Both the position numbers and the translations under genes were made by a program. The notes under the pieces were generated by a model. It searched no databases. It saw only the letters and a program-made list of their open reading frames with translations, and was not told where the DNA came from. Shown here piece by piece: positions 1-64,000 of a stretch of DNA of 64,000 nucleotides. The stretch is from a virus, in the IMG/VR virus record IMGVR_UViG_3300046787_000675, positions 96,706-160,705 of that record; one strand, 5' to 3'. How positions within the stretch are numbered: position 1 is the stretch's first letter; every line of letters starts with the position of its first letter.

Positions 1-262
1 TGTAATACGTTTTTATTCCGAGTTTATACAGCTCAGAGATAAAATTACGTATTGCAAGAGCCGTATCATCCTCAATGGCTTTCTTGTCTGTTATATCTCC
101 TCCGAGAATAACAGCTTTGTTTCTGTCGGGGACAATGTTATCGTTAATGATAACTTCCCGAGCACTCAACAAGGCATTAAAGGAATCCCCATAGAATTCC
201 TCGCGTCTGCTCCAAGAATAGCCATTTAAGTGTAAATCGGCTAAATTATATAGTACTGTCAT
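1..262 (-). CDS. SbcD/Mre11/T4 gp47-like metallophosphoesterase nuclease (5' part; runs off left edge)
   Basis: Not in ORF track. Manual translation MTVLYNLADLHLNG...AVILGGDITD...LYKLGIKTYY shows DxH and GD metallophosphoesterase motifs I-II. ATG at 262 overlaps the upstream TGA (ATGA). Confidence 0.75.
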   Translation of the reverse strand, partial: MTVLYNLADLHLNGYSWSRREEFYGDSFNALLSAREVIINDNIVPDRNKAVILGGDITDKKAIEDDTALAIRNFISELYKLGIKTYY

Positions 263-672
263 ACTTCCTTATAATATTTATTTATTAATTTCGCATATGC
301 TTTTTTACATATACGTTTTTCTACTGGGCGCGGTGGGACTAATAAAAATACAATCCCGAAAGATAACCATATAGAGAACACAACAGGTATCAGAAAAGGA
401 AATACATAAAATAACCAGATCGCTCCGATTAAACATAGTATCGTTTCCGTCAGGGTATCTTTAAACCCGTACTTTATGTCTGTTACTGCAGTGCATAACC
501 CTATAAATATCAATAACACAATAGCCCATACTGTGTCATCTAGGGTCGGTTGTCTTATGGTGTTCAATACTGCTATTATATTAGCATGTATTAGAAAAAA
601 AGGATGTATAAAGATAGACATCAAAAAGATCCTAATCTTATATATCCCTATTTTTTTGTTATTATTATTCAT
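259..672 (-). CDS. hypothetical membrane protein
   Basis: 137 aa with about 4 hydrophobic segments; translationally coupled on both sides. Confidence 0.65.
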   Translation of the reverse strand: MNNNNKKIGIYKIRIFLMSIFIHPFFLIHANIIAVLNTIRQPTLDDTVWAIVLLIFIGLCTAVTDIKYGFKDTLTETILCLIGAIWLFYVFPFLIPVVFSIWLSFGIVFLLVPPRPVEKRICKKAYAKLINKYYKEV

Positions 673-836
673 CTCAGTGTTTGACCTCGATTATCCGGAC
701 TATCAACAGGGTCTGTTACCTTCTTTTTTTCGACAGGTCTAGAGTGGGAATATAACCTCCCGGTAATAAACCTAGATTTTTCGTGAAAGAAGTGCATGTC
801 TTGTTTTTTTCGTCGTAGATAAGGGTCATTCCTCAT
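669..836 (-). CDS. small hypothetical protein (55 aa)
   Basis: Manual: MRNDPYLRRKKQDMHFF...GQTLR*; GGAG RBS 7 nt upstream; stop overlaps the ATG at 672. Confidence 0.5.
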   Translation of the reverse strand: MRNDPYLRRKKQDMHFFHEKSRFITGRLYSHSRPVEKKKVTDPVDSPDNRGQTLR

Positions 837-1053
837 TTTATTTCTCCATATTTTTCCTCTTTAACTTAATGTTTTTTTATTATAAGTCAACGCTACTATT
901 TTGTGCTAAAAATAGGCGTTTTTACTGCTTTTGTGCCACAGCTAAGGCATACGCATTATATTATGACATAAATTTGGCAAAAATTAAGGGTATTTTTTGC
1001 TATAAGGGGTATATGGCTATATATTAAGGAAAAACAGCAAAAGAGTGGGTTAA

Positions 1054-1335
1054 ATGTTTGAAAGATTGCAAAAAAAAGCTATAAATTTCACTAAAGCGAT
1101 GGTGGAAGCGGAAAAACACTTCAGAGATACAGGCGAAGTACAAGTTAGTCGAGAGGAATACCAAGATAGAGTAAAAATCTGTCAAAGTTGTGATTTGTAC
1201 GAGAAATTCGCTAAAGATGAATGCGGTGAATGTCTTTGCTACGTAAAAACACTAAAAGCTTGGGGAGCAGCCTGGCACTGCCCATTATATAAATGGCCAG
1301 GAGATGAATTAAAAATAAATAACGAAAAGGAATGA
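1054..1335 (+). CDS. small Cys-rich phage protein (DUF6171-like)
   Basis: R-x-x-I-C-x2-C ... C-x2-C-x-C ... HCPLYKW pattern typical of this phage family. Confidence 0.7.
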   Translation: MFERLQKKAINFTKAMVEAEKHFRDTGEVQVSREEYQDRVKICQSCDLYEKFAKDECGECLCYVKTLKAWGAAWHCPLYKWPGDELKINNEKE

Positions 1336-1338
1336 TAT

Positions 1339-1896
1339 ATGTCTATTCAAAGTAAACAACTAGCTCATGATAGAGCGCAGGACCAAATCGAACACATGTG
1401 GGCAGAGGACGGTGTTATACATGTAATTGATAAAAAAGGTACAAGACATATGTACACGGTTAAAGAAGCAGCGCAGAAAGCCGTCCTTATAAATCAGCAA
1501 TTGGAAGCAATTGATAAAATACAAAGAAACCCTGCTTTAGCGAGTCAATCTTTAAAGAATCAACTGGATAGAGGTAATGCTTTTGTAACAAAAGTGATCG
1601 AACTGTGTAAGATAGCGAAAAGACAACAACAAAGCTCTAATAAACAAGATAAAACTAGTTTATTGAATAATTTCCTTGAAGGTAAAGATCCTAACGGGAA
1701 TAAAATTAAAATAACCGATGAAGATAAGTTAATAGAGTTATATAAGTCGGAATTCTTTACATTGGATTATAGCGATATACGAGATGTTCTTAGATCTAAA
1801 TCATTGGCGGAAGAACATAAGAAACCTTTCCTAAGCAGAATGCACACCCAGAAGGTAGCAGAAGCTAATAACTTTAAACCGACGTTGATTGTTTAA
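1339..1896 (+). CDS. hypothetical protein
   Basis: 185-aa ORF with AAGGA RBS, directly after 1054..1335; converges on the minus-strand operon. Confidence 0.7.
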   Translation: MSIQSKQLAHDRAQDQIEHMWAEDGVIHVIDKKGTRHMYTVKEAAQKAVLINQQLEAIDKIQRNPALASQSLKNQLDRGNAFVTKVIELCKIAKRQQQSSNKQDKTSLLNNFLEGKDPNGNKIKITDEDKLIELYKSEFFTLDYSDIRDVLRSKSLAEEHKKPFLSRMHTQKVAEANNFKPTLIV

Positions 1897-2536
1897 TTGA
1901 GTCAAGCCACTCGCTTTTTATAGGTAGAGTGGTTAACTGATTCATATATTCGTTTAGAATTCTTTTATTATTATCTTCTAGGGCGTATATCGATTCTTGC
2001 TGCATTTCCCAGAATGTTTTTTCCATTATCTCATCCCCATCGTAGTTATCATAGATCCTATCTATCTCGGGATCTATCGGGACAAATTTCAATATTCTGG
2101 GAACTTTTTTAATACCTTCTTGTTGAAGAAGAACACCTATGTATGTTTTTATATCGTCGGAGAACTCTTCTGGGTTATAATCGTCCCCTAATAGAAGACT
2201 TACCTCTGTTATTGCCCATAGAATATCGTCCAGGTCTGCAGGTATCCATTCACTACTTAATATAACCCCTCTATTTAATGAGTTAGCTATTGCAGTAAAT
2301 GCATAGATGTCTTTGAAGAACATATTGGAGTTTAGAATGGATATACCTGTTAATATTCTATCGAGCATCATATTATTAGGCAAAATACGCATGTCTTTGC
2401 GCAAAGCCATTTCAAATATATCCGCCTCCCAGTCTAAACATTCTGAACCGAACTCCTCGAGGACTAAAGCTAAGGCAGTTGTACAGAATAATTCCGGGTT
2501 ATTTAGGATCTCTGCTTTAGATAGTGGTTGACTCAT
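1874..2536 (-). CDS. hypothetical protein (acidic, helical; probably virion-related)
   Basis: 220-aa ORF, last gene of the minus-strand run. Confidence 0.7.
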   Translation of the reverse strand: MSQPLSKAEILNNPELFCTTALALVLEEFGSECLDWEADIFEMALRKDMRILPNNMMLDRILTGISILNSNMFFKDIYAFTAIANSLNRGVILSSEWIPADLDDILWAITEVSLLLGDDYNPEEFSDDIKTYIGVLLQQEGIKKVPRILKFVPIDPEIDRIYDNYDGDEIMEKTFWEMQQESIYALEDNNKRILNEYMNQLTTLPIKSEWLDSIKQSTSV

Positions 2537-2539
2537 CGT

Positions 2540-3574
2540 TTACCTTTTAGCAAATGCGTCGATGTATTTTTCCAGCTCTTTTGCAGAGTTTACGGATAAA
2601 GATTCTATAGCTTCTTTTAAATTAGGGATATCCGTGATTCCAAAGACATCGGATAAGAAGGTTTTTACCTTGTCTTGATTAAATTGACCCAGGCTAAAGT
2701 GTCTACCATTTGCTGTCTTGATAAGATTAGTATTGTATTCATCTATTTCACACATTGCAAATTTATACAGTTTGTGTTCTGGAGGTGTAAATTTATCGGA
2801 ATATTTATGTGTTAAGGAAGCGTGCCTGTCTACAGCGTCCAATGCCGAAGCAATATTCGATATAACATCGGCAGCGATAATACCTGTTTCAGCTGCAGAG
2901 TCCATGGCAACTTTCTCTAACAATAACATAGATTCTACATGTTTAGGGTGGGTGTGTTGGATAGCTACACGGCGTACATTTATCGCTTCTTTAACATCCT
3001 TTAGATCAGACACAGCATATCCAGCCGTTTTCTGTAGTGAGATAACTTTATCCCTGCCTAAATCGAAGTTTAACACTGTAGCGGTGGCTAACGCCTGCTG
3101 AGCTACTTCTTTCCTGATATTATATGTGTGATGTCCTGGCGTCAATATATCATTCGCGATCTTTTGTAGATCCTCGATAGTATCAACAGGGATATCCGCA
3201 TATACTTTATCACCGTCTTTATATTTAATGGAGATACCGTTACTTGCTATTTTCTCTAGTCGCTGTGCCGGTTTAAAAGAATCAAACGGCATATTGTATA
3301 GCTCACATACTTCTTTTATTTTATCGACTACTTCCTGTCTTACCTGGACACCTTCCATAGCTTGTTTCTGTATGTAAGATGCGGACAACCATGTGTCAGC
3401 TTTACTGGCAATAGGAAACATACGCAATACGCTATCAGCAAATTGATTTCTGTTAAGTTTATTGATATTGTCTTCATCTGTTAAGGATGCTTCCTTAACG
3501 AAATCTGGCATAGGGTTTTCACTTACTATTTTATAAAAATAGGATTTGTTTTTATCTTTGATGTAATCAATCAT
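2540..3574 (-). CDS. putative head/inner-core protein with multiple KxA motifs
   Basis: FVKEA, IQKQA, LEKIA, LQKIA, LQKTA, LEKVA, LYKFA and LIKTA match the motif seen in the head module. Confidence 0.6.
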   Translation of the reverse strand: MIDYIKDKNKSYFYKIVSENPMPDFVKEASLTDEDNINKLNRNQFADSVLRMFPIASKADTWLSASYIQKQAMEGVQVRQEVVDKIKEVCELYNMPFDSFKPAQRLEKIASNGISIKYKDGDKVYADIPVDTIEDLQKIANDILTPGHHTYNIRKEVAQQALATATVLNFDLGRDKVISLQKTAGYAVSDLKDVKEAINVRRVAIQHTHPKHVESMLLLEKVAMDSAAETGIIAADVISNIASALDAVDRHASLTHKYSDKFTPPEHKLYKFAMCEIDEYNTNLIKTANGRHFSLGQFNQDKVKTFLSDVFGITDIPNLKEAIESLSVNSAKELEKYIDAFAKR

Positions 3575-3594
3575 TTTATGGTCCTCTGTTATTC

Positions 3595-3603
3595 TTTTAT
3601 ACT
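3595..3603 (-). promoter_or_regulatory. candidate late promoter core AGTATAAAA
   Basis: 20 nt upstream of ATG 3574; same core recurs at similar spacing before 7587, 37578, 46601 and 47370. Confidence 0.35.
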
Positions 3604-3634
3604 ATATAAGAGTTGTCATTTAAATCCAACACCG

Positions 3635-6600
3635 CTAAAAATATTTAATAATCAAATCGGACAAATATTGATCTCTCTCGCTATTTGTCAGAACACGATT
3701 AAATAAAAGTATTTCTGCATAGTCGTATTGTCCGAAGTTAACCCCTATCGGGTCATCGTCCCGGACTAACGCACCGAATGTCAGGGTATCGTGGTCTACG
3801 GCATGGTCGGCTATATCTGTGTATTGTACCGTTTCGCTATTTATACGGAACGAAAGTAAATTACCGTTTAACTTTACATTGAATATATGAAGATTGTCCC
3901 CTACATCTGATGTATCGTTTATAACTTGCGGGATAAATGCCGCTGAGCGAATACTTGCAACGGAACCATTACTTAGATCTGTGTCTCTTGTACTTATATA
4001 TGAGTAAGAGTTGTTATTAGTATATTCCAACCAGTTCATAGCCGGAGTAAACGGCAAGGTACTACTATTTCTAATTACGAGAATAGCCTCCCATGTATTT
4101 CCGTCAAATACTGGAGCAGCACCATTTGCCTGGAAGTATTCGTTTAGACCATAACATCTAAGGGTATCATTCCCATTATACACTGCTGGTATTTGATCAG
4201 GTCCTCCTACCGTCGTTACTACGTGTCCATTAGGAGATATATCGGTAAAACCGCTATTTCCTTCTATATGTAATGCAAGGGCATTTGGAGAAGAGATAAA
4301 TAAGTCATCAACATCAATTTCACTACCGGTAGTAGAGATGCTCCCAAAAGACGTCCCATCAGATGCGTTTAATGAAATATCAAGAAGTGTATCGTCGTTA
4401 GCTGTCATTTCCAATATCATAACAGCACCGCTTAATATAGCCGGAGACATAACAAATATATCTTTCGGTAGATTCTGATTGTATAATGTTTTTATTTCCA
4501 GAGAAGTTAATCGTCTGGTGAACATAGATACAAAACACATGCTACCTACAAAATAATCGTCCATGGTTACAGGATTATAACCTATACACAAATCTGCGGT
4601 AGATATTATCGGGGCGGTTATAGTTCCTGTTTCAGTCTGTGTTACAGGTACTTCTATTCCGTCTATGTATATCTTAAAGACGTTGAAAGCATTCCAATCA
4701 ACCGCAATACAATGCCATACATTATCGTTAAAGGTATCGTCTGTTGAGTATTCCTTTATTTCAGTATCAGCATCTTGACTTACTCTTGCGTATATCTTTC
4801 CAAGAGCCATATAAATACTGTAATTATCTACTCCTGCTCCGGACGACATTTTGTTTATCAACTGCATTGTAGCGCTCGATACTGTTTTAATCCACATAAC
4901 ATGGGTTCTGTTACCGTCGCGAATATCAAGTAATACTGTGCTTGGAACAGTTACATAATTATCTACACCGTCAAATAGGAATGTCCCGAACTTTAAAGTC
5001 GACTCAACATTTATAAATGAACCTGTAATAGTTGGTACATTGATAAGTGTCGGGTTATGTTCGTAACCAGAATAATCTTCAAACTCCCTACCTACAGCAA
5101 TACCTGAATTAAGAGGTAGTGCAAGAACATAGTTGTTTCTAAAAGACGTATTATATCGCCATGGCTGTTTTGCTACAGTAGAATTATACAGTGTAGTTAC
5201 ATTACTTGGAGACAGCGCTGAATTAAATATCATAACTTCTGTCATGGATCCTTCCCATAATCCAGTACCAACATCCATAGCACCTACTAAGACATTTGCT
5301 GTAGTGTTATGGATATCAGATGTATAAGGTACACTATCTTCTTCTATAGCGTCAACATATAATTTTACATCAGCCCCATCATATGTTCCTACTAAATGAT
5401 ACCACGTATTTATTGTCGGTGTAATAGATGATACTGCTTCGGCATCTGCTGTACCTAAACCGTCACTAAATACTCTAAATACAAATGCACCGGCAACATG
5501 CGCTAAATACCAACCGCGTTGATCACTTGAAGGTAGATGCTTCGAAATAGCATACATTGAACTTAATGTATCTAAATATACCCAACAAGAAACGGTTATA
5601 TTATCTGTTATCTGTAAAGGAGTAGGGTTACCCACATCCAGATACTGGTCTACTCCATCTAGATAAAGGGTATTTACAAGTTCCTCTTCCGGAGTTACAG
5701 ATTCACTTATACTACTGCCTCCGTCGCTACCTCCTGGCGGTCCTTCAGTAGATTCCCCACTACTACTACCACTACCGCCGCCTCCGCCGCCTCCTCCGCC
5801 GCCTCCATCGGAGGAAGAAGGAGGATCAGGCTCACAAGTAGCACAATCAGGATGGGTATCAGGTCCTTTCAAAATAAATGTAGTTTGTTCGCACGTAGCT
5901 GCGTCACACCAAGCTTGTTCTGTATTATTTGCAGCAGGTCGCTGATAACATCCGCCGTTTTGAAATAATACTGGTCCTGGGTTATAATTCCAGGATTTTA
6001 CAATATATGCCGGCCCAGCTCCTTGTTTACCTGCACAAGCCTGCCATTTAACGTTATAATTCTGTATAGCACGCGCACAATCGCATACAGTAGCGTGGGC
6101 CACTGCTGCGCCGCCTATATTCGGGGGATCTACTGTCCCTTCTAGTAACTCAAAACAGTTACCTAGATATGATATTATTGTTGGTTTACCTAATGCTGCC
6201 CAGTTAGCAAACGTCAGAATGAGGTCAGGTTCGCAATTTTTATATTCTTTAAACTTTATGTTTTTCTCTAGACATAAATCACAAGGTGCTAGAGGATCTA
6301 TATTATCGATACCTCCAAGGTCAATAGTAACATCACTGTAGACATGTGTTTCATCTTCTAGTGTATATTCTACAAAAACATAACAATTACCATTTACCCC
6401 TTTAAAACTTTGATTTACATTAAGAAATACTGTATTTGGATCGAATATGTATATATCTAAAGGATTTTCGCAGTTATGCCATTTTTGGTTTTTACCTATT
6501 GTGTCGTCGCACTCAGCACAATTTTCAAAAGAATCAGCAGTAATAACAGTTGGGGGATCGTTTGTTAATTCCTCAGTCCTATAGTAACAAACACCTTCTA

Positions 6601-6640
6601 CTTTTATAACATTTCCTAAATTAGGCGCATTTATAGACAT
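3635..6640 (-). CDS. tail fibre/receptor-binding protein with LamG/concanavalin A-like lectin domains and N-terminal Cys-rich repeats
   Basis: Two clear LamG-3 domains (LDGVDQYL..ITVSCWV..WYHLVGTYDG..LYVD..EVMIFNSALS; FDGVDNYV..WHCIAV..IYIDG..MFTRRLTSLEIKTLY) plus a third lectin-like C-terminal domain (YAEILLFNRVLTNSER); poly-Gly/Ser linker. Confidence 0.8.
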   Translation of the reverse strand: MSINAPNLGNVIKVEGVCYYRTEELTNDPPTVITADSFENCAECDDTIGKNQKWHNCENPLDIYIFDPNTVFLNVNQSFKGVNGNCYVFVEYTLEDETHVYSDVTIDLGGIDNIDPLAPCDLCLEKNIKFKEYKNCEPDLILTFANWAALGKPTIISYLGNCFELLEGTVDPPNIGGAAVAHATVCDCARAIQNYNVKWQACAGKQGAGPAYIVKSWNYNPGPVLFQNGGCYQRPAANNTEQAWCDAATCEQTTFILKGPDTHPDCATCEPDPPSSSDGGGGGGGGGGGSGSSSGESTEGPPGGSDGGSSISESVTPEEELVNTLYLDGVDQYLDVGNPTPLQITDNITVSCWVYLDTLSSMYAISKHLPSSDQRGWYLAHVAGAFVFRVFSDGLGTADAEAVSSITPTINTWYHLVGTYDGADVKLYVDAIEEDSVPYTSDIHNTTANVLVGAMDVGTGLWEGSMTEVMIFNSALSPSNVTTLYNSTVAKQPWRYNTSFRNNYVLALPLNSGIAVGREFEDYSGYEHNPTLINVPTITGSFINVESTLKFGTFLFDGVDNYVTVPSTVLLDIRDGNRTHVMWIKTVSSATMQLINKMSSGAGVDNYSIYMALGKIYARVSQDADTEIKEYSTDDTFNDNVWHCIAVDWNAFNVFKIYIDGIEVPVTQTETGTITAPIISTADLCIGYNPVTMDDYFVGSMCFVSMFTRRLTSLEIKTLYNQNLPKDIFVMSPAILSGAVMILEMTANDDTLLDISLNASDGTSFGSISTTGSEIDVDDLFISSPNALALHIEGNSGFTDISPNGHVVTTVGGPDQIPAVYNGNDTLRCYGLNEYFQANGAAPVFDGNTWEAILVIRNSSTLPFTPAMNWLEYTNNNSYSYISTRDTDLSNGSVASIRSAAFIPQVINDTSDVGDNLHIFNVKLNGNLLSFRINSETVQYTDIADHAVDHDTLTFGALVRDDDPIGVNFGQYDYAEILLFNRVLTNSERDQYLSDLIIKYF

Positions 6641-6646
6641 ATGTAT

Positions 6647-7177
6647 TTATCCTTGAAAAAAATAATCTCTAATACTGTCGTCAGTAAAATGATTATAAGT
6701 TAGTAATGCAGTATCTGCAGTTTTATTGTTCATTATCTTATTATGTAGTTTAAAGTCTTGGACTACGTAGTTTATAGTTCTATTCATCAGTTCTTCTGTA
6801 GTAAAGATCATCGCGACAGTATCTGCTCTATAAAAGCCCTGATCTGTTGTATTAGGGTCATCGTCATAGACCTCCATATCAGTAACCGAGGCAATGGTCT
6901 CTAATACCCTATTTGGATAAATTGTAAATTCAGGGACTACTTCGTATTCTGGTAAAGGAGGCATGACAGATATAGGATCCGGTAAAGATCCGCACGGAAC
7001 ATATCTACCTACACGTTGTCGAGGTATACAGTTTTCCGGGGCGCGACATAGTAGGTCGTCTTGACATACAAATATTTTTAGATCCGATGTCTCTCCGTCA
7101 TAACTGTGTTCTGTCTTAAATACAGCTAGAAAACTATATTCGTGTAATTCATATATTCTGTATATCTTTAATTGCAT
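6647..7177 (-). CDS. hypothetical structural protein
   Basis: 176-aa ORF coupled by TAATG to 7177..7587. Confidence 0.65.
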   Translation of the reverse strand: MQLKIYRIYELHEYSFLAVFKTEHSYDGETSDLKIFVCQDDLLCRAPENCIPRQRVGRYVPCGSLPDPISVMPPLPEYEVVPEFTIYPNRVLETIASVTDMEVYDDDPNTTDQGFYRADTVAMIFTTEELMNRTINYVVQDFKLHNKIMNNKTADTALLTYNHFTDDSIRDYFFQG

Positions 7178-7587
7178 TAGCAGCCATCTCCCGGTACTAT
7201 TTCTAGATTTGTAGGGGGGATGTTATTCAGACGAGTTATATCTGCTATTAAGATAGTAATTTGCTGTTCCATTAGTTTCCATGTATCTTCTAAAAATGAT
7301 CTAGATGTATGAACTATATCGATGTAATGTTTTCGGAAAAAAGGATTTTCAACGGAAGGATAGTCTTTAGGGAACGCTATTAATTCCTGGTACGACGCGA
7401 TATTTACAAAGATAGCATTTTCTTTACCTTCTTTATATAACGGGACTCCAGGATACATTTGGTAGACGAATATCTCGCCAGGTATATTATTCGTTGTTTC
7501 TTGTACCCATACCTTTAGCCGCCATCGCTTAGGGCCTTGTGTAGTTGATACAAATTCTTTACTTACTTTAAAAAAACTATTACTCAT
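7177..7587 (-). CDS. hypothetical structural protein
   Basis: 136-aa ORF in the tail-appendage region. Confidence 0.65.
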   Translation of the reverse strand: MSNSFFKVSKEFVSTTQGPKRWRLKVWVQETTNNIPGEIFVYQMYPGVPLYKEGKENAIFVNIASYQELIAFPKDYPSVENPFFRKHYIDIVHTSRSFLEDTWKLMEQQITILIADITRLNNIPPTNLEIVPGDGC

Positions 7588-7663
7588 TATTTTCCGTCTA
7601 TCCTTTTTATAACTATACTGTCAGTAACTCTACTTGCCTACTTTATTTTATACTACATCCTTA

Positions 7664-8392
7664 CTAACTTACAACAAACGGGTTTGCAATTATATATGTA
7701 TTGTCCGGTGAAGGAGAACAGATAAAACCTGCACTAACTATACCACTTGGTATTGCCGTCCATGTACCTATCGGGTCCAGTCCTTCTATATAGGACAATG
7801 CTCCACCGAATGAATATTCCCATCTACATAATGTTTCATTAAAAGTTATCTCTGTGTATACTCCTGCTGTAGACCTTGTCCCGCATAAAGACCCGGAACC
7901 ATCATAATCATTAATATTTCTGCTTAATGTTCCTCCGTATGTATTCAATGCAGTATTGGTTAATGTACCGGAAAGAATTTGTATTTCTCTAGGAACATTA
8001 GCTGCTGTTCTGTATTGTATTTCGAAAGATATAGATAAACTACTTGGATATGTTACTATACCACAGTTACAGGTACAATCATCCTCAGTAAAATCCTCAA
8101 TAAAAATTGTAGGTACCACTATTGACTCCTCTATAAATTTATAACAATCTCCGGCTAAAGGATATGTTATAAATTCTGCAGTCGTATCAAGTGTAACATA
8201 GATTACAGTTTCCGGAAAACCGCATAATATATACTTTCTAGATAATATAGAATCAGCACAACATGATTCACAGGTATTGAACTCCCCCTGAAAAGTACCG
8301 GTATCCGGTGGACCTGCAGCCACAGTTGTTCTCTGATAACAGACACCATCTACACGTATAAATGCACCTAGATCTGGAAACACTTTAGGCAT
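7664..8392 (-). CDS. Cys-rich appendage/fibre protein
   Basis: N-terminal GAFIRVDGVCYQR...CESCC module shared with 3635..6640 and 12986..13597. Confidence 0.65.
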   Translation of the reverse strand: MPKVFPDLGAFIRVDGVCYQRTTVAAGPPDTGTFQGEFNTCESCCADSILSRKYILCGFPETVIYVTLDTTAEFITYPLAGDCYKFIEESIVVPTIFIEDFTEDDCTCNCGIVTYPSSLSISFEIQYRTAANVPREIQILSGTLTNTALNTYGGTLSRNINDYDGSGSLCGTRSTAGVYTEITFNETLCRWEYSFGGALSYIEGLDPIGTWTAIPSGIVSAGFICSPSPDNTYIIANPFVVS

Positions 8393-8501
8393 ATTGAGTA
8401 AACTCTCTTCATTGTTTTAATTATATAATATAGTTCAACAGCAAATAATAAACTATAACCGTATAAATACTTTTTAAATATAACATTTTAATTCATCTTT
8501 A

Positions 8502-10178
8502 TCAAAAATAACTGGTTCCTAATGGATCCCAGAGAACTTCAACACCAATAGTTACAGGTGTACATCCTGATGGTCCTGGTGAAGGATCCCCTAAACTTAT
8601 AGTACCACTATAAGAATCCCCTTCTCCGAATGGGAGGGATATAGCAGGAGAGGCGTAGGCTTGTTGTGTAAATTCTAGACCTAAAGCTGGATTGTTATAA
8701 ATAAGGACGGTAAATGGAAATTGATATCCGGGATCCGGTGATATATCTCCGCCTCCAAAACCGCATGGGTTTGAATCCGTAGCGGTTATATTCCATACCG
8801 CCCCGCCGTAAGATTCTCCTGAGTATGATTGTCGTCTGTGCCCATTAGCTATGTAATCAACACCGTTATATGTAACTTTAATATTCCATCTAGGGAATGG
8901 GTTTGTATCTGTGTCACAATCTGTACAGTTCAGATATCCTATCATAGTTTCTACCTGTTCTGGTGTTAATACAGGGTCACTTGTATATGTAAAACCACCA
9001 AATTCATAACATACTCCATCATATTTCCATGCACCTACAGATCCCCAATCCTCATCATAAGAATCTAGGGTAGCATCTAAAGCTACGTATAGAGGTGTAC
9101 CACCACCACAAGGGACAAAGTATTGTACTTCTGGAGGACATCCTTCTGAATAACAACTCCCAGACCCACTCATATCAATAGGTGTCCACGTTACCGCATC
9201 AGGAGTACCTCCATAAGTATAGACGCCTGTAGAAGTATAGCATTGCCCATCTATCATAATAATAAAGTATTCACCATTATATATTCGATAACAGTCTATA
9301 CCTAGATCTGTAGAGAGTATATTGACAGTGGTAAGATAATCAGAGCAACTAGAAAATTGTATAGTACAAGCACAACTACAATCATCTATTGTATAAGGAT
9401 CCGTAGTATCCACAGCCGTCATACTGTAATCGACGAATTCAAAACAAGTTCCGTAATATGTTATAGTAGCTGCTGGTGACGGTACTATAGGTACGAATAT
9501 AGAGTAGATGTGATCACAATCAATGTACTCTAATGAATTACCTGCAGGAGTACTAGAAGAACTACTAGCGCAGCACTCTTCATAGTTGTAATATATTTCA
9601 GAAGACGAGGAACTATCAGCGCAGCACTCTTCATAGTTGTAATATATTTCAGAAGACGAGGAACTATCTTGAGAAGATAATGATTGAGAACTGCATTCAG
9701 AATAAACATAAATAGGTGTAGATGAGCTTGATGAACTATGCGAACTGTCTGAACTAGTAACGGATGAGCCATCTCCGCTACATTCAGAATAAACATAAAT
9801 AAGCTCTGATGATGAATAAGATGATGACTCTGAAGGCTGACTAGAAGGTGTATTACTGCTACCGCTACATTCAGAATAAACATATATCGGTTCTGAAGAT
9901 GAAGAGGATGGGACAGTAGAAGACTGGCTAGACGGAGTACTGCTTCCTTCACTACATTCAGAATAAATATAGATAAGCTCAGACGACCCTGATCCAGAAC
10001 TATCTTGGCTTGAGCTATATTGACTTGAACTATCCGAACTAGGATTATTGGATGTATCTGAGCTACTAGAGGCACATATTAATATTCCCGAACCATCACA
10101 TCTTAATTGACAACTGCCATCCTCGACAAGGATAGCAACATTCTCTATTGTTTTTCCTCCCGCACCTATAAATGCCAT
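8502..10178 (-). CDS. Ser-rich/Cys-rich repeat appendage protein
   Basis: 558 aa; poly-Ser spacers punctuated by IY(V/I)YSECS and EIYYNYEECCA repeats, then GxC(Y/F) modules; AGGAG RBS. Confidence 0.7.
   Translation of the reverse strand: MAFIGAGGKTIENVAILVEDGSCQLRCDGSGILICASSSSDTSNNPSSDSSSQYSSSQDSSGSGSSELIYIYSECSEGSSTPSSQSSTVPSSSSSEPIYVYSECSGSSNTPSSQPSESSSYSSSELIYVYSECSGDGSSVTSSDSSHSSSSSSTPIYVYSECSSQSLSSQDSSSSSEIYYNYEECCADSSSSSEIYYNYEECCASSSSSTPAGNSLEYIDCDHIYSIFVPIVPSPAATITYYGTCFEFVDYSMTAVDTTDPYTIDDCSCACTIQFSSCSDYLTTVNILSTDLGIDCYRIYNGEYFIIMIDGQCYTSTGVYTYGGTPDAVTWTPIDMSGSGSCYSEGCPPEVQYFVPCGGGTPLYVALDATLDSYDEDWGSVGAWKYDGVCYEFGGFTYTSDPVLTPEQVETMIGYLNCTDCDTDTNPFPRWNIKVTYNGVDYIANGHRRQSYSGESYGGAVWNITATDSNPCGFGGGDISPDPGYQFPFTVLIYNNPALGLEFTQQAYASPAISLPFGEGDSYSGTISLGDPSPGPSGCTPVTIGVEVLWDPLGTSYF
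9567..9668. repeat. perfect 51-bp tandem duplication (coding DSSSSSEIYYNYEECCA x2)
   Basis: agcgcagcactcttcatagttgtaatatatttcagaagacgaggaactatc at 9567 and 9618. Confidence 0.9.
9694..9971. repeat. degenerate 87-bp-period coding repeat (4 units)
   Basis: Core cattcagaataaa at 9694, 9781, 9868 and 9955 (29-aa period). Confidence 0.85.
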
Positions 10179-10189
10179 AACACTCTCCT

Positions 10190-11473
10190 TTAGCAGCAGT
10201 ATTTAACTTTTGCGTCATAAGTGTTATTAGGAAGCTCTAATACATAACATACATGAATAGGGGAATCACATGCCGCTAAAGCCAAGGCTAATTCAGCAGT
10301 TAAGAAGGCATTGTTTATTGCGTCCTCAAAAGTAGGACCATTTTCTGTTACTTCCGTACTTGTTCCTCCAGGAGGGCATATATCCACATCAGGAGGACAT
10401 ATATTATTACAAGGTGCAAGTCCTAGAACAGCAGCTGCGTCATCACACGTATTTCCTTTACCGTCTGGAGCTACAGGTGCGGCAAAACCGTCAACTAAAA
10501 CAACATTACCTTGGTAATCGGTATTAATAACCAATACCTCCGGATCATCCGGCGGAACCTCATAATTATTACCTGCAAATGGACCTGGACGAGGAGGTAA
10601 GACATCCCATTGAATATCCGATAATTTACCGTCGTGTATAACTAGATTCGCCCAGTAAACTTTTAGTGTTCCTGCCTCGGTACATCCTATATCCACAACT
10701 ACCGGGATAAGACCTAAAGGTTCTTTCTTGGCTCCGGCTGTGTCTGGTGCCGCGTCATGCGTATCTATTCGTGGCCATAAAGGAAACTCCAGATAACGCA
10801 TCGTATATTTACCTGGTTCATTAGGATCCGGAAGACAACACCATCTAGGGTATCCGGATTGGCGTTGGAAGCTCTCATCCCTATCTACTTGTCTAAGGGT
10901 GTAATCTTTTTCTGGCCTTTCTCTCCGTTGTAAGTGTAACTCGCCATTTACCACCTCCGCTATAATACTGTTCTCTTTACCATCCGGACAACAGGTATTA
11001 GGCAAAGGAGGACCGTCTGGATTTTTTTCTCGGACACTAAAAGGTAATGGTGTAACTGTTGTGGGTATATAAAACCATGGAAGAGGATCGATTGTCGGGA
11101 ATCGCGGTCTACCGGTAATTAACCGAATCATGTCTATGCCGTCCCCTTGACAGAAACACTGATCGGCATATATAAGGATGGCTTCTTTTTCCGGTGTACT
11201 TAATTTGTTCCACAGGTTAGGGTAATCCGGATCATATGACACACCGTCCAACACAGAATAATTATCATTAAAAGGAATAGTATCGATGTCGGACTGTTCT
11301 CCGAAATGATAAGGGAAACTGGCAAGATGTTCTGAACTTGGCGGGTAAACATAACATGTAGGTTTCTCAAACGGTGTTAAGATAAAACTATCGTAACATT
11401 CGTTCGTGTTCCCTACATCTCTGTATACGGCACCGTTGCCTATGTTAAAAGGTGACCCATATAATCTGCGCAC
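10190..11473 (-). CDS. Pro/Cys-rich structural protein
   Basis: 427-aa ORF with GTG start and many Cys pairs, in the baseplate/fibre region. Confidence 0.65.
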   Translation of the reverse strand: MRRLYGSPFNIGNGAVYRDVGNTNECYDSFILTPFEKPTCYVYPPSSEHLASFPYHFGEQSDIDTIPFNDNYSVLDGVSYDPDYPNLWNKLSTPEKEAILIYADQCFCQGDGIDMIRLITGRPRFPTIDPLPWFYIPTTVTPLPFSVREKNPDGPPLPNTCCPDGKENSIIAEVVNGELHLQRRERPEKDYTLRQVDRDESFQRQSGYPRWCCLPDPNEPGKYTMRYLEFPLWPRIDTHDAAPDTAGAKKEPLGLIPVVVDIGCTEAGTLKVYWANLVIHDGKLSDIQWDVLPPRPGPFAGNNYEVPPDDPEVLVINTDYQGNVVLVDGFAAPVAPDGKGNTCDDAAAVLGLAPCNNICPPDVDICPPGGTSTEVTENGPTFEDAINNAFLTAELALALAACDSPIHVCYVLELPNNTYDAKVKYCC

Positions 11474-11476
11474 GAG

Positions 11477-12265
11477 TTACTGCCTTTTTCTTATCTTTAT
11501 GCTGCCTGGTTCTTTATCAATATATAACGCTGATGAAACTTCTAAAGGAATGTCACCGTTTACCGGTAACAGACCGTTTATAACATATACTCCGTCGGGT
11601 AGAGAATTAATAGTTGGTTCTTCACACATTTCAGGATTTGTATTACCTAAATTAGGCATTTTACCTTTACCTATTCCTTGAGATGCTGTGAATGTTAAAT
11701 TGTTATCTTCATAAGAAACAACACAGTTATATCCATCCTTAAACTTTATGACATCTGTAGGGAGATCTTGGATATTGAGAATATCGATTAGTGTGTCTGT
11801 ATCTTCAACACTGTTACACCGTGTTATGTTTTGAAATACTATCGCCTCAATAAATTCTATATGCCATTGCACTCTTGCTGACTCTATTTCTAGGGGAGTA
11901 TTAATAGGGAACAAAGAAGTAGATATAGGCGTTTTATAAGATAATACACCCGACACATAACCGCCTAAAGATCCGACAGTTATTATATCTCCTTTAATTG
12001 TTACATCCGGTAGAATAAATGTATAATCCCAGTAGTCTCCATTAATATAAATAGATCTAAAATTTAAAGTAACTTCGTTAGATGCTTCCGTCGCGGACAT
12101 TAAATAAGTTATAGGATAATCAACCGGAGTTGTTGTATCGGTAGGTTCTCCCTGTATTACGATGTATATGTCTAATATACTTGCGGCAAATGTTTTTATG
12201 TCCCCCGATAAAATAGGGACAAAAGGATAATCTCCCTGGGATGAAAAATGTCTATTTAAACTCAT
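11477..12265 (-). CDS. baseplate/fibre-associated protein, paralog family A
   Basis: N-terminal YPF; FKDGYNC; C-terminal VINGLLPVNGDI motif shared with neighbours. Confidence 0.6.
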   Translation of the reverse strand: MSLNRHFSSQGDYPFVPILSGDIKTFAASILDIYIVIQGEPTDTTTPVDYPITYLMSATEASNEVTLNFRSIYINGDYWDYTFILPDVTIKGDIITVGSLGGYVSGVLSYKTPISTSLFPINTPLEIESARVQWHIEFIEAIVFQNITRCNSVEDTDTLIDILNIQDLPTDVIKFKDGYNCVVSYEDNNLTFTASQGIGKGKMPNLGNTNPEMCEEPTINSLPDGVYVINGLLPVNGDIPLEVSSALYIDKEPGSIKIRKRQ

Positions 12266-12975
12266 GAAGTTATATCCTTAGCTTGTTGGAATATTAAGGC
12301 TTTATTAGTCTTTATCCTTAGGTTTGCCTCAGGCGTAGCGTTCAACCATATATGTTTGCTTGTTACACCGTTTACACTTTTTATCTGTCCTTGTGAAGAA
12401 TCAACAAGAGACGGGTCTTCACCTAATACATCCAGAGACAACACATTGTCATCCAGAGTCCATTGAACACCGTGCCGGGCTATAATATTAACTGCTCCCC
12501 ATGCTGCTTGATTATCTGTGTGAATGTATCGTATAAAAGATGTACGATAGACTTTGCAGGTGTCTATATGTAAGGTAGCCTCGCCTGGAACAATATTGAA
12601 ATATCTCCCTTGTGCATTTGTTACTAATCTTCCGGCTCCTAAACTATCTAGGACCAATATACCTATATTTAGTCCTGCATCGTTATAGACATTTGCTTTT
12701 GTGTCTCCGGAAGCAAAAACGCACACGCCTGCGTTTTTGTTATCTGCATCTGTAAAAATTAATTTTATCTCGTTTTCTTCGCCGTATGTCCCGTCTATTA
12801 CAGTTAAACTTATAGGTAAGGTAACCGGCGATTTAAAATAAAAATGTGCATCCAGGAAAACATCGTTACCGATGTATAACTCGTCCAGTTCTTCTCGGAA
12901 GAACGCGTCGAACGGATAAGGAACCGTTAATACAGTATCTCTAAAACTCTGGTTTCTAATTACGTAATTAGGCAT
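12262..12975 (-). CDS. baseplate/fibre-associated protein, paralog family A
   Basis: YPF...IGNDVFLDA N-terminal motif; IKSVNGV C-terminal motif. Confidence 0.6.
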   Translation of the reverse strand: MPNYVIRNQSFRDTVLTVPYPFDAFFREELDELYIGNDVFLDAHFYFKSPVTLPISLTVIDGTYGEENEIKLIFTDADNKNAGVCVFASGDTKANVYNDAGLNIGILVLDSLGAGRLVTNAQGRYFNIVPGEATLHIDTCKVYRTSFIRYIHTDNQAAWGAVNIIARHGVQWTLDDNVLSLDVLGEDPSLVDSSQGQIKSVNGVTSKHIWLNATPEANLRIKTNKALIFQQAKDITS

Positions 12976-12985
12976 AAAAACTCCT

Positions 12986-13597
12986 TTAGACTACAACAGT
13001 CCAACCTCTACTTATTAAAATATCTATGTAGGCGTCACCTACAACACTTGGCGGAGCATTATTATCTATATTCAGTATGCCGCCTGTTTTGTTATGGGAT
13101 ACAAGTGTAGAGAGAAGATTGTCAATACTCAACATATTGAGACTATTATTGTTAATGATTATTGTTGTTATATTTATAAAGTTTGACAAATCAATAGTTG
13201 TTATTTCCATACCGGCAGCTACTATACCGGTAAAGTGCTCAAGGTTACCTTCGTCGACAACATTAATGTTATTAGGTGTGCTTACATATAAATGTGATGG
13301 GTTATTGGTTTCATCTACAGGTGAACTGTCATTCCATTCCCATTTTAATACATCTGTGTTATCTGTTCCGACTACAAAATTTATATCTGTAGCGTCTGAA
13401 GAGAATAGAAAAACAGAAGGGAGATCCCCACAATCAGAACTGCAACTAGAAGATATTCCCATGCAGTCTTCGCAGGACTCATGAGTACTATCTATAATTG
13501 TGTGTGTTATAGGACCGGAAACTACTTCGGCAAGTTCGTAGCATTGACCTTCATGTTTAATAAATCTTGCTCCGGTATAAGGGACGAATATATCCAT
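12986..13597 (-). CDS. Cys-module appendage protein with LRR-like C-terminus
   Basis: ARFIKHEGQCYEL...CEDC N-terminal module; IDLSNFINITTIIINNNSL...IDNLLSTL...LISRGWTV LRR-like cap. Confidence 0.6.
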   Translation of the reverse strand: MDIFVPYTGARFIKHEGQCYELAEVVSGPITHTIIDSTHESCEDCMGISSSCSSDCGDLPSVFLFSSDATDINFVVGTDNTDVLKWEWNDSSPVDETNNPSHLYVSTPNNINVVDEGNLEHFTGIVAAGMEITTIDLSNFINITTIIINNNSLNMLSIDNLLSTLVSHNKTGGILNIDNNAPPSVVGDAYIDILISRGWTVVV

Positions 13598-13607
13598 AAA
13601 TTTTTCC

Positions 13608-14534
13608 TTACTCGCTACTGCTGCTAGAAGAGTTATCTATATGGGTATATAGGGTCCCTACTTCATTATTGTTCTCATTATAAATTACCTCTTTATAGAT
13701 ATTTTGACAAGATGGCTCCTCTGGGGTCTCAGATGACTCCGATGATTCGGAAGGGGCACATGGATCGTCTTCATTAGGTTGAGCAGGGAAATAAATATCT
13801 AGAGGTAACGATATATTGTCTCCTGCTCCTTCGTCTCCCCTATCGATATCTGTACTGTTTACAGGGGCGCATTCTTCCATACACCCTATAATATCAATAT
13901 CTATGTTTCCGTTTTCGTCGGGCGGAGTATTTGCAATAGTGTATATAAGCGGGTCTTGATTTACTTTTACATCTCTATCAAGAAACGATACTAAACTGAG
14001 TTCATCTAATTCATCGTCATTCCTATCTATAAAAATATTACTACCTTCAATAGTTATGTTTAACAATGAATTCGCGCTTAATAGTTTAAGTGCGTTATCC
14101 AATGAATAAGTCAAACCGTTTATTTCTATTGTATATGTTGTAGACATATTAGGTGCAGATATAACTACCTCATCTTCTAACGCGACACTTACCTGTCCAC
14201 TATAATAACCTTGTCTTTCCAGTGCGCCCGGCCCGAACATAACATACCCGTGACCTAATACATCCATTTCCAGAGGATAGATTAAACCCGGCTGAGGATC
14301 CTCTACAAGAACATATGCTATCGGGATATTATTGGTTAAGTCTTCTAAAATGACAACAACAAATCCTATACCTACACGCAAGCATGTTAAAACAGGCTGT
14401 ATAGATGGAGGGACTGTTAAAGATAACCCTGTTAATATATCGTTAGGGATATCTTCTGTATGGGTATCAATTAGAGGAAATTTAACGTCTGCATTATTAC
14501 TATATAAATTAGGATTTTCTGACATATTAGGCAC
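13608..14534 (-). CDS. baseplate/fibre-associated protein, paralog family A
   Basis: NADVKFPL...IPNDILTGL; IYTIANTPPDENGNIDI; Ser-rich tail. Confidence 0.6.
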   Translation of the reverse strand: MPNMSENPNLYSNNADVKFPLIDTHTEDIPNDILTGLSLTVPPSIQPVLTCLRVGIGFVVVILEDLTNNIPIAYVLVEDPQPGLIYPLEMDVLGHGYVMFGPGALERQGYYSGQVSVALEDEVVISAPNMSTTYTIEINGLTYSLDNALKLLSANSLLNITIEGSNIFIDRNDDELDELSLVSFLDRDVKVNQDPLIYTIANTPPDENGNIDIDIIGCMEECAPVNSTDIDRGDEGAGDNISLPLDIYFPAQPNEDDPCAPSESSESSETPEEPSCQNIYKEVIYNENNNEVGTLYTHIDNSSSSSSE

Positions 14535-15642
14535 TTCCTGAGCTACCGTCCGGCGGACGGAAATAAACTATGTTTGTTAGTGTTATATTACTTCCGATAT
14601 GCGTTACACTAAATGTAGTTGTCACTTGAATTAATATCTGATCGGGAGAATCGTTAAACAAGGATGTATTAGTTATCATTAATACAACATCCCCGAATAT
14701 CTCGTCCCCTGAAGCAAGAGATCCTGCATCTAAGTCAACCTCAACTGTGTTACCTGTAAAAGCCGGTCCTGAAAGTAATGGGGCATTAGTAGCGTTCTCT
14801 CTACTTACTACCCTTACTTCAGTGTTTCCAGGAGCAATACCGTTCCAGGTAAAATAACTCATTCCCGATTTACGAAGGAATGTGAATTTAACATTTATAG
14901 TTATTGGTCCAACGGACGACGGGGATATATTCCGATAATAAGCCGCGGCAGATATAGATTGACCAAATGATTGGGCACTGGCTTTTACACTTTGTTTATG
15001 AACAAGGTAGTTCCAATAATTTAAGGCAGTTAACGCCTGTACATATATACCGGAGAAGTTTTCTAACGGAGCACCGTCCGGAGCTACCGGAATAGTGTTT
15101 GTTATGGTGTCACCGGTTAGCTTCCATATGTATTGAATCATTTCGTCTATTCTATCTAAGTAAGTCTGGAAAGTCTCGTATGTAGGGCAGTCTATACAAG
15201 GGCCACATATATCTAATAGTGTTAAAAGATTTTCTCCTTGAATGTAATTACTGCAGCTGTCTGTTGTAAGAAACGAAACACCCAGTAAGTCTTCAGGCGG
15301 GGTCGATGCGATTTTAGTATAATACAATACTGCGTCTGTAAATGTCCAAGCATCTCCTTCCGGAGTAACATTAGTCTCGACGTCTAAATATGGACCGGAT
15401 ATATTACCTCCCTCTATCATATTTTTTAAGGCAAGATATTTCTGTACATAGTATAGATTGCTTGTCTGTGCTGTATTCAGCGTTATAGATGCCAGTGCTA
15501 TATCGGCATCTAACTCTATGCTTCCCTGACTATCTAGTCGTATAATTCTATTAGTGCAATCAATTAAGTCTCCATTTTTCTTTAGAATTTTTATCGTCGG
15601 GAGTAAGCGTACTGTGGAATCCGGATTAAAATCATCATACAT
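14527..15642 (-). CDS. baseplate/fibre-associated structural protein
   Basis: 371 aa with CGPCIDC cluster; coupled to neighbours. Confidence 0.6.
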   Translation of the reverse strand: MYDDFNPDSTVRLLPTIKILKKNGDLIDCTNRIIRLDSQGSIELDADIALASITLNTAQTSNLYYVQKYLALKNMIEGGNISGPYLDVETNVTPEGDAWTFTDAVLYYTKIASTPPEDLLGVSFLTTDSCSNYIQGENLLTLLDICGPCIDCPTYETFQTYLDRIDEMIQYIWKLTGDTITNTIPVAPDGAPLENFSGIYVQALTALNYWNYLVHKQSVKASAQSFGQSISAAAYYRNISPSSVGPITINVKFTFLRKSGMSYFTWNGIAPGNTEVRVVSRENATNAPLLSGPAFTGNTVEVDLDAGSLASGDEIFGDVVLMITNTSLFNDSPDQILIQVTTTFSVTHIGSNITLTNIVYFRPPDGSSGSA

Positions 15643-16583
15643 TATAAAGTATTCCCCAAACTCAAAAGTTTATTCTGTACATCATTGATTATATCGCGTG
15701 TCGCGTCGTAGGCGCGTTGGAGCTGACTATATCTTAAATTAAGGGCAGTTATAGATTCTTTAATAGCCGCGATATTAGGATCCTCTGGACAACAGGGAGT
15801 AGCACACGGGTTCCCTATAGTTATACCAGCAGCCTGGTTGATTATTTCCGTACAGTCCGCCGCGAGAACTTCGAAGTTTCGAGTTAGATCAGGTAACAGA
15901 CCGTTAATGCTTCGAATAGGTACACCAAGTTCATTAGTTAAAGCATCTATAACATCCTGATCAGAATTGATAGTTGTGCTGTTGACATTAGGCGTGACAT
16001 CGATTGTGATTATAGATTCGTCTCCGGAAGATTGTACATCTAGTGATACATTGGCTCCTTCCTTGAATATAATTGTACCGGATAGTAATCTATCGCCTAT
16101 TGCAAGATACTGTACGTTAATTAATCCTCTAGCTATGCGTGTAGGACTTATGTAGGTGCTTGATGGATCAAACCTCCAGACACCTAATTTAGTAGAAGTC
16201 TCTGCGGCATTACCTATGATTATTTGACCGGTACAGATATATAAGGCAGCTAATGGTCCGGTTAATTGAACTCTGCTAGGAGTAAAGATATAAGCCTGTT
16301 GTAAAGACGTGTTAACTAATATGTTTTTAAATACACCTATCGGTTCCGGGGTAGACGGGTCGTCATAACCTATCGCGATGTCTATATGTGCTCGTCGCGC
16401 AATTATGTAATGAATATAAAACTTCTCTACATCTATTTGCGGTATATTAGGTACACACATGTACAAATCCGTTATAAGGGATGTAGGGAGCTTAAACGAT
16501 CCTGATATATCCTCTCCCGGAGATTCATCCTTAAGAGGAAATGACCGGTGCATGTTCTGGTCGCAAAATTCCTGGTAAATCAT
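15642..16583 (-). CDS. baseplate/fibre-associated protein, paralog family A
   Basis: NMHRSFPL...LPTSLITDL; FKEGANV; IRSINGLLPD; CATPCC then a coiled-coil end. Confidence 0.6.
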   Translation of the reverse strand: MIYQEFCDQNMHRSFPLKDESPGEDISGSFKLPTSLITDLYMCVPNIPQIDVEKFYIHYIIARRAHIDIAIGYDDPSTPEPIGVFKNILVNTSLQQAYIFTPSRVQLTGPLAALYICTGQIIIGNAAETSTKLGVWRFDPSSTYISPTRIARGLINVQYLAIGDRLLSGTIIFKEGANVSLDVQSSGDESIITIDVTPNVNSTTINSDQDVIDALTNELGVPIRSINGLLPDLTRNFEVLAADCTEIINQAAGITIGNPCATPCCPEDPNIAAIKESITALNLRYSQLQRAYDATRDIINDVQNKLLSLGNTL

Positions 16584-16594
16584 CTAACCTTCCT

Positions 16595-18145
16595 TTATAC
16601 TTGTATTAAGATAATACCTGTAGCTACGATATTTATAGGGTCATCAGGGTTATCCGCGGTAAGAACATAATTAAGCATTCCCCTAGAAGCACCTGTTAGA
16701 GGTATATCTGCTGACGCGACATAATAAATATCTCCGGCAGAAACCGAGCCAGGTATATTAGGTAGAGCTATAACTGTATCTGCTCCTGGAGTAACGCCCG
16801 ATACATTTGGAGTAGGAACTAAACTATAAGAACATTCCGGGGCAGGCTGATTAGCTACAGGGCTAATTATCTGACAGAATATTTTAGCAGTGTATGTCCC
16901 GCTTCCGAAATCCGGTAATAAACACCGGCAATGTACACTGGATAATCTGTTTATAGGTAGCTGTGTTATTACATGGACGCCTTCTACCGAAGTTACAGAG
17001 TTATTTAAATTTAGTACCTGTGCTGGGATAGCTAAATTATTAAACAAAGATGAACCGACGGTAATTACATTACTTCCATTAGGACCACTAGCCGTTACAG
17101 TTATCCCGGCTCCTGCCTGTACCTTAGTGACTACTTTGGCAATCTTAACAGCACGCGTTATAGCATTAATAGATATTACGGCGGTACCCGTAGGGGTATC
17201 TTCTGAAGTAGTATAATCAATAGTGTTTATTGTTACTCTGCCATTAGAATTAATAATGTTTAGTGCAGCCGGCGTAGATGTACGGATAGAATGTAGGAGT
17301 GCCATATCCTTAACATCGGCTGATAAAACATTTAACTCAATATCCTGATCAGGTGGAGTTACATCTGTAAACCAAATACCGTTTTCATCTTTAAATATTA
17401 AATCCTCAAATAAGTGAGTACCTGTATCGCGTCCTATAAAAGTAGCATCACCAACACCAGCAAGTATTGCCTCAACTAAATTAACATCGATAGCGTGTAA
17501 AGTTGTGAAGGCATAACCATATGTTGCCCCCGCAGGAGGATCACTAAAAGAACCTGCAGGTAACCATTCTCCTTCCAGTAATAGAAAAGACATATGTGTA
17601 TGTGTTATAGGCTCGTGTTGGGGAGGGAAGACGCGAATAACTCCGTCCGAGTAGTATTCCAATACCCTTACACCCATTGCCGGTTTAGTTTTTATAACCG
17701 TACCTTCAACAGAGTTGGACAAGAAGTAAATACCTGCCGACGGAGTAATGCTGTTAAACAGTCTTGTTTGGGCTGGGCTATCTAATTCCGCAATACCTTC
17801 GATAAGAACATCGGCTACATAATCAGTAGTTTTATTGATTATTACGCCGGTAAATATTGAACTATCTGCAGGAGTAGCTTGTTGATTAGCATTTAAGATA
17901 TCCCATTTAGATAAAGCTTTTTTATGTAAAAGAGTAGCGTTATCCAGGTAAACAACATGACCGGGTAAAGAGGTGCTCTCTACAGGGATATTTTTTAAAA
18001 CTAACTGCTGTCCTGCTTTTATTGAATCCAGTAGATTTTTTAATACTACGGTTCTTTCTGCCAAGATGTTAACAGGGGAATTTACGCTTTTAGCTTTTAA
18101 AGGATCCCCGTTTACAACTTGTGGTACTGATACTGTCCAACTCAT
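16595..18145 (-). CDS. tail fibre / baseplate-attached fibre protein
   Basis: N-terminal NGDP...NSPVNILAERTVVLK resembles the LAxRTxxLK fibre-anchor motif; beta-rich. Confidence 0.6.
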   Translation of the reverse strand: MSWTVSVPQVVNGDPLKAKSVNSPVNILAERTVVLKNLLDSIKAGQQLVLKNIPVESTSLPGHVVYLDNATLLHKKALSKWDILNANQQATPADSSIFTGVIINKTTDYVADVLIEGIAELDSPAQTRLFNSITPSAGIYFLSNSVEGTVIKTKPAMGVRVLEYYSDGVIRVFPPQHEPITHTHMSFLLLEGEWLPAGSFSDPPAGATYGYAFTTLHAIDVNLVEAILAGVGDATFIGRDTGTHLFEDLIFKDENGIWFTDVTPPDQDIELNVLSADVKDMALLHSIRTSTPAALNIINSNGRVTINTIDYTTSEDTPTGTAVISINAITRAVKIAKVVTKVQAGAGITVTASGPNGSNVITVGSSLFNNLAIPAQVLNLNNSVTSVEGVHVITQLPINRLSSVHCRCLLPDFGSGTYTAKIFCQIISPVANQPAPECSYSLVPTPNVSGVTPGADTVIALPNIPGSVSAGDIYYVASADIPLTGASRGMLNYVLTADNPDDPINIVATGIILIQV

Positions 18146-18155
18146 TTAAATCTCC

Positions 18156-18740
18156 TTACGGTTGTTCCCATGTTTGTGCCCAGCGGACGCCTACTTGGGC
18201 TCCGGCTAATATAGTCACTTCTTCTAATATACCTACAAGATCAGCAAATAATACAGAGGAGTACATTATATCGTTAGCCATATCATCCGGGTCTAGATAA
18301 CATAGAGCGGCACCGTATACCTTACTTACGCCGGCTGTAACTTCGTTACCGGAAATAGGAACAGCTGCGTTGTTATCGGAGATAGCTATAAAAGTCGCTT
18401 TATTGCTATTGTAGGTACTTTCATCGGACGAACTTAAAGAAGGTGTAGCCGCCAGAGGTACACGCATAAAACTCTTAGTGTTATCCGAGGCTGTTGTCTG
18501 GTAATAATCTACAGTTCTATCTACCAGGGGTGTCGTTTCATTTAACGGCGAGGAAGCATTACTATACGCGATGTACATGCCGTTTATGAATTTATTCCCT
18601 ACCATAGCCTGTGCGATTAAATCCATACCGGAGTTAACTATAAGGTTACGTTTTGTTAGTATTACCTTGTCGCCTTCTGCGGTGCGTACAAAAACTTCTA
18701 TATCGCCTCGCATTCCATTACTGTGTTTCTCTTTTATCAT
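18156..18740 (-). CDS. baseplate wedge/fibre-attachment protein
   Basis: KRNLIVNSGMDLIAQAM pattern common to myophage wedge proteins; synteny after gpJ/gpI-like genes. Confidence 0.6.
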   Translation of the reverse strand: MIKEKHSNGMRGDIEVFVRTAEGDKVILTKRNLIVNSGMDLIAQAMVGNKFINGMYIAYSNASSPLNETTPLVDRTVDYYQTTASDNTKSFMRVPLAATPSLSSSDESTYNSNKATFIAISDNNAAVPISGNEVTAGVSKVYGAALCYLDPDDMANDIMYSSVLFADLVGILEEVTILAGAQVGVRWAQTWEQP

Positions 18741-18752
18741 TTTATCGATCCT

Positions 18753-20285
18753 CTAAAAATTCCCTACGGGAGCTAATAATTCTGTTTTCGATCCTGCTTC
18801 CAATTCATCTACCTCTGCAATATAAAAGACATCTAAGGATTCGGATGAATTCCCTGTGTATATCTCCTCTAGTATCGGTAATTCCTTACTTAGAAATAAA
18901 GTAGTTCCGGCAGGAATTAATGATCGTATGTTTTTAAAAATCTGAGAAGATAAGCCGTCTTCAAAAATTTCGTTGTTTAGCTTTATAAATAAACTGTTAG
19001 TCTGTAAATACAAATCCCTAAGCTCTTCAAACGGATTTATGTTTTCCGGTATTTTTCCGTATTTTAATTTGAGCTGCTCGAAAAAAGTCATCCCGTTCTC
19101 GTCTCGGGTATTTAATCGTGTCATAAGATCTTCGACATCTTTAGGGTGACCGCCGACAGCAAACCTGTAATGGGTGTACGGTAAATTATCGATAAAGTCC
19201 GTAGCTTCTCCCTCGGGAATTATTTTTGTTATGTTGCCGTTTCTGTTTCGGACTATGAAGTTTAAACCGTCGCGCTCTAAACTATACCAACCTTTAGGTT
19301 TATATGTTTCTACCGGCATACGTTCGTTTAAGAAATGGATACCTCCGCCGTGTTGCAGATATATGTAGCCCTTATCGATTGTCAATCCTGCTAGAAAAGA
19401 AGATTCTAATACTTCGGTACCGTACCGAATATCAAATGCATCGAATATAAGTGTATAAGGATAAATTGTCTTACCTACAGCAGTTAAAACAGTAGTTTCT
19501 TTAGGAGCAATATATAAGTTATTATCTGTCTGGACACAAACGCTATCTCCTTCTTCGTAGATATCCTTGACTACGCCTTCCTCTGTTACAGGATCTACAC
19601 CAGTGAGTAAACAAAATAAGGAATGCAGCCGGGCAGTAGTTAAGCCGTTAACGCGGATGTCCCAGACTAAATTTATCACCTCTTTTACTTTCTCGTCGTT
19701 ATATCCGGATATCCCTATTATGCTTCCGAAAAAATTACAGATGTCGTTCTGATCTTCTAGCGTATTAAATCCCCATAGACTAAACGCGGTATAGGTTTGT
19801 GTTCCGTCGTTTATAATTATCTTTTTTATATCGGGGTTATCAATAGGGTTATTTTTAAATTTTAACCAGCCATTAGTTACAGTGTAATCTACATCGAGAG
19901 TTAGGACGCTGGAAGGTGAAGCTATTGAAATGGATAAATAAGGTGGGATGAAGTTACCTATCTTAAAGGACGGCGATAAAGGATAAACATCGTTGGTGTC
20001 GTATGTTATGCCTGCCTGGTTATAAGTTATATCTCCGCCGTATTTGTATTCATCTGTATCCATATCTTTTGTAGAGAAATTAAATAACCGCGTATTATGC
20101 AATTTATATACAGGTATATCTGTGCGGGAAAGATACTTCTTTAATACCTGCTCCAGATATATTGTTGTCTGGGCGCGAATAGCTACAGACGTTGTGTAAG
20201 CATCGATATACGACGTATTACTGTAAAAGGATGTCCAGAAAAACCCGAGTGCTTTTTTTAACTCTTTTATTGTATCTTGTATCAT
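18753..20285 (-). CDS. putative baseplate wedge subunit
   Basis: 510 aa immediately downstream of the baseplate J-like gene; C-terminal IRSLIPAGT resembles the gpI/gp7-type ending. Confidence 0.55.
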   Translation of the reverse strand: MIQDTIKELKKALGFFWTSFYSNTSYIDAYTTSVAIRAQTTIYLEQVLKKYLSRTDIPVYKLHNTRLFNFSTKDMDTDEYKYGGDITYNQAGITYDTNDVYPLSPSFKIGNFIPPYLSISIASPSSVLTLDVDYTVTNGWLKFKNNPIDNPDIKKIIINDGTQTYTAFSLWGFNTLEDQNDICNFFGSIIGISGYNDEKVKEVINLVWDIRVNGLTTARLHSLFCLLTGVDPVTEEGVVKDIYEEGDSVCVQTDNNLYIAPKETTVLTAVGKTIYPYTLIFDAFDIRYGTEVLESSFLAGLTIDKGYIYLQHGGGIHFLNERMPVETYKPKGWYSLERDGLNFIVRNRNGNITKIIPEGEATDFIDNLPYTHYRFAVGGHPKDVEDLMTRLNTRDENGMTFFEQLKLKYGKIPENINPFEELRDLYLQTNSLFIKLNNEIFEDGLSSQIFKNIRSLIPAGTTLFLSKELPILEEIYTGNSSESLDVFYIAEVDELEAGSKTELLAPVGNF

Positions 20286-20289
20286 TGAC

Positions 20290-21846
20290 TTATACTTCCT
20301 TTAGGGAAACATCTATAAGATCCAGGCTAGAAAAGAATTTAACATTTCCTGCCGTTACACCTTCGAATTCTACTGGTACCTCAATATTATTATTGTCGGA
20401 GGTGTGTCCAATAGTACCGTCCGGTAAATAAATTGTTCCGTGCATTCTTATAGGCATTTTAACATTTGCAGAAGGGAATAATTTTTTTATCGCATAAACT
20501 ACATCCGATGCGGGGAACGAAGATTTACCTGCTTTCTGTGTATTGACCGCAGCAGCTATTTCGGATTTTATAGAGGTTATATCCGGAGGAACAACACCGG
20601 AAAAATAATCTACAGAAACTCCTATTGATATTTCAATAGGTATAAAAGCTTTAATAAGTATATCGCCTATAGCTGTCTGTATCTCGTTATCTTCGATATA
20701 AGTCTGCAGTTCGTCTATGTTAGGCATATATAATATCTCTAGAATATAATCCTTAGTCGTATCTACAGTAGCTTCCGTGTTCTCGTCGAAAAAATAAACA
20801 GATAGAATCTGGTACCGGCTATACCGCGCTTCCTGTTCGTTTTTTATATATGGTCTGGTATTCGTACTGCTATATCCCAATACATGTTGGATGGGGGTAT
20901 CTATTATATTTGTTCCAGAACGTATGCTTTTTACAGCGTAGGCACCGGCATATAAAGACGAAGGAACGGTAACTGTCCATTGTGTACCTTCTACACGGGT
21001 AGCTGTCAAAGGAATCAATATCTTCTGTATAACTGGGTTAGTGCTTACATATGCATCGGATCGTCCTCCGCTCGATATACCTGTTACTGGATGTCTATCG
21101 CGGATTTGTACTTCATCGCCGAAACCAAATACTTGTACATCAAGAACATTATAAGGCGAATTAGTGAGCAGGGATCTGATATTGTCTTTACCCGTGGCGG
21201 ATTCAGCTGTGATTCCTAATTTTGCGCGGTCTATGAGGTCTTCTGTTGTTTCCGGTAAACTACCTCCGCTGAAGGTAGACGATGTCTCCATTTTCTTAAT
21301 ATATGTCGAAGATAGGTTATGTGTGCATACTTGTCCTGGAGACAACACAATATCTGTAGGTTGTTTGCTTATTACTTCGATCTGCATTACCCTGGTTGTG
21401 TTATTAACCTCTAATGCCTTGATATAAGACACCTGTGTAGTATCCTGTTCTGTAATCAAACCTAAAGCACCTATAAATGTAGTTGTCGGAGAAAATTGTA
21501 TACCTGCGCATGTTATAATTGTTCCCGCGGGTATAGCAACAGAAGAGGCTCCTGAAAAATAAACAGATATAAAACCTGTTGAGCGTGTACCTTCTTTACG
21601 AGTAACATTGAAATTTGAGAGAAGTAAATCTACAAGCTCTTCGTCTGGACTATCCGAATTTAATACCTGGAACAATGACATATTATTCTTCAATGTATCT
21701 ATTTCAGTATCTCTATTACTTAAATTAACAGCCCATGGTTTAATAATCTGCTCATGGAATACGCCTCCTATAGACCAATCATAGGTAGGGAAATATTCTT
21801 CTAATGTTCTCTTTAATTCTTCTTCATTTTCTTTTAGCGTAGCCAT
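20290..21846 (-). CDS. baseplate J-like protein (P2 gpJ / T4 gp6)
   Basis: FNVTRKEGTRSTGFI..F, IPAGT and FSGGSLPETTEDLIDR motifs. Confidence 0.85.
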   Translation of the reverse strand: MATLKENEEELKRTLEEYFPTYDWSIGGVFHEQIIKPWAVNLSNRDTEIDTLKNNMSLFQVLNSDSPDEELVDLLLSNFNVTRKEGTRSTGFISVYFSGASSVAIPAGTIITCAGIQFSPTTTFIGALGLITEQDTTQVSYIKALEVNNTTRVMQIEVISKQPTDIVLSPGQVCTHNLSSTYIKKMETSSTFSGGSLPETTEDLIDRAKLGITAESATGKDNIRSLLTNSPYNVLDVQVFGFGDEVQIRDRHPVTGISSGGRSDAYVSTNPVIQKILIPLTATRVEGTQWTVTVPSSLYAGAYAVKSIRSGTNIIDTPIQHVLGYSSTNTRPYIKNEQEARYSRYQILSVYFFDENTEATVDTTKDYILEILYMPNIDELQTYIEDNEIQTAIGDILIKAFIPIEISIGVSVDYFSGVVPPDITSIKSEIAAAVNTQKAGKSSFPASDVVYAIKKLFPSANVKMPIRMHGTIYLPDGTIGHTSDNNNIEVPVEFEGVTAGNVKFFSSLDLIDVSLKEV

Positions 21847-21849
21847 ATG

Positions 21850-22272
21850 TTAATCCTTCTGCACCTGCTGTAATGTTTTAGGCATAATTACTGTTAATTC
21901 ACTGCCCGCTGCTGTCTTTAATGTTATTTCTATACTTAAATAATCTACATCCTGTTTAGTGACTCGTAATGTATAATTGGCTATTTTCTCATCGTCAGGT
22001 GTAGATGTTGTGTAGCTCTCATCTAATTGTTGAAGTACATTATTACATGCTATTCTTAATGTTCCGTCCGCACCTGCGATATCCGCTACACTAATAACGT
22101 TTCTAACAGCGGGAATAGTGGTACCTCTACCAAAAGGATCTGTTTTTATATCTGTCAATAATAATATCATGAACCTTTGTACTAATTTAGCAACACCTGT
22201 TATAAATGTACCGTTCATATCTAAGTCCGGGGTACTATCTTTAATATTACCTAAAATGTTTATATCGTACAT
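21850..22272 (-). CDS. gp25/gpW-like baseplate sheath initiator
   Basis: GVAKLVQRFMILLLT..TDPF.RGT...PDDEKI pattern; directly upstream of the gpJ-like gene. Confidence 0.7.
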   Translation of the reverse strand: MYDINILGNIKDSTPDLDMNGTFITGVAKLVQRFMILLLTDIKTDPFGRGTTIPAVRNVISVADIAGADGTLRIACNNVLQQLDESYTTSTPDDEKIANYTLRVTKQDVDYLSIEITLKTAAGSELTVIMPKTLQQVQKD

Positions 22273-22667
22273 TATACTGTCTCTAAATTATTTATAAATT
22301 CTGTTCCGGTAACTATCCCTATATTACTCAATTGTGTACCTAACGGTCCTTCGACGATACCTATATTTCTCTTGTAATTAACGATATTTAACCGGCGTTT
22401 TAACCTACTGCCTTTTCTTAAATTTTCCTGCCTCTGTATCGATAACATAAAAGCAAATGCTTCCTGTATACCGGTAAATTGTCCTTCAGTAGTAGAATTA
22501 GTTGAACCCATATACCCTTGTAATTCTTTCAATATATCCGCTGTAAACTCTTCTGTTAAAGATTCAGGAAATATATCTGTCAGATAGGATGGGCTACCAT
22601 TCAATACGTTTTTATATTGTGTTTCGAAGTAGGTTATTAACTTACTGCAGGCTTCTTGTACCGTCAT
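22272..22667 (-). CDS. hypothetical protein
   Basis: 131-aa ORF overlapping the 3' end of the sigma gene. Confidence 0.6.
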   Translation of the reverse strand: MTVQEACSKLITYFETQYKNVLNGSPSYLTDIFPESLTEEFTADILKELQGYMGSTNSTTEGQFTGIQEAFAFMLSIQRQENLRKGSRLKRRLNIVNYKRNIGIVEGPLGTQLSNIGIVTGTEFINNLETV

Positions 22668-23367
22668 TAAATCCCTCCTCTAGCTTCTTGGTTATTGTAG
22701 ATATTCTGGAACTTACAGCCGGGGCACTTACCCCTAATTTTTTTGCGATAACGTGTTTAGGTAACATTTCTTTACCTCCGTAACCTGTAGTCCATTCTAG
22801 AACTTTTTTATTTGTATCGTCGAGATCGTGATACACATAATCCATCCATACCTGCTCCGGTGTTTTACCTGTGCCGGTAGTTATCTGTACTCCTTTGTCA
22901 TCGAATAGCTCAGGACTTTCTGCTACTTGTTTTGCTTTCTGTACGCGCTTAGGAGATATCTTAAAAACATCGGCAATAGTCTGGTCGGAAGGAACAACTC
23001 CATGTATATCTAAGTAATCTTTCTCGAACTCGTAAATCTTATGCCTATCAAGTCTAACCTGTTCCGGAATATGTATTGCGCTGGAGCGTTCGGCTTTATA
23101 ACGGTGTAATCCTTTTAAATTGTTATATATGTGTGTAGGCAGAGCTGTTCCTTTACTTGGGTCGTAACTATTCAATGAGTTTGCTGCAATAATGTAAGCT
23201 CTTATTTTTAAAGAAGGACTACCAAAGGAATTCAACGCGGTTTCTATTATAGGCGTTAATTTACGCAGAAGATTATTATAATTTTCTTTAGTTGGTTTAT
23301 TTTTCCACTGAGCATATTCATCCAGCGGTTTATTTTTTTGTTCAGTATATTCGTTTAGTTTAGGCAT
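22642..23367 (-). CDS. RNA polymerase sigma factor, sigma70 family (FliA/SigF-sized)
   Basis: Region 2 SYDPSKGTALPTHIY; IHIP; region 3 PSDQTIADVFKISPKRV; region 4 LDDTNKKVL...IAKKLGVSAPAVSSR HTH. Confidence 0.85.
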   Translation of the reverse strand: MPKLNEYTEQKNKPLDEYAQWKNKPTKENYNNLLRKLTPIIETALNSFGSPSLKIRAYIIAANSLNSYDPSKGTALPTHIYNNLKGLHRYKAERSSAIHIPEQVRLDRHKIYEFEKDYLDIHGVVPSDQTIADVFKISPKRVQKAKQVAESPELFDDKGVQITTGTGKTPEQVWMDYVYHDLDDTNKKVLEWTTGYGGKEMLPKHVIAKKLGVSAPAVSSRISTITKKLEEGFNDGTRSLQ

Positions 23368-24869
23368 TATAACAACTCTCCGTTAAGTTTTACACCTTTC
23401 CATAAAGTACTGTATATTGGGTGATTCTCAAAGGTAACATCATCATTCTTGTTATCTTGCTCGTTTCGTAACGCACTTATATCTATGCCTGTGGTTAATG
23501 AACCGTTTTGCTGGGTCATATCCGCAGTTATTACTACCTTTGTAGCCATACCATATAATGTGTCTCCTATAAATGATACTGACTCGGCATCAGTATTCTT
23601 AAACTTTATATTTGTACCCGGCATTATATCTGTTCTAAATGAAGTACTTATTTGTCCGGCGCGTTTTCGCAATTTAAGAAATGAGTACATTACTTTTGTA
23701 ACTTCTTGACCTACAGATGTTATATAATCCTCTATTGATTTACCACCTGTAGCTACATCTTTTTTGTTAACTGCTCCTTTATTATCTTTATCAACTTTTC
23801 CAGAACGTGAGCTATACATCACACTGGCGTGAGGGTATACCCATTCAGGTAAAGAACGGAAATGATAATATTTACCTTTTTCCCCTCTTAGATTTTCTCC
23901 GCCTTGACCTTCTAATGGGGGGAACGCGATGCGGATGCTATCAGTATTTACTGAAGGTGCTAAAGGAGCCCTGCAGATCACACCGTCAACCGGTTCCTTA
24001 GTTGCTCGCCCACTAGAATTCAACAACCATAGATTGTAATCGTTAGGAGTTAATTCAATAGCATGTTGTCTTCCTAATGCTAAAGTGTTGGCTATGTATA
24101 TGCCGTTATTATAGGGTACTAAACTTAGAAACATGTATTCTGCGACTTTCCTTAGTGCTTCCCAGTTATTGGTTACCGACCATGCCTCTCTGTATTTCCG
24201 GGCTATGGATGTAATCAAGGTATCTGACCCTATAGACAATTTACTGATGTCAGCACCTTCGTATAGTTTTATAAAATCAAGATATTTAATAATTGCAGGA
24301 TCGCCGGCAACAGACGCAGCATTAGACGCCGCCTCTTTTATAACCGCTGGGATAAAAGAACCGGAAATACCTTTTGAATCTAAAATAAACATAAAATCAG
24401 AATATGATTCTATATTGACATTTGCATTATCTGCTACTGTTCCTGTCTGGACAAATAGAGCGACTATATTTTCTCTAACACTTATGAAATCGTTATCTCC
24501 CACATATGCCATAGAAGTAGCTGGACTACCTGCAAGTCTTCGGAGTTTATGTTCTATTTGCACCTCTAACGATGTTATACTTTTAAAAGGTGTAGTGCTA
24601 TCAGCACCGGATATTCCTGTAATGAATCCGTCAAGAAGTAAATGGTCATCATCATTGACAACTAAATGCAGTTCGCACGCCCCTCCTTCTATCAGGTTTT
24701 TAATAGGCGTAATAGTTTTGAGGTCATCCAGAGACGTGCCTGTGGCCAACATAATATCTGCTCTCGGTAGCTCGTCTAATTCGTAGGTAACTTGTAGACG
24801 GGCAATAGGGAACTTCTCATTGTTCGTCAATAGATAGGCGTCACCTACATCTATGTACGTAATATCCAT
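23367..24869 (-). CDS. putative baseplate hub protein (gp27/gp44-like)
   Basis: 500 aa; LLLDGFITG and FRTDIMPG patterns; position downstream of tape measure. Confidence 0.55.
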   Translation of the reverse strand: MDITYIDVGDAYLLTNNEKFPIARLQVTYELDELPRADIMLATGTSLDDLKTITPIKNLIEGGACELHLVVNDDDHLLLDGFITGISGADSTTPFKSITSLEVQIEHKLRRLAGSPATSMAYVGDNDFISVRENIVALFVQTGTVADNANVNIESYSDFMFILDSKGISGSFIPAVIKEAASNAASVAGDPAIIKYLDFIKLYEGADISKLSIGSDTLITSIARKYREAWSVTNNWEALRKVAEYMFLSLVPYNNGIYIANTLALGRQHAIELTPNDYNLWLLNSSGRATKEPVDGVICRAPLAPSVNTDSIRIAFPPLEGQGGENLRGEKGKYYHFRSLPEWVYPHASVMYSSRSGKVDKDNKGAVNKKDVATGGKSIEDYITSVGQEVTKVMYSFLKLRKRAGQISTSFRTDIMPGTNIKFKNTDAESVSFIGDTLYGMATKVVITADMTQQNGSLTTGIDISALRNEQDNKNDDVTFENHPIYSTLWKGVKLNGELL

Positions 24870-25574
24870 TTATTTACATGTCTCCAGTATATCCATTATG
24901 TATGCTGCTAATTGATCTACCCAATTAGGTTCGTCTCTATAAATAGATTCTAGGTATTTATCTTTAAAGGTATATTCTGTTTTTTTAACATTATTAAATA
25001 TGGTCTCCCAATTAACGGTCATTGTATTTATTATTTCCATACCTATAGAGAAAGATGAAGGTATACCCGACCGCAACCTAAACCAGAGTTTATTATCTAC
25101 TATATATAATTTATTAGACTGTCCGTTTGTGAATGTTATGGCTTGTACTTCCGACGTTAAACCTTTGTTATCCGAATAAGGAGTATAGGTTAATGTATCT
25201 CCTCCTGTAACATCTGCAGATATTCTAAGACGAGATATATCGATACCCCCATCATTATAAAGCTGGATAGGGACAACACTATTGTATTTGAATCCCGGGG
25301 AAGGAAAAAGTAATGCTGACCTTGTGTAGCTCTGAACCTCTTCAAATGCCAATAGTCGATCTCTAAGAGCAGATCTAAGAACTAGTTTTATAGTCTCTTC
25401 AATATAAAAAGATCTATACATATCGTCTCTACCTACTTCTCTAGGGATAAGTGTATCTATTTGTTTTTTGCACGCTCCCTTATAAATAAACGGCGAAAAC
25501 CTCCGAGCATATCTCTCGTCTGTTATTTTCTCCCCTTTAGCTAATATACCCCACGCTCTATTAATTTCTGCCAT
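24870..25574 (-). CDS. hypothetical tail/baseplate protein
   Basis: 234-aa ORF coupled to neighbours. Confidence 0.6.
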   Translation of the reverse strand: MAEINRAWGILAKGEKITDERYARRFSPFIYKGACKKQIDTLIPREVGRDDMYRSFYIEETIKLVLRSALRDRLLAFEEVQSYTRSALLFPSPGFKYNSVVPIQLYNDGGIDISRLRISADVTGGDTLTYTPYSDNKGLTSEVQAITFTNGQSNKLYIVDNKLWFRLRSGIPSSFSIGMEIINTMTVNWETIFNNVKKTEYTFKDKYLESIYRDEPNWVDQLAAYIMDILETCK

Positions 25575-26016
25575 TGTTAAATTCCTGTATACGACCTATA
25601 AAATCTATTTTAAACGTATTACCTTCTACATTATCTTTACTATAATTACCTATATCCATGCTTGTTGCCCAACCAGATAAAACAATTTTGTTAAATGACA
25701 TTTGTATAGGTGTTCGTTTATTTGTTATTTTTATTGCGCGATAGAACGCCATAAAAGGAGGGATCTCGGAGTCACTATTTTCACATGCACTTGTTATATT
25801 TATACCTTCCAACGTAAATACCCCTAATCTATCGTTAAATACATTGATAAATGCGCGAGACCCTAAGCTATATAGTATTTGGAAGTTAGGAGACAGATTA
25901 CCTTTTATATCTGTTATCCATGTATTCGCCCCGTTCAGCTCGTTAATAACTAGTCGGACAGGGGAAGATGCACTAATCTCTCCTATCTCTGTCGAGGAAA
26001 AATAATCGTTCTTCAT
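25561..26016 (-). CDS. tail tube-like / tube initiator protein
   Basis: 151 aa, beta-rich, weak resemblance to tube 32083..32544; directly after tape measure. Confidence 0.5.
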   Translation of the reverse strand: MKNDYFSSTEIGEISASSPVRLVINELNGANTWITDIKGNLSPNFQILYSLGSRAFINVFNDRLGVFTLEGINITSACENSDSEIPPFMAFYRAIKITNKRTPIQMSFNKIVLSGWATSMDIGNYSKDNVEGNTFKIDFIGRIQEFNNGRN

Positions 26017-28445
26017 GGTCTATTCCCTAATTTATATTTCATTAAACTTAGTATTTCATCTAGGGCATCGGCCATTCTATTAGATGCCCCACCTCCGTTT
26101 TTTTCTCGCATATTTGCCTCTTTTTTCTGGAAGCCTTCGAACTCGTCCCGTGACATTTTTTCAGTCTTCCAAAACTCTGTAGCGGCTTCTTCTAAATCCA
26201 TTGTATTATTGCGGAGGTAATCTGCCCTGGCTTTAGCTACATTTCTTATCCTATTAGCTTTCTCTCTTTCTGCAGCATATTCAGGACCTTCTTTTTCATC
26301 GCCTTCAATAGATACGAAGTCTTGTATATCTGCTGTTCGTTCTAAACTAAGTATAGTTTTAGCTCTTTTTTCTAGATCGACATCTTCTACTTTAGTATCT
26401 TTAAATGATCCTTGCTTTAATTCATTTATAACTTTTTCTCTTTTTATACGTCCATACTCTTCCGGACTAACTTCTTCTAAGAAAGACTCGATGTTCTCTA
26501 ATCGTTTAGCCGGATCTTTTTCACGTATAATTTTATTTGCCTTTACAGCTTGCTCTTCTGTTAACTGTCCTGTTATAAGACCGGAATAGGCTCGATAAAG
26601 ACCTTCCTGTAACATTGCAGGGTCAGCACCGTCAAGGGTAGCAACCTGCTCTACGTCCGCAGCTAATGCAGACATATCTACATCGACATCCCCCAGAATA
26701 GTTTTTATAAAGCTCCCAACACTGTCAGTAGATTTAGGATCTGTTAAAGCTTTACTTAGTGCGCGTAACCCACCAATAGCTCCTTTACCACTTGTAATAT
26801 CACTTAAAGCTACACGGAACTCAGCTTGACCCATTAATCGAGATTTTTCTGCTGTTGCATTATAGGATTTTATTATTCTATCTGCGTCGCGTGTTCCTGT
26901 TCCAAGTCCCATTGCCTGCGCACTTTTATTATCATTTCCTATGAACTTCCCTATCGTTTCTTCTATTTCTATATTTGAATAATTTTTTTCTTGTAAGGCA
27001 GAACGTATTGAATCAACTGTTATAGCTCCTTCAATAGAATCTACAATAGAAGTGTCCTTACCTCTGTTTTGTAAAATATCTTTTAAATTTTGTCTCCTGG
27101 ATTTATCGAAACTATCGAGAGTAGCACCTAAGGCTATATCTGTAGCTGCGCCGGAAGATCTAAAACGCATAGCTGTATTTGTATTAGATAGATTTTGTAT
27201 AGTTGCTGTAGAGATATCTTCGTTTCCTGTTTTTGCTCTAAGTTCGCGAACTATCTCGTCGTTAGTTAAATTTACACCTCTACCATTAAGGGATTTAACA
27301 AATTCATTAGCCTCTTCGTCTGTTTTACCCGAAGCGATAAGATAAGCATATGCGCCGGATATGTTTCGAGCTAAGACACTTTGTTGTGCTTTTGTAACCT
27401 GTGTTGTTATTGCGTTACGTGTTGCTACTTCATTAGAGAATTTATCATCGCCGCCGGCAATCCGCATAGTTCCTAAAAGTAATGCTGTATCCTGCGCATT
27501 ACTAAATGCCCCGAACGAGTCTGTACCTATTTGATTAGATATTTGAGCAGACATATTAGATAAGGCGACTAACTGTCTATTTGTATGTCCTGTTGCGAAT
27601 CCGGTACCGGCTAATTTTCTTAATATGTCGGAAGACAAATCACCCATAGAAGATTGATAATTGGTGCCAGTTAATGCATTGGCTTGGTCTATAAGATCCA
27701 TGACATCGCCGTCAAAAAACTCTTGTAGTGATTTTATTGTTTTTGCCATTCCGCGAGTTGCCTGCTTTGCTTGTTCAATATCACCCGTGTATTGTCCTGT
27801 ACGGGATAGTTCTGCAGTTATTTGACCGACTTCTTTACCGGTGAAGCCTTCGTACTCTTCCATGTTAGTAAAGTAATCACTTACTATAGTTGACCCTATT
27901 GTCTTGGCTCGTTCATTTAAACGTGTTTGTAATATGGTCTCTTCTTCCCCTAAACCAATAGCAGGGGCTGCGCCGAGATATCTGGATGCTTCCTCTATAC
28001 CTTGCAATAGCTCCAGGGGCTTGTGTGTATTGAATTGCATCTTGCTAAGAAAATTAGTTATCCCGAAACCAGAAGAGGCACTTGCTGCCTCTTCAGGACT
28101 TAAACCGAATATATTCGTATGAATTCGTGCATTTTGAATCCGTAGCTGTTCATCCATAACAGACCTAGATCCAGACATTAAATTATCCATGAATGTTGTA
28201 TTCATAGAATGATAGGCGTGTATACCTGGGTTTATACCAAAATTTCTACCGTTAAGATAATAAGGTGCACCGGCCAAAGAGAAACCGCCCATTCCTTCTA
28301 CTCTCCCGCGTAATAGGTTTGTAGCTATCGGCTGTAATAAATTAGTTAGTTGCTGAGTTAATGCTGGATCGCCTACAACATTCGATAATACCTGTTGTAA
28401 TAACGGCCCTAGATTATCTACACTTGGTTGTTGGTATGACGACAT
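26013..28445 (-). CDS. tape measure protein
   Basis: 810-aa helical Ala/Gly/Gln-rich protein directly downstream of the frameshifting chaperone. Confidence 0.75.
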   Translation of the reverse strand: MSSYQQPSVDNLGPLLQQVLSNVVGDPALTQQLTNLLQPIATNLLRGRVEGMGGFSLAGAPYYLNGRNFGINPGIHAYHSMNTTFMDNLMSGSRSVMDEQLRIQNARIHTNIFGLSPEEAASASSGFGITNFLSKMQFNTHKPLELLQGIEEASRYLGAAPAIGLGEEETILQTRLNERAKTIGSTIVSDYFTNMEEYEGFTGKEVGQITAELSRTGQYTGDIEQAKQATRGMAKTIKSLQEFFDGDVMDLIDQANALTGTNYQSSMGDLSSDILRKLAGTGFATGHTNRQLVALSNMSAQISNQIGTDSFGAFSNAQDTALLLGTMRIAGGDDKFSNEVATRNAITTQVTKAQQSVLARNISGAYAYLIASGKTDEEANEFVKSLNGRGVNLTNDEIVRELRAKTGNEDISTATIQNLSNTNTAMRFRSSGAATDIALGATLDSFDKSRRQNLKDILQNRGKDTSIVDSIEGAITVDSIRSALQEKNYSNIEIEETIGKFIGNDNKSAQAMGLGTGTRDADRIIKSYNATAEKSRLMGQAEFRVALSDITSGKGAIGGLRALSKALTDPKSTDSVGSFIKTILGDVDVDMSALAADVEQVATLDGADPAMLQEGLYRAYSGLITGQLTEEQAVKANKIIREKDPAKRLENIESFLEEVSPEEYGRIKREKVINELKQGSFKDTKVEDVDLEKRAKTILSLERTADIQDFVSIEGDEKEGPEYAAEREKANRIRNVAKARADYLRNNTMDLEEAATEFWKTEKMSRDEFEGFQKKEANMREKNGGGASNRMADALDEILSLMKYKLGNRP

Positions 28446-29457
28446 TATTTGTTACCTTTCTTTTTTTCTTTCTGTTCGCGATACAATGTCATTATTCTGC
28501 TATAATACTCTTGAACTTTTACAGGGTCACTAGTATCTAATTCAGTATTAAACTTACCTTGTACTTTTTTAAGTTTTTTATAATCTAACCAAGGTAACTC
28601 CTCTAATGTATATCCTTTATTTATTTTATCCCATAGATTTAATCTTTTTTGATGGGAGATATTAAACATCGACACACTATCCAACTGAAGTCGCATATAA
28701 TTAGAAAATATCTGACGTTCGATATCATCTATAACAAGAGACTCTCTAATTATGGATTTTTTATATTTTTTTGAAACGGTACTGAAGTCTAAGGCTTTAG
28801 TAGTGTGTGCTCTTATCGCCAGACGAGTCCAGCGTTCTGATAAAAATTTTCGTCGAAGGCACCCTCCGACGCTGCCGCTATAATTGAATGGAATGTTATA
28901 AGAGCCTTAAATACCAGTACCTGTCTTGTTTCGGTTACTCCTCCAAATCTTTTAGCGAATTCAGAGGTAGCTTCTTCCCAGGTAGGGAATTCCTTTATAG
29001 CAGGTAAATTATATGTTTTTTTATCTTGATCCACTTTTATAGCTGTAACACTGTAGAGGGCTTGTATCTTCCGGGAGATAGTCATCGATTCTACATAATT
29101 ACGCTCTTTTACAGTATAGATAAGGCGCATAACTTCTTCTGTTATGGTATCTGTCTGTTCGCGGAAGCTTACTACGAAATTACCGTTAAACAGGGAAATA
29201 TCTTTTTCGTATGGTTTATTTGCCAAAATACATCTTAAATATTCTTTCTGTTCCGGTTCGACTAATTTCGGGGTAGGATTTCTAATATCCCATTGGCATC
29301 TCGGACAGGTGTGTTGCGCCTTTTCCTGAAGGAGTTTAATAGTATCATCCTGTTCTGTCTCAGAACTAGTTTGTTGTTTAACTGGGGTCGGGTCAACTGG
29401 TTTAGTTTTTTCGTCGGCAGCAGGGGGTAAAGACCACCCTTTATGTTCTGTACTCAT
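28445..29457 (-). CDS. tail assembly chaperone, -1 frameshift-extended form (gpGT analogue, about 337 aa)
   Basis: The -1 frame is open from the slippery site at 28843 (LSERWTRLAIRAHTT...) and continuous with ORF 28445..28696. Confidence 0.75.
28813..29457 (-). CDS. tail assembly chaperone (gpG analogue)
   Basis: 214 aa upstream of tape measure; ends ENFYQNAGLVWR over a slippery site. Confidence 0.75.
   Translation of the reverse strand: MSTEHKGWSLPPAADEKTKPVDPTPVKQQTSSETEQDDTIKLLQEKAQHTCPRCQWDIRNPTPKLVEPEQKEYLRCILANKPYEKDISLFNGNFVVSFREQTDTITEEVMRLIYTVKERNYVESMTISRKIQALYSVTAIKVDQDKKTYNLPAIKEFPTWEEATSEFAKRFGGVTETRQVLVFKALITFHSIIAAASEGAFDENFYQNAGLVWR
28843..28849 (-). other. -1 programmed ribosomal frameshift heptamer A AAT TTT
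   Basis: X XXY YYZ in correct phase (GAA AAT TTT TAT) 10 codons before the stop. Confidence 0.8.
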
Positions 29458-29469
29458 GGTTCTGTTCCT

Positions 29470-32061
29470 TTAACTATTTGTAATGTATTGGTCGAACGAC
29501 TTACTATCCCCTAATCCAGTTCCATCGGCATCTAACGAACGGATTATAGGTGTTTTATCTGCGAATACTTCTGTTCCGGGATAAGCGTAAGTTTTGCCTA
29601 AAATACCGTGCTCTACAGCATTTTCAACCCATGTTTTACCACTGTCTTTAACCATTCTCTGCCAGGCAAGCTCAGTAAAATAAATTTTAGAAACGTCAAT
29701 ATTATACATGGTTGAAGACGAATCCGGGAAACAAAAATCAGTATAGTTATGAGCTTTATCTGTAAACATCCCTTCTTTAACCGCTTTCTTAAATACCGCG
29801 GTAATGGCACTTGCAGCTTTTGTTATATTTTCTTTTGTTTTAGTTATTGTAGGTTTTTGTACAACTACATTTATGCGCTGACTAGTTGCGATAGGATTAG
29901 GGTTACACCCTTGATTAGCCTGTACAGCTTTTTCTGAAAGTATTGACTCTTTACTTGCGATTACACCTGTAGTTTTTATGGATCCGTTTACCTCTACAGA
30001 AGGTACACTTGCGGGAATACTTATAGAGATATTCTCTGTTACTCCGGATGAATTCAAACTAGGTCTTTTTATATTTGATTCCCCTTTTTCTATTCCTATT
30101 ATAGGCGCGGTAAACTGTACTTTTGCTTCTCCTAGTAACATCGCGGTATCTGCACTGGTAAATAAACCGGTAGCTGTACGATAATTACCAAAAGCACCTA
30201 TGCCGGTATGCAATATGTTTAGGTCAGTTGCCAGCATTAATAAATTTGCTTTACCTGCATCTATAGTTATTTCACATTCATTACTTTCTCTCTCTGTACC
30301 TAAACCGTTATCCGAATTAGAGGTCGAATGGCCAGAGATAGAAAAACGCTTCGCGAGATTAACTATACTGGCATCTTTTGCCTTTATATAAATACCTGAT
30401 CCTTTTGTATTACCATTTTTTAAATCTTTTTCAGAGGCATCGTTTATAGTGTTTTTATCTGCTTTGTTCTCTATAACCATGGCACCTTTACCGCTATTAC
30501 CGGACAGTAAATTCATAAAGGTATCTGCTTTGATATTTACTCCACCTTTATTCGCGACGAATTCTATATTCTCCCCTACTTTGTGGATCTCGTTACGCGG
30601 GATAATAGATATTAAATCTCTACCTGCCTGGAACTTTATGTCCAGCGGTGCCGAGAATATTAATGTCCCTTTATCCATGTTTATACCTGCTCCGAAACCA
30701 TCACCGATATGTAGACCTCCGTCGTCTTGCATAATAAAGGACGAGGAGTTTTTAAATAGACGAACAAACCTACCGGACTCTACTTCGATAGGATCTGTTA
30801 ACAAGTCAGGTAATTTATCGAGTGAGTATTCCGGTTCTGTTCTGTCCAGAGGGGGAAGAGACATATCCTGAGTAGAAGCTATTTCTTTTTCTCCTTTAGG
30901 CGGAATTACCCATATGCTTCCTTCCTGACGGAGTCCAGACCAGAAATACTTCTCCTCTTCAAATGTTTTTATCTTATCTTTTAATAGGGATTGAACAGCA
31001 TAATATTCTTCGACAGAAGCTAAACCTAACTCTTTTACTTTAGCTTCTACATCCGTCATGCCTTTGTAAGGGTCTTCTTCCGGTTCCGTATCCTCAGGAT
31101 ATAATGACCCGGTATCTGCTGTTTGCTGCGGAACGCGTATAGCCCCTGTTTTATACAAGGCTATCTCTTTAGCTGCTTCTATGCGATATATGCCGTCCCC
31201 TTTATTAAGAACACGTGTCAGCCCTAGTAGTTCATCGTCATAGGTATAAATCTTTTTGTCGCTTTTCTTAGGGGTCTGTGTAAATGTCATTTCCCCTTGA
31301 ACGGCTCCTCCTTTAAGAGAGCAATAACGCGATAGAGACCGTTGTTTCTCATCCTGTAGTTCGAATTTACCGTCTACCTCTTTTACAGTGTCACCTTCTT
31401 TACCTCCTAAACCTTCATAAGTAGTATAGGCGTGTTGTTCTATGCTTAACCCATAGACTCCTTCTTTGTAGGTGTGTTTAAAATAAAAAAGTGTATCTTC
31501 AATTAATGCGTCTGCCGTAATCTCCGCTGTCTTATCAATACCATGGAATTGAATACAGCAGTCCGGACTGGCACCTATACGGGTTAAAAATAAGGCAATC
31601 TGTATAATGCCGCCAAGTGCATTACTTTTAGTCCAGTCTCCTGGAAGCGAGTCTAATAGTTTGTTGAACGATCTATCTTGTCTGGAAGTAGGGGCGAAGT
31701 CTTTATCAGCAATTGTATCATATACAATTGTATTGTTGTAGTCGCCGAGATGTTCGGAGAATTGTTGGGGGAAGTAATTAGTATTAAATGCTTTAGGAAA
31801 TACACTAATTGCATCTATAATGATATATGGAGATACCAGGGAGAAGACATGTTGTTGTCCTTTTTCAGGGACAATAACTATTACTGTTGTGCCGGGTAAA
31901 TAACTACTGCCACCACCAGTAGTGCCAAGTCTATCCCCCCCTTGATCAGACGCAGTAGCAACTACGCGTCCGACTCCGGGGATAAAGACATGATAGGAAT
32001 TTAGATATGGCGTGGCAGTAATAACTCTGCCAAGATGTAAATGGAAGCCTGCATCTATCAC
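29470..32061 (-). CDS. putative baseplate central spike (gp5/VgrG-like)
   Basis: 863 aa; N-terminal OB-fold-like segment (GRVI...YLPGTTVIV) and beta-helix-like repeats (SFIMQDDGGLHIGDGFGAGINMDKGTLIFSAPLDIKFQAGRD); GAGGA RBS. Confidence 0.6.
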   Translation of the reverse strand: MIDAGFHLHLGRVITATPYLNSYHVFIPGVGRVVATASDQGGDRLGTTGGGSSYLPGTTVIVIVPEKGQQHVFSLVSPYIIIDAISVFPKAFNTNYFPQQFSEHLGDYNNTIVYDTIADKDFAPTSRQDRSFNKLLDSLPGDWTKSNALGGIIQIALFLTRIGASPDCCIQFHGIDKTAEITADALIEDTLFYFKHTYKEGVYGLSIEQHAYTTYEGLGGKEGDTVKEVDGKFELQDEKQRSLSRYCSLKGGAVQGEMTFTQTPKKSDKKIYTYDDELLGLTRVLNKGDGIYRIEAAKEIALYKTGAIRVPQQTADTGSLYPEDTEPEEDPYKGMTDVEAKVKELGLASVEEYYAVQSLLKDKIKTFEEEKYFWSGLRQEGSIWVIPPKGEKEIASTQDMSLPPLDRTEPEYSLDKLPDLLTDPIEVESGRFVRLFKNSSSFIMQDDGGLHIGDGFGAGINMDKGTLIFSAPLDIKFQAGRDLISIIPRNEIHKVGENIEFVANKGGVNIKADTFMNLLSGNSGKGAMVIENKADKNTINDASEKDLKNGNTKGSGIYIKAKDASIVNLAKRFSISGHSTSNSDNGLGTERESNECEITIDAGKANLLMLATDLNILHTGIGAFGNYRTATGLFTSADTAMLLGEAKVQFTAPIIGIEKGESNIKRPSLNSSGVTENISISIPASVPSVEVNGSIKTTGVIASKESILSEKAVQANQGCNPNPIATSQRINVVVQKPTITKTKENITKAASAITAVFKKAVKEGMFTDKAHNYTDFCFPDSSSTMYNIDVSKIYFTELAWQRMVKDSGKTWVENAVEHGILGKTYAYPGTEVFADKTPIIRSLDADGTGLGDSKSFDQYITNS

Positions 32062-32082
32062 GCCATATCCTCATTTTTTTTG

Positions 32083-32544
32083 TTAGGATACATTTAGTCC
32101 GAGGAAAGTAAAGCCCATACCTGCATTAATTACAGTTAGACCTTGTTGTTCCTGGACAGCTATTTGAATACTACTCAAGAGTACACCACTACAGTGAAAC
32201 TCCACACGTTCTTGTGTTTCATCACAGCTATTAGGAATACCTACAGGTACAACCTTCATATTATTCTTCTCTACGCTACAAGCTTTAGCATATTTGTCTA
32301 AGAATTTTTTAATACCTTTAGAAGGGCCTATAATAGCTCCCAAGGTACCTTGTCCTTGACCTTCACCTGCAATTAAATATCGTTTATCGTTATTTAATGC
32401 CGAGAACTTTTGAATAGTACGTGTGTACTGTAGTTGTACACTAGTTAGTACCAGATCGTCAGCTTCACCTATATTAATAACAGCTCCGTTAACACTCCAG
32501 GCACCGCCTACACTTGTGTCTACTCCGAAAATATCAGCAGCCAT
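32083..32544 (-). CDS. tail tube protein
   Basis: 153 aa, beta-rich, immediately downstream of sheath, strong RBS. Confidence 0.7.
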   Translation of the reverse strand: MAADIFGVDTSVGGAWSVNGAVINIGEADDLVLTSVQLQYTRTIQKFSALNNDKRYLIAGEGQGQGTLGAIIGPSKGIKKFLDKYAKACSVEKNNMKVVPVGIPNSCDETQERVEFHCSGVLLSSIQIAVQEQQGLTVINAGMGFTFLGLNVS

Positions 32545-32556
32545 AATTTATTCTCC

Positions 32557-35253
32557 TTATGCTGTTACATTTAAGATTATATCCATCTGATTCAGAGGTA
32601 ATGGTACCACTGGAATCAAGTGAATAGTAACGGTATCCCTGAGAACTGGATGGCGTTCTATTTTTTCGATCGTCAGATCTAGTAATTGAGGGCCAATGTT
32701 TGCAGGATAACTTCTACTCTGGATGGATGTTGTGGTATCTGTAATACGTAGGTTAATTAGTTTTAAACTACTTGGACTAATATTACTTTGACCCAACAAA
32801 TCTCTTGTATTATTGTAATAATCTCTACTGATATGGTCGATATTCGTAGTTACAGAATCTTCTCTGGCAAGAATGTCGTCCGGGTTATTTTCAGTAGTTA
32901 ATTGATGACGGGTATACACTCTGCCTGTATTGTCTTTAACAACAATCCAGGTACCGCCTGACGCCATTACATTCAAATCAGTTTTACCTAATTTAAGTAC
33001 AGGCGACAAGTAAGCTGTAGGTATAGCTACTTCTGTCATCGGAGCATGAGGAGCTAAACCGGATCTTTGTCCTGCAAGAGCAGCACAGAGATAGAATAAC
33101 TCTTTAGGATTACCGTCTCCATCGATGTAGTTATCTGCCCAAATACAACGTACACGTCTTGTGGCGTATGATCCAGAATGAGTACCGACAGCAGCTGCAT
33201 ATTGTGCGTTAGTTAGACTTCTCCAGATCTCGATTTTAACTGCAACAGAGATAGGAGCATCAAGTGGAGTAAGGAGGAGTAATTCGTCCTCGGAAACAGC
33301 ATCAACAATGAACTCGTCATATGTTACTGTATCGCCGCTATCGTCGAAGTTGATACGAAGGATATCTCCTGGTAAAACTCCGTTAGTTGCGAATAATGAT
33401 CCAACAGAAACTACTTTCTTAGCTCCGTTAGCCGGGACATCTTCTACAGTAGCTACAATATCGTCGTCGTTACCTTGTGCAGTATAGACACCGATGACTT
33501 GGCTTGTGTTATTAGCTAACCAAGCAATTCGCCATTGATTGTTTAACTCGTTAGAACGAGATAATACATGCGCAACGCACAGATTTTTAATGTCTGCGTC
33601 GTTAGTTAATGGAACAATACTGTATACGATATTATTTTCTGTCAATACGTCGAGAGCTCGCGTATAGCCTTCTAAGTCATCCGATTCAACATTGATAGCA
33701 TATACCGGAACACCTTGAGCCAGAGATACTGCTTCGAAAGCGCCTTGCGCTAATGGATTCGATGGAGATACAGGTCCAAGGAGTGTATCAACATCTTCAG
33801 GGAAAGCTACAGACATCAGATTATTTGCTGATACTGTATTATGTTCTCTGTAGTCGGCATATAATACCCCTTCATGTACTTCAAGCGCCTGTAAGGTACC
33901 GAGAAGCTCATGTTGCTTGACTGCATTAGTATAAACAGTAATGTTACTTTGTGTTAGGCTATACGATGTTTCATCGAGCTCAACAGTAGTTATAACAAAC
34001 AAAGTTACGGTAATAGCATCTGTATCCAGGGCAGGAATTTTATCGCGTAGAACAGCTGTGTGGATTTCTCCTACTGAGGCTGTAGCGACGTCGAAAACAA
34101 TAATGTCTCCGGTATTCCATTGTGTAGTATCGAACAGAGATAGCTCCATACCTTTATTACCGATCGCATAATCTACTTGAGCAACAGTAAAGTCAGCTGC
34201 AAGGGCGTTGATCGACCCAGTAGAGTCTGCACCGTTATTAGTACGATAAGTGAAGATAAGGTCATCTGTACCGAGCGTTCCGCCTTTTGTACAGGTGATG
34301 ATATACTGAGTATTTTTTTTACCGGTATATGGACCCGTTATATTGACTTCTGCTGCATTAGTTTCATCTACCTGTGCGTATGTTTGGGAGATACTGACTC
34401 TCCATGTATCTTCAACATTTAAAGCACCGGAGCCGGCATCTTCAATCTGGAGTAATGCACCTCTGCTACCTAACGGTATTTCGTAACGGGTGTTAGGAAC
34501 ATCGTAGTTAGAAGCTGACAAGACAACAGTTTGTGTTTCTTCTCCGCCGTCGGAACTTATTTTCAGGGTTGTACCGTCTAGATTACCTGCTCCGCTACCT
34601 ACAGCAGCAACAGTAACACGGACACTGTATACATCGAGTGGGTAGCCGTCTTCCAGACCGTCATATGCAGATACATCGTAGCTGGTAGTGAATCTAGCCG
34701 GAGGAGCTGTAAGTTCTGTAGATCCGCTCGCGGTATCTCCGAAACCTTCTACCCTTGTTATATCCGGATCAGTTGTTCCTGGAACAGTATCCGCGATTAA
34801 AGCGGTAATAGCTGTTTTTACTTCATGTGCACCACTACCGTCTGTCCAGTTAAGAACAGCTACGTCGCCGACTTTTACATCGCGAGTACCAAGATCAAGA
34901 TCTCTGTCTGCAGCAGCATTAGATGCGATAACTTCATCGAATACAAGTTGGTTACTTTCGTCAGCAGCCAAAGCCGCAGGTGTACCTGTAACGAAATATT
35001 TCAATAAGCAGTTTTCTGCGATTATTTTAGCAGTAGATGTGTCAATTACTCCGCCCGCCACGTGGTTAGGCCAAGCATAGATATTAACATTATCTCTATC
35101 ATGATCTGCAATCTTAGATTTCTCGCTTGCTACATCATAACGATGTAGTGCAAACTGCGGACCAATGATCACTGCATACAAAGCTTCTGCTTCACTAACA
35201 GTTAAATTTGCGAGATTTTGAAAAACTCGCAAGCGTGGTTCTCTGTAAGCCAT
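32557..35253 (-). CDS. contractile tail sheath protein
   Basis: MAYREPRLRVFQ start; YSIVPLT, CAALAG, GGTWIV, RHQLTT, EDSVTTNIDHI and VPLPLNQMDI sheath-type motifs. Confidence 0.85.
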   Translation of the reverse strand: MAYREPRLRVFQNLANLTVSEAEALYAVIIGPQFALHRYDVASEKSKIADHDRDNVNIYAWPNHVAGGVIDTSTAKIIAENCLLKYFVTGTPAALAADESNQLVFDEVIASNAAADRDLDLGTRDVKVGDVAVLNWTDGSGAHEVKTAITALIADTVPGTTDPDITRVEGFGDTASGSTELTAPPARFTTSYDVSAYDGLEDGYPLDVYSVRVTVAAVGSGAGNLDGTTLKISSDGGEETQTVVLSASNYDVPNTRYEIPLGSRGALLQIEDAGSGALNVEDTWRVSISQTYAQVDETNAAEVNITGPYTGKKNTQYIITCTKGGTLGTDDLIFTYRTNNGADSTGSINALAADFTVAQVDYAIGNKGMELSLFDTTQWNTGDIIVFDVATASVGEIHTAVLRDKIPALDTDAITVTLFVITTVELDETSYSLTQSNITVYTNAVKQHELLGTLQALEVHEGVLYADYREHNTVSANNLMSVAFPEDVDTLLGPVSPSNPLAQGAFEAVSLAQGVPVYAINVESDDLEGYTRALDVLTENNIVYSIVPLTNDADIKNLCVAHVLSRSNELNNQWRIAWLANNTSQVIGVYTAQGNDDDIVATVEDVPANGAKKVVSVGSLFATNGVLPGDILRINFDDSGDTVTYDEFIVDAVSEDELLLLTPLDAPISVAVKIEIWRSLTNAQYAAAVGTHSGSYATRRVRCIWADNYIDGDGNPKELFYLCAALAGQRSGLAPHAPMTEVAIPTAYLSPVLKLGKTDLNVMASGGTWIVVKDNTGRVYTRHQLTTENNPDDILAREDSVTTNIDHISRDYYNNTRDLLGQSNISPSSLKLINLRITDTTTSIQSRSYPANIGPQLLDLTIEKIERHPVLRDTVTIHLIPVVPLPLNQMDIILNVTA

Positions 35254-35268
35254 TTTATTTTACCTCAT

Positions 35269-35955
35269 TTATTTACAAAAATCATATAGCATTTGTGTAC
35301 GTTTTATAAATGGAGCTTCATTCCTAATCTCCCATAAATAAACATACATCCATTCTATCTGGACAACGGTGTAAAAGCCGGTTTGTGCCTCTGCTTCTTC
35401 ATCCATCTCCTTTACTTCGGACAAGCTTGTAACTCTGAACTTACCTAACTTCGCATCATCTTGTATGATGCTTGAGTAATGTAACATTCTCATCATTACT
35501 TCCTGTCCAAGACTTTCTGCTGCGGCTCCCGTATCGGCTTTACATATTAGGGAATGTGACCCTCTTACCAGCACATTATGTCTTTCACCGTTTTTAGCAG
35601 TTGTTAATATAATGTTTCTTAAAGTCTGTTCGTTGAGATTTATTGGACCTCTTTTTACATAAATAGCAGGAGTCCGTTGAATGCTCTCTACATTTGTACT
35701 ATAACTGCTACCTATCCAAATGCTAGTTGTTCCTTGTTCGTTAGCGCATGGTTCTGTACAATTACTAGATGGACTGGAGCATAATTGTCTTAATAATGGG
35801 TCGTGTATATTGCGATAGTCGTGGAAATGATACTCTAATAATCTCTGAATGTATCCTTGCATAACTAAAGCTATAGGGCTTGTAGTTGTAATAGCGCTAC
35901 ATCCTTCAATAGCTTCCTGGGGCTCTCCCCATTCCGGTTCTGTATATACAGGCAT
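35269..35955 (-). CDS. putative tail terminator/completion protein
   Basis: RTPAIYVKRG motif; position just upstream of sheath. Confidence 0.55.
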   Translation of the reverse strand: MPVYTEPEWGEPQEAIEGCSAITTTSPIALVMQGYIQRLLEYHFHDYRNIHDPLLRQLCSSPSSNCTEPCANEQGTTSIWIGSSYSTNVESIQRTPAIYVKRGPINLNEQTLRNIILTTAKNGERHNVLVRGSHSLICKADTGAAAESLGQEVMMRMLHYSSIIQDDAKLGKFRVTSLSEVKEMDEEAEAQTGFYTVVQIEWMYVYLWEIRNEAPFIKRTQMLYDFCK

Positions 35956-37578
35956 CTATACTCTCTTTTGTTTAAATGCTTCTTCGATTACATTTCTTAT
36001 TTCTTTTTGTGTCGAGGCTATTTTCTGAATACCCTCTATCTCTAATATACGATCTTCCAAGTCATTTATAGACATGCTTCTCGCTTCTTTTTGTATTTCA
36101 CAGAGAAGTAAATCGCTGTAATTGTTTTCGGCTGCTTTTTTCTGCATAAGGGCTCCAAGCCCGGCCCCGGCAGCTCCGCCGAGAATAGTAGACAGAATAG
36201 ATTTTACTTTATGTTTACTTTCTTCTTCTTTATTTTCCGGTTTCTTGGATAATAACCGATGGAGTAAATATCCGATACCTGCTCCTCCTGCACCTCCGAT
36301 TACAGCTTTTCCGCCTCTAGACCCGACAAAATTACTAAGTTTATCTTTTATTTTAGCAGTATCTGTTTTCGGGGAATTATCTACAGGGGCATTACCCTCA
36401 GAAGAACTACCTCCTACAGCAGGTTTATCTGTTTTCGGGGCTTCTACATTTTTAACTATTGCCGGTTTAACATCTACATTATTTCGAGTAGTTTTATCTA
36501 TTGCATCTACTACTTTATCTACTTGTTCGGATCCTTTATTAACTACGTAAGGTACAGTGACAGGAGAAGTTAAAAGTGTTGCGGAAGTTACAGGACGCTT
36601 AAGAGCAAATTCTTGAGCCGTATTTTTAATACCTTTATCCAGTAATTTCTCTATAGGAGAGGCATTTTCAATCCTATCTTTAATAATTGACCTTATGTCT
36701 TTGTCTGTTATGGTCGTGTTGTTGAATTCGATAGAAGGAGTACCTTTAGTTGGATCATGGGGAATATTTCTAAGAGATATATCCCCATTTCTATATAGCT
36801 CCCTGTTTATAATATTTTCTATTTGAGGAAGTTTAGTATTCCCTTTTTTACCTTGTTGTATATCTAATAGATTCTGATTCTTTAATTTATTATATGTCTC
36901 TAATACAACAGGCGGAACATTATATACACTAGGAGATGGATTAGGGCTATTTACAGCTTTATGTAGATCTAAAACCTGTTTGTAGGTTTCGTTAGTAAGA
37001 TCCTGGACTGTTTTATCTTTGTTTTTAACACTCTGTGTGGTTTCTTCTGTAAATCTAAAGGATGGATCATCTAGCTTATATTGTTTAGATTTTATCGTTC
37101 CTTTCCCCGTATCCACGAAATCTTTTATTACTTTATCATAGACATCTGTAGAGTTTATATCGCCTAAATTATTTCGTCTAATATCTATAATCTGATCTTC
37201 TAATTTATTTAACTCACCATCTCTTCCACCAGGATGTGCTAACGGTTTAATATATTTATTTCGTTTAGCAAGATTACCCAGTAGAAATCCTAACGCACCG
37301 CCGGCACCTGTTCCCATATAGCTGTCTGTAGTAGCGTCACCTAAAATAGCTCCGCCGGTTGCCCCGGCAACACCAGGCAAATGTTTACGTGCTCGTCTAT
37401 TTAGAAATGTTAAACCACTTAATGCTCCTAAAACTGCGGAAGGATAACTGTCTGTAAGTGTGTAGGTACCAGCTCCTAGTGTACCAGCTCCTAGTGTACC
37501 AACTAATGTTTTATTAAATGCTTCGTTTCCTCCTGCTTCTTTATCTATAGAAAACGAACACGTATTCGTATTTGACAT
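35956..37578 (-). CDS. glycine-zipper protein, putative internal/ejection protein
   Basis: Three GxxxG hairpins; IDKEA near the N-terminus and MQKKA/IQKEA/IQKIA near the C-terminus. Confidence 0.6.
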   Translation of the reverse strand: MSNTNTCSFSIDKEAGGNEAFNKTLVGTLGAGTLGAGTYTLTDSYPSAVLGALSGLTFLNRRARKHLPGVAGATGGAILGDATTDSYMGTGAGGALGFLLGNLAKRNKYIKPLAHPGGRDGELNKLEDQIIDIRRNNLGDINSTDVYDKVIKDFVDTGKGTIKSKQYKLDDPSFRFTEETTQSVKNKDKTVQDLTNETYKQVLDLHKAVNSPNPSPSVYNVPPVVLETYNKLKNQNLLDIQQGKKGNTKLPQIENIINRELYRNGDISLRNIPHDPTKGTPSIEFNNTTITDKDIRSIIKDRIENASPIEKLLDKGIKNTAQEFALKRPVTSATLLTSPVTVPYVVNKGSEQVDKVVDAIDKTTRNNVDVKPAIVKNVEAPKTDKPAVGGSSSEGNAPVDNSPKTDTAKIKDKLSNFVGSRGGKAVIGGAGGAGIGYLLHRLLSKKPENKEEESKHKVKSILSTILGGAAGAGLGALMQKKAAENNYSDLLLCEIQKEARSMSINDLEDRILEIEGIQKIASTQKEIRNVIEEAFKQKRV

Positions 37579-37621
37579 AAAAATCTCCGTTTATTTTTTC
37601 TTTTTATACTTTAATACTGAT

Positions 37622-38509
37622 TTACCAAGTTTCATTCTTTGTTATATCTTCATCAAAAGAATTATCAATAATAACTTCTGGTACCTTGTTAAATTCCTCT
37701 ACTTCCTGCTCCATAGGCACTTTGTACGCGACATTACTCTGTGCTATCTCAGAGAGATTTAACTGGTATATTAAAGGAATAAATAGGGTCTCGGCGACGC
37801 TCTGAACGCTGTCGATGTAAAATCTCTTATTGTTACTTTTAACGACCCAGACATCGCCAGGATTAACAAGAGGGTAGGCAACTCCTCGAGCGACTCTTTT
37901 TTTATTATCGATTAACCCAAACGTCGCGGTAGCTTTCTCTACAGACGATGTGCCTCCGATATCCAGCCAGTAAGGAATAGCGTTGTAGTAACCTCCTTCT
38001 ATACCGACCCCAAAACAATTAATGCAGGAAGGTGTAGCAACTTCCTGTGTGTCATAATCAACACATACGTGACAAGGGATACCATGTTGTCGGGGTTTTA
38101 ATAATTTCCCTTCTACACCTGTAGGTAATTTCTGGAGCCTTAGATATTCTTTCCGGATAATTTCCCGAGCAACTAATCTCTGATGTCTGTCTTTCCATCC
38201 TTCGTTAACGTGTACCGGTTTGCTTTTATATTCGTTGCCGTCGGCATCGATAGCTACTACCCTGTAATATAGGTCTGCTCGGAGAGCACAGAAATAATGT
38301 ACTTCGTCGACATAGACACACATATCGTCAATAAGATCGGTTGTTATGCGTATCCATTCCCCTCCTCTAGATATATCTATGTGAAAACCTGTTATCGCGT
38401 TCTCTAAGGAAAAACGGACGTCCAGAGTCCATTGAATAACATTAGATTTATTTGGAGCTGTAGTCACAAAAACATCTGTAAATAGAGGGATTTCTCTTTT
38501 TAGGCTCAT
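37622..38509 (-). CDS. putative head-closure/neck protein with Zn-ribbon
   Basis: CHVC...CINCFGVGIEGGY; PLVNPGDVWV..NKRFYI closure-like motif; Fn3-like N-terminus. Confidence 0.6.
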   Translation of the reverse strand: MSLKREIPLFTDVFVTTAPNKSNVIQWTLDVRFSLENAITGFHIDISRGGEWIRITTDLIDDMCVYVDEVHYFCALRADLYYRVVAIDADGNEYKSKPVHVNEGWKDRHQRLVAREIIRKEYLRLQKLPTGVEGKLLKPRQHGIPCHVCVDYDTQEVATPSCINCFGVGIEGGYYNAIPYWLDIGGTSSVEKATATFGLIDNKKRVARGVAYPLVNPGDVWVVKSNNKRFYIDSVQSVAETLFIPLIYQLNLSEIAQSNVAYKVPMEQEVEEFNKVPEVIIDNSFDEDITKNETW

Positions 38510-38512
38510 ATA

Positions 38513-39430
38513 TTATCGCCCTCTTGATGTTCTACCGAAACTAGCGATATTAGTCGTATTAAAACATTGACGGAAGTTAAGTGATTTTTTTTCTATTATT
38601 ACCCATTCTTTCCATTTATCAATTAGTAGTTGACCTAACTGCTCATATATCTGTCCTTTGTTTTTATCATCGACAGTAAGTCCGGCTGCACTGTAAGCCA
38701 GATGATTTCTCCGGTACGCGGCTGCAGCTATAAGCATTAACTCACCTTTAACAGCATTTATCCATTCGTACCTGTAAGGAAATGTCGCAGGCGTATAGCG
38801 GTAACGTTTCATATCTGGGGGTGTCTCGTTCCAGTTATCTACTGGTCTACGCATTGCCCATGCAATCTCAGTATCTGTATACTCAACATCATCTAATAAA
38901 AAGTTATCTTCCCGGGATAAGTCACGGATAGCTAATCTGATTTCTGCTATACTTACACCAATTATATTGGTAGTCATATCCGTAACATCAGCTTCTACTT
39001 CAACATAAGCTCTGTATTTTTCTACACGGACAGGCGAAGAATCGTCATCGGATGAGCTGGAATTATCAGAAAGTTCTCCGCACGGATTTAGGGTAGTATC
39101 GTACACACTTATTTCTGCGATAAATAAACCGCGGGCTAATAATTCGCATTCGTTTATTTCGAAGCGTACATGTCCGTCATCAGCAGTTATTATCTCTCCT
39201 TCCGATCTAATCAGAATATTTCCAGGATTACGTTCAACAACAGTTAGAATAATAATGTGTTTATCGTCTTCGAGCAGTAAAGGTTGTCCGTTTGATACGC
39301 GAAGATACACATCCTGCGAACCTTTCGTTTTTTGTTTAAATCTAAGTGTCGGCCATTCATTAGGTCGATGTTGTTTATCATTAAGACATATATCAGGAAA
39401 CGGCATAATACTTCCTAGGTTATTTTCCAA
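38513..39430 (-). CDS. putative head-tail adaptor/neck protein
   Basis: IRLAIRD..DNFLLDDVEYTDTEI..WNETPP adaptor-like helical domain; Ig-like N-terminus. Confidence 0.6.
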   Translation of the reverse strand: MENNLGSIMPFPDICLNDKQHRPNEWPTLRFKQKTKGSQDVYLRVSNGQPLLLEDDKHIIILTVVERNPGNILIRSEGEIITADDGHVRFEINECELLARGLFIAEISVYDTTLNPCGELSDNSSSSDDDSSPVRVEKYRAYVEVEADVTDMTTNIIGVSIAEIRLAIRDLSREDNFLLDDVEYTDTEIAWAMRRPVDNWNETPPDMKRYRYTPATFPYRYEWINAVKGELMLIAAAAYRRNHLAYSAAGLTVDDKNKGQIYEQLGQLLIDKWKEWVIIEKKSLNFRQCFNTTNIASFGRTSRGR

Positions 39431-39735
39431 AATTTATTACCGAAGATATCGACGGCTTTATACATAACATACGCCATTTCTACAGGAATTCCCTCAGAAA
39501 TTAAATCCTCGTAAAAAATACTGTCTGCCATTTGTTTAGTTACTATACCTTCACTATATAAAGAATACAGATAATCGTGTGTAATGCAAGGACCAATCAA
39601 ACAAGGGTGGAAAGGACTGTATCCGGATATATCCCATAATCCTCGCGGTATAGACGCTCCATTGGTTAAAAATCCACCAGGGACAGTAATCCCTACAGAA
39701 TTAGTATAAGGGGCTACTAACTCATATTTGTCCAC
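39415..39735 (-). CDS. DUF1353 family protein
   Basis: TVPGGFLTNGASIPR...HDYLY...ADSIF signature. Confidence 0.85.
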   Translation of the reverse strand: MDKYELVAPYTNSVGITVPGGFLTNGASIPRGLWDISGYSPFHPCLIGPCITHDYLYSLYSEGIVTKQMADSIFYEDLISEGIPVEMAYVMYKAVDIFGNKFWKIT

Positions 39736-39773
39736 TCCAACGAGAGGAGATATCTTAGGGCGATTAAACGGCG

Positions 39774-40085
39774 TTACTGTAGGTTGGACAAGGCCTGCGT
39801 AACGCCTTCTAGAAAAAGTCCGGTCAATTCATCTTTTATGTACTCTTTTGCTTTATATAAACTCAAAGCAGGTAAAGATGTTAATGTCATATTGGCGTAG
39901 GATAATTTAGTCTCGATCTCTTCCCGTTCTACACTTCCTTCAGTAGATGTCCCGTATAAAGCAGCACATAATGCAGCCGTCAACATAGCTTCTTTAAATC
40001 TGGTCTGTTGTTCTTCTGTCCAACCTATGTGTTCCGGAAACTTATCCAGACATTTATTGATTTTATCTTTTATAAGGTTTTGCAT
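39774..40085 (-). CDS. hypothetical protein
   Basis: 103-aa helical ORF in a tightly coupled cassette. Confidence 0.6.
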   Translation of the reverse strand: MQNLIKDKINKCLDKFPEHIGWTEEQQTRFKEAMLTAALCAALYGTSTEGSVEREEIETKLSYANMTLTSLPALSLYKAKEYIKDELTGLFLEGVTQALSNLQ

Positions 40086-40086
40086 A

Positions 40087-40308
40087 TTATTTTTCCTCAG
40101 ACGCAGCCTGTATCAGCTCTTCATAGCTCTTAATAGCATCCAGACGTAATTTCTTTTCTTCTGCTGTAAGGGAAGCGTCATTAGGGATATATTTTGTTTT
40201 TAATTCTTTTAGCGGGCCGTCAACCATATGTTTTGACGGAACAAGAAGAGGGTTCGTTGTACAGGAGCTTACTAATATAAGTCCGTATATAAGTAGATAT
40301 TTACGCAT
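40087..40308 (-). CDS. small lipoprotein (possible o-spanin-like)
   Basis: MRK + hydrophobic stretch + lipobox VSSC. Confidence 0.6.
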   Translation of the reverse strand: MRKYLLIYGLILVSSCTTNPLLVPSKHMVDGPLKELKTKYIPNDASLTAEEKKLRLDAIKSYEELIQAASEEK

Positions 40309-40672
40309 ATACTTTTTCCTTTGTGTTGTTTATAATTTCGATTAACTTTGTCGGCGTTTGTTTAGAGACATACTGGAAGTTTAAATCTCTGGGTAATTTT
40401 TTACGAATATAAGATTCTGTATTCGATGTGTAAATTATTATTTCCCCTGCGTACTGTTTTAATAGGTTAAGGATATTAGTTTCATCGGATAATTCAAAAC
40501 CAGCGTAGGTAAAATCGAGAATTAACATATCGAAGGTGTAACAAGGTAGCCGGGTAAAAATACAATGGATATAGTTAGAGAAGTGACTCTTTACATCAGG
40601 AGAACATTTTTTAAGTAAAGTTGTAATAAAGTTCATCTGGGTAGTATCGTCTTCGATAACTAAGATATTCAT
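40301..40672 (-). CDS. stand-alone response-regulator receiver (CheY-like) domain
   Basis: ILVIEDD, LILD (phospho-Asp), IIIYTS and YVSK: all canonical REC residues present. Confidence 0.75.
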   Translation of the reverse strand: MNILVIEDDTTQMNFITTLLKKCSPDVKSHFSNYIHCIFTRLPCYTFDMLILDFTYAGFELSDETNILNLLKQYAGEIIIYTSNTESYIRKKLPRDLNFQYVSKQTPTKLIEIINNTKEKVYA

Positions 40673-40959
40673 TAGTCTCTATCCTTTTTATCTGCAATTA
40701 ACTCTGACATTACTTTTGCAAAAGAGTCAAGAGTTTTATTTGATTCCGACATAGTTTTTATGGATTCTTTAGTGAGTATTACTAGTTCGTCCCTACAAAA
40801 TTTCTCCAGCGACGTTAATCTTTCTTCAAGTCTTATTTTATCTTTATGGCTCTGGTGTACGAAATATACTAATAATACTGTAGGTAATCCAAACACCTTT
40901 ATCATATCAAATATAGAAGTTACTTCTCCTTGCGCTAGTATAGTCAAATAAATATCCAT
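40672..40959 (-). CDS. holin-like membrane protein
   Basis: Single N-proximal TM (VFGLPTVLLVYFV) followed by a coiled coil, BhlA-like architecture. Confidence 0.5.
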   Translation of the reverse strand: MDIYLTILAQGEVTSIFDMIKVFGLPTVLLVYFVHQSHKDKIRLEERLTSLEKFCRDELVILTKESIKTMSESNKTLDSFAKVMSELIADKKDRD

Positions 40960-40991
40960 TGTTAATTTCTCTTTTTTGTTTCAGTTATTTA

Positions 40992-41021
40992 ATAATATCC
41001 TGTACTTTTTATGGATGTCAA
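40992..41021 (-). promoter_or_regulatory. sigma70-type promoter TTGACA-N18-TATTAT
   Basis: Perfect -35 and 5/6 -10 in the gap upstream of 40959. Confidence 0.5.
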
Positions 41022-41024
41022 TCT

Positions 41025-41297
41025 TTATTCAGTAGGGGGATTGATTTCCAGGTTTACTCTTTCCGTTGTTGCATTAACTACAGTTTGGTTTACCCAGAAT
41101 AGAAATTCATCATGAGTCAACTCTACGATGGTATATTTACCGACCACTCCTATAACATCCCCCTCGGCATCTCTAACCTGATGTTCTACATAGTGCTTTA
41201 GTGTCTCATCTTCATAATCGATAGTTGTTGTTTTGATTTTAACTCCGCTTATATTTCCGGCCTTAAGGCTGTCTGTTTTTTCTACGAATAAGTCCAT
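41025..41297 (-). CDS. small hypothetical protein (possible fibre chaperone)
   Basis: 90 aa, GAGG RBS, downstream of the PATR protein. Confidence 0.6.
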   Translation of the reverse strand: MDLFVEKTDSLKAGNISGVKIKTTTIDYEDETLKHYVEHQVRDAEGDVIGVVGKYTIVELTHDEFLFWVNQTVVNATTERVNLEINPPTE

Positions 41298-41323
41298 TGT
41301 CTTACCTCTTTTTTGTTTGTTGT

Positions 41324-44300
41324 TTACGGAACGGTAACTGTACCGGTTCCAAGAAAGTATGTATCGTTAATAAATGTTGCTCCGCTGCCTGTGGCACCAT
41401 ATGAGCCACTAGCTTGCGCTACTCCACCTAATGTTAAGGCTGAGATGTTTCGTGTTCCTACATAGTTTAGGTTTGCTTTACCTGTGCCACTGATTAACAA
41501 ACCGCCACCCCCTAAACTATTAGCAGTATCGAATTTTAGGATACCTGCAGAAATGTTTGTAGTGCCTGTGTAAGTGTTTGTACCGGACAGTGTCCATGTA
41601 CTTGTATTAACCTTGGTTATTGATACTACGGCGGAACCATTGGCAATAGCACCTGTAATAGTATTCAGAAGGTTAGTGCCGTCGAGCTGCATTGTTTTCG
41701 TTACAGCGTTTCCTGTGACGGTACCTATAGATACGAAAGCTGTTGTAGGGGTAAAGATAGCAGTACCTGCAGCACCGCCACTCAATGTTACTTGTGGGAG
41801 TGTTATGCCTGCGTTTCCACTAGTTACATGACTACCTGCGGTAAAACCATGAGTAGCATTCGTAGCTCCGAAATTAAAAGCACCTATGCTATGATTTAGC
41901 GCAGCACCGTTAGTTGCTCTATCTGACACAAGTGTGTAGGTGTTAGCAGCAGAAGCTGTTGTCATAGTGCGGAATGATGTAAAGGCTGTATCAGTCCCGA
42001 ACTCAAGGAAACAAGACGCACTATTCATGTTAACACTGCTCGCGGTAGAAGCTGCGTTGAGGTTTGTCAATCTTAAAGTACCTGCCTGTATAGTAAGAAC
42101 ACCTGTAAAGGTATTAACTCCTGCAAGAACCCATAACCCTACCTCTACTTTAAGTACAGCAACAACCGATCCTGCGCCGTCGGCAATAACTCCTGCAAAT
42201 GTATTAAGGCCTGTGTTAGTACCTGCCAGTCTTAAGGTTTTTGCCCCACTGTTTACAATAAGTAATGCTTGTTGTATAATAAGGTTACTTGCAGCTGTCG
42301 TACCTAAAGCAGATATCGTTACCTGTCCTGCATTGGTAATTCTAAAAGGTCTATTAGCTAATGTAGTTGTAGCTCCACTTGCACTTAACCATCTAAATGT
42401 TCCAGTCGCTCCTGTAAGGGTTATAATCTCAGAGGAATCCCCGATACTAGCAAACCCCAGACCATAACCTGTATTATCCGCTGTTGCTGATGTTATAGGT
42501 CCTGTAAAAGTATTGGCTGCATTTGTAAATTCAAAAGTAGTAGAGTGGTTGGCGAATAATGTACCGTTACCACTTAGTACACCAGTAACAGTCTTAGCAG
42601 AGTTACCACTTGTAAGTGTTAATGTAAAGCCATTATCTATGACTAACGGTCTATTATAAATAGTCACATTGGCCCCCATATACCATGTAGAAGTACCTGC
42701 GCATCTAACCTGAGCACCTCCAGCACCTAGGTGGGAGTCTGAATTAGTAGATAGTATACCTTGATTAATTATAGTTTCTCCAGTGTATGTATTGGCTCCG
42801 GATAGGGCTTGAGTACCTGCACCTGTTTTTGTTAGCGTCATTCCGGTGGCACCGTCGGAGATTATACCAGAGTAGGTGACATTCTTTCCTGTTATAGTGT
42901 TTAGAGTTAATGCTGTAATAGCTGAATAACCAGCTGCTTCTATTTTATTTGCAAGATTTACTGCCCCCCTAAGACCTCCTAACTGAACGGCTGTTAAACC
43001 TGTAAGCCTTAGTGTTCCTGCACCTGTAGTATCTAATACACCACTGTCTATGGATGTAGATGTGGTGATTTCTAAAATGCCTGTTGTAACTAAAACAGTA
43101 CCCGAAATAGATGTATTATTACTGTTTGTCAGTACCCACCTACCTATTCCTACTTTAGTTAATGATAATACTGCTGATACTACTACAAAAGAGCATGCGA
43201 TTGTGTTAGCATCTGTACTAGTACCATCCACGGTTATCGTTTTCGCAGAGGAATCGTTAGTACCTAATTGACCTGTGTTGCTAAATACAAGAGGTCCTGA
43301 GCCATTGGCACTTAGCCTGAAGTTTCCTGAGATTCTGAACAGTCTGTTTGTAGTGTGTCCTGCACCTGTATATCTGAACTCACCACCTATGAATATTAAG
43401 TTAGTGTCCGCTGTAGATGACGCTGCTCCTATACAGGAAGGAACTGCAGCATCTGTCATATTAGAGACGATTAATATTCCTGACGATAGAGTAGTAACAC
43501 CAGTATATGTATTTGCTGTATGCCCTAGCTTCCATGTTCCTGCCTCTACTTTGGTAAAACTAACAGCAGAACTAGCCCCATTAGCAATCAAACCGTTAAA
43601 TTCGTTTACGCCTGTGTTTGTGCCTCCTAAACGGAAAGATAGAGTCTGTGTCTTGAGTACAATAAGATTTGTGTTGACAACGATTGTATTAGACGCACTT
43701 GCATTGTTATTAGACAATGTAGGTACATTAGTTACAGTACTTCCTAGGGTTACTTCTAGCTGTCTGTTATTGATGACTAGTGGGGCTAAACTACCGAATA
43801 TGGAAAAAGTTGCGGTAGATGCTACGTTTCCAGTAAACTGTAAGTTACCATATCCTATACCATCTAGTAGATTACCTAGGGCAAATATAGGGGTAGAGCT
43901 AGACCCTGAACCTACCCTTAAAATACCTGTAAACAAACTAGCATCAACTATTGTAATCGCAGCTCCTCCATTTCCGTCTGTTACTGCAAGTATAGAACTA
44001 TTAGAGCCTGACTTAGCAGATGCATAAGAATGACTATTACCCGTCGATGGGAATATCATACCGTATGCCCCTGCTGTAACAATTATTTGACCTCCTACAA
44101 AACCCACAGATGCTGTATTATTGATTTGTAGAAAGGTTGTTGAGGCATATGCACCATCGAATATTATGTTTATTCCATTAGGGATAGCTCCAACAGCAGT
44201 AGATCTTACCTCTCCTGCTGATATAACTATTAATCCCTCTGGTATGGCATTGCTTCCATTAGCCAGGACTAGTCCCCCTACTCCTTTTTTAGTAATCCGT

Positions 44301-44656
44301 CTGGCTGATACAATACAATTGAGAGTAACAAACCTATTGACAATATCAAAAATAGGTTCGTCACCTGTCAAAAATATTGTATTTCCTGAATTCACAGTCC
44401 AATCATGGGATGGAGTAGCATCCCCGAACTTCCATATTTTCCCTTTTCTATCAGCTCCTAGAGTAAGTGTAGGTGCTCCTACTATATTCGCTTGGCTGAA
44501 GTCAACTACATCAAAGTCGTTAGGTGTAGGTGCAATACCCCCTACCCAGTCCGCACCAGTAACCCAGTTGTGTGCGCCTCCTGCTGTCTGTGACCAGACA
44601 TGGACTACTCCGTGCTTACCGTTGGCGAATTGACATTTAAAGGCTGTTAAAAACAT
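41324..44656 (-). CDS. autotransporter-associated beta-strand repeat (PATR) adhesin-like fibre protein, 1110 aa
   Basis: Repeated K.G.GT..L.G.NTYTG.T.I..G.L units (e.g. LTKTGAGTQALSGANTYTGETIINQGIL). Likely start is the ATG at 44656 (TAATG overlap) rather than 44692. No signal peptide or beta-barrel. Confidence 0.8.
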   Translation of the reverse strand: MFLTAFKCQFANGKHGVVHVWSQTAGGAHNWVTGADWVGGIAPTPNDFDVVDFSQANIVGAPTLTLGADRKGKIWKFGDATPSHDWTVNSGNTIFLTGDEPIFDIVNRFVTLNCIVSARRITKKGVGGLVLANGSNAIPEGLIVISAGEVRSTAVGAIPNGINIIFDGAYASTTFLQINNTASVGFVGGQIIVTAGAYGMIFPSTGNSHSYASAKSGSNSSILAVTDGNGGAAITIVDASLFTGILRVGSGSSSTPIFALGNLLDGIGYGNLQFTGNVASTATFSIFGSLAPLVINNRQLEVTLGSTVTNVPTLSNNNASASNTIVVNTNLIVLKTQTLSFRLGGTNTGVNEFNGLIANGASSAVSFTKVEAGTWKLGHTANTYTGVTTLSSGILIVSNMTDAAVPSCIGAASSTADTNLIFIGGEFRYTGAGHTTNRLFRISGNFRLSANGSGPLVFSNTGQLGTNDSSAKTITVDGTSTDANTIACSFVVVSAVLSLTKVGIGRWVLTNSNNTSISGTVLVTTGILEITTSTSIDSGVLDTTGAGTLRLTGLTAVQLGGLRGAVNLANKIEAAGYSAITALTLNTITGKNVTYSGIISDGATGMTLTKTGAGTQALSGANTYTGETIINQGILSTNSDSHLGAGGAQVRCAGTSTWYMGANVTIYNRPLVIDNGFTLTLTSGNSAKTVTGVLSGNGTLFANHSTTFEFTNAANTFTGPITSATADNTGYGLGFASIGDSSEIITLTGATGTFRWLSASGATTTLANRPFRITNAGQVTISALGTTAASNLIIQQALLIVNSGAKTLRLAGTNTGLNTFAGVIADGAGSVVAVLKVEVGLWVLAGVNTFTGVLTIQAGTLRLTNLNAASTASSVNMNSASCFLEFGTDTAFTSFRTMTTASAANTYTLVSDRATNGAALNHSIGAFNFGATNATHGFTAGSHVTSGNAGITLPQVTLSGGAAGTAIFTPTTAFVSIGTVTGNAVTKTMQLDGTNLLNTITGAIANGSAVVSITKVNTSTWTLSGTNTYTGTTNISAGILKFDTANSLGGGGLLISGTGKANLNYVGTRNISALTLGGVAQASGSYGATGSGATFINDTYFLGTGTVTVP

Positions 44657-46263
44657 TAGATACCGTACCCTTTTATTGCGGACATATACCATTTATTGTT
44701 CAAGCACACAAAGTTTACAAGGTCTACTTTATCATTTAGATTAGACACCACAAATGTACCTGCGTCACCCGGGTCAGCTCCTGTAAATGTTACAGATGTA
44801 GCGACAGGATTACCTGTGGCTACTTGATGTAAAAAAACGGAAAAAGACTTACCGTTGTGTAAGGTCGGGTCTGATAATGAGAAAACTTCTGCGGTACCTG
44901 TCCTTAGTCTTCTTTGTAATATTGTTTTGTGTGTAATATCCAACACTTCAGGATTAGCAGACACAGTTATAGGGGAAGCATCTACACTCTCCGTAACACC
45001 GTCTACAACCAGATTTCCTGTCATAGTACCGCCTGCTTTCGGTAGATACTGAGGGTGATCGTTGTCAGATAATCCTAACAAATTTCCATGATCAGTTGCC
45101 GAACCGCCGGAAAATGTTGTTCCGAAAGCTGACTCAATAGCAGTGAATGCTGATGCTGCCTGACCTATAATGATTCTACCTACGAGAATGGCATGGTCTT
45201 GGAAATAAGGCGGAACATCTCCAGGTATTTTAACAGCTTGCGCTTCTACAAGGGTATAATCACCTTGTCCATAAACTACATGTAAATCCCCATCCACATC
45301 GATGTAAACCCAATGCACTCCATATTTACCAACTGTTAGTGCTGCTAAGGTTCCAGACCCATTGTCGTAATTTAGGTTATTAATTTGTGTTTGGCTTGTT
45401 ACACCAGTCCACCCACCTAAACCATCTCTATAACTATACTTGAAGGTATTAGCACCTGATGTGTCTTTTACTGGTGTGGTGAAGCGGTTAAATCCGTACC
45501 AGAATACCCCAGTAGTAACTCCAATGTTTCTAGTACCTGTTGCGTATAAAACTCCGCCGCTTTCTCGGGCTGTAGGGTCGGTAGCATTCATTCGTCTAAC
45601 CATTAATGCCGCATGATCGTTTATCGATATTCTCGACTGACTTGTTATATGTAACTCTGTTCCAGTCCGGTATACTGACCCTAGATATATATTGGTATTT
45701 AAATCTGTTCGTTTAACGCTGGTTGCTATAACTCTAGGGGATCCTCCATTATATTCGACATAAATATAATTTAAAGCGTTATCGATAAGCGTGACATTAA
45801 CCCCTGAATCAGCTACCCAGGAGGTAAAATATAACCCGGCTACCCCGCTATCTGTAGCGCGTATAGTACCGTTACCGGAAGAGACTGTAATTGTGCCGTC
45901 TCCGTCATCTGAAATTGATCCTCCCTCATAAACACCGGTAGAATGATTTAAGTCTTGCATGTCCTGCATTGACCCTTTTGCTGCACCTTGTGTAGCTAAA
46001 AGAGGGAGGATGTCTCCTTGAGTAATTAACCAATCTGCTTCTGTTGTCGGGTTATCTATCAATGCCATTAATACATCATTAACTTCAACAGGAATAGTAA
46101 AAAATGTACCAGCAACAGTAACATTATACTGATCGCCCTTACGAATAGAAGAACTAGGGGCCACATCTAAGTCAGGAGTGTTTGTAGAGGCGTTATAGCC
46201 GCTTTTATAGTCCTCGGCATTGCTGATTATAGCATTAATATTTGTATTATCTTTAATAGGCAT
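44656..46263 (-). CDS. fibre/structural protein
   Basis: YKSGYNASTNTPDL...KGDQY.VTVAGT module; HGNLLGLSDNDHPQYL and KAGGTMTGNL fibre motifs. Confidence 0.7.
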   Translation of the reverse strand: MPIKDNTNINAIISNAEDYKSGYNASTNTPDLDVAPSSSIRKGDQYNVTVAGTFFTIPVEVNDVLMALIDNPTTEADWLITQGDILPLLATQGAAKGSMQDMQDLNHSTGVYEGGSISDDGDGTITVSSGNGTIRATDSGVAGLYFTSWVADSGVNVTLIDNALNYIYVEYNGGSPRVIATSVKRTDLNTNIYLGSVYRTGTELHITSQSRISINDHAALMVRRMNATDPTARESGGVLYATGTRNIGVTTGVFWYGFNRFTTPVKDTSGANTFKYSYRDGLGGWTGVTSQTQINNLNYDNGSGTLAALTVGKYGVHWVYIDVDGDLHVVYGQGDYTLVEAQAVKIPGDVPPYFQDHAILVGRIIIGQAASAFTAIESAFGTTFSGGSATDHGNLLGLSDNDHPQYLPKAGGTMTGNLVVDGVTESVDASPITVSANPEVLDITHKTILQRRLRTGTAEVFSLSDPTLHNGKSFSVFLHQVATGNPVATSVTFTGADPGDAGTFVVSNLNDKVDLVNFVCLNNKWYMSAIKGYGI

Positions 46264-46286
46264 TCAATAGACTCCTGTTTAGTGTA

Positions 46287-46601
46287 TTACCCTAGTTGGT
46301 AATATATAGTTGTTGTAGTTCCAGTGTCTGTTACTGCTTTAATATCTGCAATAGACAGATTATCTAAGCCCATAAAGTAGCTTCCACCCGGATTAAGAAA
46401 GATACCTTTACCGTATTCCGCATTGCCTTCATTATTGATTCTTAAATGACAACGAGCTGCGGGTTGTCCGTCTAAACCGTCATTATTCTGAATCTCTACG
46501 AAATTTCTATTTTGATTTCTAGGAATAACAACAATTGTTCCTGTATCATCTACTAAGACACTACCGGCTTCGCCTCCGCCTGATTTTTCTACTGCTGCCA
46601 T
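46287..46601 (-). CDS. small beta-rich virion protein (fibre/spike base-like)
   Basis: NRNFVEIQNN...GIFLNPGGSY pattern; GAGG RBS. Confidence 0.55.
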   Translation of the reverse strand: MAAVEKSGGGEAGSVLVDDTGTIVVIPRNQNRNFVEIQNNDGLDGQPAARCHLRINNEGNAEYGKGIFLNPGGSYFMGLDNLSIADIKAVTDTGTTTTIYYQLG

Positions 46602-46646
46602 TTAAACCTCTGTACTTTAATTTTATATATTATTAACATAACTGCT

Positions 46647-46693
46647 AAAAAGCCTTCTGCATATACTATTAGATAACACAGAAGGCTTTTTTT
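46647..46693. terminator. intrinsic terminator, possibly bidirectional
   Basis: aaaaagccttctg-N19-cagaaggcttttt inverted repeat with A/T tracts on both sides. Confidence 0.7.
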
Positions 46694-46713
46694 ACTTAAA
46701 TATTTCTACCTAG

Positions 46714-47370
46714 TTATTTAGATTCTGATCGCCGTCTGACTATTGTTTTTTTAGGGGTTTTTGTTGTCCCTGCAACAGTAGGTGTATCTAGTCCTGTTTC
46801 GAACATTTTAGCGTCTTTTAATTTCATGGGTTCTGCTTCTCCTATAACAATTGTAGGAGGTAAACTATCTTCCAGTGTTTTCTTTGTTACTACCTTATCT
46901 TCTTTATCTACTTTGTCGAAAGCTGCAACAGGTTTTAACTGGTTGTCTGAAGACGTCTCTGTTGTTGCTTTAGGGGCATTTTCTTCTTTCTTACTCATAA
47001 TGCTCTCTGAGATAGATACATTATTTTTATCAGCCTGGACATTTACCATACCTTTAGTCTTATCGCCGCGAATAATTTTAACGTCTTTATTCGGTTCTTT
47101 AACTTTATTTGCTACAGCTGCTGCATTAGATGTTTTACCTTCTTTAGCAGTAGGTGTACATGTCTTAAGATTTGTAATTAGAGAGAGGTCAATTAATCCG
47201 TTTTCATATTCGTATGTTAGACATTGTACATCTGCAGCCCGGACACAACTTGCCGGGTATGCTCCGTCTACAACCATAGATTGATCTTTATCTAGATAGA
47301 TACCTTTACCAATATAACGGATTGTGCGAGCTTGAATTTTATTTGTGATTAGGGTTTGTAATGTGATCAT
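46714..47370 (-). CDS. hypothetical protein downstream of MCP
   Basis: 218 aa with Lys/Thr-rich low-complexity C-terminus. Confidence 0.65.
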   Translation of the reverse strand: MITLQTLITNKIQARTIRYIGKGIYLDKDQSMVVDGAYPASCVRAADVQCLTYEYENGLIDLSLITNLKTCTPTAKEGKTSNAAAVANKVKEPNKDVKIIRGDKTKGMVNVQADKNNVSISESIMSKKEENAPKATTETSSDNQLKPVAAFDKVDKEDKVVTKKTLEDSLPPTIVIGEAEPMKLKDAKMFETGLDTPTVAGTTKTPKKTIVRRRSESK

Positions 47371-47400
47371 TTTTATCTCGGCATTTTTAAGTTTTATAAA

Positions 47401-47434
47401 TAAAAACGAGGAGACTTTTTATGGTCTCCTCGTT
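47401..47434 (-). terminator. intrinsic terminator after major capsid gene
   Basis: aacgaggagac-N8-gtctcctcgtt stem running into a U-tract on the minus strand, 20 nt after the MCP stop. Confidence 0.8.
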
Positions 47435-47454
47435 ATAGCGTTTATGCTCTATGT

Positions 47455-48423
47455 TTACGCAGACCAGGCACTGAGTGAACCGGTATGGTCAACACGGGCT
47501 ACAGCTCCACTATTTTTGATAGTAGATCCGAGCATTTCGTAGGCGAACATCTCAAACAAGAAGTTTTCTACTTTTGTAGAGACAGTTACGTCTTCAAAAG
47601 TACAGAAGTCACCGATGAAGTTAGGAGCGGCGAAGTGATAGATACTATTATTAGCGACGAGGTCTTTCTTAATAGTAATATACCATTGCGTACCCATAAC
47701 GTTTCTTTCGCTGAAACCGTTGAGGAACATTTCTTGAGCGAGGTCACCGCCTAACTCAATACGGTCAAGAGCAACGATGTCGTGGATGGTTACGTTGTTA
47801 ACCAAACAAACAGCATCATTGAGTGAGCGATTGGTAGAAGGCAAACCTTTACAACCGTGTGCCAAAGAAGCGCGACTGATAGGACCTGCAGTTACATATC
47901 CTGCAGCACCTACTTCGAGAACGCGTGGGTTAGTGTTAGTAACATCGTTAAGTGGTCCGATGATAGTTTCGACAACAGCCATGAACTTACGGTCTTCTTC
48001 AGCAAGAATGTCTTTCAACATCAAGTCGTTGAAGATTTGTTTGATGTCCATATCGTAGGTCAACAAGTTGACAAAGTCACCGGTGAAACGGTGAGAAGCA
48101 ATCCGGTCGAACATAATCCGATATCTTGGAGCATCAATGTAATGGTTCATAGGAACGGTACCGAATGGGATAGTATACGCAGGCGGAGTGTTTGGCTCTA
48201 CGTCTCGTACAATTACCGGTCTTACGGTATCTGCCTGACGGTCGAAGTCAGACACAGTTACAGATTTAGGTGGAATAATACGACGTGTGAAGCCGTCTTC
48301 TCTTGCTCTTAACTGTAGGAAGCTACTGGCAGAATCCATTGCTTCTTTCTGAAGTGAGCTATCGTTTGAGCGCATGCTGTTAATGAATGCTTCATTGTTA
48401 GCTTTGATTACTGGGTCAATCAT
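47455..48423 (-). CDS. major capsid protein (HK97-type fold inferred)
   Basis: 322 aa; synteny protease-scaffold-decoration-MCP; REDGFTRRIIPP, AEEDRKFM and YEMLGSTIKN..AVARV patterns; strong RBS, high-expression codon usage, own terminator. Confidence 0.8.
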   Translation of the reverse strand: MIDPVIKANNEAFINSMRSNDSSLQKEAMDSASSFLQLRAREDGFTRRIIPPKSVTVSDFDRQADTVRPVIVRDVEPNTPPAYTIPFGTVPMNHYIDAPRYRIMFDRIASHRFTGDFVNLLTYDMDIKQIFNDLMLKDILAEEDRKFMAVVETIIGPLNDVTNTNPRVLEVGAAGYVTAGPISRASLAHGCKGLPSTNRSLNDAVCLVNNVTIHDIVALDRIELGGDLAQEMFLNGFSERNVMGTQWYITIKKDLVANNSIYHFAAPNFIGDFCTFEDVTVSTKVENFLFEMFAYEMLGSTIKNSGAVARVDHTGSLSAWSA

Positions 48424-48445
48424 ATGAAATAATCTCCTTTATTGA

Positions 48446-48991
48446 TTATACTCTAGCAGGGTTGTAACACGGCCAGAAGTTAATTACTTGTTGTCCATAT
48501 ACGCTTGAGTAAACAGACTTAGCAACTACCCCTACACAGTTAGTATCAAGAGGGATTTTACCCGAACTTAAAGATACTGGGGCGAGGAGACCTTCTTGCT
48601 CTGCACCGGCATTAAGAATTTCAGCACCGGTTAACGGGGCGTTGATCGCGAAGTCAGCCGCATCGAAATTCTCTAAATCGACAGCCGTAGTCATGAGTTC
48701 ATAACCGCCTGAAGCTACGAATGCACTGTTTACACCGCCGGATGTATTACCAGTATCGGAAGCAGCATCATAGTCAGTTGAGTCATTGATTGCAAACATA
48801 GGCATAGCAACAAGAGATGAATTTAAACCTTGACGGAATAAACCGGCAGAAGTTAATGTAATCAGTGCGCCTCTACGGAAATCAGCATCATTTGCTCTTC
48901 CCGCATAGAATTGAAGGTCGTGCATACCGTCTGAGCCTGATACGGCTGTCAAGAGGTATGTATAGTTTTGACCTGGGTTAAGTTGAAACAT
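48446..48991 (-). CDS. putative head decoration/cement protein
   Basis: 181 aa directly upstream of MCP; GALITL...NAPLT...VGVV beta-tulip-like pattern. Confidence 0.6.
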   Translation of the reverse strand: MFQLNPGQNYTYLLTAVSGSDGMHDLQFYAGRANDADFRRGALITLTSAGLFRQGLNSSLVAMPMFAINDSTDYDAASDTGNTSGGVNSAFVASGGYELMTTAVDLENFDAADFAINAPLTGAEILNAGAEQEGLLAPVSLSSGKIPLDTNCVGVVAKSVYSSVYGQQVINFWPCYNPARV

Positions 48992-49002
48992 ATATGTTCT
49001 CC

Positions 49003-49455
49003 TTAGTTATTTAATTTTTGTCTTAGACGAGCCATTGACTGATCCCAATTGACATCTGAATCCTTACTACCCTGTACTGTAGCAGTAGTGGGGGATGCTT
49101 GTTTGTCTATAGAACCTAAGCTAGGCAAGCCTTTCTTATTTACTGTATTCTCTGCAAGTTTTTCCAAGAAGGTCCCTAAGTACGCGTTATCTGTCATAGC
49201 GGCAGATATAAACCCTTTACGGTTAGCTTCTTTGAGAAAACCAGCTTCGATTACAGCATTTGCTAATTTGTCCGCACTGTCAGCGTTTATTCCTGACTTT
49301 ACGACAACCTGTTGGGCAGCTTCTTTCTGATTGAAAGCACCTTCTACCTGTGTTAAAAGATTTGTTAATCTGTTAATTTGGTTTGCTTGCTTTTCTATCA
49401 AAGCTTGAGAGGCTTGAATATACTGAGCCACTTCGTGCTGTACTCTTATATCCAT
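49003..49455 (-). CDS. scaffold-associated head protein
   Basis: Coiled coil with six KxA motifs in 150 aa. Confidence 0.6.
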   Translation of the reverse strand: MDIRVQHEVAQYIQASQALIEKQANQINRLTNLLTQVEGAFNQKEAAQQVVVKSGINADSADKLANAVIEAGFLKEANRKGFISAAMTDNAYLGTFLEKLAENTVNKKGLPSLGSIDKQASPTTATVQGSKDSDVNWDQSMARLRQKLNN

Positions 49456-49474
49456 AATTAATTCGCCTCCTTTA

Positions 49475-50407
49475 TTACGATAAACTATTTTTTAAAATAG
49501 ATTTTATCGCATTGACATTGTTACGTTTTTGTTCAGCTGCTGTTTTTTGAACTTCACCTTCTGCTGGAGCGCTAACGCCTTCTGCGTTTATCTCACTCAA
49601 GGCTTGGGCAAGATCTTCTTCGGTAGCTCCTTGGGCTTTTAATTCCTCAATAATAGCTACTGCTTCTTGGAGGTCTTCAGGCGTAGCACCTGATTCTGCC
49701 AAAATATTGGAGATCTGTTCTAATTCTGCTTCGCTTGGAGCTCCACCTTCAGCAGGAGCGGCTGCGGCTTCCGGTGGTAAAGCTTCTGGAGCTGCAGCTT
49801 CTGGAGGTAAAGCATCAACAGGTAAAATATCTTCTGGAGTTTCCATAGCAATCTTATCTAAAAGATTACCGATACCGCCGGCTTGTTGGATTAGAGGGGC
49901 GAGGCTGGCATTCTTTTGAAAACCTTCTTCATCTCTCTGTCTGGCAGCGAAACCTGCTAAAAAAGATAAAGCATAGTCATTACCTTTTTGGATAGCTACT
50001 TTTTCAAGTTCGGTGTATTGTTTTTCTACACTGGCTTGTTTTTGCATACCCATTAAAGTATTAACCAGGCTGTTTGCTACTTTAGTGATTCTTGCTTGTT
50101 CTGCTGCTGTTTTTTGCACTTGGCCAATTTCCTCTTTAACAATATTACCGATGTTGCCTTGTGTAACTTTATCATCGACATATAATGTTTTTGTGCCTTG
50201 ATCGTCTGTAGGTTTGTCACCCATAGATCTGTTATTATCTTTCTCATCTTCGATAGTTGAGCCAGACGCTTTAGCTGCTTTAGATTGTTCAAGACCGAGA
50301 TTGGTCTGTTTATCTTTGGCAACAAATGAAGTATCCATAGCTACTTTTTCACGAAATGGGCGCAGATACTGTTCAATCGCATCCATAGTATCTAATTGAT
50401 TTGACAT
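49475..50407 (-). CDS. putative prohead scaffold/core protein
   Basis: Acidic Ala/Glu/Gln-rich with about 8 KxA motifs; downstream of protease. Confidence 0.65.
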   Translation of the reverse strand: MSNQLDTMDAIEQYLRPFREKVAMDTSFVAKDKQTNLGLEQSKAAKASGSTIEDEKDNNRSMGDKPTDDQGTKTLYVDDKVTQGNIGNIVKEEIGQVQKTAAEQARITKVANSLVNTLMGMQKQASVEKQYTELEKVAIQKGNDYALSFLAGFAARQRDEEGFQKNASLAPLIQQAGGIGNLLDKIAMETPEDILPVDALPPEAAAPEALPPEAAAAPAEGGAPSEAELEQISNILAESGATPEDLQEAVAIIEELKAQGATEEDLAQALSEINAEGVSAPAEGEVQKTAAEQKRNNVNAIKSILKNSLS

Positions 50408-50505
50408 TGTGTTCTACCTTTAATTTTTAGAACTAACTAGTTCTAGATTAATAATTTTAGATAACCTTATCGATTATCTAGTGCACTATTGCTAACCAGC
50501 TTATA

Positions 50506-53100
50506 CTAGTGCATATTATACATAGTTACTAACTTAGCATCTTTATCCCTGCCGCTGAGGTATGATAACTCATACTTAGCATATTCTTTTGCAAGATATA
50601 CGCTTTCGGCGGTTGGCTGTGTTAGTTTCTTGCAGTTTGCTTCTTTAGATATAGGGTTAACAACGATTATTTTTAATACTCGTTTATTTAATGGTCCTTC
50701 ATCCATAGAATGACTATCTACAAGATTACCTATTATATCATCTAGACCAGACCAATGACCTGTTTCTTTTGGTGTATATGATCCGTCTTCTACTGCCTCA
50801 GTTCCTTCCTCTTTTAATTTCTGAAAGATACTAGGCAAAGCGCTTGTTATATCCTCAAGACCCTCGATGTTTCCTTTAGGTTTCTTGAGAACTATCCTTA
50901 TAAACGATTTAGGAGGTAGTAATATACCTTTCTTATTACATCTGCTTATAACATCGTCTAACGGATAATTGCAAAGCTTACACATAGACTCTTCGTCTAA
51001 TTCGTCCGAAAAGCTATTTGATAGTAACTTAACATCACTATCTGCGTGTTCAAGCTGTATTCGTTTTTCCATATCAGCTAATTTCTCTAATAAGCGTGCT
51101 CTTCTGCCCACTTCTTCCCCTGCCAGCTTATCAATTAAGCTATGCGGGATATATAAACCTTTATTAATTTCTCTGTCAATTGCGAATACGTCTTCGCTTT
51201 TATAATTCTCTGAAGCTACTTTAGATAGACCAAATGCTATTCTATCCGCAGGTTTATCTACACAAGATATGTCGTGGAAGTGAGGCTGGTCATTATACAT
51301 AAATATTTGACTGCCTTCTTTAGTAAGTTCCAATTTATTATATTTTACATGGTTACAATAATCTGATAATACTTTTGCTTTATTGCCGCATACAGAACAG
51401 TTATGTACTGCTACTCCATTGGCTATGTAGGATTCGTCACCCTCTACAGACATATTATACACAACTTCATCTACAGCTTCAATCTCCCTTATAGACACAA
51501 CAGGTGTATATACATAATCACCTACCAACCTAGTCTTGGTAGCGGTTGCCCTAGTAGACCAGGCTGTAATGTATCCTGCTTTTACGGATAGATCTTTAAG
51601 CTCTTCTAAAAGGTCCCTCGACAGACAAACTACAAAAATATTTCCCGAGCTACTATAGTCCGAATTATAATAAGGTTGTCTATTTACAGATATACCGAAC
51701 CCTGCTGACGCAGCTTGTCTTGTTAAAGTATGTGCTAAATTTCTAGATGTTACTGTTATTCGTCCGTACTGTTTATCTACATCTACATGTCCGTCGGAGT
51801 CTAACATACCTGCTACAAAATTTAGTGCTTGTTTAGGTGGAAGAACGCCTGTTAATGTTTTATATAAGCTATATTCCTTACAATATTTTCGACAAAGAGT
51901 AGCTAATCTCTGATCATACATAGATAATTTTACAGCTCCTTTATCATCATATTTACGGCATTCTTTACCTGTTATTGCATATAAAGTAGACGCAACTCTA
52001 TCTATTATAGCTGGGTGTTTTAGGTCTAATGTAAAACTAACCCCCATATCTTTAATAGGATCTTTATCCTTATTCTTCCCTCCTCGCTGCTTAATGAGGT
52101 GCCCATCTCCGGCATACATTCCTAATATATACGCTTCATCCTCAGATATATCAGTAATATCAGCCTTAGCAACAGGGTATACTAGGCAATCTCCTATTCT
52201 TAGATCCTGCGCAGCTATCCACTCTGGAACAGCTATATACTTAGAACATACAGCACATATCAAACTTCCATCTTTAGGAACGCATTTACGTTTACCTGTC
52301 GCGGTACTTCCTTGACATACTGTTAATTTATCTCTGGGGACTACTAAGTAAGGGTGGTTACCTGTAACGTAAGACTCTTCTGAGATATCCCCTGAGGATA
52401 TAATACTATACATAGCTCCTGAGTAAATATTACGCATGGTTGTTAAAACCTTCTTCCATGCCCCGGTATGTGTACGGACATTGTCTCCTTGTTCTATGTC
52501 TTCTATATTTTTTAATCCATGTTCTGTTTCTATAGAAGTACCTTTAGTAAAACACACGTCGTAAGGTAAACCGGCACCCATACTCCAGAAGACATTGCCT
52601 TTGTCCGATGCAAGTTTATTTAACTCGTCTGACCATAGTTCTTCCGGGAGTTTAACAATTAGCTCACCTCTATCCATTTTATCGTTATATGCTTCCAGAA
52701 CAACTTCCCCAAGAGGTTTACCATTCTTTCTACCGTTTACATGGTTTCTGTAAGGTTTAGCGTACTTTAAGAAAGTGTTATGATACTCTTTTAAACCGCC
52801 TCCCAGGAGCATGCTTTTCGGACCTTTAGGTTCTTCAAATTCAACCCGGCGTGCTTCTTTATTAAAGTAGTCCGCGTTGTTATTAGCTCCGTATCTCTCT
52901 CCGGATCCTGTAGTAATTAAATGTACAAAACCAAAACCTTTCTCCGGCTTTATATCTGCTGCTTTAAACAGGAAATAGTCGTCGGAGGCGATCTTCTGCA
53001 GCTCGTGTCTATCAAGTCCTTTAGCGAAACTACCGATAAGATGAGAAGTCTTGCAGATATCCTTAAAAGTCTGAGAAGGTTGTATGTACTTATTTAGCAT
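50506..53100 (-). CDS. prohead maturation protease with intein
   Basis: NNNADYF, YRNH.N, VFWSMGAGLPYDV|CSVCG..CNH and FHDISCVDKPADRIA motifs typical of large-phage prohead proteases; position upstream of scaffold/MCP. Confidence 0.75.
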   Translation of the reverse strand: MLNKYIQPSQTFKDICKTSHLIGSFAKGLDRHELQKIASDDYFLFKAADIKPEKGFGFVHLITTGSGERYGANNNADYFNKEARRVEFEEPKGPKSMLLGGGLKEYHNTFLKYAKPYRNHVNGRKNGKPLGEVVLEAYNDKMDRGELIVKLPEELWSDELNKLASDKGNVFWSMGAGLPYDVCFTKGTSIETEHGLKNIEDIEQGDNVRTHTGAWKKVLTTMRNIYSGAMYSIISSGDISEESYVTGNHPYLVVPRDKLTVCQGSTATGKRKCVPKDGSLICAVCSKYIAVPEWIAAQDLRIGDCLVYPVAKADITDISEDEAYILGMYAGDGHLIKQRGGKNKDKDPIKDMGVSFTLDLKHPAIIDRVASTLYAITGKECRKYDDKGAVKLSMYDQRLATLCRKYCKEYSLYKTLTGVLPPKQALNFVAGMLDSDGHVDVDKQYGRITVTSRNLAHTLTRQAASAGFGISVNRQPYYNSDYSSSGNIFVVCLSRDLLEELKDLSVKAGYITAWSTRATATKTRLVGDYVYTPVVSIREIEAVDEVVYNMSVEGDESYIANGVAVHNCSVCGNKAKVLSDYCNHVKYNKLELTKEGSQIFMYNDQPHFHDISCVDKPADRIAFGLSKVASENYKSEDVFAIDREINKGLYIPHSLIDKLAGEEVGRRARLLEKLADMEKRIQLEHADSDVKLLSNSFSDELDEESMCKLCNYPLDDVISRCNKKGILLPPKSFIRIVLKKPKGNIEGLEDITSALPSIFQKLKEEGTEAVEDGSYTPKETGHWSGLDDIIGNLVDSHSMDEGPLNKRVLKIIVVNPISKEANCKKLTQPTAESVYLAKEYAKYELSYLSGRDKDAKLVTMYNMH
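51400..52554 (-). mobile_element. intein with LAGLIDADG homing endonuclease (385 aa) in protease
   Basis: CFTKGTSIET start; TGNHPY block B; ILGMYAGDG and FVAGMLDSDG; VYNMSVEGDESYIANGVAVHN|C end. Confidence 0.92.
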
Positions 53101-54334
53101 CGTCCTTACCTTTATTTTTGGTATCTTCAGCTACAGGTTTTTTATCTTCTTTGGCAGGTTGTCGCGAATCTGCCAGATCTTTTTCAACCTTATAAGCTTG
53201 ACCGATCTCATATAAATCTTTACGACCGTTAGTCTCTAGTTGTTGTAACATTAGAGATGATGCTGCAGCCGGGCTATTTGCCAATAATACTGGATGACTG
53301 TCAGCTAAGGCATTCCACGCCCCTACTATTTGACTATGTGTATAGTTTTTAAAGTTAGGATTGTCGTTTATAATGCTATAGAGCGTTCTTTTAGCTTCCA
53401 GAGCTTTTATCTTATTATAATAACTTGGATCCAATGCATCTCCGACAGTTTTTTCTTTGGTAGGTTGTACAAATAAAGCTTTCTCTTTATTGTCACCGAC
53501 ACTATTGGCCAAGGAAGCGGTTAAAAATCTTTGGAGGTTATCCGATACAAAGTTAGCTTCTTTTTGAAGTTGTTCGTGCCATTGCTCTGCCCGCGCTAAT
53601 TTATGCGCTGATTCATAAGCTCTCTGCATAGAAAGAAAAGGCTCTTCTGCAGGAGGGAAATAACCGGAAGCAGTTTTCTGAAGGCATTCATCTGCAATAG
53701 GGACATTCAGCCTGGCGGATACAATCTTCATCATTTTAGCTCCTACCTCCGGATAAATGTTTACAGCCTTACGAGCTGTTTTTTCCAGGGTTTTAGGAAG
53801 CATATAACTACAGGTGTCGCAAATCTTATCTATAGCTTTCATAAAATCATATTTGTGTTTATTGAGCTCAAATTTAGCTACCTTTTCCATATTACCGAAA
53901 AAGTCTGCTTGTTGAGTTAAAGCCCTGGTATAGGAGCTTGCGCTAAGTTCTGGATCCTTACGGTAGACTTCTTTAGTCTTAGCCTCTTTAAATAAAGGAC
54001 TGAGTAGATCTACTGTATTGAGGTTAGGAGGTAACGAAAAAGACCTTTTTGCCTCTTTCTGTTTTTCTTCGTAGATATTAGATACTATGACAGATGTATC
54101 TGCCAAGTCGAAAGGATGATGCCGTGTATCGGCACTTGCCTCTTTCATAATATGTACTGCTTTAGCTTTATTGAATCCTTCGACCATTCTAGCTATAAAA
54201 TTAGGTGTGTAGTTTTCGCGACGTGCAACTTTCTCTAGTGCCTCATTAGGCGTATCTCCCTGTTTAGTAAAGGCTATAGCATCTGTAACGGCACTGATAA
54301 GTTTATTCTGTTCTGTTGGACTGAGTGTTTTCAT
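53090..54334 (-). CDS. putative head core protein
   Basis: 414 aa, helical, about 9 KxA motifs, overlaps the protease start. Confidence 0.6.
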   Translation of the reverse strand: MKTLSPTEQNKLISAVTDAIAFTKQGDTPNEALEKVARRENYTPNFIARMVEGFNKAKAVHIMKEASADTRHHPFDLADTSVIVSNIYEEKQKEAKRSFSLPPNLNTVDLLSPLFKEAKTKEVYRKDPELSASSYTRALTQQADFFGNMEKVAKFELNKHKYDFMKAIDKICDTCSYMLPKTLEKTARKAVNIYPEVGAKMMKIVSARLNVPIADECLQKTASGYFPPAEEPFLSMQRAYESAHKLARAEQWHEQLQKEANFVSDNLQRFLTASLANSVGDNKEKALFVQPTKEKTVGDALDPSYYNKIKALEAKRTLYSIINDNPNFKNYTHSQIVGAWNALADSHPVLLANSPAAASSLMLQQLETNGRKDLYEIGQAYKVEKDLADSRQPAKEDKKPVAEDTKNKGKDDAK

Positions 54335-54343
54335 TTTTATTTC

Positions 54344-56443
54344 CTATTCGGTATGTGCTGTTGCAATATCTGTAGATAGATTACCCAGTGTATTTTCTGC
54401 TTGATCCGGGTGGAATGTTGTTTTTTCTTTGAGGAAAATAACAAGGTCGCCTGTTGCTAAGAATACTTCTTTAAGATGAGAATGTAATTCTTTCATCTTG
54501 TCCTTTCCATGTCTATCCTCAAAGGCATCGTTATGCCAGTAGTACAGAAACAATAGTCGTCCTAGTGCATCCAGACCTTTAATCAAGGCGGAAGTATAAT
54601 CTTTACGTAGTTCCGAAATATCTGCTTTATCGACTAATTGTTTTATAACAGATACATCGAGTACTTCTTTTATACCTGACCCTGCGGCTTCCTGTGCTTT
54701 ATTAATAGCTTCCTGTGGTAATATTGCTTTACCTTTTTTAGTTTGGATTGTCTCAACAATAGGTTGTTTTTCTTTACCTCTTGGCCCACCCATGAAAGGT
54801 TTAAAAGAAGAATCTCGGTATGAGTTCAGATTAAAGGCAGCGGATTCTTTATATAAATATCTTTTCTTATGTCCCGGCGAGCTATGTGCTTCTTTTAGCA
54901 TCCGGATAACATCTTGACCTTCTATCCCGTAACCTTCACATAGTATTTTTGCCATGGCTTCTTTAGGAATAAACGGTGTATTGCCGTTTGCATCCGTCAA
55001 GCTTCCGTAGTTGGCATTACTGCCCATATTTACTTCAACACAGCCTAAACCTTTAGACGTATATGCTTTGATTGAGAATAGGGAAGGCATGCCGTATTTA
55101 GGTTCGGACTTTCTATTTTGTACAAACATACGGCAATCATCCGAAGGTACATATAATTTATCTTCTTTAGCTATTAGTTTACCTTCGTCGGTAAAAACAA
55201 CTAACATTTCCTTTCTATTGGAAAGACCGTCATAAAGATTAACATAGATATTGCCGGAGAAGTCAGAAGCATAACGACTGAGATCTGCTTTAATAACATT
55301 ATGTGTGGAGTGGACGAATAACAGGCTGGTCATATCTTTGATATCGCGTATAGACCTGGCTGAAGCTTTCATTCCACCTTGTTTGTTTTCGATTTTATTC
55401 CTGTCTAATCCTGTTGTGGGTTTAGCGAATACATCTGCAGCTTTAACCCAGAAAAAGTCGTGACTGGAATCAATAGGAATAAGTGCAACATGAGAAGTTG
55501 TATTCTTACAGTGTCCGTCTGCCCCTCTATTAGGTTTAACAATAATATACTTCTCCAGTGTCCCGTCCTTTAATAATACATCATAGATACCAGGGGAAGT
55601 AGGATTTTGGAAATTTCCTGAATCAACTTCTTCGTGAAATACTTTGGTAAAATTAGTCCTATGATCTTTGATGTATATGCCGTTTTTAACGAGTAGTTTT
55701 TTCTCGTTATCGTCTAGCTCTTTAGCTTCTTTGCTTAGTTTATCCTTGATGTAGATTACTTTATTCGGTTCTACTACAGGAATAACATCTCTGTATATGA
55801 TCGCCTGTTTAGCTACTTTCTCGATATGGTCTAAGCTATGTACTTGGAATAGAGCATTTGCGAATTCTGGATCTTTAAGGAATGTATTGACAAATAATGA
55901 ACTTGCCTCTTTAGGTAATGCTTCTAATGCTCCGTCGAGAGAAGGAAGATATTGTTTCTCTACGCCTTCCCCTAATCTCTTAAACATGTTATCTACAGCT
56001 TCTTTTTCCAGGAACGAATTATTACCAAAAGAAGACGCAGCTAATTTAAATATAGAACTATCTGGAGAAAAGGTATTGGTGTTCTCAGAAGATGCTCCTA
56101 AACCGTTGTTGTTAATTTCGCTATTGGTTGCTGTAGAGCCAAGTATCTGTACTCCCTGGTCATTGATAGCTGCAATGAATGTATCTGTTGCAGGTACAAA
56201 CATATCTTTATTTTTTATGTATAGTAACTCAAATCCTTCCAGAGCACCTTTTATAAAGAATATCGGAATATATAACCAGACATTATTAACCACAAAGGCA
56301 TAAATACCTACGGCTTTTGTATCGTCGTCTGTTTTATCAATAATCTGAAATCCTACTCTATATTCTACTAGAGACGGAAGTCTTTCGTTAAGCTCCGCGT
56401 CAACTAACTGTCCAAAACGTTGCTCAAATGATATCTCTGCCAT
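54344..56443 (-). CDS. putative head core protein
   Basis: 699 aa, about 9 KxA motifs clustered at apparent domain boundaries. Confidence 0.55.
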   Translation of the reverse strand: MAEISFEQRFGQLVDAELNERLPSLVEYRVGFQIIDKTDDDTKAVGIYAFVVNNVWLYIPIFFIKGALEGFELLYIKNKDMFVPATDTFIAAINDQGVQILGSTATNSEINNNGLGASSENTNTFSPDSSIFKLAASSFGNNSFLEKEAVDNMFKRLGEGVEKQYLPSLDGALEALPKEASSLFVNTFLKDPEFANALFQVHSLDHIEKVAKQAIIYRDVIPVVEPNKVIYIKDKLSKEAKELDDNEKKLLVKNGIYIKDHRTNFTKVFHEEVDSGNFQNPTSPGIYDVLLKDGTLEKYIIVKPNRGADGHCKNTTSHVALIPIDSSHDFFWVKAADVFAKPTTGLDRNKIENKQGGMKASARSIRDIKDMTSLLFVHSTHNVIKADLSRYASDFSGNIYVNLYDGLSNRKEMLVVFTDEGKLIAKEDKLYVPSDDCRMFVQNRKSEPKYGMPSLFSIKAYTSKGLGCVEVNMGSNANYGSLTDANGNTPFIPKEAMAKILCEGYGIEGQDVIRMLKEAHSSPGHKKRYLYKESAAFNLNSYRDSSFKPFMGGPRGKEKQPIVETIQTKKGKAILPQEAINKAQEAAGSGIKEVLDVSVIKQLVDKADISELRKDYTSALIKGLDALGRLLFLYYWHNDAFEDRHGKDKMKELHSHLKEVFLATGDLVIFLKEKTTFHPDQAENTLGNLSTDIATAHTE

Positions 56444-56558
56444 TATCTGATCCTATGTTAATCCGCTCGTTTTTATTTAAATTCATACTTTCTTATAAAA
56501 TACCTTGTTTTACAGTAAAGACAACATAACACTAATTTAATATGAAAATTTATCTTAT

Positions 56559-59540
56559 TTATAATCGTGTAGGATCCATCAATTTACTTGCATAACCTAC
56601 ATCGTCATGTTTACTGGTTCCACCTAATCTGATATCTTCCAGTAAATTTTTCTTTAAATTGAAACCTGTTAATTTATTTTTGAAGTCTGGGTCCGTTCCC
56701 GGTATATCCATAATTCTCATCGGTGCCGGTTCGAAGCCCGGCGCAGCGTCGTGCGTTTTAATACTTTTAATCTGTTCTTCTTTTAAAAACTTTGCAACCT
56801 TAGGTGTTATCCGTGTTCCAATACTGTAATGTAATACAGGCTGCTCTAGATATTTACCTACAGCTCTATCGGGAGATAGCTCGATGGAATCTTTACGCGG
56901 TTGGTAGTTTCGCTGAATGTCGCTATATGTGACAATATCATCAATGACATGGCCGTTAGGTCCTTCGATATCTGTTATTTTTACGCGGTCAAAGAATCCC
57001 CTAGCTAAAGTTTCTACATGGCGTTGTTTAACATTTATTCCGTTGTTTTTTAATATCTGTCCAAATTTATTAACAAAATAAAGACGCGCATCTCCTATCC
57101 CTTTATACTTTGCCATCTCAGCGGGATTAGGTGTTCCGTCAGTTAACATATCTCCTTGTTCAATCTGATCGCCAACAGTAACTAATACATCCCGAGCAGG
57201 ACTAGCATAGAATGCCTCTCCGCCTACAGTTATGTACTTGCCTCCTTGAGGGGCGTCCGATATACTCTGTACTATTCCATCTTTATTAGATAATACAGAT
57301 CCTCCTCTAAAATGTTTAGGTACTTGAAGGAATTGATTGACTTCCTCGAATCCGGATAATTCATCGGAGAACTGTTTACCCCCAATAATGCCCCCTGTGT
57401 GTTTGGAGGATAACCCTGACTGAGTTAAAGGTTCAGACAATAAACGACCTGTATCAACACCTACATAGGCTCCTATTTCTGGAAAATTACCTTTATCTCG
57501 TTTTCCGGCACAGCGTCTACATATCCCGTTACCTGATTGACATGTTATTAACGATCTAACAAGTAATTTCTTATCTTGGATAGCGGGTAGATGTTTTTTT
57601 GTTATAGTTGTTCCTGCAGGTACATTCCCTACATCCTTAGCAAGCACTCGACCTATAACATCGCTGTTGTCGCCCAACATAATAATACCTTTGTCGGATG
57701 CGCCGCAATCGTCTTCGACTACTTGTACACGAGAAGAAGCTAAGGCTAATTGTTTACCTAAAAATCCTGATTTTGCTGTCATGAACTGAGTGTCAGAGTT
57801 AGATACTACCATCCCGTTAGCCAATACAAATAAATGGTCTTCGTGATCTACTTCAAGATCGTATGTAGAGCGAGTGCCTAATACTGATGTACTAACATAA
57901 TTTAATCTTGTATCTTGTGATCTCCCGTCGGATTTTACAGAATGGATTATCTCTCTGACTTTTTTACCTTTTTTTCCAATAGTAGTTAGATATTGACTTC
58001 TATACAACACCGATTGTCTATCGGAATAACTTAATACATAAGCGTCTCTAGATGCCTTTATAGTATACCCGTAAGATGATGATTCGGGTATATTTTTTTT
58101 ATCTATATGAATTATATCTGTACAATATATTCCTAGTCTAGTCTCTAGTAGATATCTAATTCCTTTGAGTAACTCTTCGGATGTAGAGTGATATCTGATA
58201 ACAGGGGTTGAAGTAATTCCACTTATTGTACTTCCGCCATCAGCTTCGAAAAATCCATTTATAAATGCACATACACTATTATTATCCCATGTCATAACTT
58301 CTGGAGGTATTACTTTTTCATATGATTTTTTACCTAAAAGACCGAAATTAGCTATCCATGCTTTAGCACTATTAGAGGAGAATTTATTTTTTCTATCTAA
58401 ATCGAGTAACACATATTCGTAGGATGGCATTTTCGATTTTCGATTACGCTCTTTATATTTTAAATACCAATTTAAAGGTTGTAATAATTCATTTAAGGCG
58501 TCGACTAACTCAATATCACTAGTAGTTAAAGTTATAGAATTTTGGACACTAAAGTGCCCATCCCCTATTAATAAACCGAGTAGAAACGCTTTAGTAGTAT
58601 CGTACGGAATCCCATTAAAATTATTTCCTTTTGATAAAGTTATACCGAAATTCTTTTTAGCAGTACCAATAGGATATTTATCTTTTTTGCGGCGAAGTAA
58701 ACTACCAGTAGTCCATTCCCCCAATACTTTATGATCTTCTGTACATTCTATATATCTATACGAGTGTGTTCTTCCTAGTCTGAATCTATATGAGTAAACT
58801 TGTTTTATTCCGTTATCGTAGGTATTGACTACTTGGGTAGGGAATGTATTCCCTTTCTTATCTGAACCTAGAACATATTCTCCTACGTTTATATCTTCAA
58901 TCGATTTCTGTGTCCCATCAGCCATGCGTACTTTAGTTCCTTTTGCGAGACAATACCCTTTTCTCGAAGAGAAAGACCCGGCAAAATACTCCATGGGTTT
59001 TGCCCCTTGAGCGTACCCATTGATACCTGGAACAGGAATTGGCCTACCTGCTTGGTCGGCTACAAGTATGTCGCCAAATAATAATTGTGTTAGCTGTACA
59101 GGAGAACCTCTAAAACCGTGCTTAATACTTTCCCCTAAAGAATTGTTTCCTTTACTGGTGCTATCAAGGACGATCTTGTTAATTACAGGCATCTCTTTAC
59201 GCATGTATTCTACAATCTCTTTGTTTTTCTGCTCGGGAGATTTCCTTCTATCCTGTTGGATGTCGACAATATTATTTTTTATAACCTCGCGATATTTCTT
59301 TACTTCATCTGGCATTTTTAAATCGGATAAACGTATAGACGCCAGTCCTCCTTGTTCTGTTCCGGCTACCCTGGAAACATTCATAAGGGACTGCATTGTA
59401 TCGATATATTTGTCAGGATGTCTCTCGGCCATTGCCAGGAAAAATGTCTCTGCAGATTTCTTGTTAAAGACTCTATCCGGATCTCGTAAGTCTTCCGGAA
59501 TTATATCGTTTATCAGATATTGACCTAATGTGCGCGCCAT
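56559..59540 (-). CDS. rpoC: RNA polymerase beta' subunit, C-terminal portion, with intein
   Basis: Bridge helix SRKGY|SDTQFMTAKSGFLGKQL; EDDCG; VRSLITC..GICRRCAG Zn site; trigger loop SEPLTQSGLSSKHTGG; RHVETLAR. Confidence 0.92.
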   Translation of the reverse strand: MARTLGQYLINDIIPEDLRDPDRVFNKKSAETFFLAMAERHPDKYIDTMQSLMNVSRVAGTEQGGLASIRLSDLKMPDEVKKYREVIKNNIVDIQQDRRKSPEQKNKEIVEYMRKEMPVINKIVLDSTSKGNNSLGESIKHGFRGSPVQLTQLLFGDILVADQAGRPIPVPGINGYAQGAKPMEYFAGSFSSRKGYCLAKGTKVRMADGTQKSIEDINVGEYVLGSDKKGNTFPTQVVNTYDNGIKQVYSYRFRLGRTHSYRYIECTEDHKVLGEWTTGSLLRRKKDKYPIGTAKKNFGITLSKGNNFNGIPYDTTKAFLLGLLIGDGHFSVQNSITLTTSDIELVDALNELLQPLNWYLKYKERNRKSKMPSYEYVLLDLDRKNKFSSNSAKAWIANFGLLGKKSYEKVIPPEVMTWDNNSVCAFINGFFEADGGSTISGITSTPVIRYHSTSEELLKGIRYLLETRLGIYCTDIIHIDKKNIPESSSYGYTIKASRDAYVLSYSDRQSVLYRSQYLTTIGKKGKKVREIIHSVKSDGRSQDTRLNYVSTSVLGTRSTYDLEVDHEDHLFVLANGMVVSNSDTQFMTAKSGFLGKQLALASSRVQVVEDDCGASDKGIIMLGDNSDVIGRVLAKDVGNVPAGTTITKKHLPAIQDKKLLVRSLITCQSGNGICRRCAGKRDKGNFPEIGAYVGVDTGRLLSEPLTQSGLSSKHTGGIIGGKQFSDELSGFEEVNQFLQVPKHFRGGSVLSNKDGIVQSISDAPQGGKYITVGGEAFYASPARDVLVTVGDQIEQGDMLTDGTPNPAEMAKYKGIGDARLYFVNKFGQILKNNGINVKQRHVETLARGFFDRVKITDIEGPNGHVIDDIVTYSDIQRNYQPRKDSIELSPDRAVGKYLEQPVLHYSIGTRITPKVAKFLKEEQIKSIKTHDAAPGFEPAPMRIMDIPGTDPDFKNKLTGFNLKKNLLEDIRLGGTSKHDDVGYASKLMDPTRL
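57798..58952 (-). mobile_element. intein with LAGLIDADG homing endonuclease (385 aa) in the beta' bridge helix
   Basis: CLAKGTKVRMADG start; CTEDHKV; LLGLLIGDG and FINGFFEADG; TYDLEVDHEDHLFVLANGMVVSN|S end. Confidence 0.92.
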
Positions 59541-59548
59541 TTATAACT

Positions 59549-60184
59549 CTATCTGGTTGTTTTTAGATTATCGATAATGCTTTGGAAATAATCAGATAAT
59601 TTAGATTTAGCAATAGTTAAATTACTGGAGGCGTTCTCTGCTTCCTGTCTATATGCATCGGCATTAGCCTGCCAGTGTTTAGCATATCTGCTCCATTGCT
59701 GACCTTCGGGGGTATCTAAACCTACTTTCTTAGCGTGTTGCTGAGCAGCCTGGTATTTTAGACTGGCATCTTGATATCGTGCTAAAGGCTCCGCCATATT
59801 GCGTAGTACCAACGGTCTATCTTCCGCTTTTATAGGTTGAAGATTTACAGTATCACCAAATATTTTAGTGGATGCTTTAAGCTCTTCAGCAGTTGCAGGG
59901 GTTAGATAGTCCGGTCCGTTTTGCAGGATCTCTCTTTTTCTTTTCTCTGTCCAGCCTTGAATATCATTATCTGCCGGAGTTTCTCTATGCTCGTTTATTA
60001 GATCACCTGCAAAATAACCTACGCCTGCACCGATACCTCCCCCTAATGCTTGAGGGAATAACTTCTTATCTTTTTCTGGGATAAGTTTCCGGGCAAGAGC
60101 TACACCGGCAATGGCACCGAGAGGTGTTGTAAACAACCGGGCATCTATCTTCCCGGACGGTCTTTCGTACCATGTTGGATTCAT
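59549..60184 (-). CDS. glycine-zipper protein, putative internal/ejection protein
   Basis: LGAIAGVALA...ALGGGIGAGVGYFAG hairpin followed by a helical region. Confidence 0.6.
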   Translation of the reverse strand: MNPTWYERPSGKIDARLFTTPLGAIAGVALARKLIPEKDKKLFPQALGGGIGAGVGYFAGDLINEHRETPADNDIQGWTEKRKREILQNGPDYLTPATAEELKASTKIFGDTVNLQPIKAEDRPLVLRNMAEPLARYQDASLKYQAAQQHAKKVGLDTPEGQQWSRYAKHWQANADAYRQEAENASSNLTIAKSKLSDYFQSIIDNLKTTR

Positions 60185-60188
60185 ATTA

Positions 60189-60917
60189 TTACCTCAGATT
60201 ATATAGGCGTTGTATAATTGTACCTAGCTCACTGTTATTTATTTTTTTTTGTTGGGCTAACTTTTCGACAGGAGGCGGCGCGAAAGACTCAGGCATTGCT
60301 TCCGGCATAGGAGGAGCAGACAGTTCTTCTGAAGGCATTGTAGGAACGCCTTCTGGAGCTACCATACCTAAATTTGCTTGCAGTAAGGCTACCTGTTCTG
60401 TTAAAGCATCTATCTGCATTTGCATCTCTTCAAATCTACTATCAGAAACCGGTTTATCTTTTTTAGATTTAGCACCACTGCCAATTAATTCTACCAATTC
60501 ATCTACGGTTAACTCACTAACGAGTTTAGGAGCTGTTTCTCCATCCTTGGCACCTACATTACCGATTGCATTCGGGTCAGGTCCGACAGGAGTCATTCCG
60601 CCGGCAGCAGGATCTAAAGGAGGCATACCACTTGCTTGATAAGCTGCCATTAAATCTTCTGCGGAAGGGACTCCACCGGCAGGGGGCATTGCACCCATCA
60701 TAGCAGGATCCATTGGAGGCATTCCTCCTGGGGGTATCGCGCCCATCATAGCAGGATCCATTGGAGGCATTGCACCCATCATAGCAGGATCCATTGGAGG
60801 CATTGCACCCATCATAGCAGGATCCATTGGCGGTTGGCCTGGAGGTGGTCCCGGAGGTGCATATGCTGTCTTCTGTAAGAGATCTTGTAAAGCAGCCAAG
60901 TTTAATTTTTCAGACAT
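60189..60917 (-). CDS. Pro/Met-rich low-complexity head-associated protein
   Basis: PMDPAMMGA repeats bracketed by LQKTA and VEKLA; AAGGA RBS. Confidence 0.65.
   Translation of the reverse strand: MSEKLNLAALQDLLQKTAYAPPGPPPGQPPMDPAMMGAMPPMDPAMMGAMPPMDPAMMGAIPPGGMPPMDPAMMGAMPPAGGVPSAEDLMAAYQASGMPPLDPAAGGMTPVGPDPNAIGNVGAKDGETAPKLVSELTVDELVELIGSGAKSKKDKPVSDSRFEEMQMQIDALTEQVALLQANLGMVAPEGVPTMPSEELSAPPMPEAMPESFAPPPVEKLAQQKKINNSELGTIIQRLYNLR
60685..60830. repeat. 33-bp coding tandem repeat (MPPMDPAMMGA, 4 units)
   Basis: cccatcatagcaggatccattgg occurs four times; one unit has a 12-bp insertion. Confidence 0.9.
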
Positions 60918-60929
60918 ATTATAATCCTT

Positions 60930-61565
60930 TTATTTATTATCCAATTTATATAGATAGCCTGCTATATAGGCTTCTTTGTTTACATTACTATCTTGTAAAG
61001 TAATGCTGTGCGCTTTCTTTTCCAATGTAGATTGCGAATACGTGTTCGTTTTTATAGTTTTTACAGCTTTCAAACGATTACCGTTTATAGGCGCATATCC
61101 TCCGGTCATATGTCCCAGAAGAAATATTTCCAGTTGTTTGGGTGTCTTTGTCTGAAGTTTATCCCAGCCGTCCCCTTCTTCCGATGTCGGTTTAGATACG
61201 GTATCTACCTCTGCGATAAATATATGATTATCTTCTCCCGCATATTTATTTGCCCAGCTTCCCATTGCCTTCTGCATTGAGGGAGGCCATTTCCAGACAA
61301 CCTTAGAAATTAATTTAATATTTTTTAACGTTATCCCGCATTCCTCTAATGCCTCTCTGCGAACTGCAGTTACCGGACCTTCTCCTTCGTCTATTCCTCC
61401 TCCCGGTACCTCAACATATAATCCGCCTGCAGACGATCTCTTAATACGTGCAACAATAGAGCCATCAGGCATTATAGCGAATACCTCAGCTCGTTTTCTA
61501 TAGGGGAGCGATGCCCCCTTTAGTGTTGTTAATTTTACGGTTTCATCGCGGGCGTATTTTAACAT
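60930..61565 (-). CDS. Nudix hydrolase with C-terminal tag
   Basis: Nudix box PGGGIDEGEGPVTAVRREALEECG; C-terminal LEKKA...VNKEAYIAGYLYK. Confidence 0.88.
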   Translation of the reverse strand: MLKYARDETVKLTTLKGASLPYRKRAEVFAIMPDGSIVARIKRSSAGGLYVEVPGGGIDEGEGPVTAVRREALEECGITLKNIKLISKVVWKWPPSMQKAMGSWANKYAGEDNHIFIAEVDTVSKPTSEEGDGWDKLQTKTPKQLEIFLLGHMTGGYAPINGNRLKAVKTIKTNTYSQSTLEKKAHSITLQDSNVNKEAYIAGYLYKLDNK

Positions 61566-61570
61566 ATTGT

Positions 61571-62341
61571 TTATTCTTTTTGTCTACCTTGCATTCTGTT
61601 GATAGTGTCCAGGACTTTTCCGGCTTTGCGTTTATTGTCGGATTGTTCAAGTAAACTACTTCCTAGCCCGACGGCATCGGCTCCAAGACGTGTACCTAAA
61701 CCTGCCAATGCAAGTTCTGGTTTGGCTGTTAGTGCGCCTGCAAGACTGACTAATTGACCAGCAGTTTGTAGTCCTGTTCTTGCTGTTTCGCCTGTTAAGT
61801 TTTTGAATTTTTTATCAGGATCTGTAATTGCCTCCGCTACTTCTGTATATCCGCTATCTGCCCATCTAGCTCCAGGCATTATTATACTCTTCAATGCCGA
61901 CTTTATACCTCCAGTATCAGATATTCTCTTTAGTTCCGGTGTAAGTTCTTTAATATCTGCAGTAGCCCCTTCTGCCGCTAATCTTTCAACTTTACTCCGT
62001 CTTAGTTTACGAGCAAGAAGTAAGGCAGCCAATCCACCTACTCCTCCTGAAATACCGGCAATTACAGCTCGTTTGCTATTACTCATATTTTTACTTAGAT
62101 AACCCCCTAGAGCAACTCCGCCAATAGAGCCTGTAAGCCCAGATACCATGTCGGATGCTACCGGATGGTTAGTGTTAACGGAAGTATCACCGGCTGCTTC
62201 GGCAAGTGCTTCCATTCTACCGGAATCTGTATTACCGTTAAAGAATAAGCTACGTTGGTCTTTAGATCTATCGAGGAGTTCCTGGATTGTTGGGTTAGCT
62301 TCTTTATACATGTACCCATTTAAAAATGCTGTCTTATTCAT
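61571..62341 (-). CDS. glycine-zipper protein with N-terminal tag
   Basis: MNKTAFLNGYMYKEA leader; GLTGSIGGVALGG / AGISGGVGGLAALLLA hairpin. Confidence 0.65.
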   Translation of the reverse strand: MNKTAFLNGYMYKEANPTIQELLDRSKDQRSLFFNGNTDSGRMEALAEAAGDTSVNTNHPVASDMVSGLTGSIGGVALGGYLSKNMSNSKRAVIAGISGGVGGLAALLLARKLRRSKVERLAAEGATADIKELTPELKRISDTGGIKSALKSIIMPGARWADSGYTEVAEAITDPDKKFKNLTGETARTGLQTAGQLVSLAGALTAKPELALAGLGTRLGADAVGLGSSLLEQSDNKRKAGKVLDTINRMQGRQKE

Positions 62342-62344
62342 ACT

Positions 62345-62620
62345 TTATTCCACTATTTTTTTGATTAAATTAGTTCCTGCACCTGCAGGTGTAAGGGAGG
62401 ACGGATCTACACTAATAGGGATAGCCTGTTTAGCATCTTGTTTAGTGTCTTGCTTAGAGTCTTGGGTGTTATCCGAAGAAGTAGTTACTGTTATGTCGTT
62501 AACAACCGCATTATCGCCAAATGTAATAGTAATTCTTACACCGGCAGCTGTTTCGTTTTCGAATGGGGTAGTTGCACATGCAGTCAACAAAACAATGCAG
62601 ATAATTAATAAATATCTCAT
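62345..62620 (-). CDS. small lipoprotein
   Basis: MRYLLIICIVLLTAC lipobox; AAGGAG RBS. Confidence 0.7.
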   Translation of the reverse strand: MRYLLIICIVLLTACATTPFENETAAGVRITITFGDNAVVNDITVTTSSDNTQDSKQDTKQDAKQAIPISVDPSSLTPAGAGTNLIKKIVE

Positions 62621-62621
62621 G

Positions 62622-62738
62622 TTATTTCTCCTTTTTAATTTTGTTATCTATTTTTTCTTTAACGGTTTCATTTATGTTTTTCTGAAGTTCTTTACTTTTT
62701 TCTTTAGCAAACTTTTTTAGATCGTCTTTGTCAGTCAT
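62622..62738 (-). CDS. small Lys/Glu-rich protein (38 aa)
   Basis: Manual: MTDKDDLKKFAKEKSKELQKNINETVKEKIDNKIKKEK*; AGGT RBS; fills the gap. Confidence 0.5.
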   Translation of the reverse strand: MTDKDDLKKFAKEKSKELQKNINETVKEKIDNKIKKEK

Positions 62739-62794
62739 ATATGTACCTATTTATTGTTATATTAATTGACTCTATTTATTTAAAATTTCACTAT

Positions 62795-62989
62795 TTATTT
62801 TTGAGATAAACTTAATAAAGCTTCAAGTTGGGCTTTCTTATAAGGGTCGAAATAAACACCTTGATAAAAAAGATTGTTCGGGTCAATAGAGTTCTCTAAG
62901 AAAGCCTCTGCAGTAGGCCTATAAGGAAGTACGGAAGCGTCGCGTGACTCTTTATACATATATCCATCGAGGTAGGCTTGCTTGTTCAT
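62795..62989 (-). CDS. small protein with N-terminal tag
   Basis: MNKQAYLDGYMYKES leader nearly identical to that of 61571..62341. Confidence 0.7.
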   Translation of the reverse strand: MNKQAYLDGYMYKESRDASVLPYRPTAEAFLENSIDPNNLFYQGVYFDPYKKAQLEALLSLSQK

Positions 62990-62994
62990 TTTTC

Positions 62995-64000
62995 TTATTT
63001 CTTTATGTCTAATATTTCGATCGGATCGTCTATTTTTATTAAACCTTTACTGAAGGCTTTAATGGCGTCATCCTTTGTTTTAAAAATAGTCTTCTGTTTA
63101 TTCCTGTCCGGGTCTTTGGAGGCAAAGTATAAACCTTGTAAATATTCGTTACCCAGCATGTAAGTAGGTTTATCTGTTCCGCTAAGGATAAGATTCTTAT
63201 CCGGCATCATGCGATCGATAGCTTCCTGTACTGCATCTTCCGATACAGGGACGGAGTAGGACATTGTGTTCGATAATATAGTTCCGTCGACAGACATGAA
63301 AGTTTCATATCCAGGAACAGTTAAATCGTATCCTGTTTCTACTTTTTCGGTGTTTTCAACCGATACAACGTATGTCCATGTAGTATCAGTATCCTCGACT
63401 ATTCTCTTCCAGTTATTAAATGGTTCAAGAATATCAGCAGGAGTATTACTATCGATAAGATCTAAACATTTCTGAGCCGACTGCCGACTAATATAACCTG
63501 ACTTATTACTGTCTGCGAGAGCATGATAGAGACCTGTACATTGTCTTCCGTGTTTTAATTTCGGGCTTCTATTATATTCTGCTAACTTAAGGAAAGCTGC
63601 AAGGTTTCTCTCTATAGGGACTAAATCGCTTTTTATATAAGCTGCCGCAGTATTATCAGGCGTAACCTCGAACAACTTTCTATGTTTATCTTCATGCGCA
63701 ATACAGAGTTCATCCCGTAATATAATTAGTTCTACTGCCGATATTGTAAGCATCCAACTAATATTATCACACTTAGTTGTTTTACCATAAGATATACGGG
63801 AGGACACACCTAACGACATAAGTAGCTGTTTTACCTCCTGTACCAAGCGAAGAGATATAGAAGAGAAAGATGTCATAAGTTGTGGTTTACTTTTTCCGTT
63901 AGATATAGATATACTTCCGTCAGAATCAAACAGTCCAGATAACAGCCCTATTTTAAACTCTCTAGGGGAACATAACCAAAAGGATGGTAAGTGTTTTTTA
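62995..64000 (-). CDS. rpoC: RNA polymerase beta' subunit, catalytic N-proximal portion (3' end only), with intein
   Basis: Frame is open to the window edge. After the intein, TMSYSVPVSEDAVQEA..MMPDKNLI...EYLQGLY aligns with the sequence right after NADFDGD in bacterial beta' (QMAVHVPL..EA..LM..NNIL...DVVLGLY). Confidence 0.85.
   Translation of the reverse strand, partial: KKHLPSFWLCSPREFKIGLLSGLFDSDGSISISNGKSKPQLMTSFSSISLRLVQEVKQLLMSLGVSSRISYGKTTKCDNISWMLTISAVELIILRDELCIAHEDKHRKLFEVTPDNTAAAYIKSDLVPIERNLAAFLKLAEYNRSPKLKHGRQCTGLYHALADSNKSGYISRQSAQKCLDLIDSNTPADILEPFNNWKRIVEDTDTTWTYVVSVENTEKVETGYDLTVPGYETFMSVDGTILSNTMSYSVPVSEDAVQEAIDRMMPDKNLILSGTDKPTYMLGNEYLQGLYFASKDPDRNKQKTIFKTKDDAIKAFSKGLIKIDDPIEILDIKK
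63268..64000 (-). mobile_element. intein with LAGLIDADG endonuclease (C-terminal part) adjacent to the RNAP active-site motif
   Basis: LLSGLFDSDGS; GYDLTVPGYETFMSVDGTILSN|T end. Confidence 0.88.

Follow-up and report, generated by a model that had tools for sequence, protein, structure and literature searches.

The termini of otherwise dissimilar proteins of a 160.7-kb phage genome share a 15-residue peptide with the consensus M-N-K-x-A-[FY]-φ-x-G-Y-φ-Y-K-x-A, in which the last residues are K-x-A, and this tag is probably a capsid-targeting propeptide similar to those of phage T4, which would take its carriers into the head and would there be cleaved off. The initial annotation had described three copies in the window (the whole stretch of 64,000 nucleotides analysed here, positions 96,706 to 160,705 of the IMG/VR record IMGVR_UViG_3300046787_000675), two N-terminal and one C-terminal, each adjoined by a K-x-A site. 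We found the peptides and their sites as described, all on the minus strand:

62945..62989, minus strand: N-terminal tag, residues 1-15 of the 64-aa ORF 62795-62989, ending in Y-K-E-S
62297..62341, minus strand: N-terminal tag, residues 1-15 of the 256-aa glycine-rich ORF 61571-62341, ending in Y-K-E-A
60945..60983, minus strand: C-terminal tag, residues 195-207 of the 211 residues of the Nudix ORF 60930-61565, starting with a V-N-K-E-A site
61011..61025, minus strand: L-E-K-K-A site read from the sequence, Nudix residues 181-185, on the payload side of the C-terminal tag

The C-terminal copy has no K-x-A downstream. Third codon positions at identical residues agree with a frequency of 0.46, so that conservation acts on the peptide, as proposed, and at the DNA level the region showed no resemblance to cultured phages. 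A profile made from the tag copies retrieves exactly eight ORFs of the genome at E <= 3e-6, the next match being at E 0.2, and these eight, dissimilar apart from the tag, carry nine copies, every one of them terminal. Since the core pattern has a chance expectation, estimated from composition, of about 4e-4 in the 48-kaa proteome, and since the gap in the profile matches is so sharp, chance is ruled out as the source of the copies. The tagged ORFs outside the window are, in genome coordinates:

8866-9333: tagged ORF
12102-12860: tagged ORF with two tandem copies of the tag
21279-22028: tagged ORF
25507-26406: tagged ORF
26413-26958: tagged ORF

A pattern scan of the genome proteome and of relatives, as the initial annotation had proposed, showed that the tag recurs at the termini of dissimilar ORFs; over the genome and about two dozen contigs of related uncultured phages, at least 56 different N-termini bear it. 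The scan called for a relaxed pattern, because the strict back-translated one gave in IMG/VR a single chance match, in a GIY-YIG gene; about 40 of 50 metagenome pattern matches were chance occurrences in non-coding frames. A 209-aa tagged protein that is common in IMG/VR had no match among cultured phages, and the tagged protein P0019 was not found in IMG/VR. A small family starting with M-M-D-K-Q-A-F-I-D-G-Y (contigs L055, L056, L060, L065 and L078) resembles the first half of the tag, and no portal homologue was found near its members. The proposal that the tag works at either terminus has more than 56 copies behind it for the N-terminus, but for the C-terminus it comes down to two cases at a single syntenic position, the window Nudix protein and an unrelated 182-aa ORF of the relative G002, which ends in a tag-like peptide.

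The three tagged proteins of the window had been taken to be unrelated, and for two of them this has to be amended. The 64-aa ORF matches a relative's Nudix protein on both sides of the Nudix domain (before it with E 1e-9, after it with 0.005) and, judged by these matches, its payload is a Nudix-family remnant lacking the Nudix domain, so that it has flanks in common with the window Nudix ORF (PF00293, E 1.3e-10). The start of the latter, M-L-K-Y-A-R-D, aligns with the tag end and the same mature start. The remaining payloads, here and in relatives, are unrelated by alignment, and the description of the peptide as a portable terminal label stands. For the 256-aa payload no homologue other than itself was found in 5.8 billion proteins, and searches of the payloads and most of their neighbours against PHROGs and Pfam returned nothing, or only sub-threshold matches to glycine zippers, which many payloads carry. 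The Nudix flanks shared by two of the proteins, together with fused forms that have internal tags (P0002 and one G002 ORF), could be read as traces of paralogy or of recombination between genes, of which the common peptide would be a functionless relic. We give this almost no credence: third codon positions are randomised, similarity breaks off right after K-x-A, with an abrupt end in 18 aligned N-termini, and the tag is retained in contigs of 38% to 59% GC and with major capsid protein (MCP) identity as low as 33%.

The tag consists of two modules, an aromatic core, A-[FY]-φ-x-G-Y, and a K-x-[AS] site, spaced 2 to 11 residues apart. The core is the best-conserved part, with an invariant A and an invariant G four residues apart and flanked by aromatics; an A and a G at this spacing are typical of close helix-helix packing. 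AF2 run on the tag alignment gave a helix over residues 3-15 with a pLDDT of about 80, which is weak evidence since isolated peptides are often modelled as helical. The K-x-[AS] site lies no more than 12 residues after G-Y in 48 of 56 tags (86%), and was found in 11/56 and 9/56 in the following two windows of 12 residues. The tag both starts (φ-N-K-x-A) and finishes (φ-Y-K-x-A) with matches to one and the same motif, and the presence of a cleavage-like motif at both ends raises the possibility that for the head protease the tag is nothing more than a longer substrate or a piece of propeptide (an exosite, or two cleavage sites in one), the addressing being done by payload surfaces. The cultured phages Arash and D181, in which the motif stands alone with no aromatic core beside it, would agree with this. 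We nevertheless consider it unlikely, because the core, conserved as it is, is missing from about 20 internal sites of head-module proteins, because its variable spacing from the site points to a constraint of its own, and because each tiny or unrelated payload, including the 64-aa remnant, would have to possess its own docking surface. Since the K-x-A motif is present in Arash and D181 and the aromatic tag is not, head assembly in the wider clade does not require the tag. Arash is a distant relative of the phage studied here.

The initial annotation had read the tag as cleavable, and the behaviour of the site next to it agrees with that of the clade's head-maturation cleavage motif, as seen from its enrichment and its positions in the MCP and the protease. 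The genome proteome contains 49 instances of φ-x-K-[EQT]-A where 12.7 are expected (four-fold, z = 10.3), while control patterns are flat; φ-x-E-x-A, for example, shows no enrichment. Per 1000 aa the head module has 6.8 φ-x-K-[EQT]-A sites and the other proteins 0.64, and of the 29 sites in these other proteins 18 begin among residues 1-40 (p = 5e-8). Arash and Vibrio phage D181, both cultured, likewise have head-module proteins rich in the motif, with up to 9 sites in one protein. From these distributions we infer that φ-x-K-x-A is the cleavage motif of the prohead protease. The proteins concerned in the window are:

47455..48423, minus strand: major capsid protein, 322 aa, homologous to the Arash MCP gp226 (E 1.6e-25)
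49003..50407, minus strand: two proteins of the head module, one of 150 aa at 49003-49455 and one of 310 aa at 49475-50407, both site-rich (3 sites apiece)
53090..56443, minus strand: two head-core/scaffold-like proteins, one of 414 aa at 53090-54334 with 5 φ-x-K-[EQT]-A sites and one of 699 aa at 54344-56443 with 6
60189..60917, minus strand: conserved Pro/Met-rich protein between the RNA polymerase parts, with L-Q-K-T-A at residues 14-18 and then Y-A-P-P

The sole site of the MCP, L-Q-K-E-A, is at residues 24-28 (nt 48340-48354), and seven MCPs have one site each at a conserved N-terminal position. The 414-aa and 699-aa proteins have weak homology to the D181 312-aa, Arash gp218 and D181 623-aa proteins, and the Arash counterparts of these head-core/scaffold-like proteins have been found in virions (PMC10585845). 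In the Pro/Met-rich protein an N-terminal site followed by (Y/A)-(A/V)-P is kept in the relatives G001, G002 and G003. The propeptide segment of this phage's MCP is the top non-tag N-terminal match to the tag, with a score of 3.4 compared with at least 17.6 for real tags; the idea that the tag mimics the MCP propeptide was dropped, the resemblance being lost in six other MCPs.

A protease that could recognize this motif is encoded within the same module:

50506..53100, minus strand: 864-aa prohead protease, split at P-Y-D-V|C by a LAGLIDADG intein; each extein is homologous to Arash gp222

Its family comprises 878 clusters, with D, H and S invariant. The Pfam prohead-protease models S77 and S78 did not detect a protease in the genome, nor did a profile search against PDB sequences give a match for this one; the relationship to T4 gp21 came from fold comparison alone. 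For this we used an AF2 model of a 57%-identical homologue (pLDDT 89.8) in place of the intein-split protein of the window. The best match among solved structures was T4 gp21 (5jbl_A, VIA Z 10.6, rmsd 3.3 Å over 148 residues), the next-best was the VZV protease (Z 5.6), and Foldseek gave 5jbl a probability of 0.85. With this homologue model as the basis, the phage is predicted to encode a prohead protease of the gp21 fold. The protease family also carries the motif: in 93 homologues a site is conserved at residues 33-38 (K in 89/93), and a second at about residue 241 (83/93) lies after the catalytic domain in a linker modelled at low confidence (pLDDT <50).

The tagged genes are found in a block with portal, virion-type RNA polymerase and head genes, as synteny in the relatives confirms. 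In L054, L057, L066, L070, L072, L074 and L077 a tagged gene begins 15-20 nt downstream of the portal gene, and the portal gene is likewise followed by a tagged one in L017, L075 and this genome, where it spans genome positions 12936-14771. Further tagged genes lie between the two RNA polymerase halves, which in the window border the cargo block:

56559..59540, minus strand: RNA polymerase β' C-terminal part, 993 aa, with an intein, bounding the cargo block on one side
62995..64000, minus strand: 3' end of a 2380-aa RNA polymerase ORF that spans the contig junction, forming the other border of the block; no tag

The β' part has a homologue of 49% identity in G001. Since the virion-type RNA polymerase is untagged, loading can take place without the tag. 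In Arash, portal-adjacent RNA polymerase subunits are among the most abundant virion proteins (PMC10585845). The position of a tagged gene directly 3' of the portal gene in at least 10 contigs, the two tandem tags on one portal-adjacent protein, the glycine zippers of many payloads and the invariant A and G, spaced as in close helix-helix packing, could together indicate a permanent docking or bundling helix, which would be kept and would join tagged proteins to one another, to the portal or to the virion RNA polymerase as an internal or ejection complex. This is decidedly improbable in view of the clade's cleavage-like site, which lies within 12 residues after 86% of the tags and, for the C-terminal tag, is on the payload side instead; removal of the tag best explains both of these facts.

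The three tagged genes at 21-27 kb of the genome lie amid glycosyltransferase genes, which are found at 15-25 kb. This interspersion, together with the amphipathic and aromatic character of the peptide, could suggest a function unrelated to the virion, either as an in-plane membrane anchor or as a leader that a modifying enzyme, for instance one of the glycosyltransferases nearby, would recognize. We think this very unlikely: no modifying enzyme recurs beside the tags in the relatives' neighbourhoods examined, the recurring partners are instead the portal gene, RNA polymerase, the protease family and the K-x-A code, and the tag has no signal-peptide-like hydrophobic stretch. A leader for a radical-SAM enzyme was also considered and rejected, there being no radical-SAM gene in this genome.

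The tag, then, would be a two-part removable address label for proteins built into the phage head. Its first part, a short helix bearing A-[FY]-φ-x-G-Y, would dock the protein on a component of the assembling prohead core, for which the K-x-A-rich core/scaffold proteins, the portal and the C-terminal helical domain of the protease are candidates. At the second part, the φ-x-K-x-[AS] site, the gp21-fold protease would cut during head maturation and set the payload free within the capsid. Together with the RNA polymerase, the virion would carry the payloads (glycine-zipper proteins, a Nudix hydrolase and proteins of unknown function), to be ejected into the host. The tag with its modular build and its distribution, the enrichment of the motif, the protease fold and the synteny are what the analysis shows; the docking, the cleavage with its exact bond, the packaging and the ejection are all steps that we infer. 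More tentatively, and with somewhat less than even confidence, we propose that the tag and the φ-x-K-x-A code form a loading system, readable from sequence, of a large and barely studied clade of phages with virion-type RNA polymerase, in which a helix with an A-x-x-x-G face, usable N-terminally, C-terminally or internally, would dock any payload to the prohead core, and a gp21-fold protease of Lys/Ala-type rather than Glu-type specificity would free it.

If the proposal is right, the proteins carried into the host could be listed from sequence alone by means of the tag and the K-x-A sites. The injected set would include a Nudix hydrolase acting beside the injected RNA polymerase, as well as pore-forming glycine-zipper proteins. 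It would also mean that the load-and-clip principle of T4 arose in an unrelated, widespread clade with another peptide and a protease of other specificity. Salmonella phage Arash and the Vibrio phages D181, D148 and D69 are cultured relatives in which the protease code is already open to test, and the tag is a candidate handle for putting foreign proteins into capsids.

The analogy drawn in the initial annotation to the T4 capsid targeting sequence (CTS) is apt (PMC5694885). In T4, proteins enter the prohead by means of N-terminal propeptides of 10-20 residues, which gp21 takes off (PMC5694885), the carriers being IPI, IPII, IPIII, Alt and gp24 (Mullaney and Black 1996, as summarised in PMC5694885). 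Like the CTS, the tag is a short N-terminal peptide common to otherwise unrelated proteins of one phage, its end is a motif probably cut by a gp21-fold prohead protease, the genes that carry it lie near head genes and in variable cargo loci, and the motif also marks the MCP propeptide and the scaffold/core proteins. The two differ in that there is no sequence similarity between them, the tag having its aromatic A-[FY]-φ-x-G-Y core; in the putative cleavage motif, which is φ-x-K-x-A with no Glu-based site, compared with (L/I)-x-E in T4; and in the occasional C-terminal, internal and tandem copies. The phage clade is also a different one, with a virion-type multisubunit RNA polymerase, and its tag is known from sequence. 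The earlier statement that no description was known is thus correct for the tag sequence, for which our literature search found none, but the principle of loading and clipping has long been known from the T4 CTS.

φKZ, SPN3US and 201φ2-1 are likewise large myoviruses with a virion RNA polymerase and many internal proteins, and their head and ejection propeptides are cut at (S/A/G)-x-E by gp175 or gp245 (PMC5694885, PMC10052503). The protease is gp21-related and self-cutting, the propeptides are thought to target the prohead, and the paralogues gp53 and gp54 have an identical 15-residue N-terminus containing cleavage motifs. Unlike the tag, these propeptides are mostly longer than 100 residues, offer no single portable consensus on unrelated proteins and are cut at a Glu-based motif. 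The cargo-loading peptides of encapsulins resemble the tag in that a short terminal peptide, C-terminal and sometimes N-terminal, sends diverse cargo into an HK97-fold shell. They differ in binding the shell protein directly, staying on, and having another consensus, with no protease or portal known to be involved. A retained peptide without a protease site, as in encapsulins, is not what we see here, the tag being nearly always joined to a protease-type site.

Herpesvirus assemblin has the same protease fold, as the match to the VZV protease indicates, and no portable cargo tag is known to accompany it. Its maturation sites are (V/L)-x-A|S. In Arash and D181 the motif similarly ends in Ala, followed by a small residue, and by analogy the assemblin site may serve as a lead, and only a lead, to the scissile bond in φ-x-K-x-A.

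The initial annotation had placed a peptide tag at three sites in the window, and all three were confirmed, at the N-termini of two ORFs and the C-terminus of a third:

62795-62989, minus strand, tagged ORF of 64 aa, N-terminal copy
61571-62341, minus strand, tagged ORF of 256 aa, N-terminal copy
60930-61565, minus strand, tagged Nudix ORF, C-terminal copy

A scan of the whole genome raised this to nine copies on eight ORFs, all on the minus strand and every one terminal, with a tandem pair on one ORF. A profile built from these copies recovered the eight ORFs at E ≤ 3e-6; the next-best ORF stood at 0.2. Where residues are identical, identity at the third codon position is 0.46, which bears out the earlier claim of conservation at the peptide level and argues against a recent DNA duplication. 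The tag is a real, well-delimited feature. Between two of the tagged genes, a 91-aa ORF (window 62345-62620) carries a lipoprotein-type signal (lipobox L-T-A-C), and neither the tag nor a K-x-A site.

A strict back-translated tag pattern gave a single chance match in IMG/VR, and true N-terminal tags in five metagenome contigs (L010, L017, L028, L030 and L040), including four consecutive small ORFs in L010 and five ORFs in L028. A relaxed pattern found tags in at least 13 IMG/VR contigs, among them records of 159, 165 and 185 kb (two complete), and a profile of 18 aligned tagged N-termini retrieved further tagged proteins with new payloads. We collected 56 distinct tagged N-termini in total. 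Most have a Met four residues upstream of the invariant Ala and, in the alignment of 18, similarity among the proteins stops at once beyond K-x-A. The tag peptide strings had no match in the literature searched.

Two elements make up the tag: the core A-[FY]-φ-x-G-Y, with its invariant A and G, and a K-x-[AS] site, separated from it by 2-11 residues. This site lies at most 12 residues past G-Y in 48 of the 56 tags, as against 11/56 and 9/56 for the next two windows. In the C-terminal copy of the Nudix protein, L-E-K-K-A and V-N-K-E-A are found on the payload side and no site follows the tag. Residues 3-15 were modelled as a helix by AF2 on the 18-sequence alignment, which is weak evidence. A permanent docking helix is one less likely alternative reading of the tag. 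A family of ~59-aa proteins (L055, L056, L060, L065 and L078) starts with M-M-D-K-Q-A-F-I-D-G-Y, the same as the first half of the tag, and has no K-x-A at the usual position and no portal homologue near. A second, mid-protein tag occurs near residue 170 of P0002 (391 aa) and near residue 140 of an ORF of the related phage G002 (L095). Each resembles a pair of tagged cargo genes fused in frame, possibly a polyprotein cut at the tag sites.

The K-x-A code was examined as φ-x-K-[EQT]-A. The proteome holds 49 sites where 12.7 are expected (z = 10.3), and four control patterns were flat proteome-wide, without enrichment. Sites number 6.8 per 1000 aa within the head module (window 47455-56443) and 0.64 per 1000 aa outside it, where 18 of 29 sites begin within the first 40 residues (p = 5e-8). 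The major capsid protein (window 47455-48423, homologous to the annotated one of Salmonella phage Arash, E 1.6e-25) has one site only, at residues 24-28. One site is found at the matching place in the capsid proteins of the cultured relatives Arash and Vibrio phage D181 and of the uncultured G001-G003, and G004 retains K-V-A there. In Arash and D181, a single head-module protein may contain as many as nine [LIVM]-x-K-x-A-[SAG] sites; in these two phages the code is present and the aromatic tag absent. The protease code is testable at once in cultured relatives.

The prohead protease gene (window 50506-53100), missed by Pfam models alone, is split by an intein, and Arash gp222 and a D181 protein align with both exteins. 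The intein, of LAGLIDADG type, sits between V and C of P-Y-D-V-C, directly past the strand bearing the invariant Ser and ahead of a Cys-rich insert; many family members are ~860 aa, suggesting that the same insertion is common. Inteins are likewise present in both RNA polymerase genes. The N-extein has 878 homologous clusters, and D, H and S do not vary among 93 homologues that lack the intein. A K-x-A site is kept at residues 33-38 (K in 89/93), and a second conserved site, at about residue 241 (83/93), falls in the only low-confidence linker of the model (pLDDT below 50). The AF2 model (pLDDT 89.8) best matches T4 gp21, with Z 10.6 and an rmsd of 3.3 Å across 148 residues, followed by the VZV protease (Z 5.6) and unrelated rows (at most 4.8). 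Foldseek returned 5jbl at probability 0.85, and the S77, S78 and DUF2213 families are among the look-alikes given by a language model.

The closest known system is the capsid targeting sequence (CTS) of T4, N-terminal propeptides of 10-20 residues that bring proteins into the prohead core and that gp21 cleaves off (PMC5694885). Logic and protease fold are alike but sequence and motif differ, and we therefore interpret the tag as a functional analogue of the CTS and not a member of its sequence family. Its packaging, cleavage, scissile bond and docking partner are all points that we infer; a rival reading takes it as a protease-only element.

Several payloads have glycine zippers, and the majority have no assigned identity. 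The 64-aa ORF aligns with a relative's Nudix protein on either side of the Nudix domain, which it lacks itself, and in both proteins an R-D-A-S...L-P-Y-R mature start comes after K-x-[AS]. It looks like a Nudix-family cargo gene after deletion of that domain (compare L030 3-779). The window Nudix protein opens with what resembles the final five residues of a tag. That the tag is a relic is a further alternative, and an unlikely one. In G002, an unrelated 182-aa ORF directly upstream of a Pro/Met-rich gene has a C-terminal tag-like peptide at the same position as the window Nudix.

Here, as in nine or more further contigs, the portal gene is directly followed by a tagged gene. More tagged genes fill the variable block between two multisubunit RNA polymerase parts, where they surround the gene of a conserved Pro/Met-rich protein, whose N-terminus has φ-x-K-[ET]-A followed by (Y/A)-(A/V)-P in 4/4 genomes.

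genome 12936-14771, portal gene, 31-35% identity to L072, L067 and L075 proteins, 26% to the annotated Arash portal
window 60189-60917, Pro/Met-rich protein, between RNA polymerase parts
L105 13614-14279, the same
L106 6672-7472, the same
L107 17070-17912, the same

The most abundant proteins of the Arash virion include the polymerase subunits whose genes adjoin that of the portal (PMC10585845). The RNA polymerase of our phage has no tag. The tag has also been considered as a membrane or modification signal, a less likely reading; in the relatives' neighbourhoods examined, no gene for a modifying enzyme turns up repeatedly next to the tags, and radical-SAM genes are absent from this genome.

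The contig is 160,705 bp long, and the window covers its final 64 kb. Genome 1-166 repeats 160540-160705 (window 63835-64000; 166 bp, 99.4% identity) and an RNA polymerase ORF of 2380 aa spans the contig junction, which points to a circular or terminally redundant genome; the IMG/VR record is classed linear despite its repeated ends.

Three glycosyltransferase genes separate the portal gene from the tagged genes upstream of it (L001, L002):

genome 15629-16855, Mannosyl_trans3
genome 17249-18472, GT9-like
genome 24685-25395, GT2

In a relative, upstream of its portal gene, a 2H phosphoesterase gene (L067 10912-11433; LigT/anti-CBASS Acb1-like, Pfam E 6.5e-12) has tagged genes on either side. 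The small glycine-zipper proteins listed here, encoded downstream of the portal gene, have a common type of C-terminus, (I/L)-R-(L/I) or I-R, which may be a second terminal motif:

genome 7627-7908 (L001)
L067 4305-4583
L072 3506-3814 and 1924-2550
L075 6879-7247
L066 6350-6652
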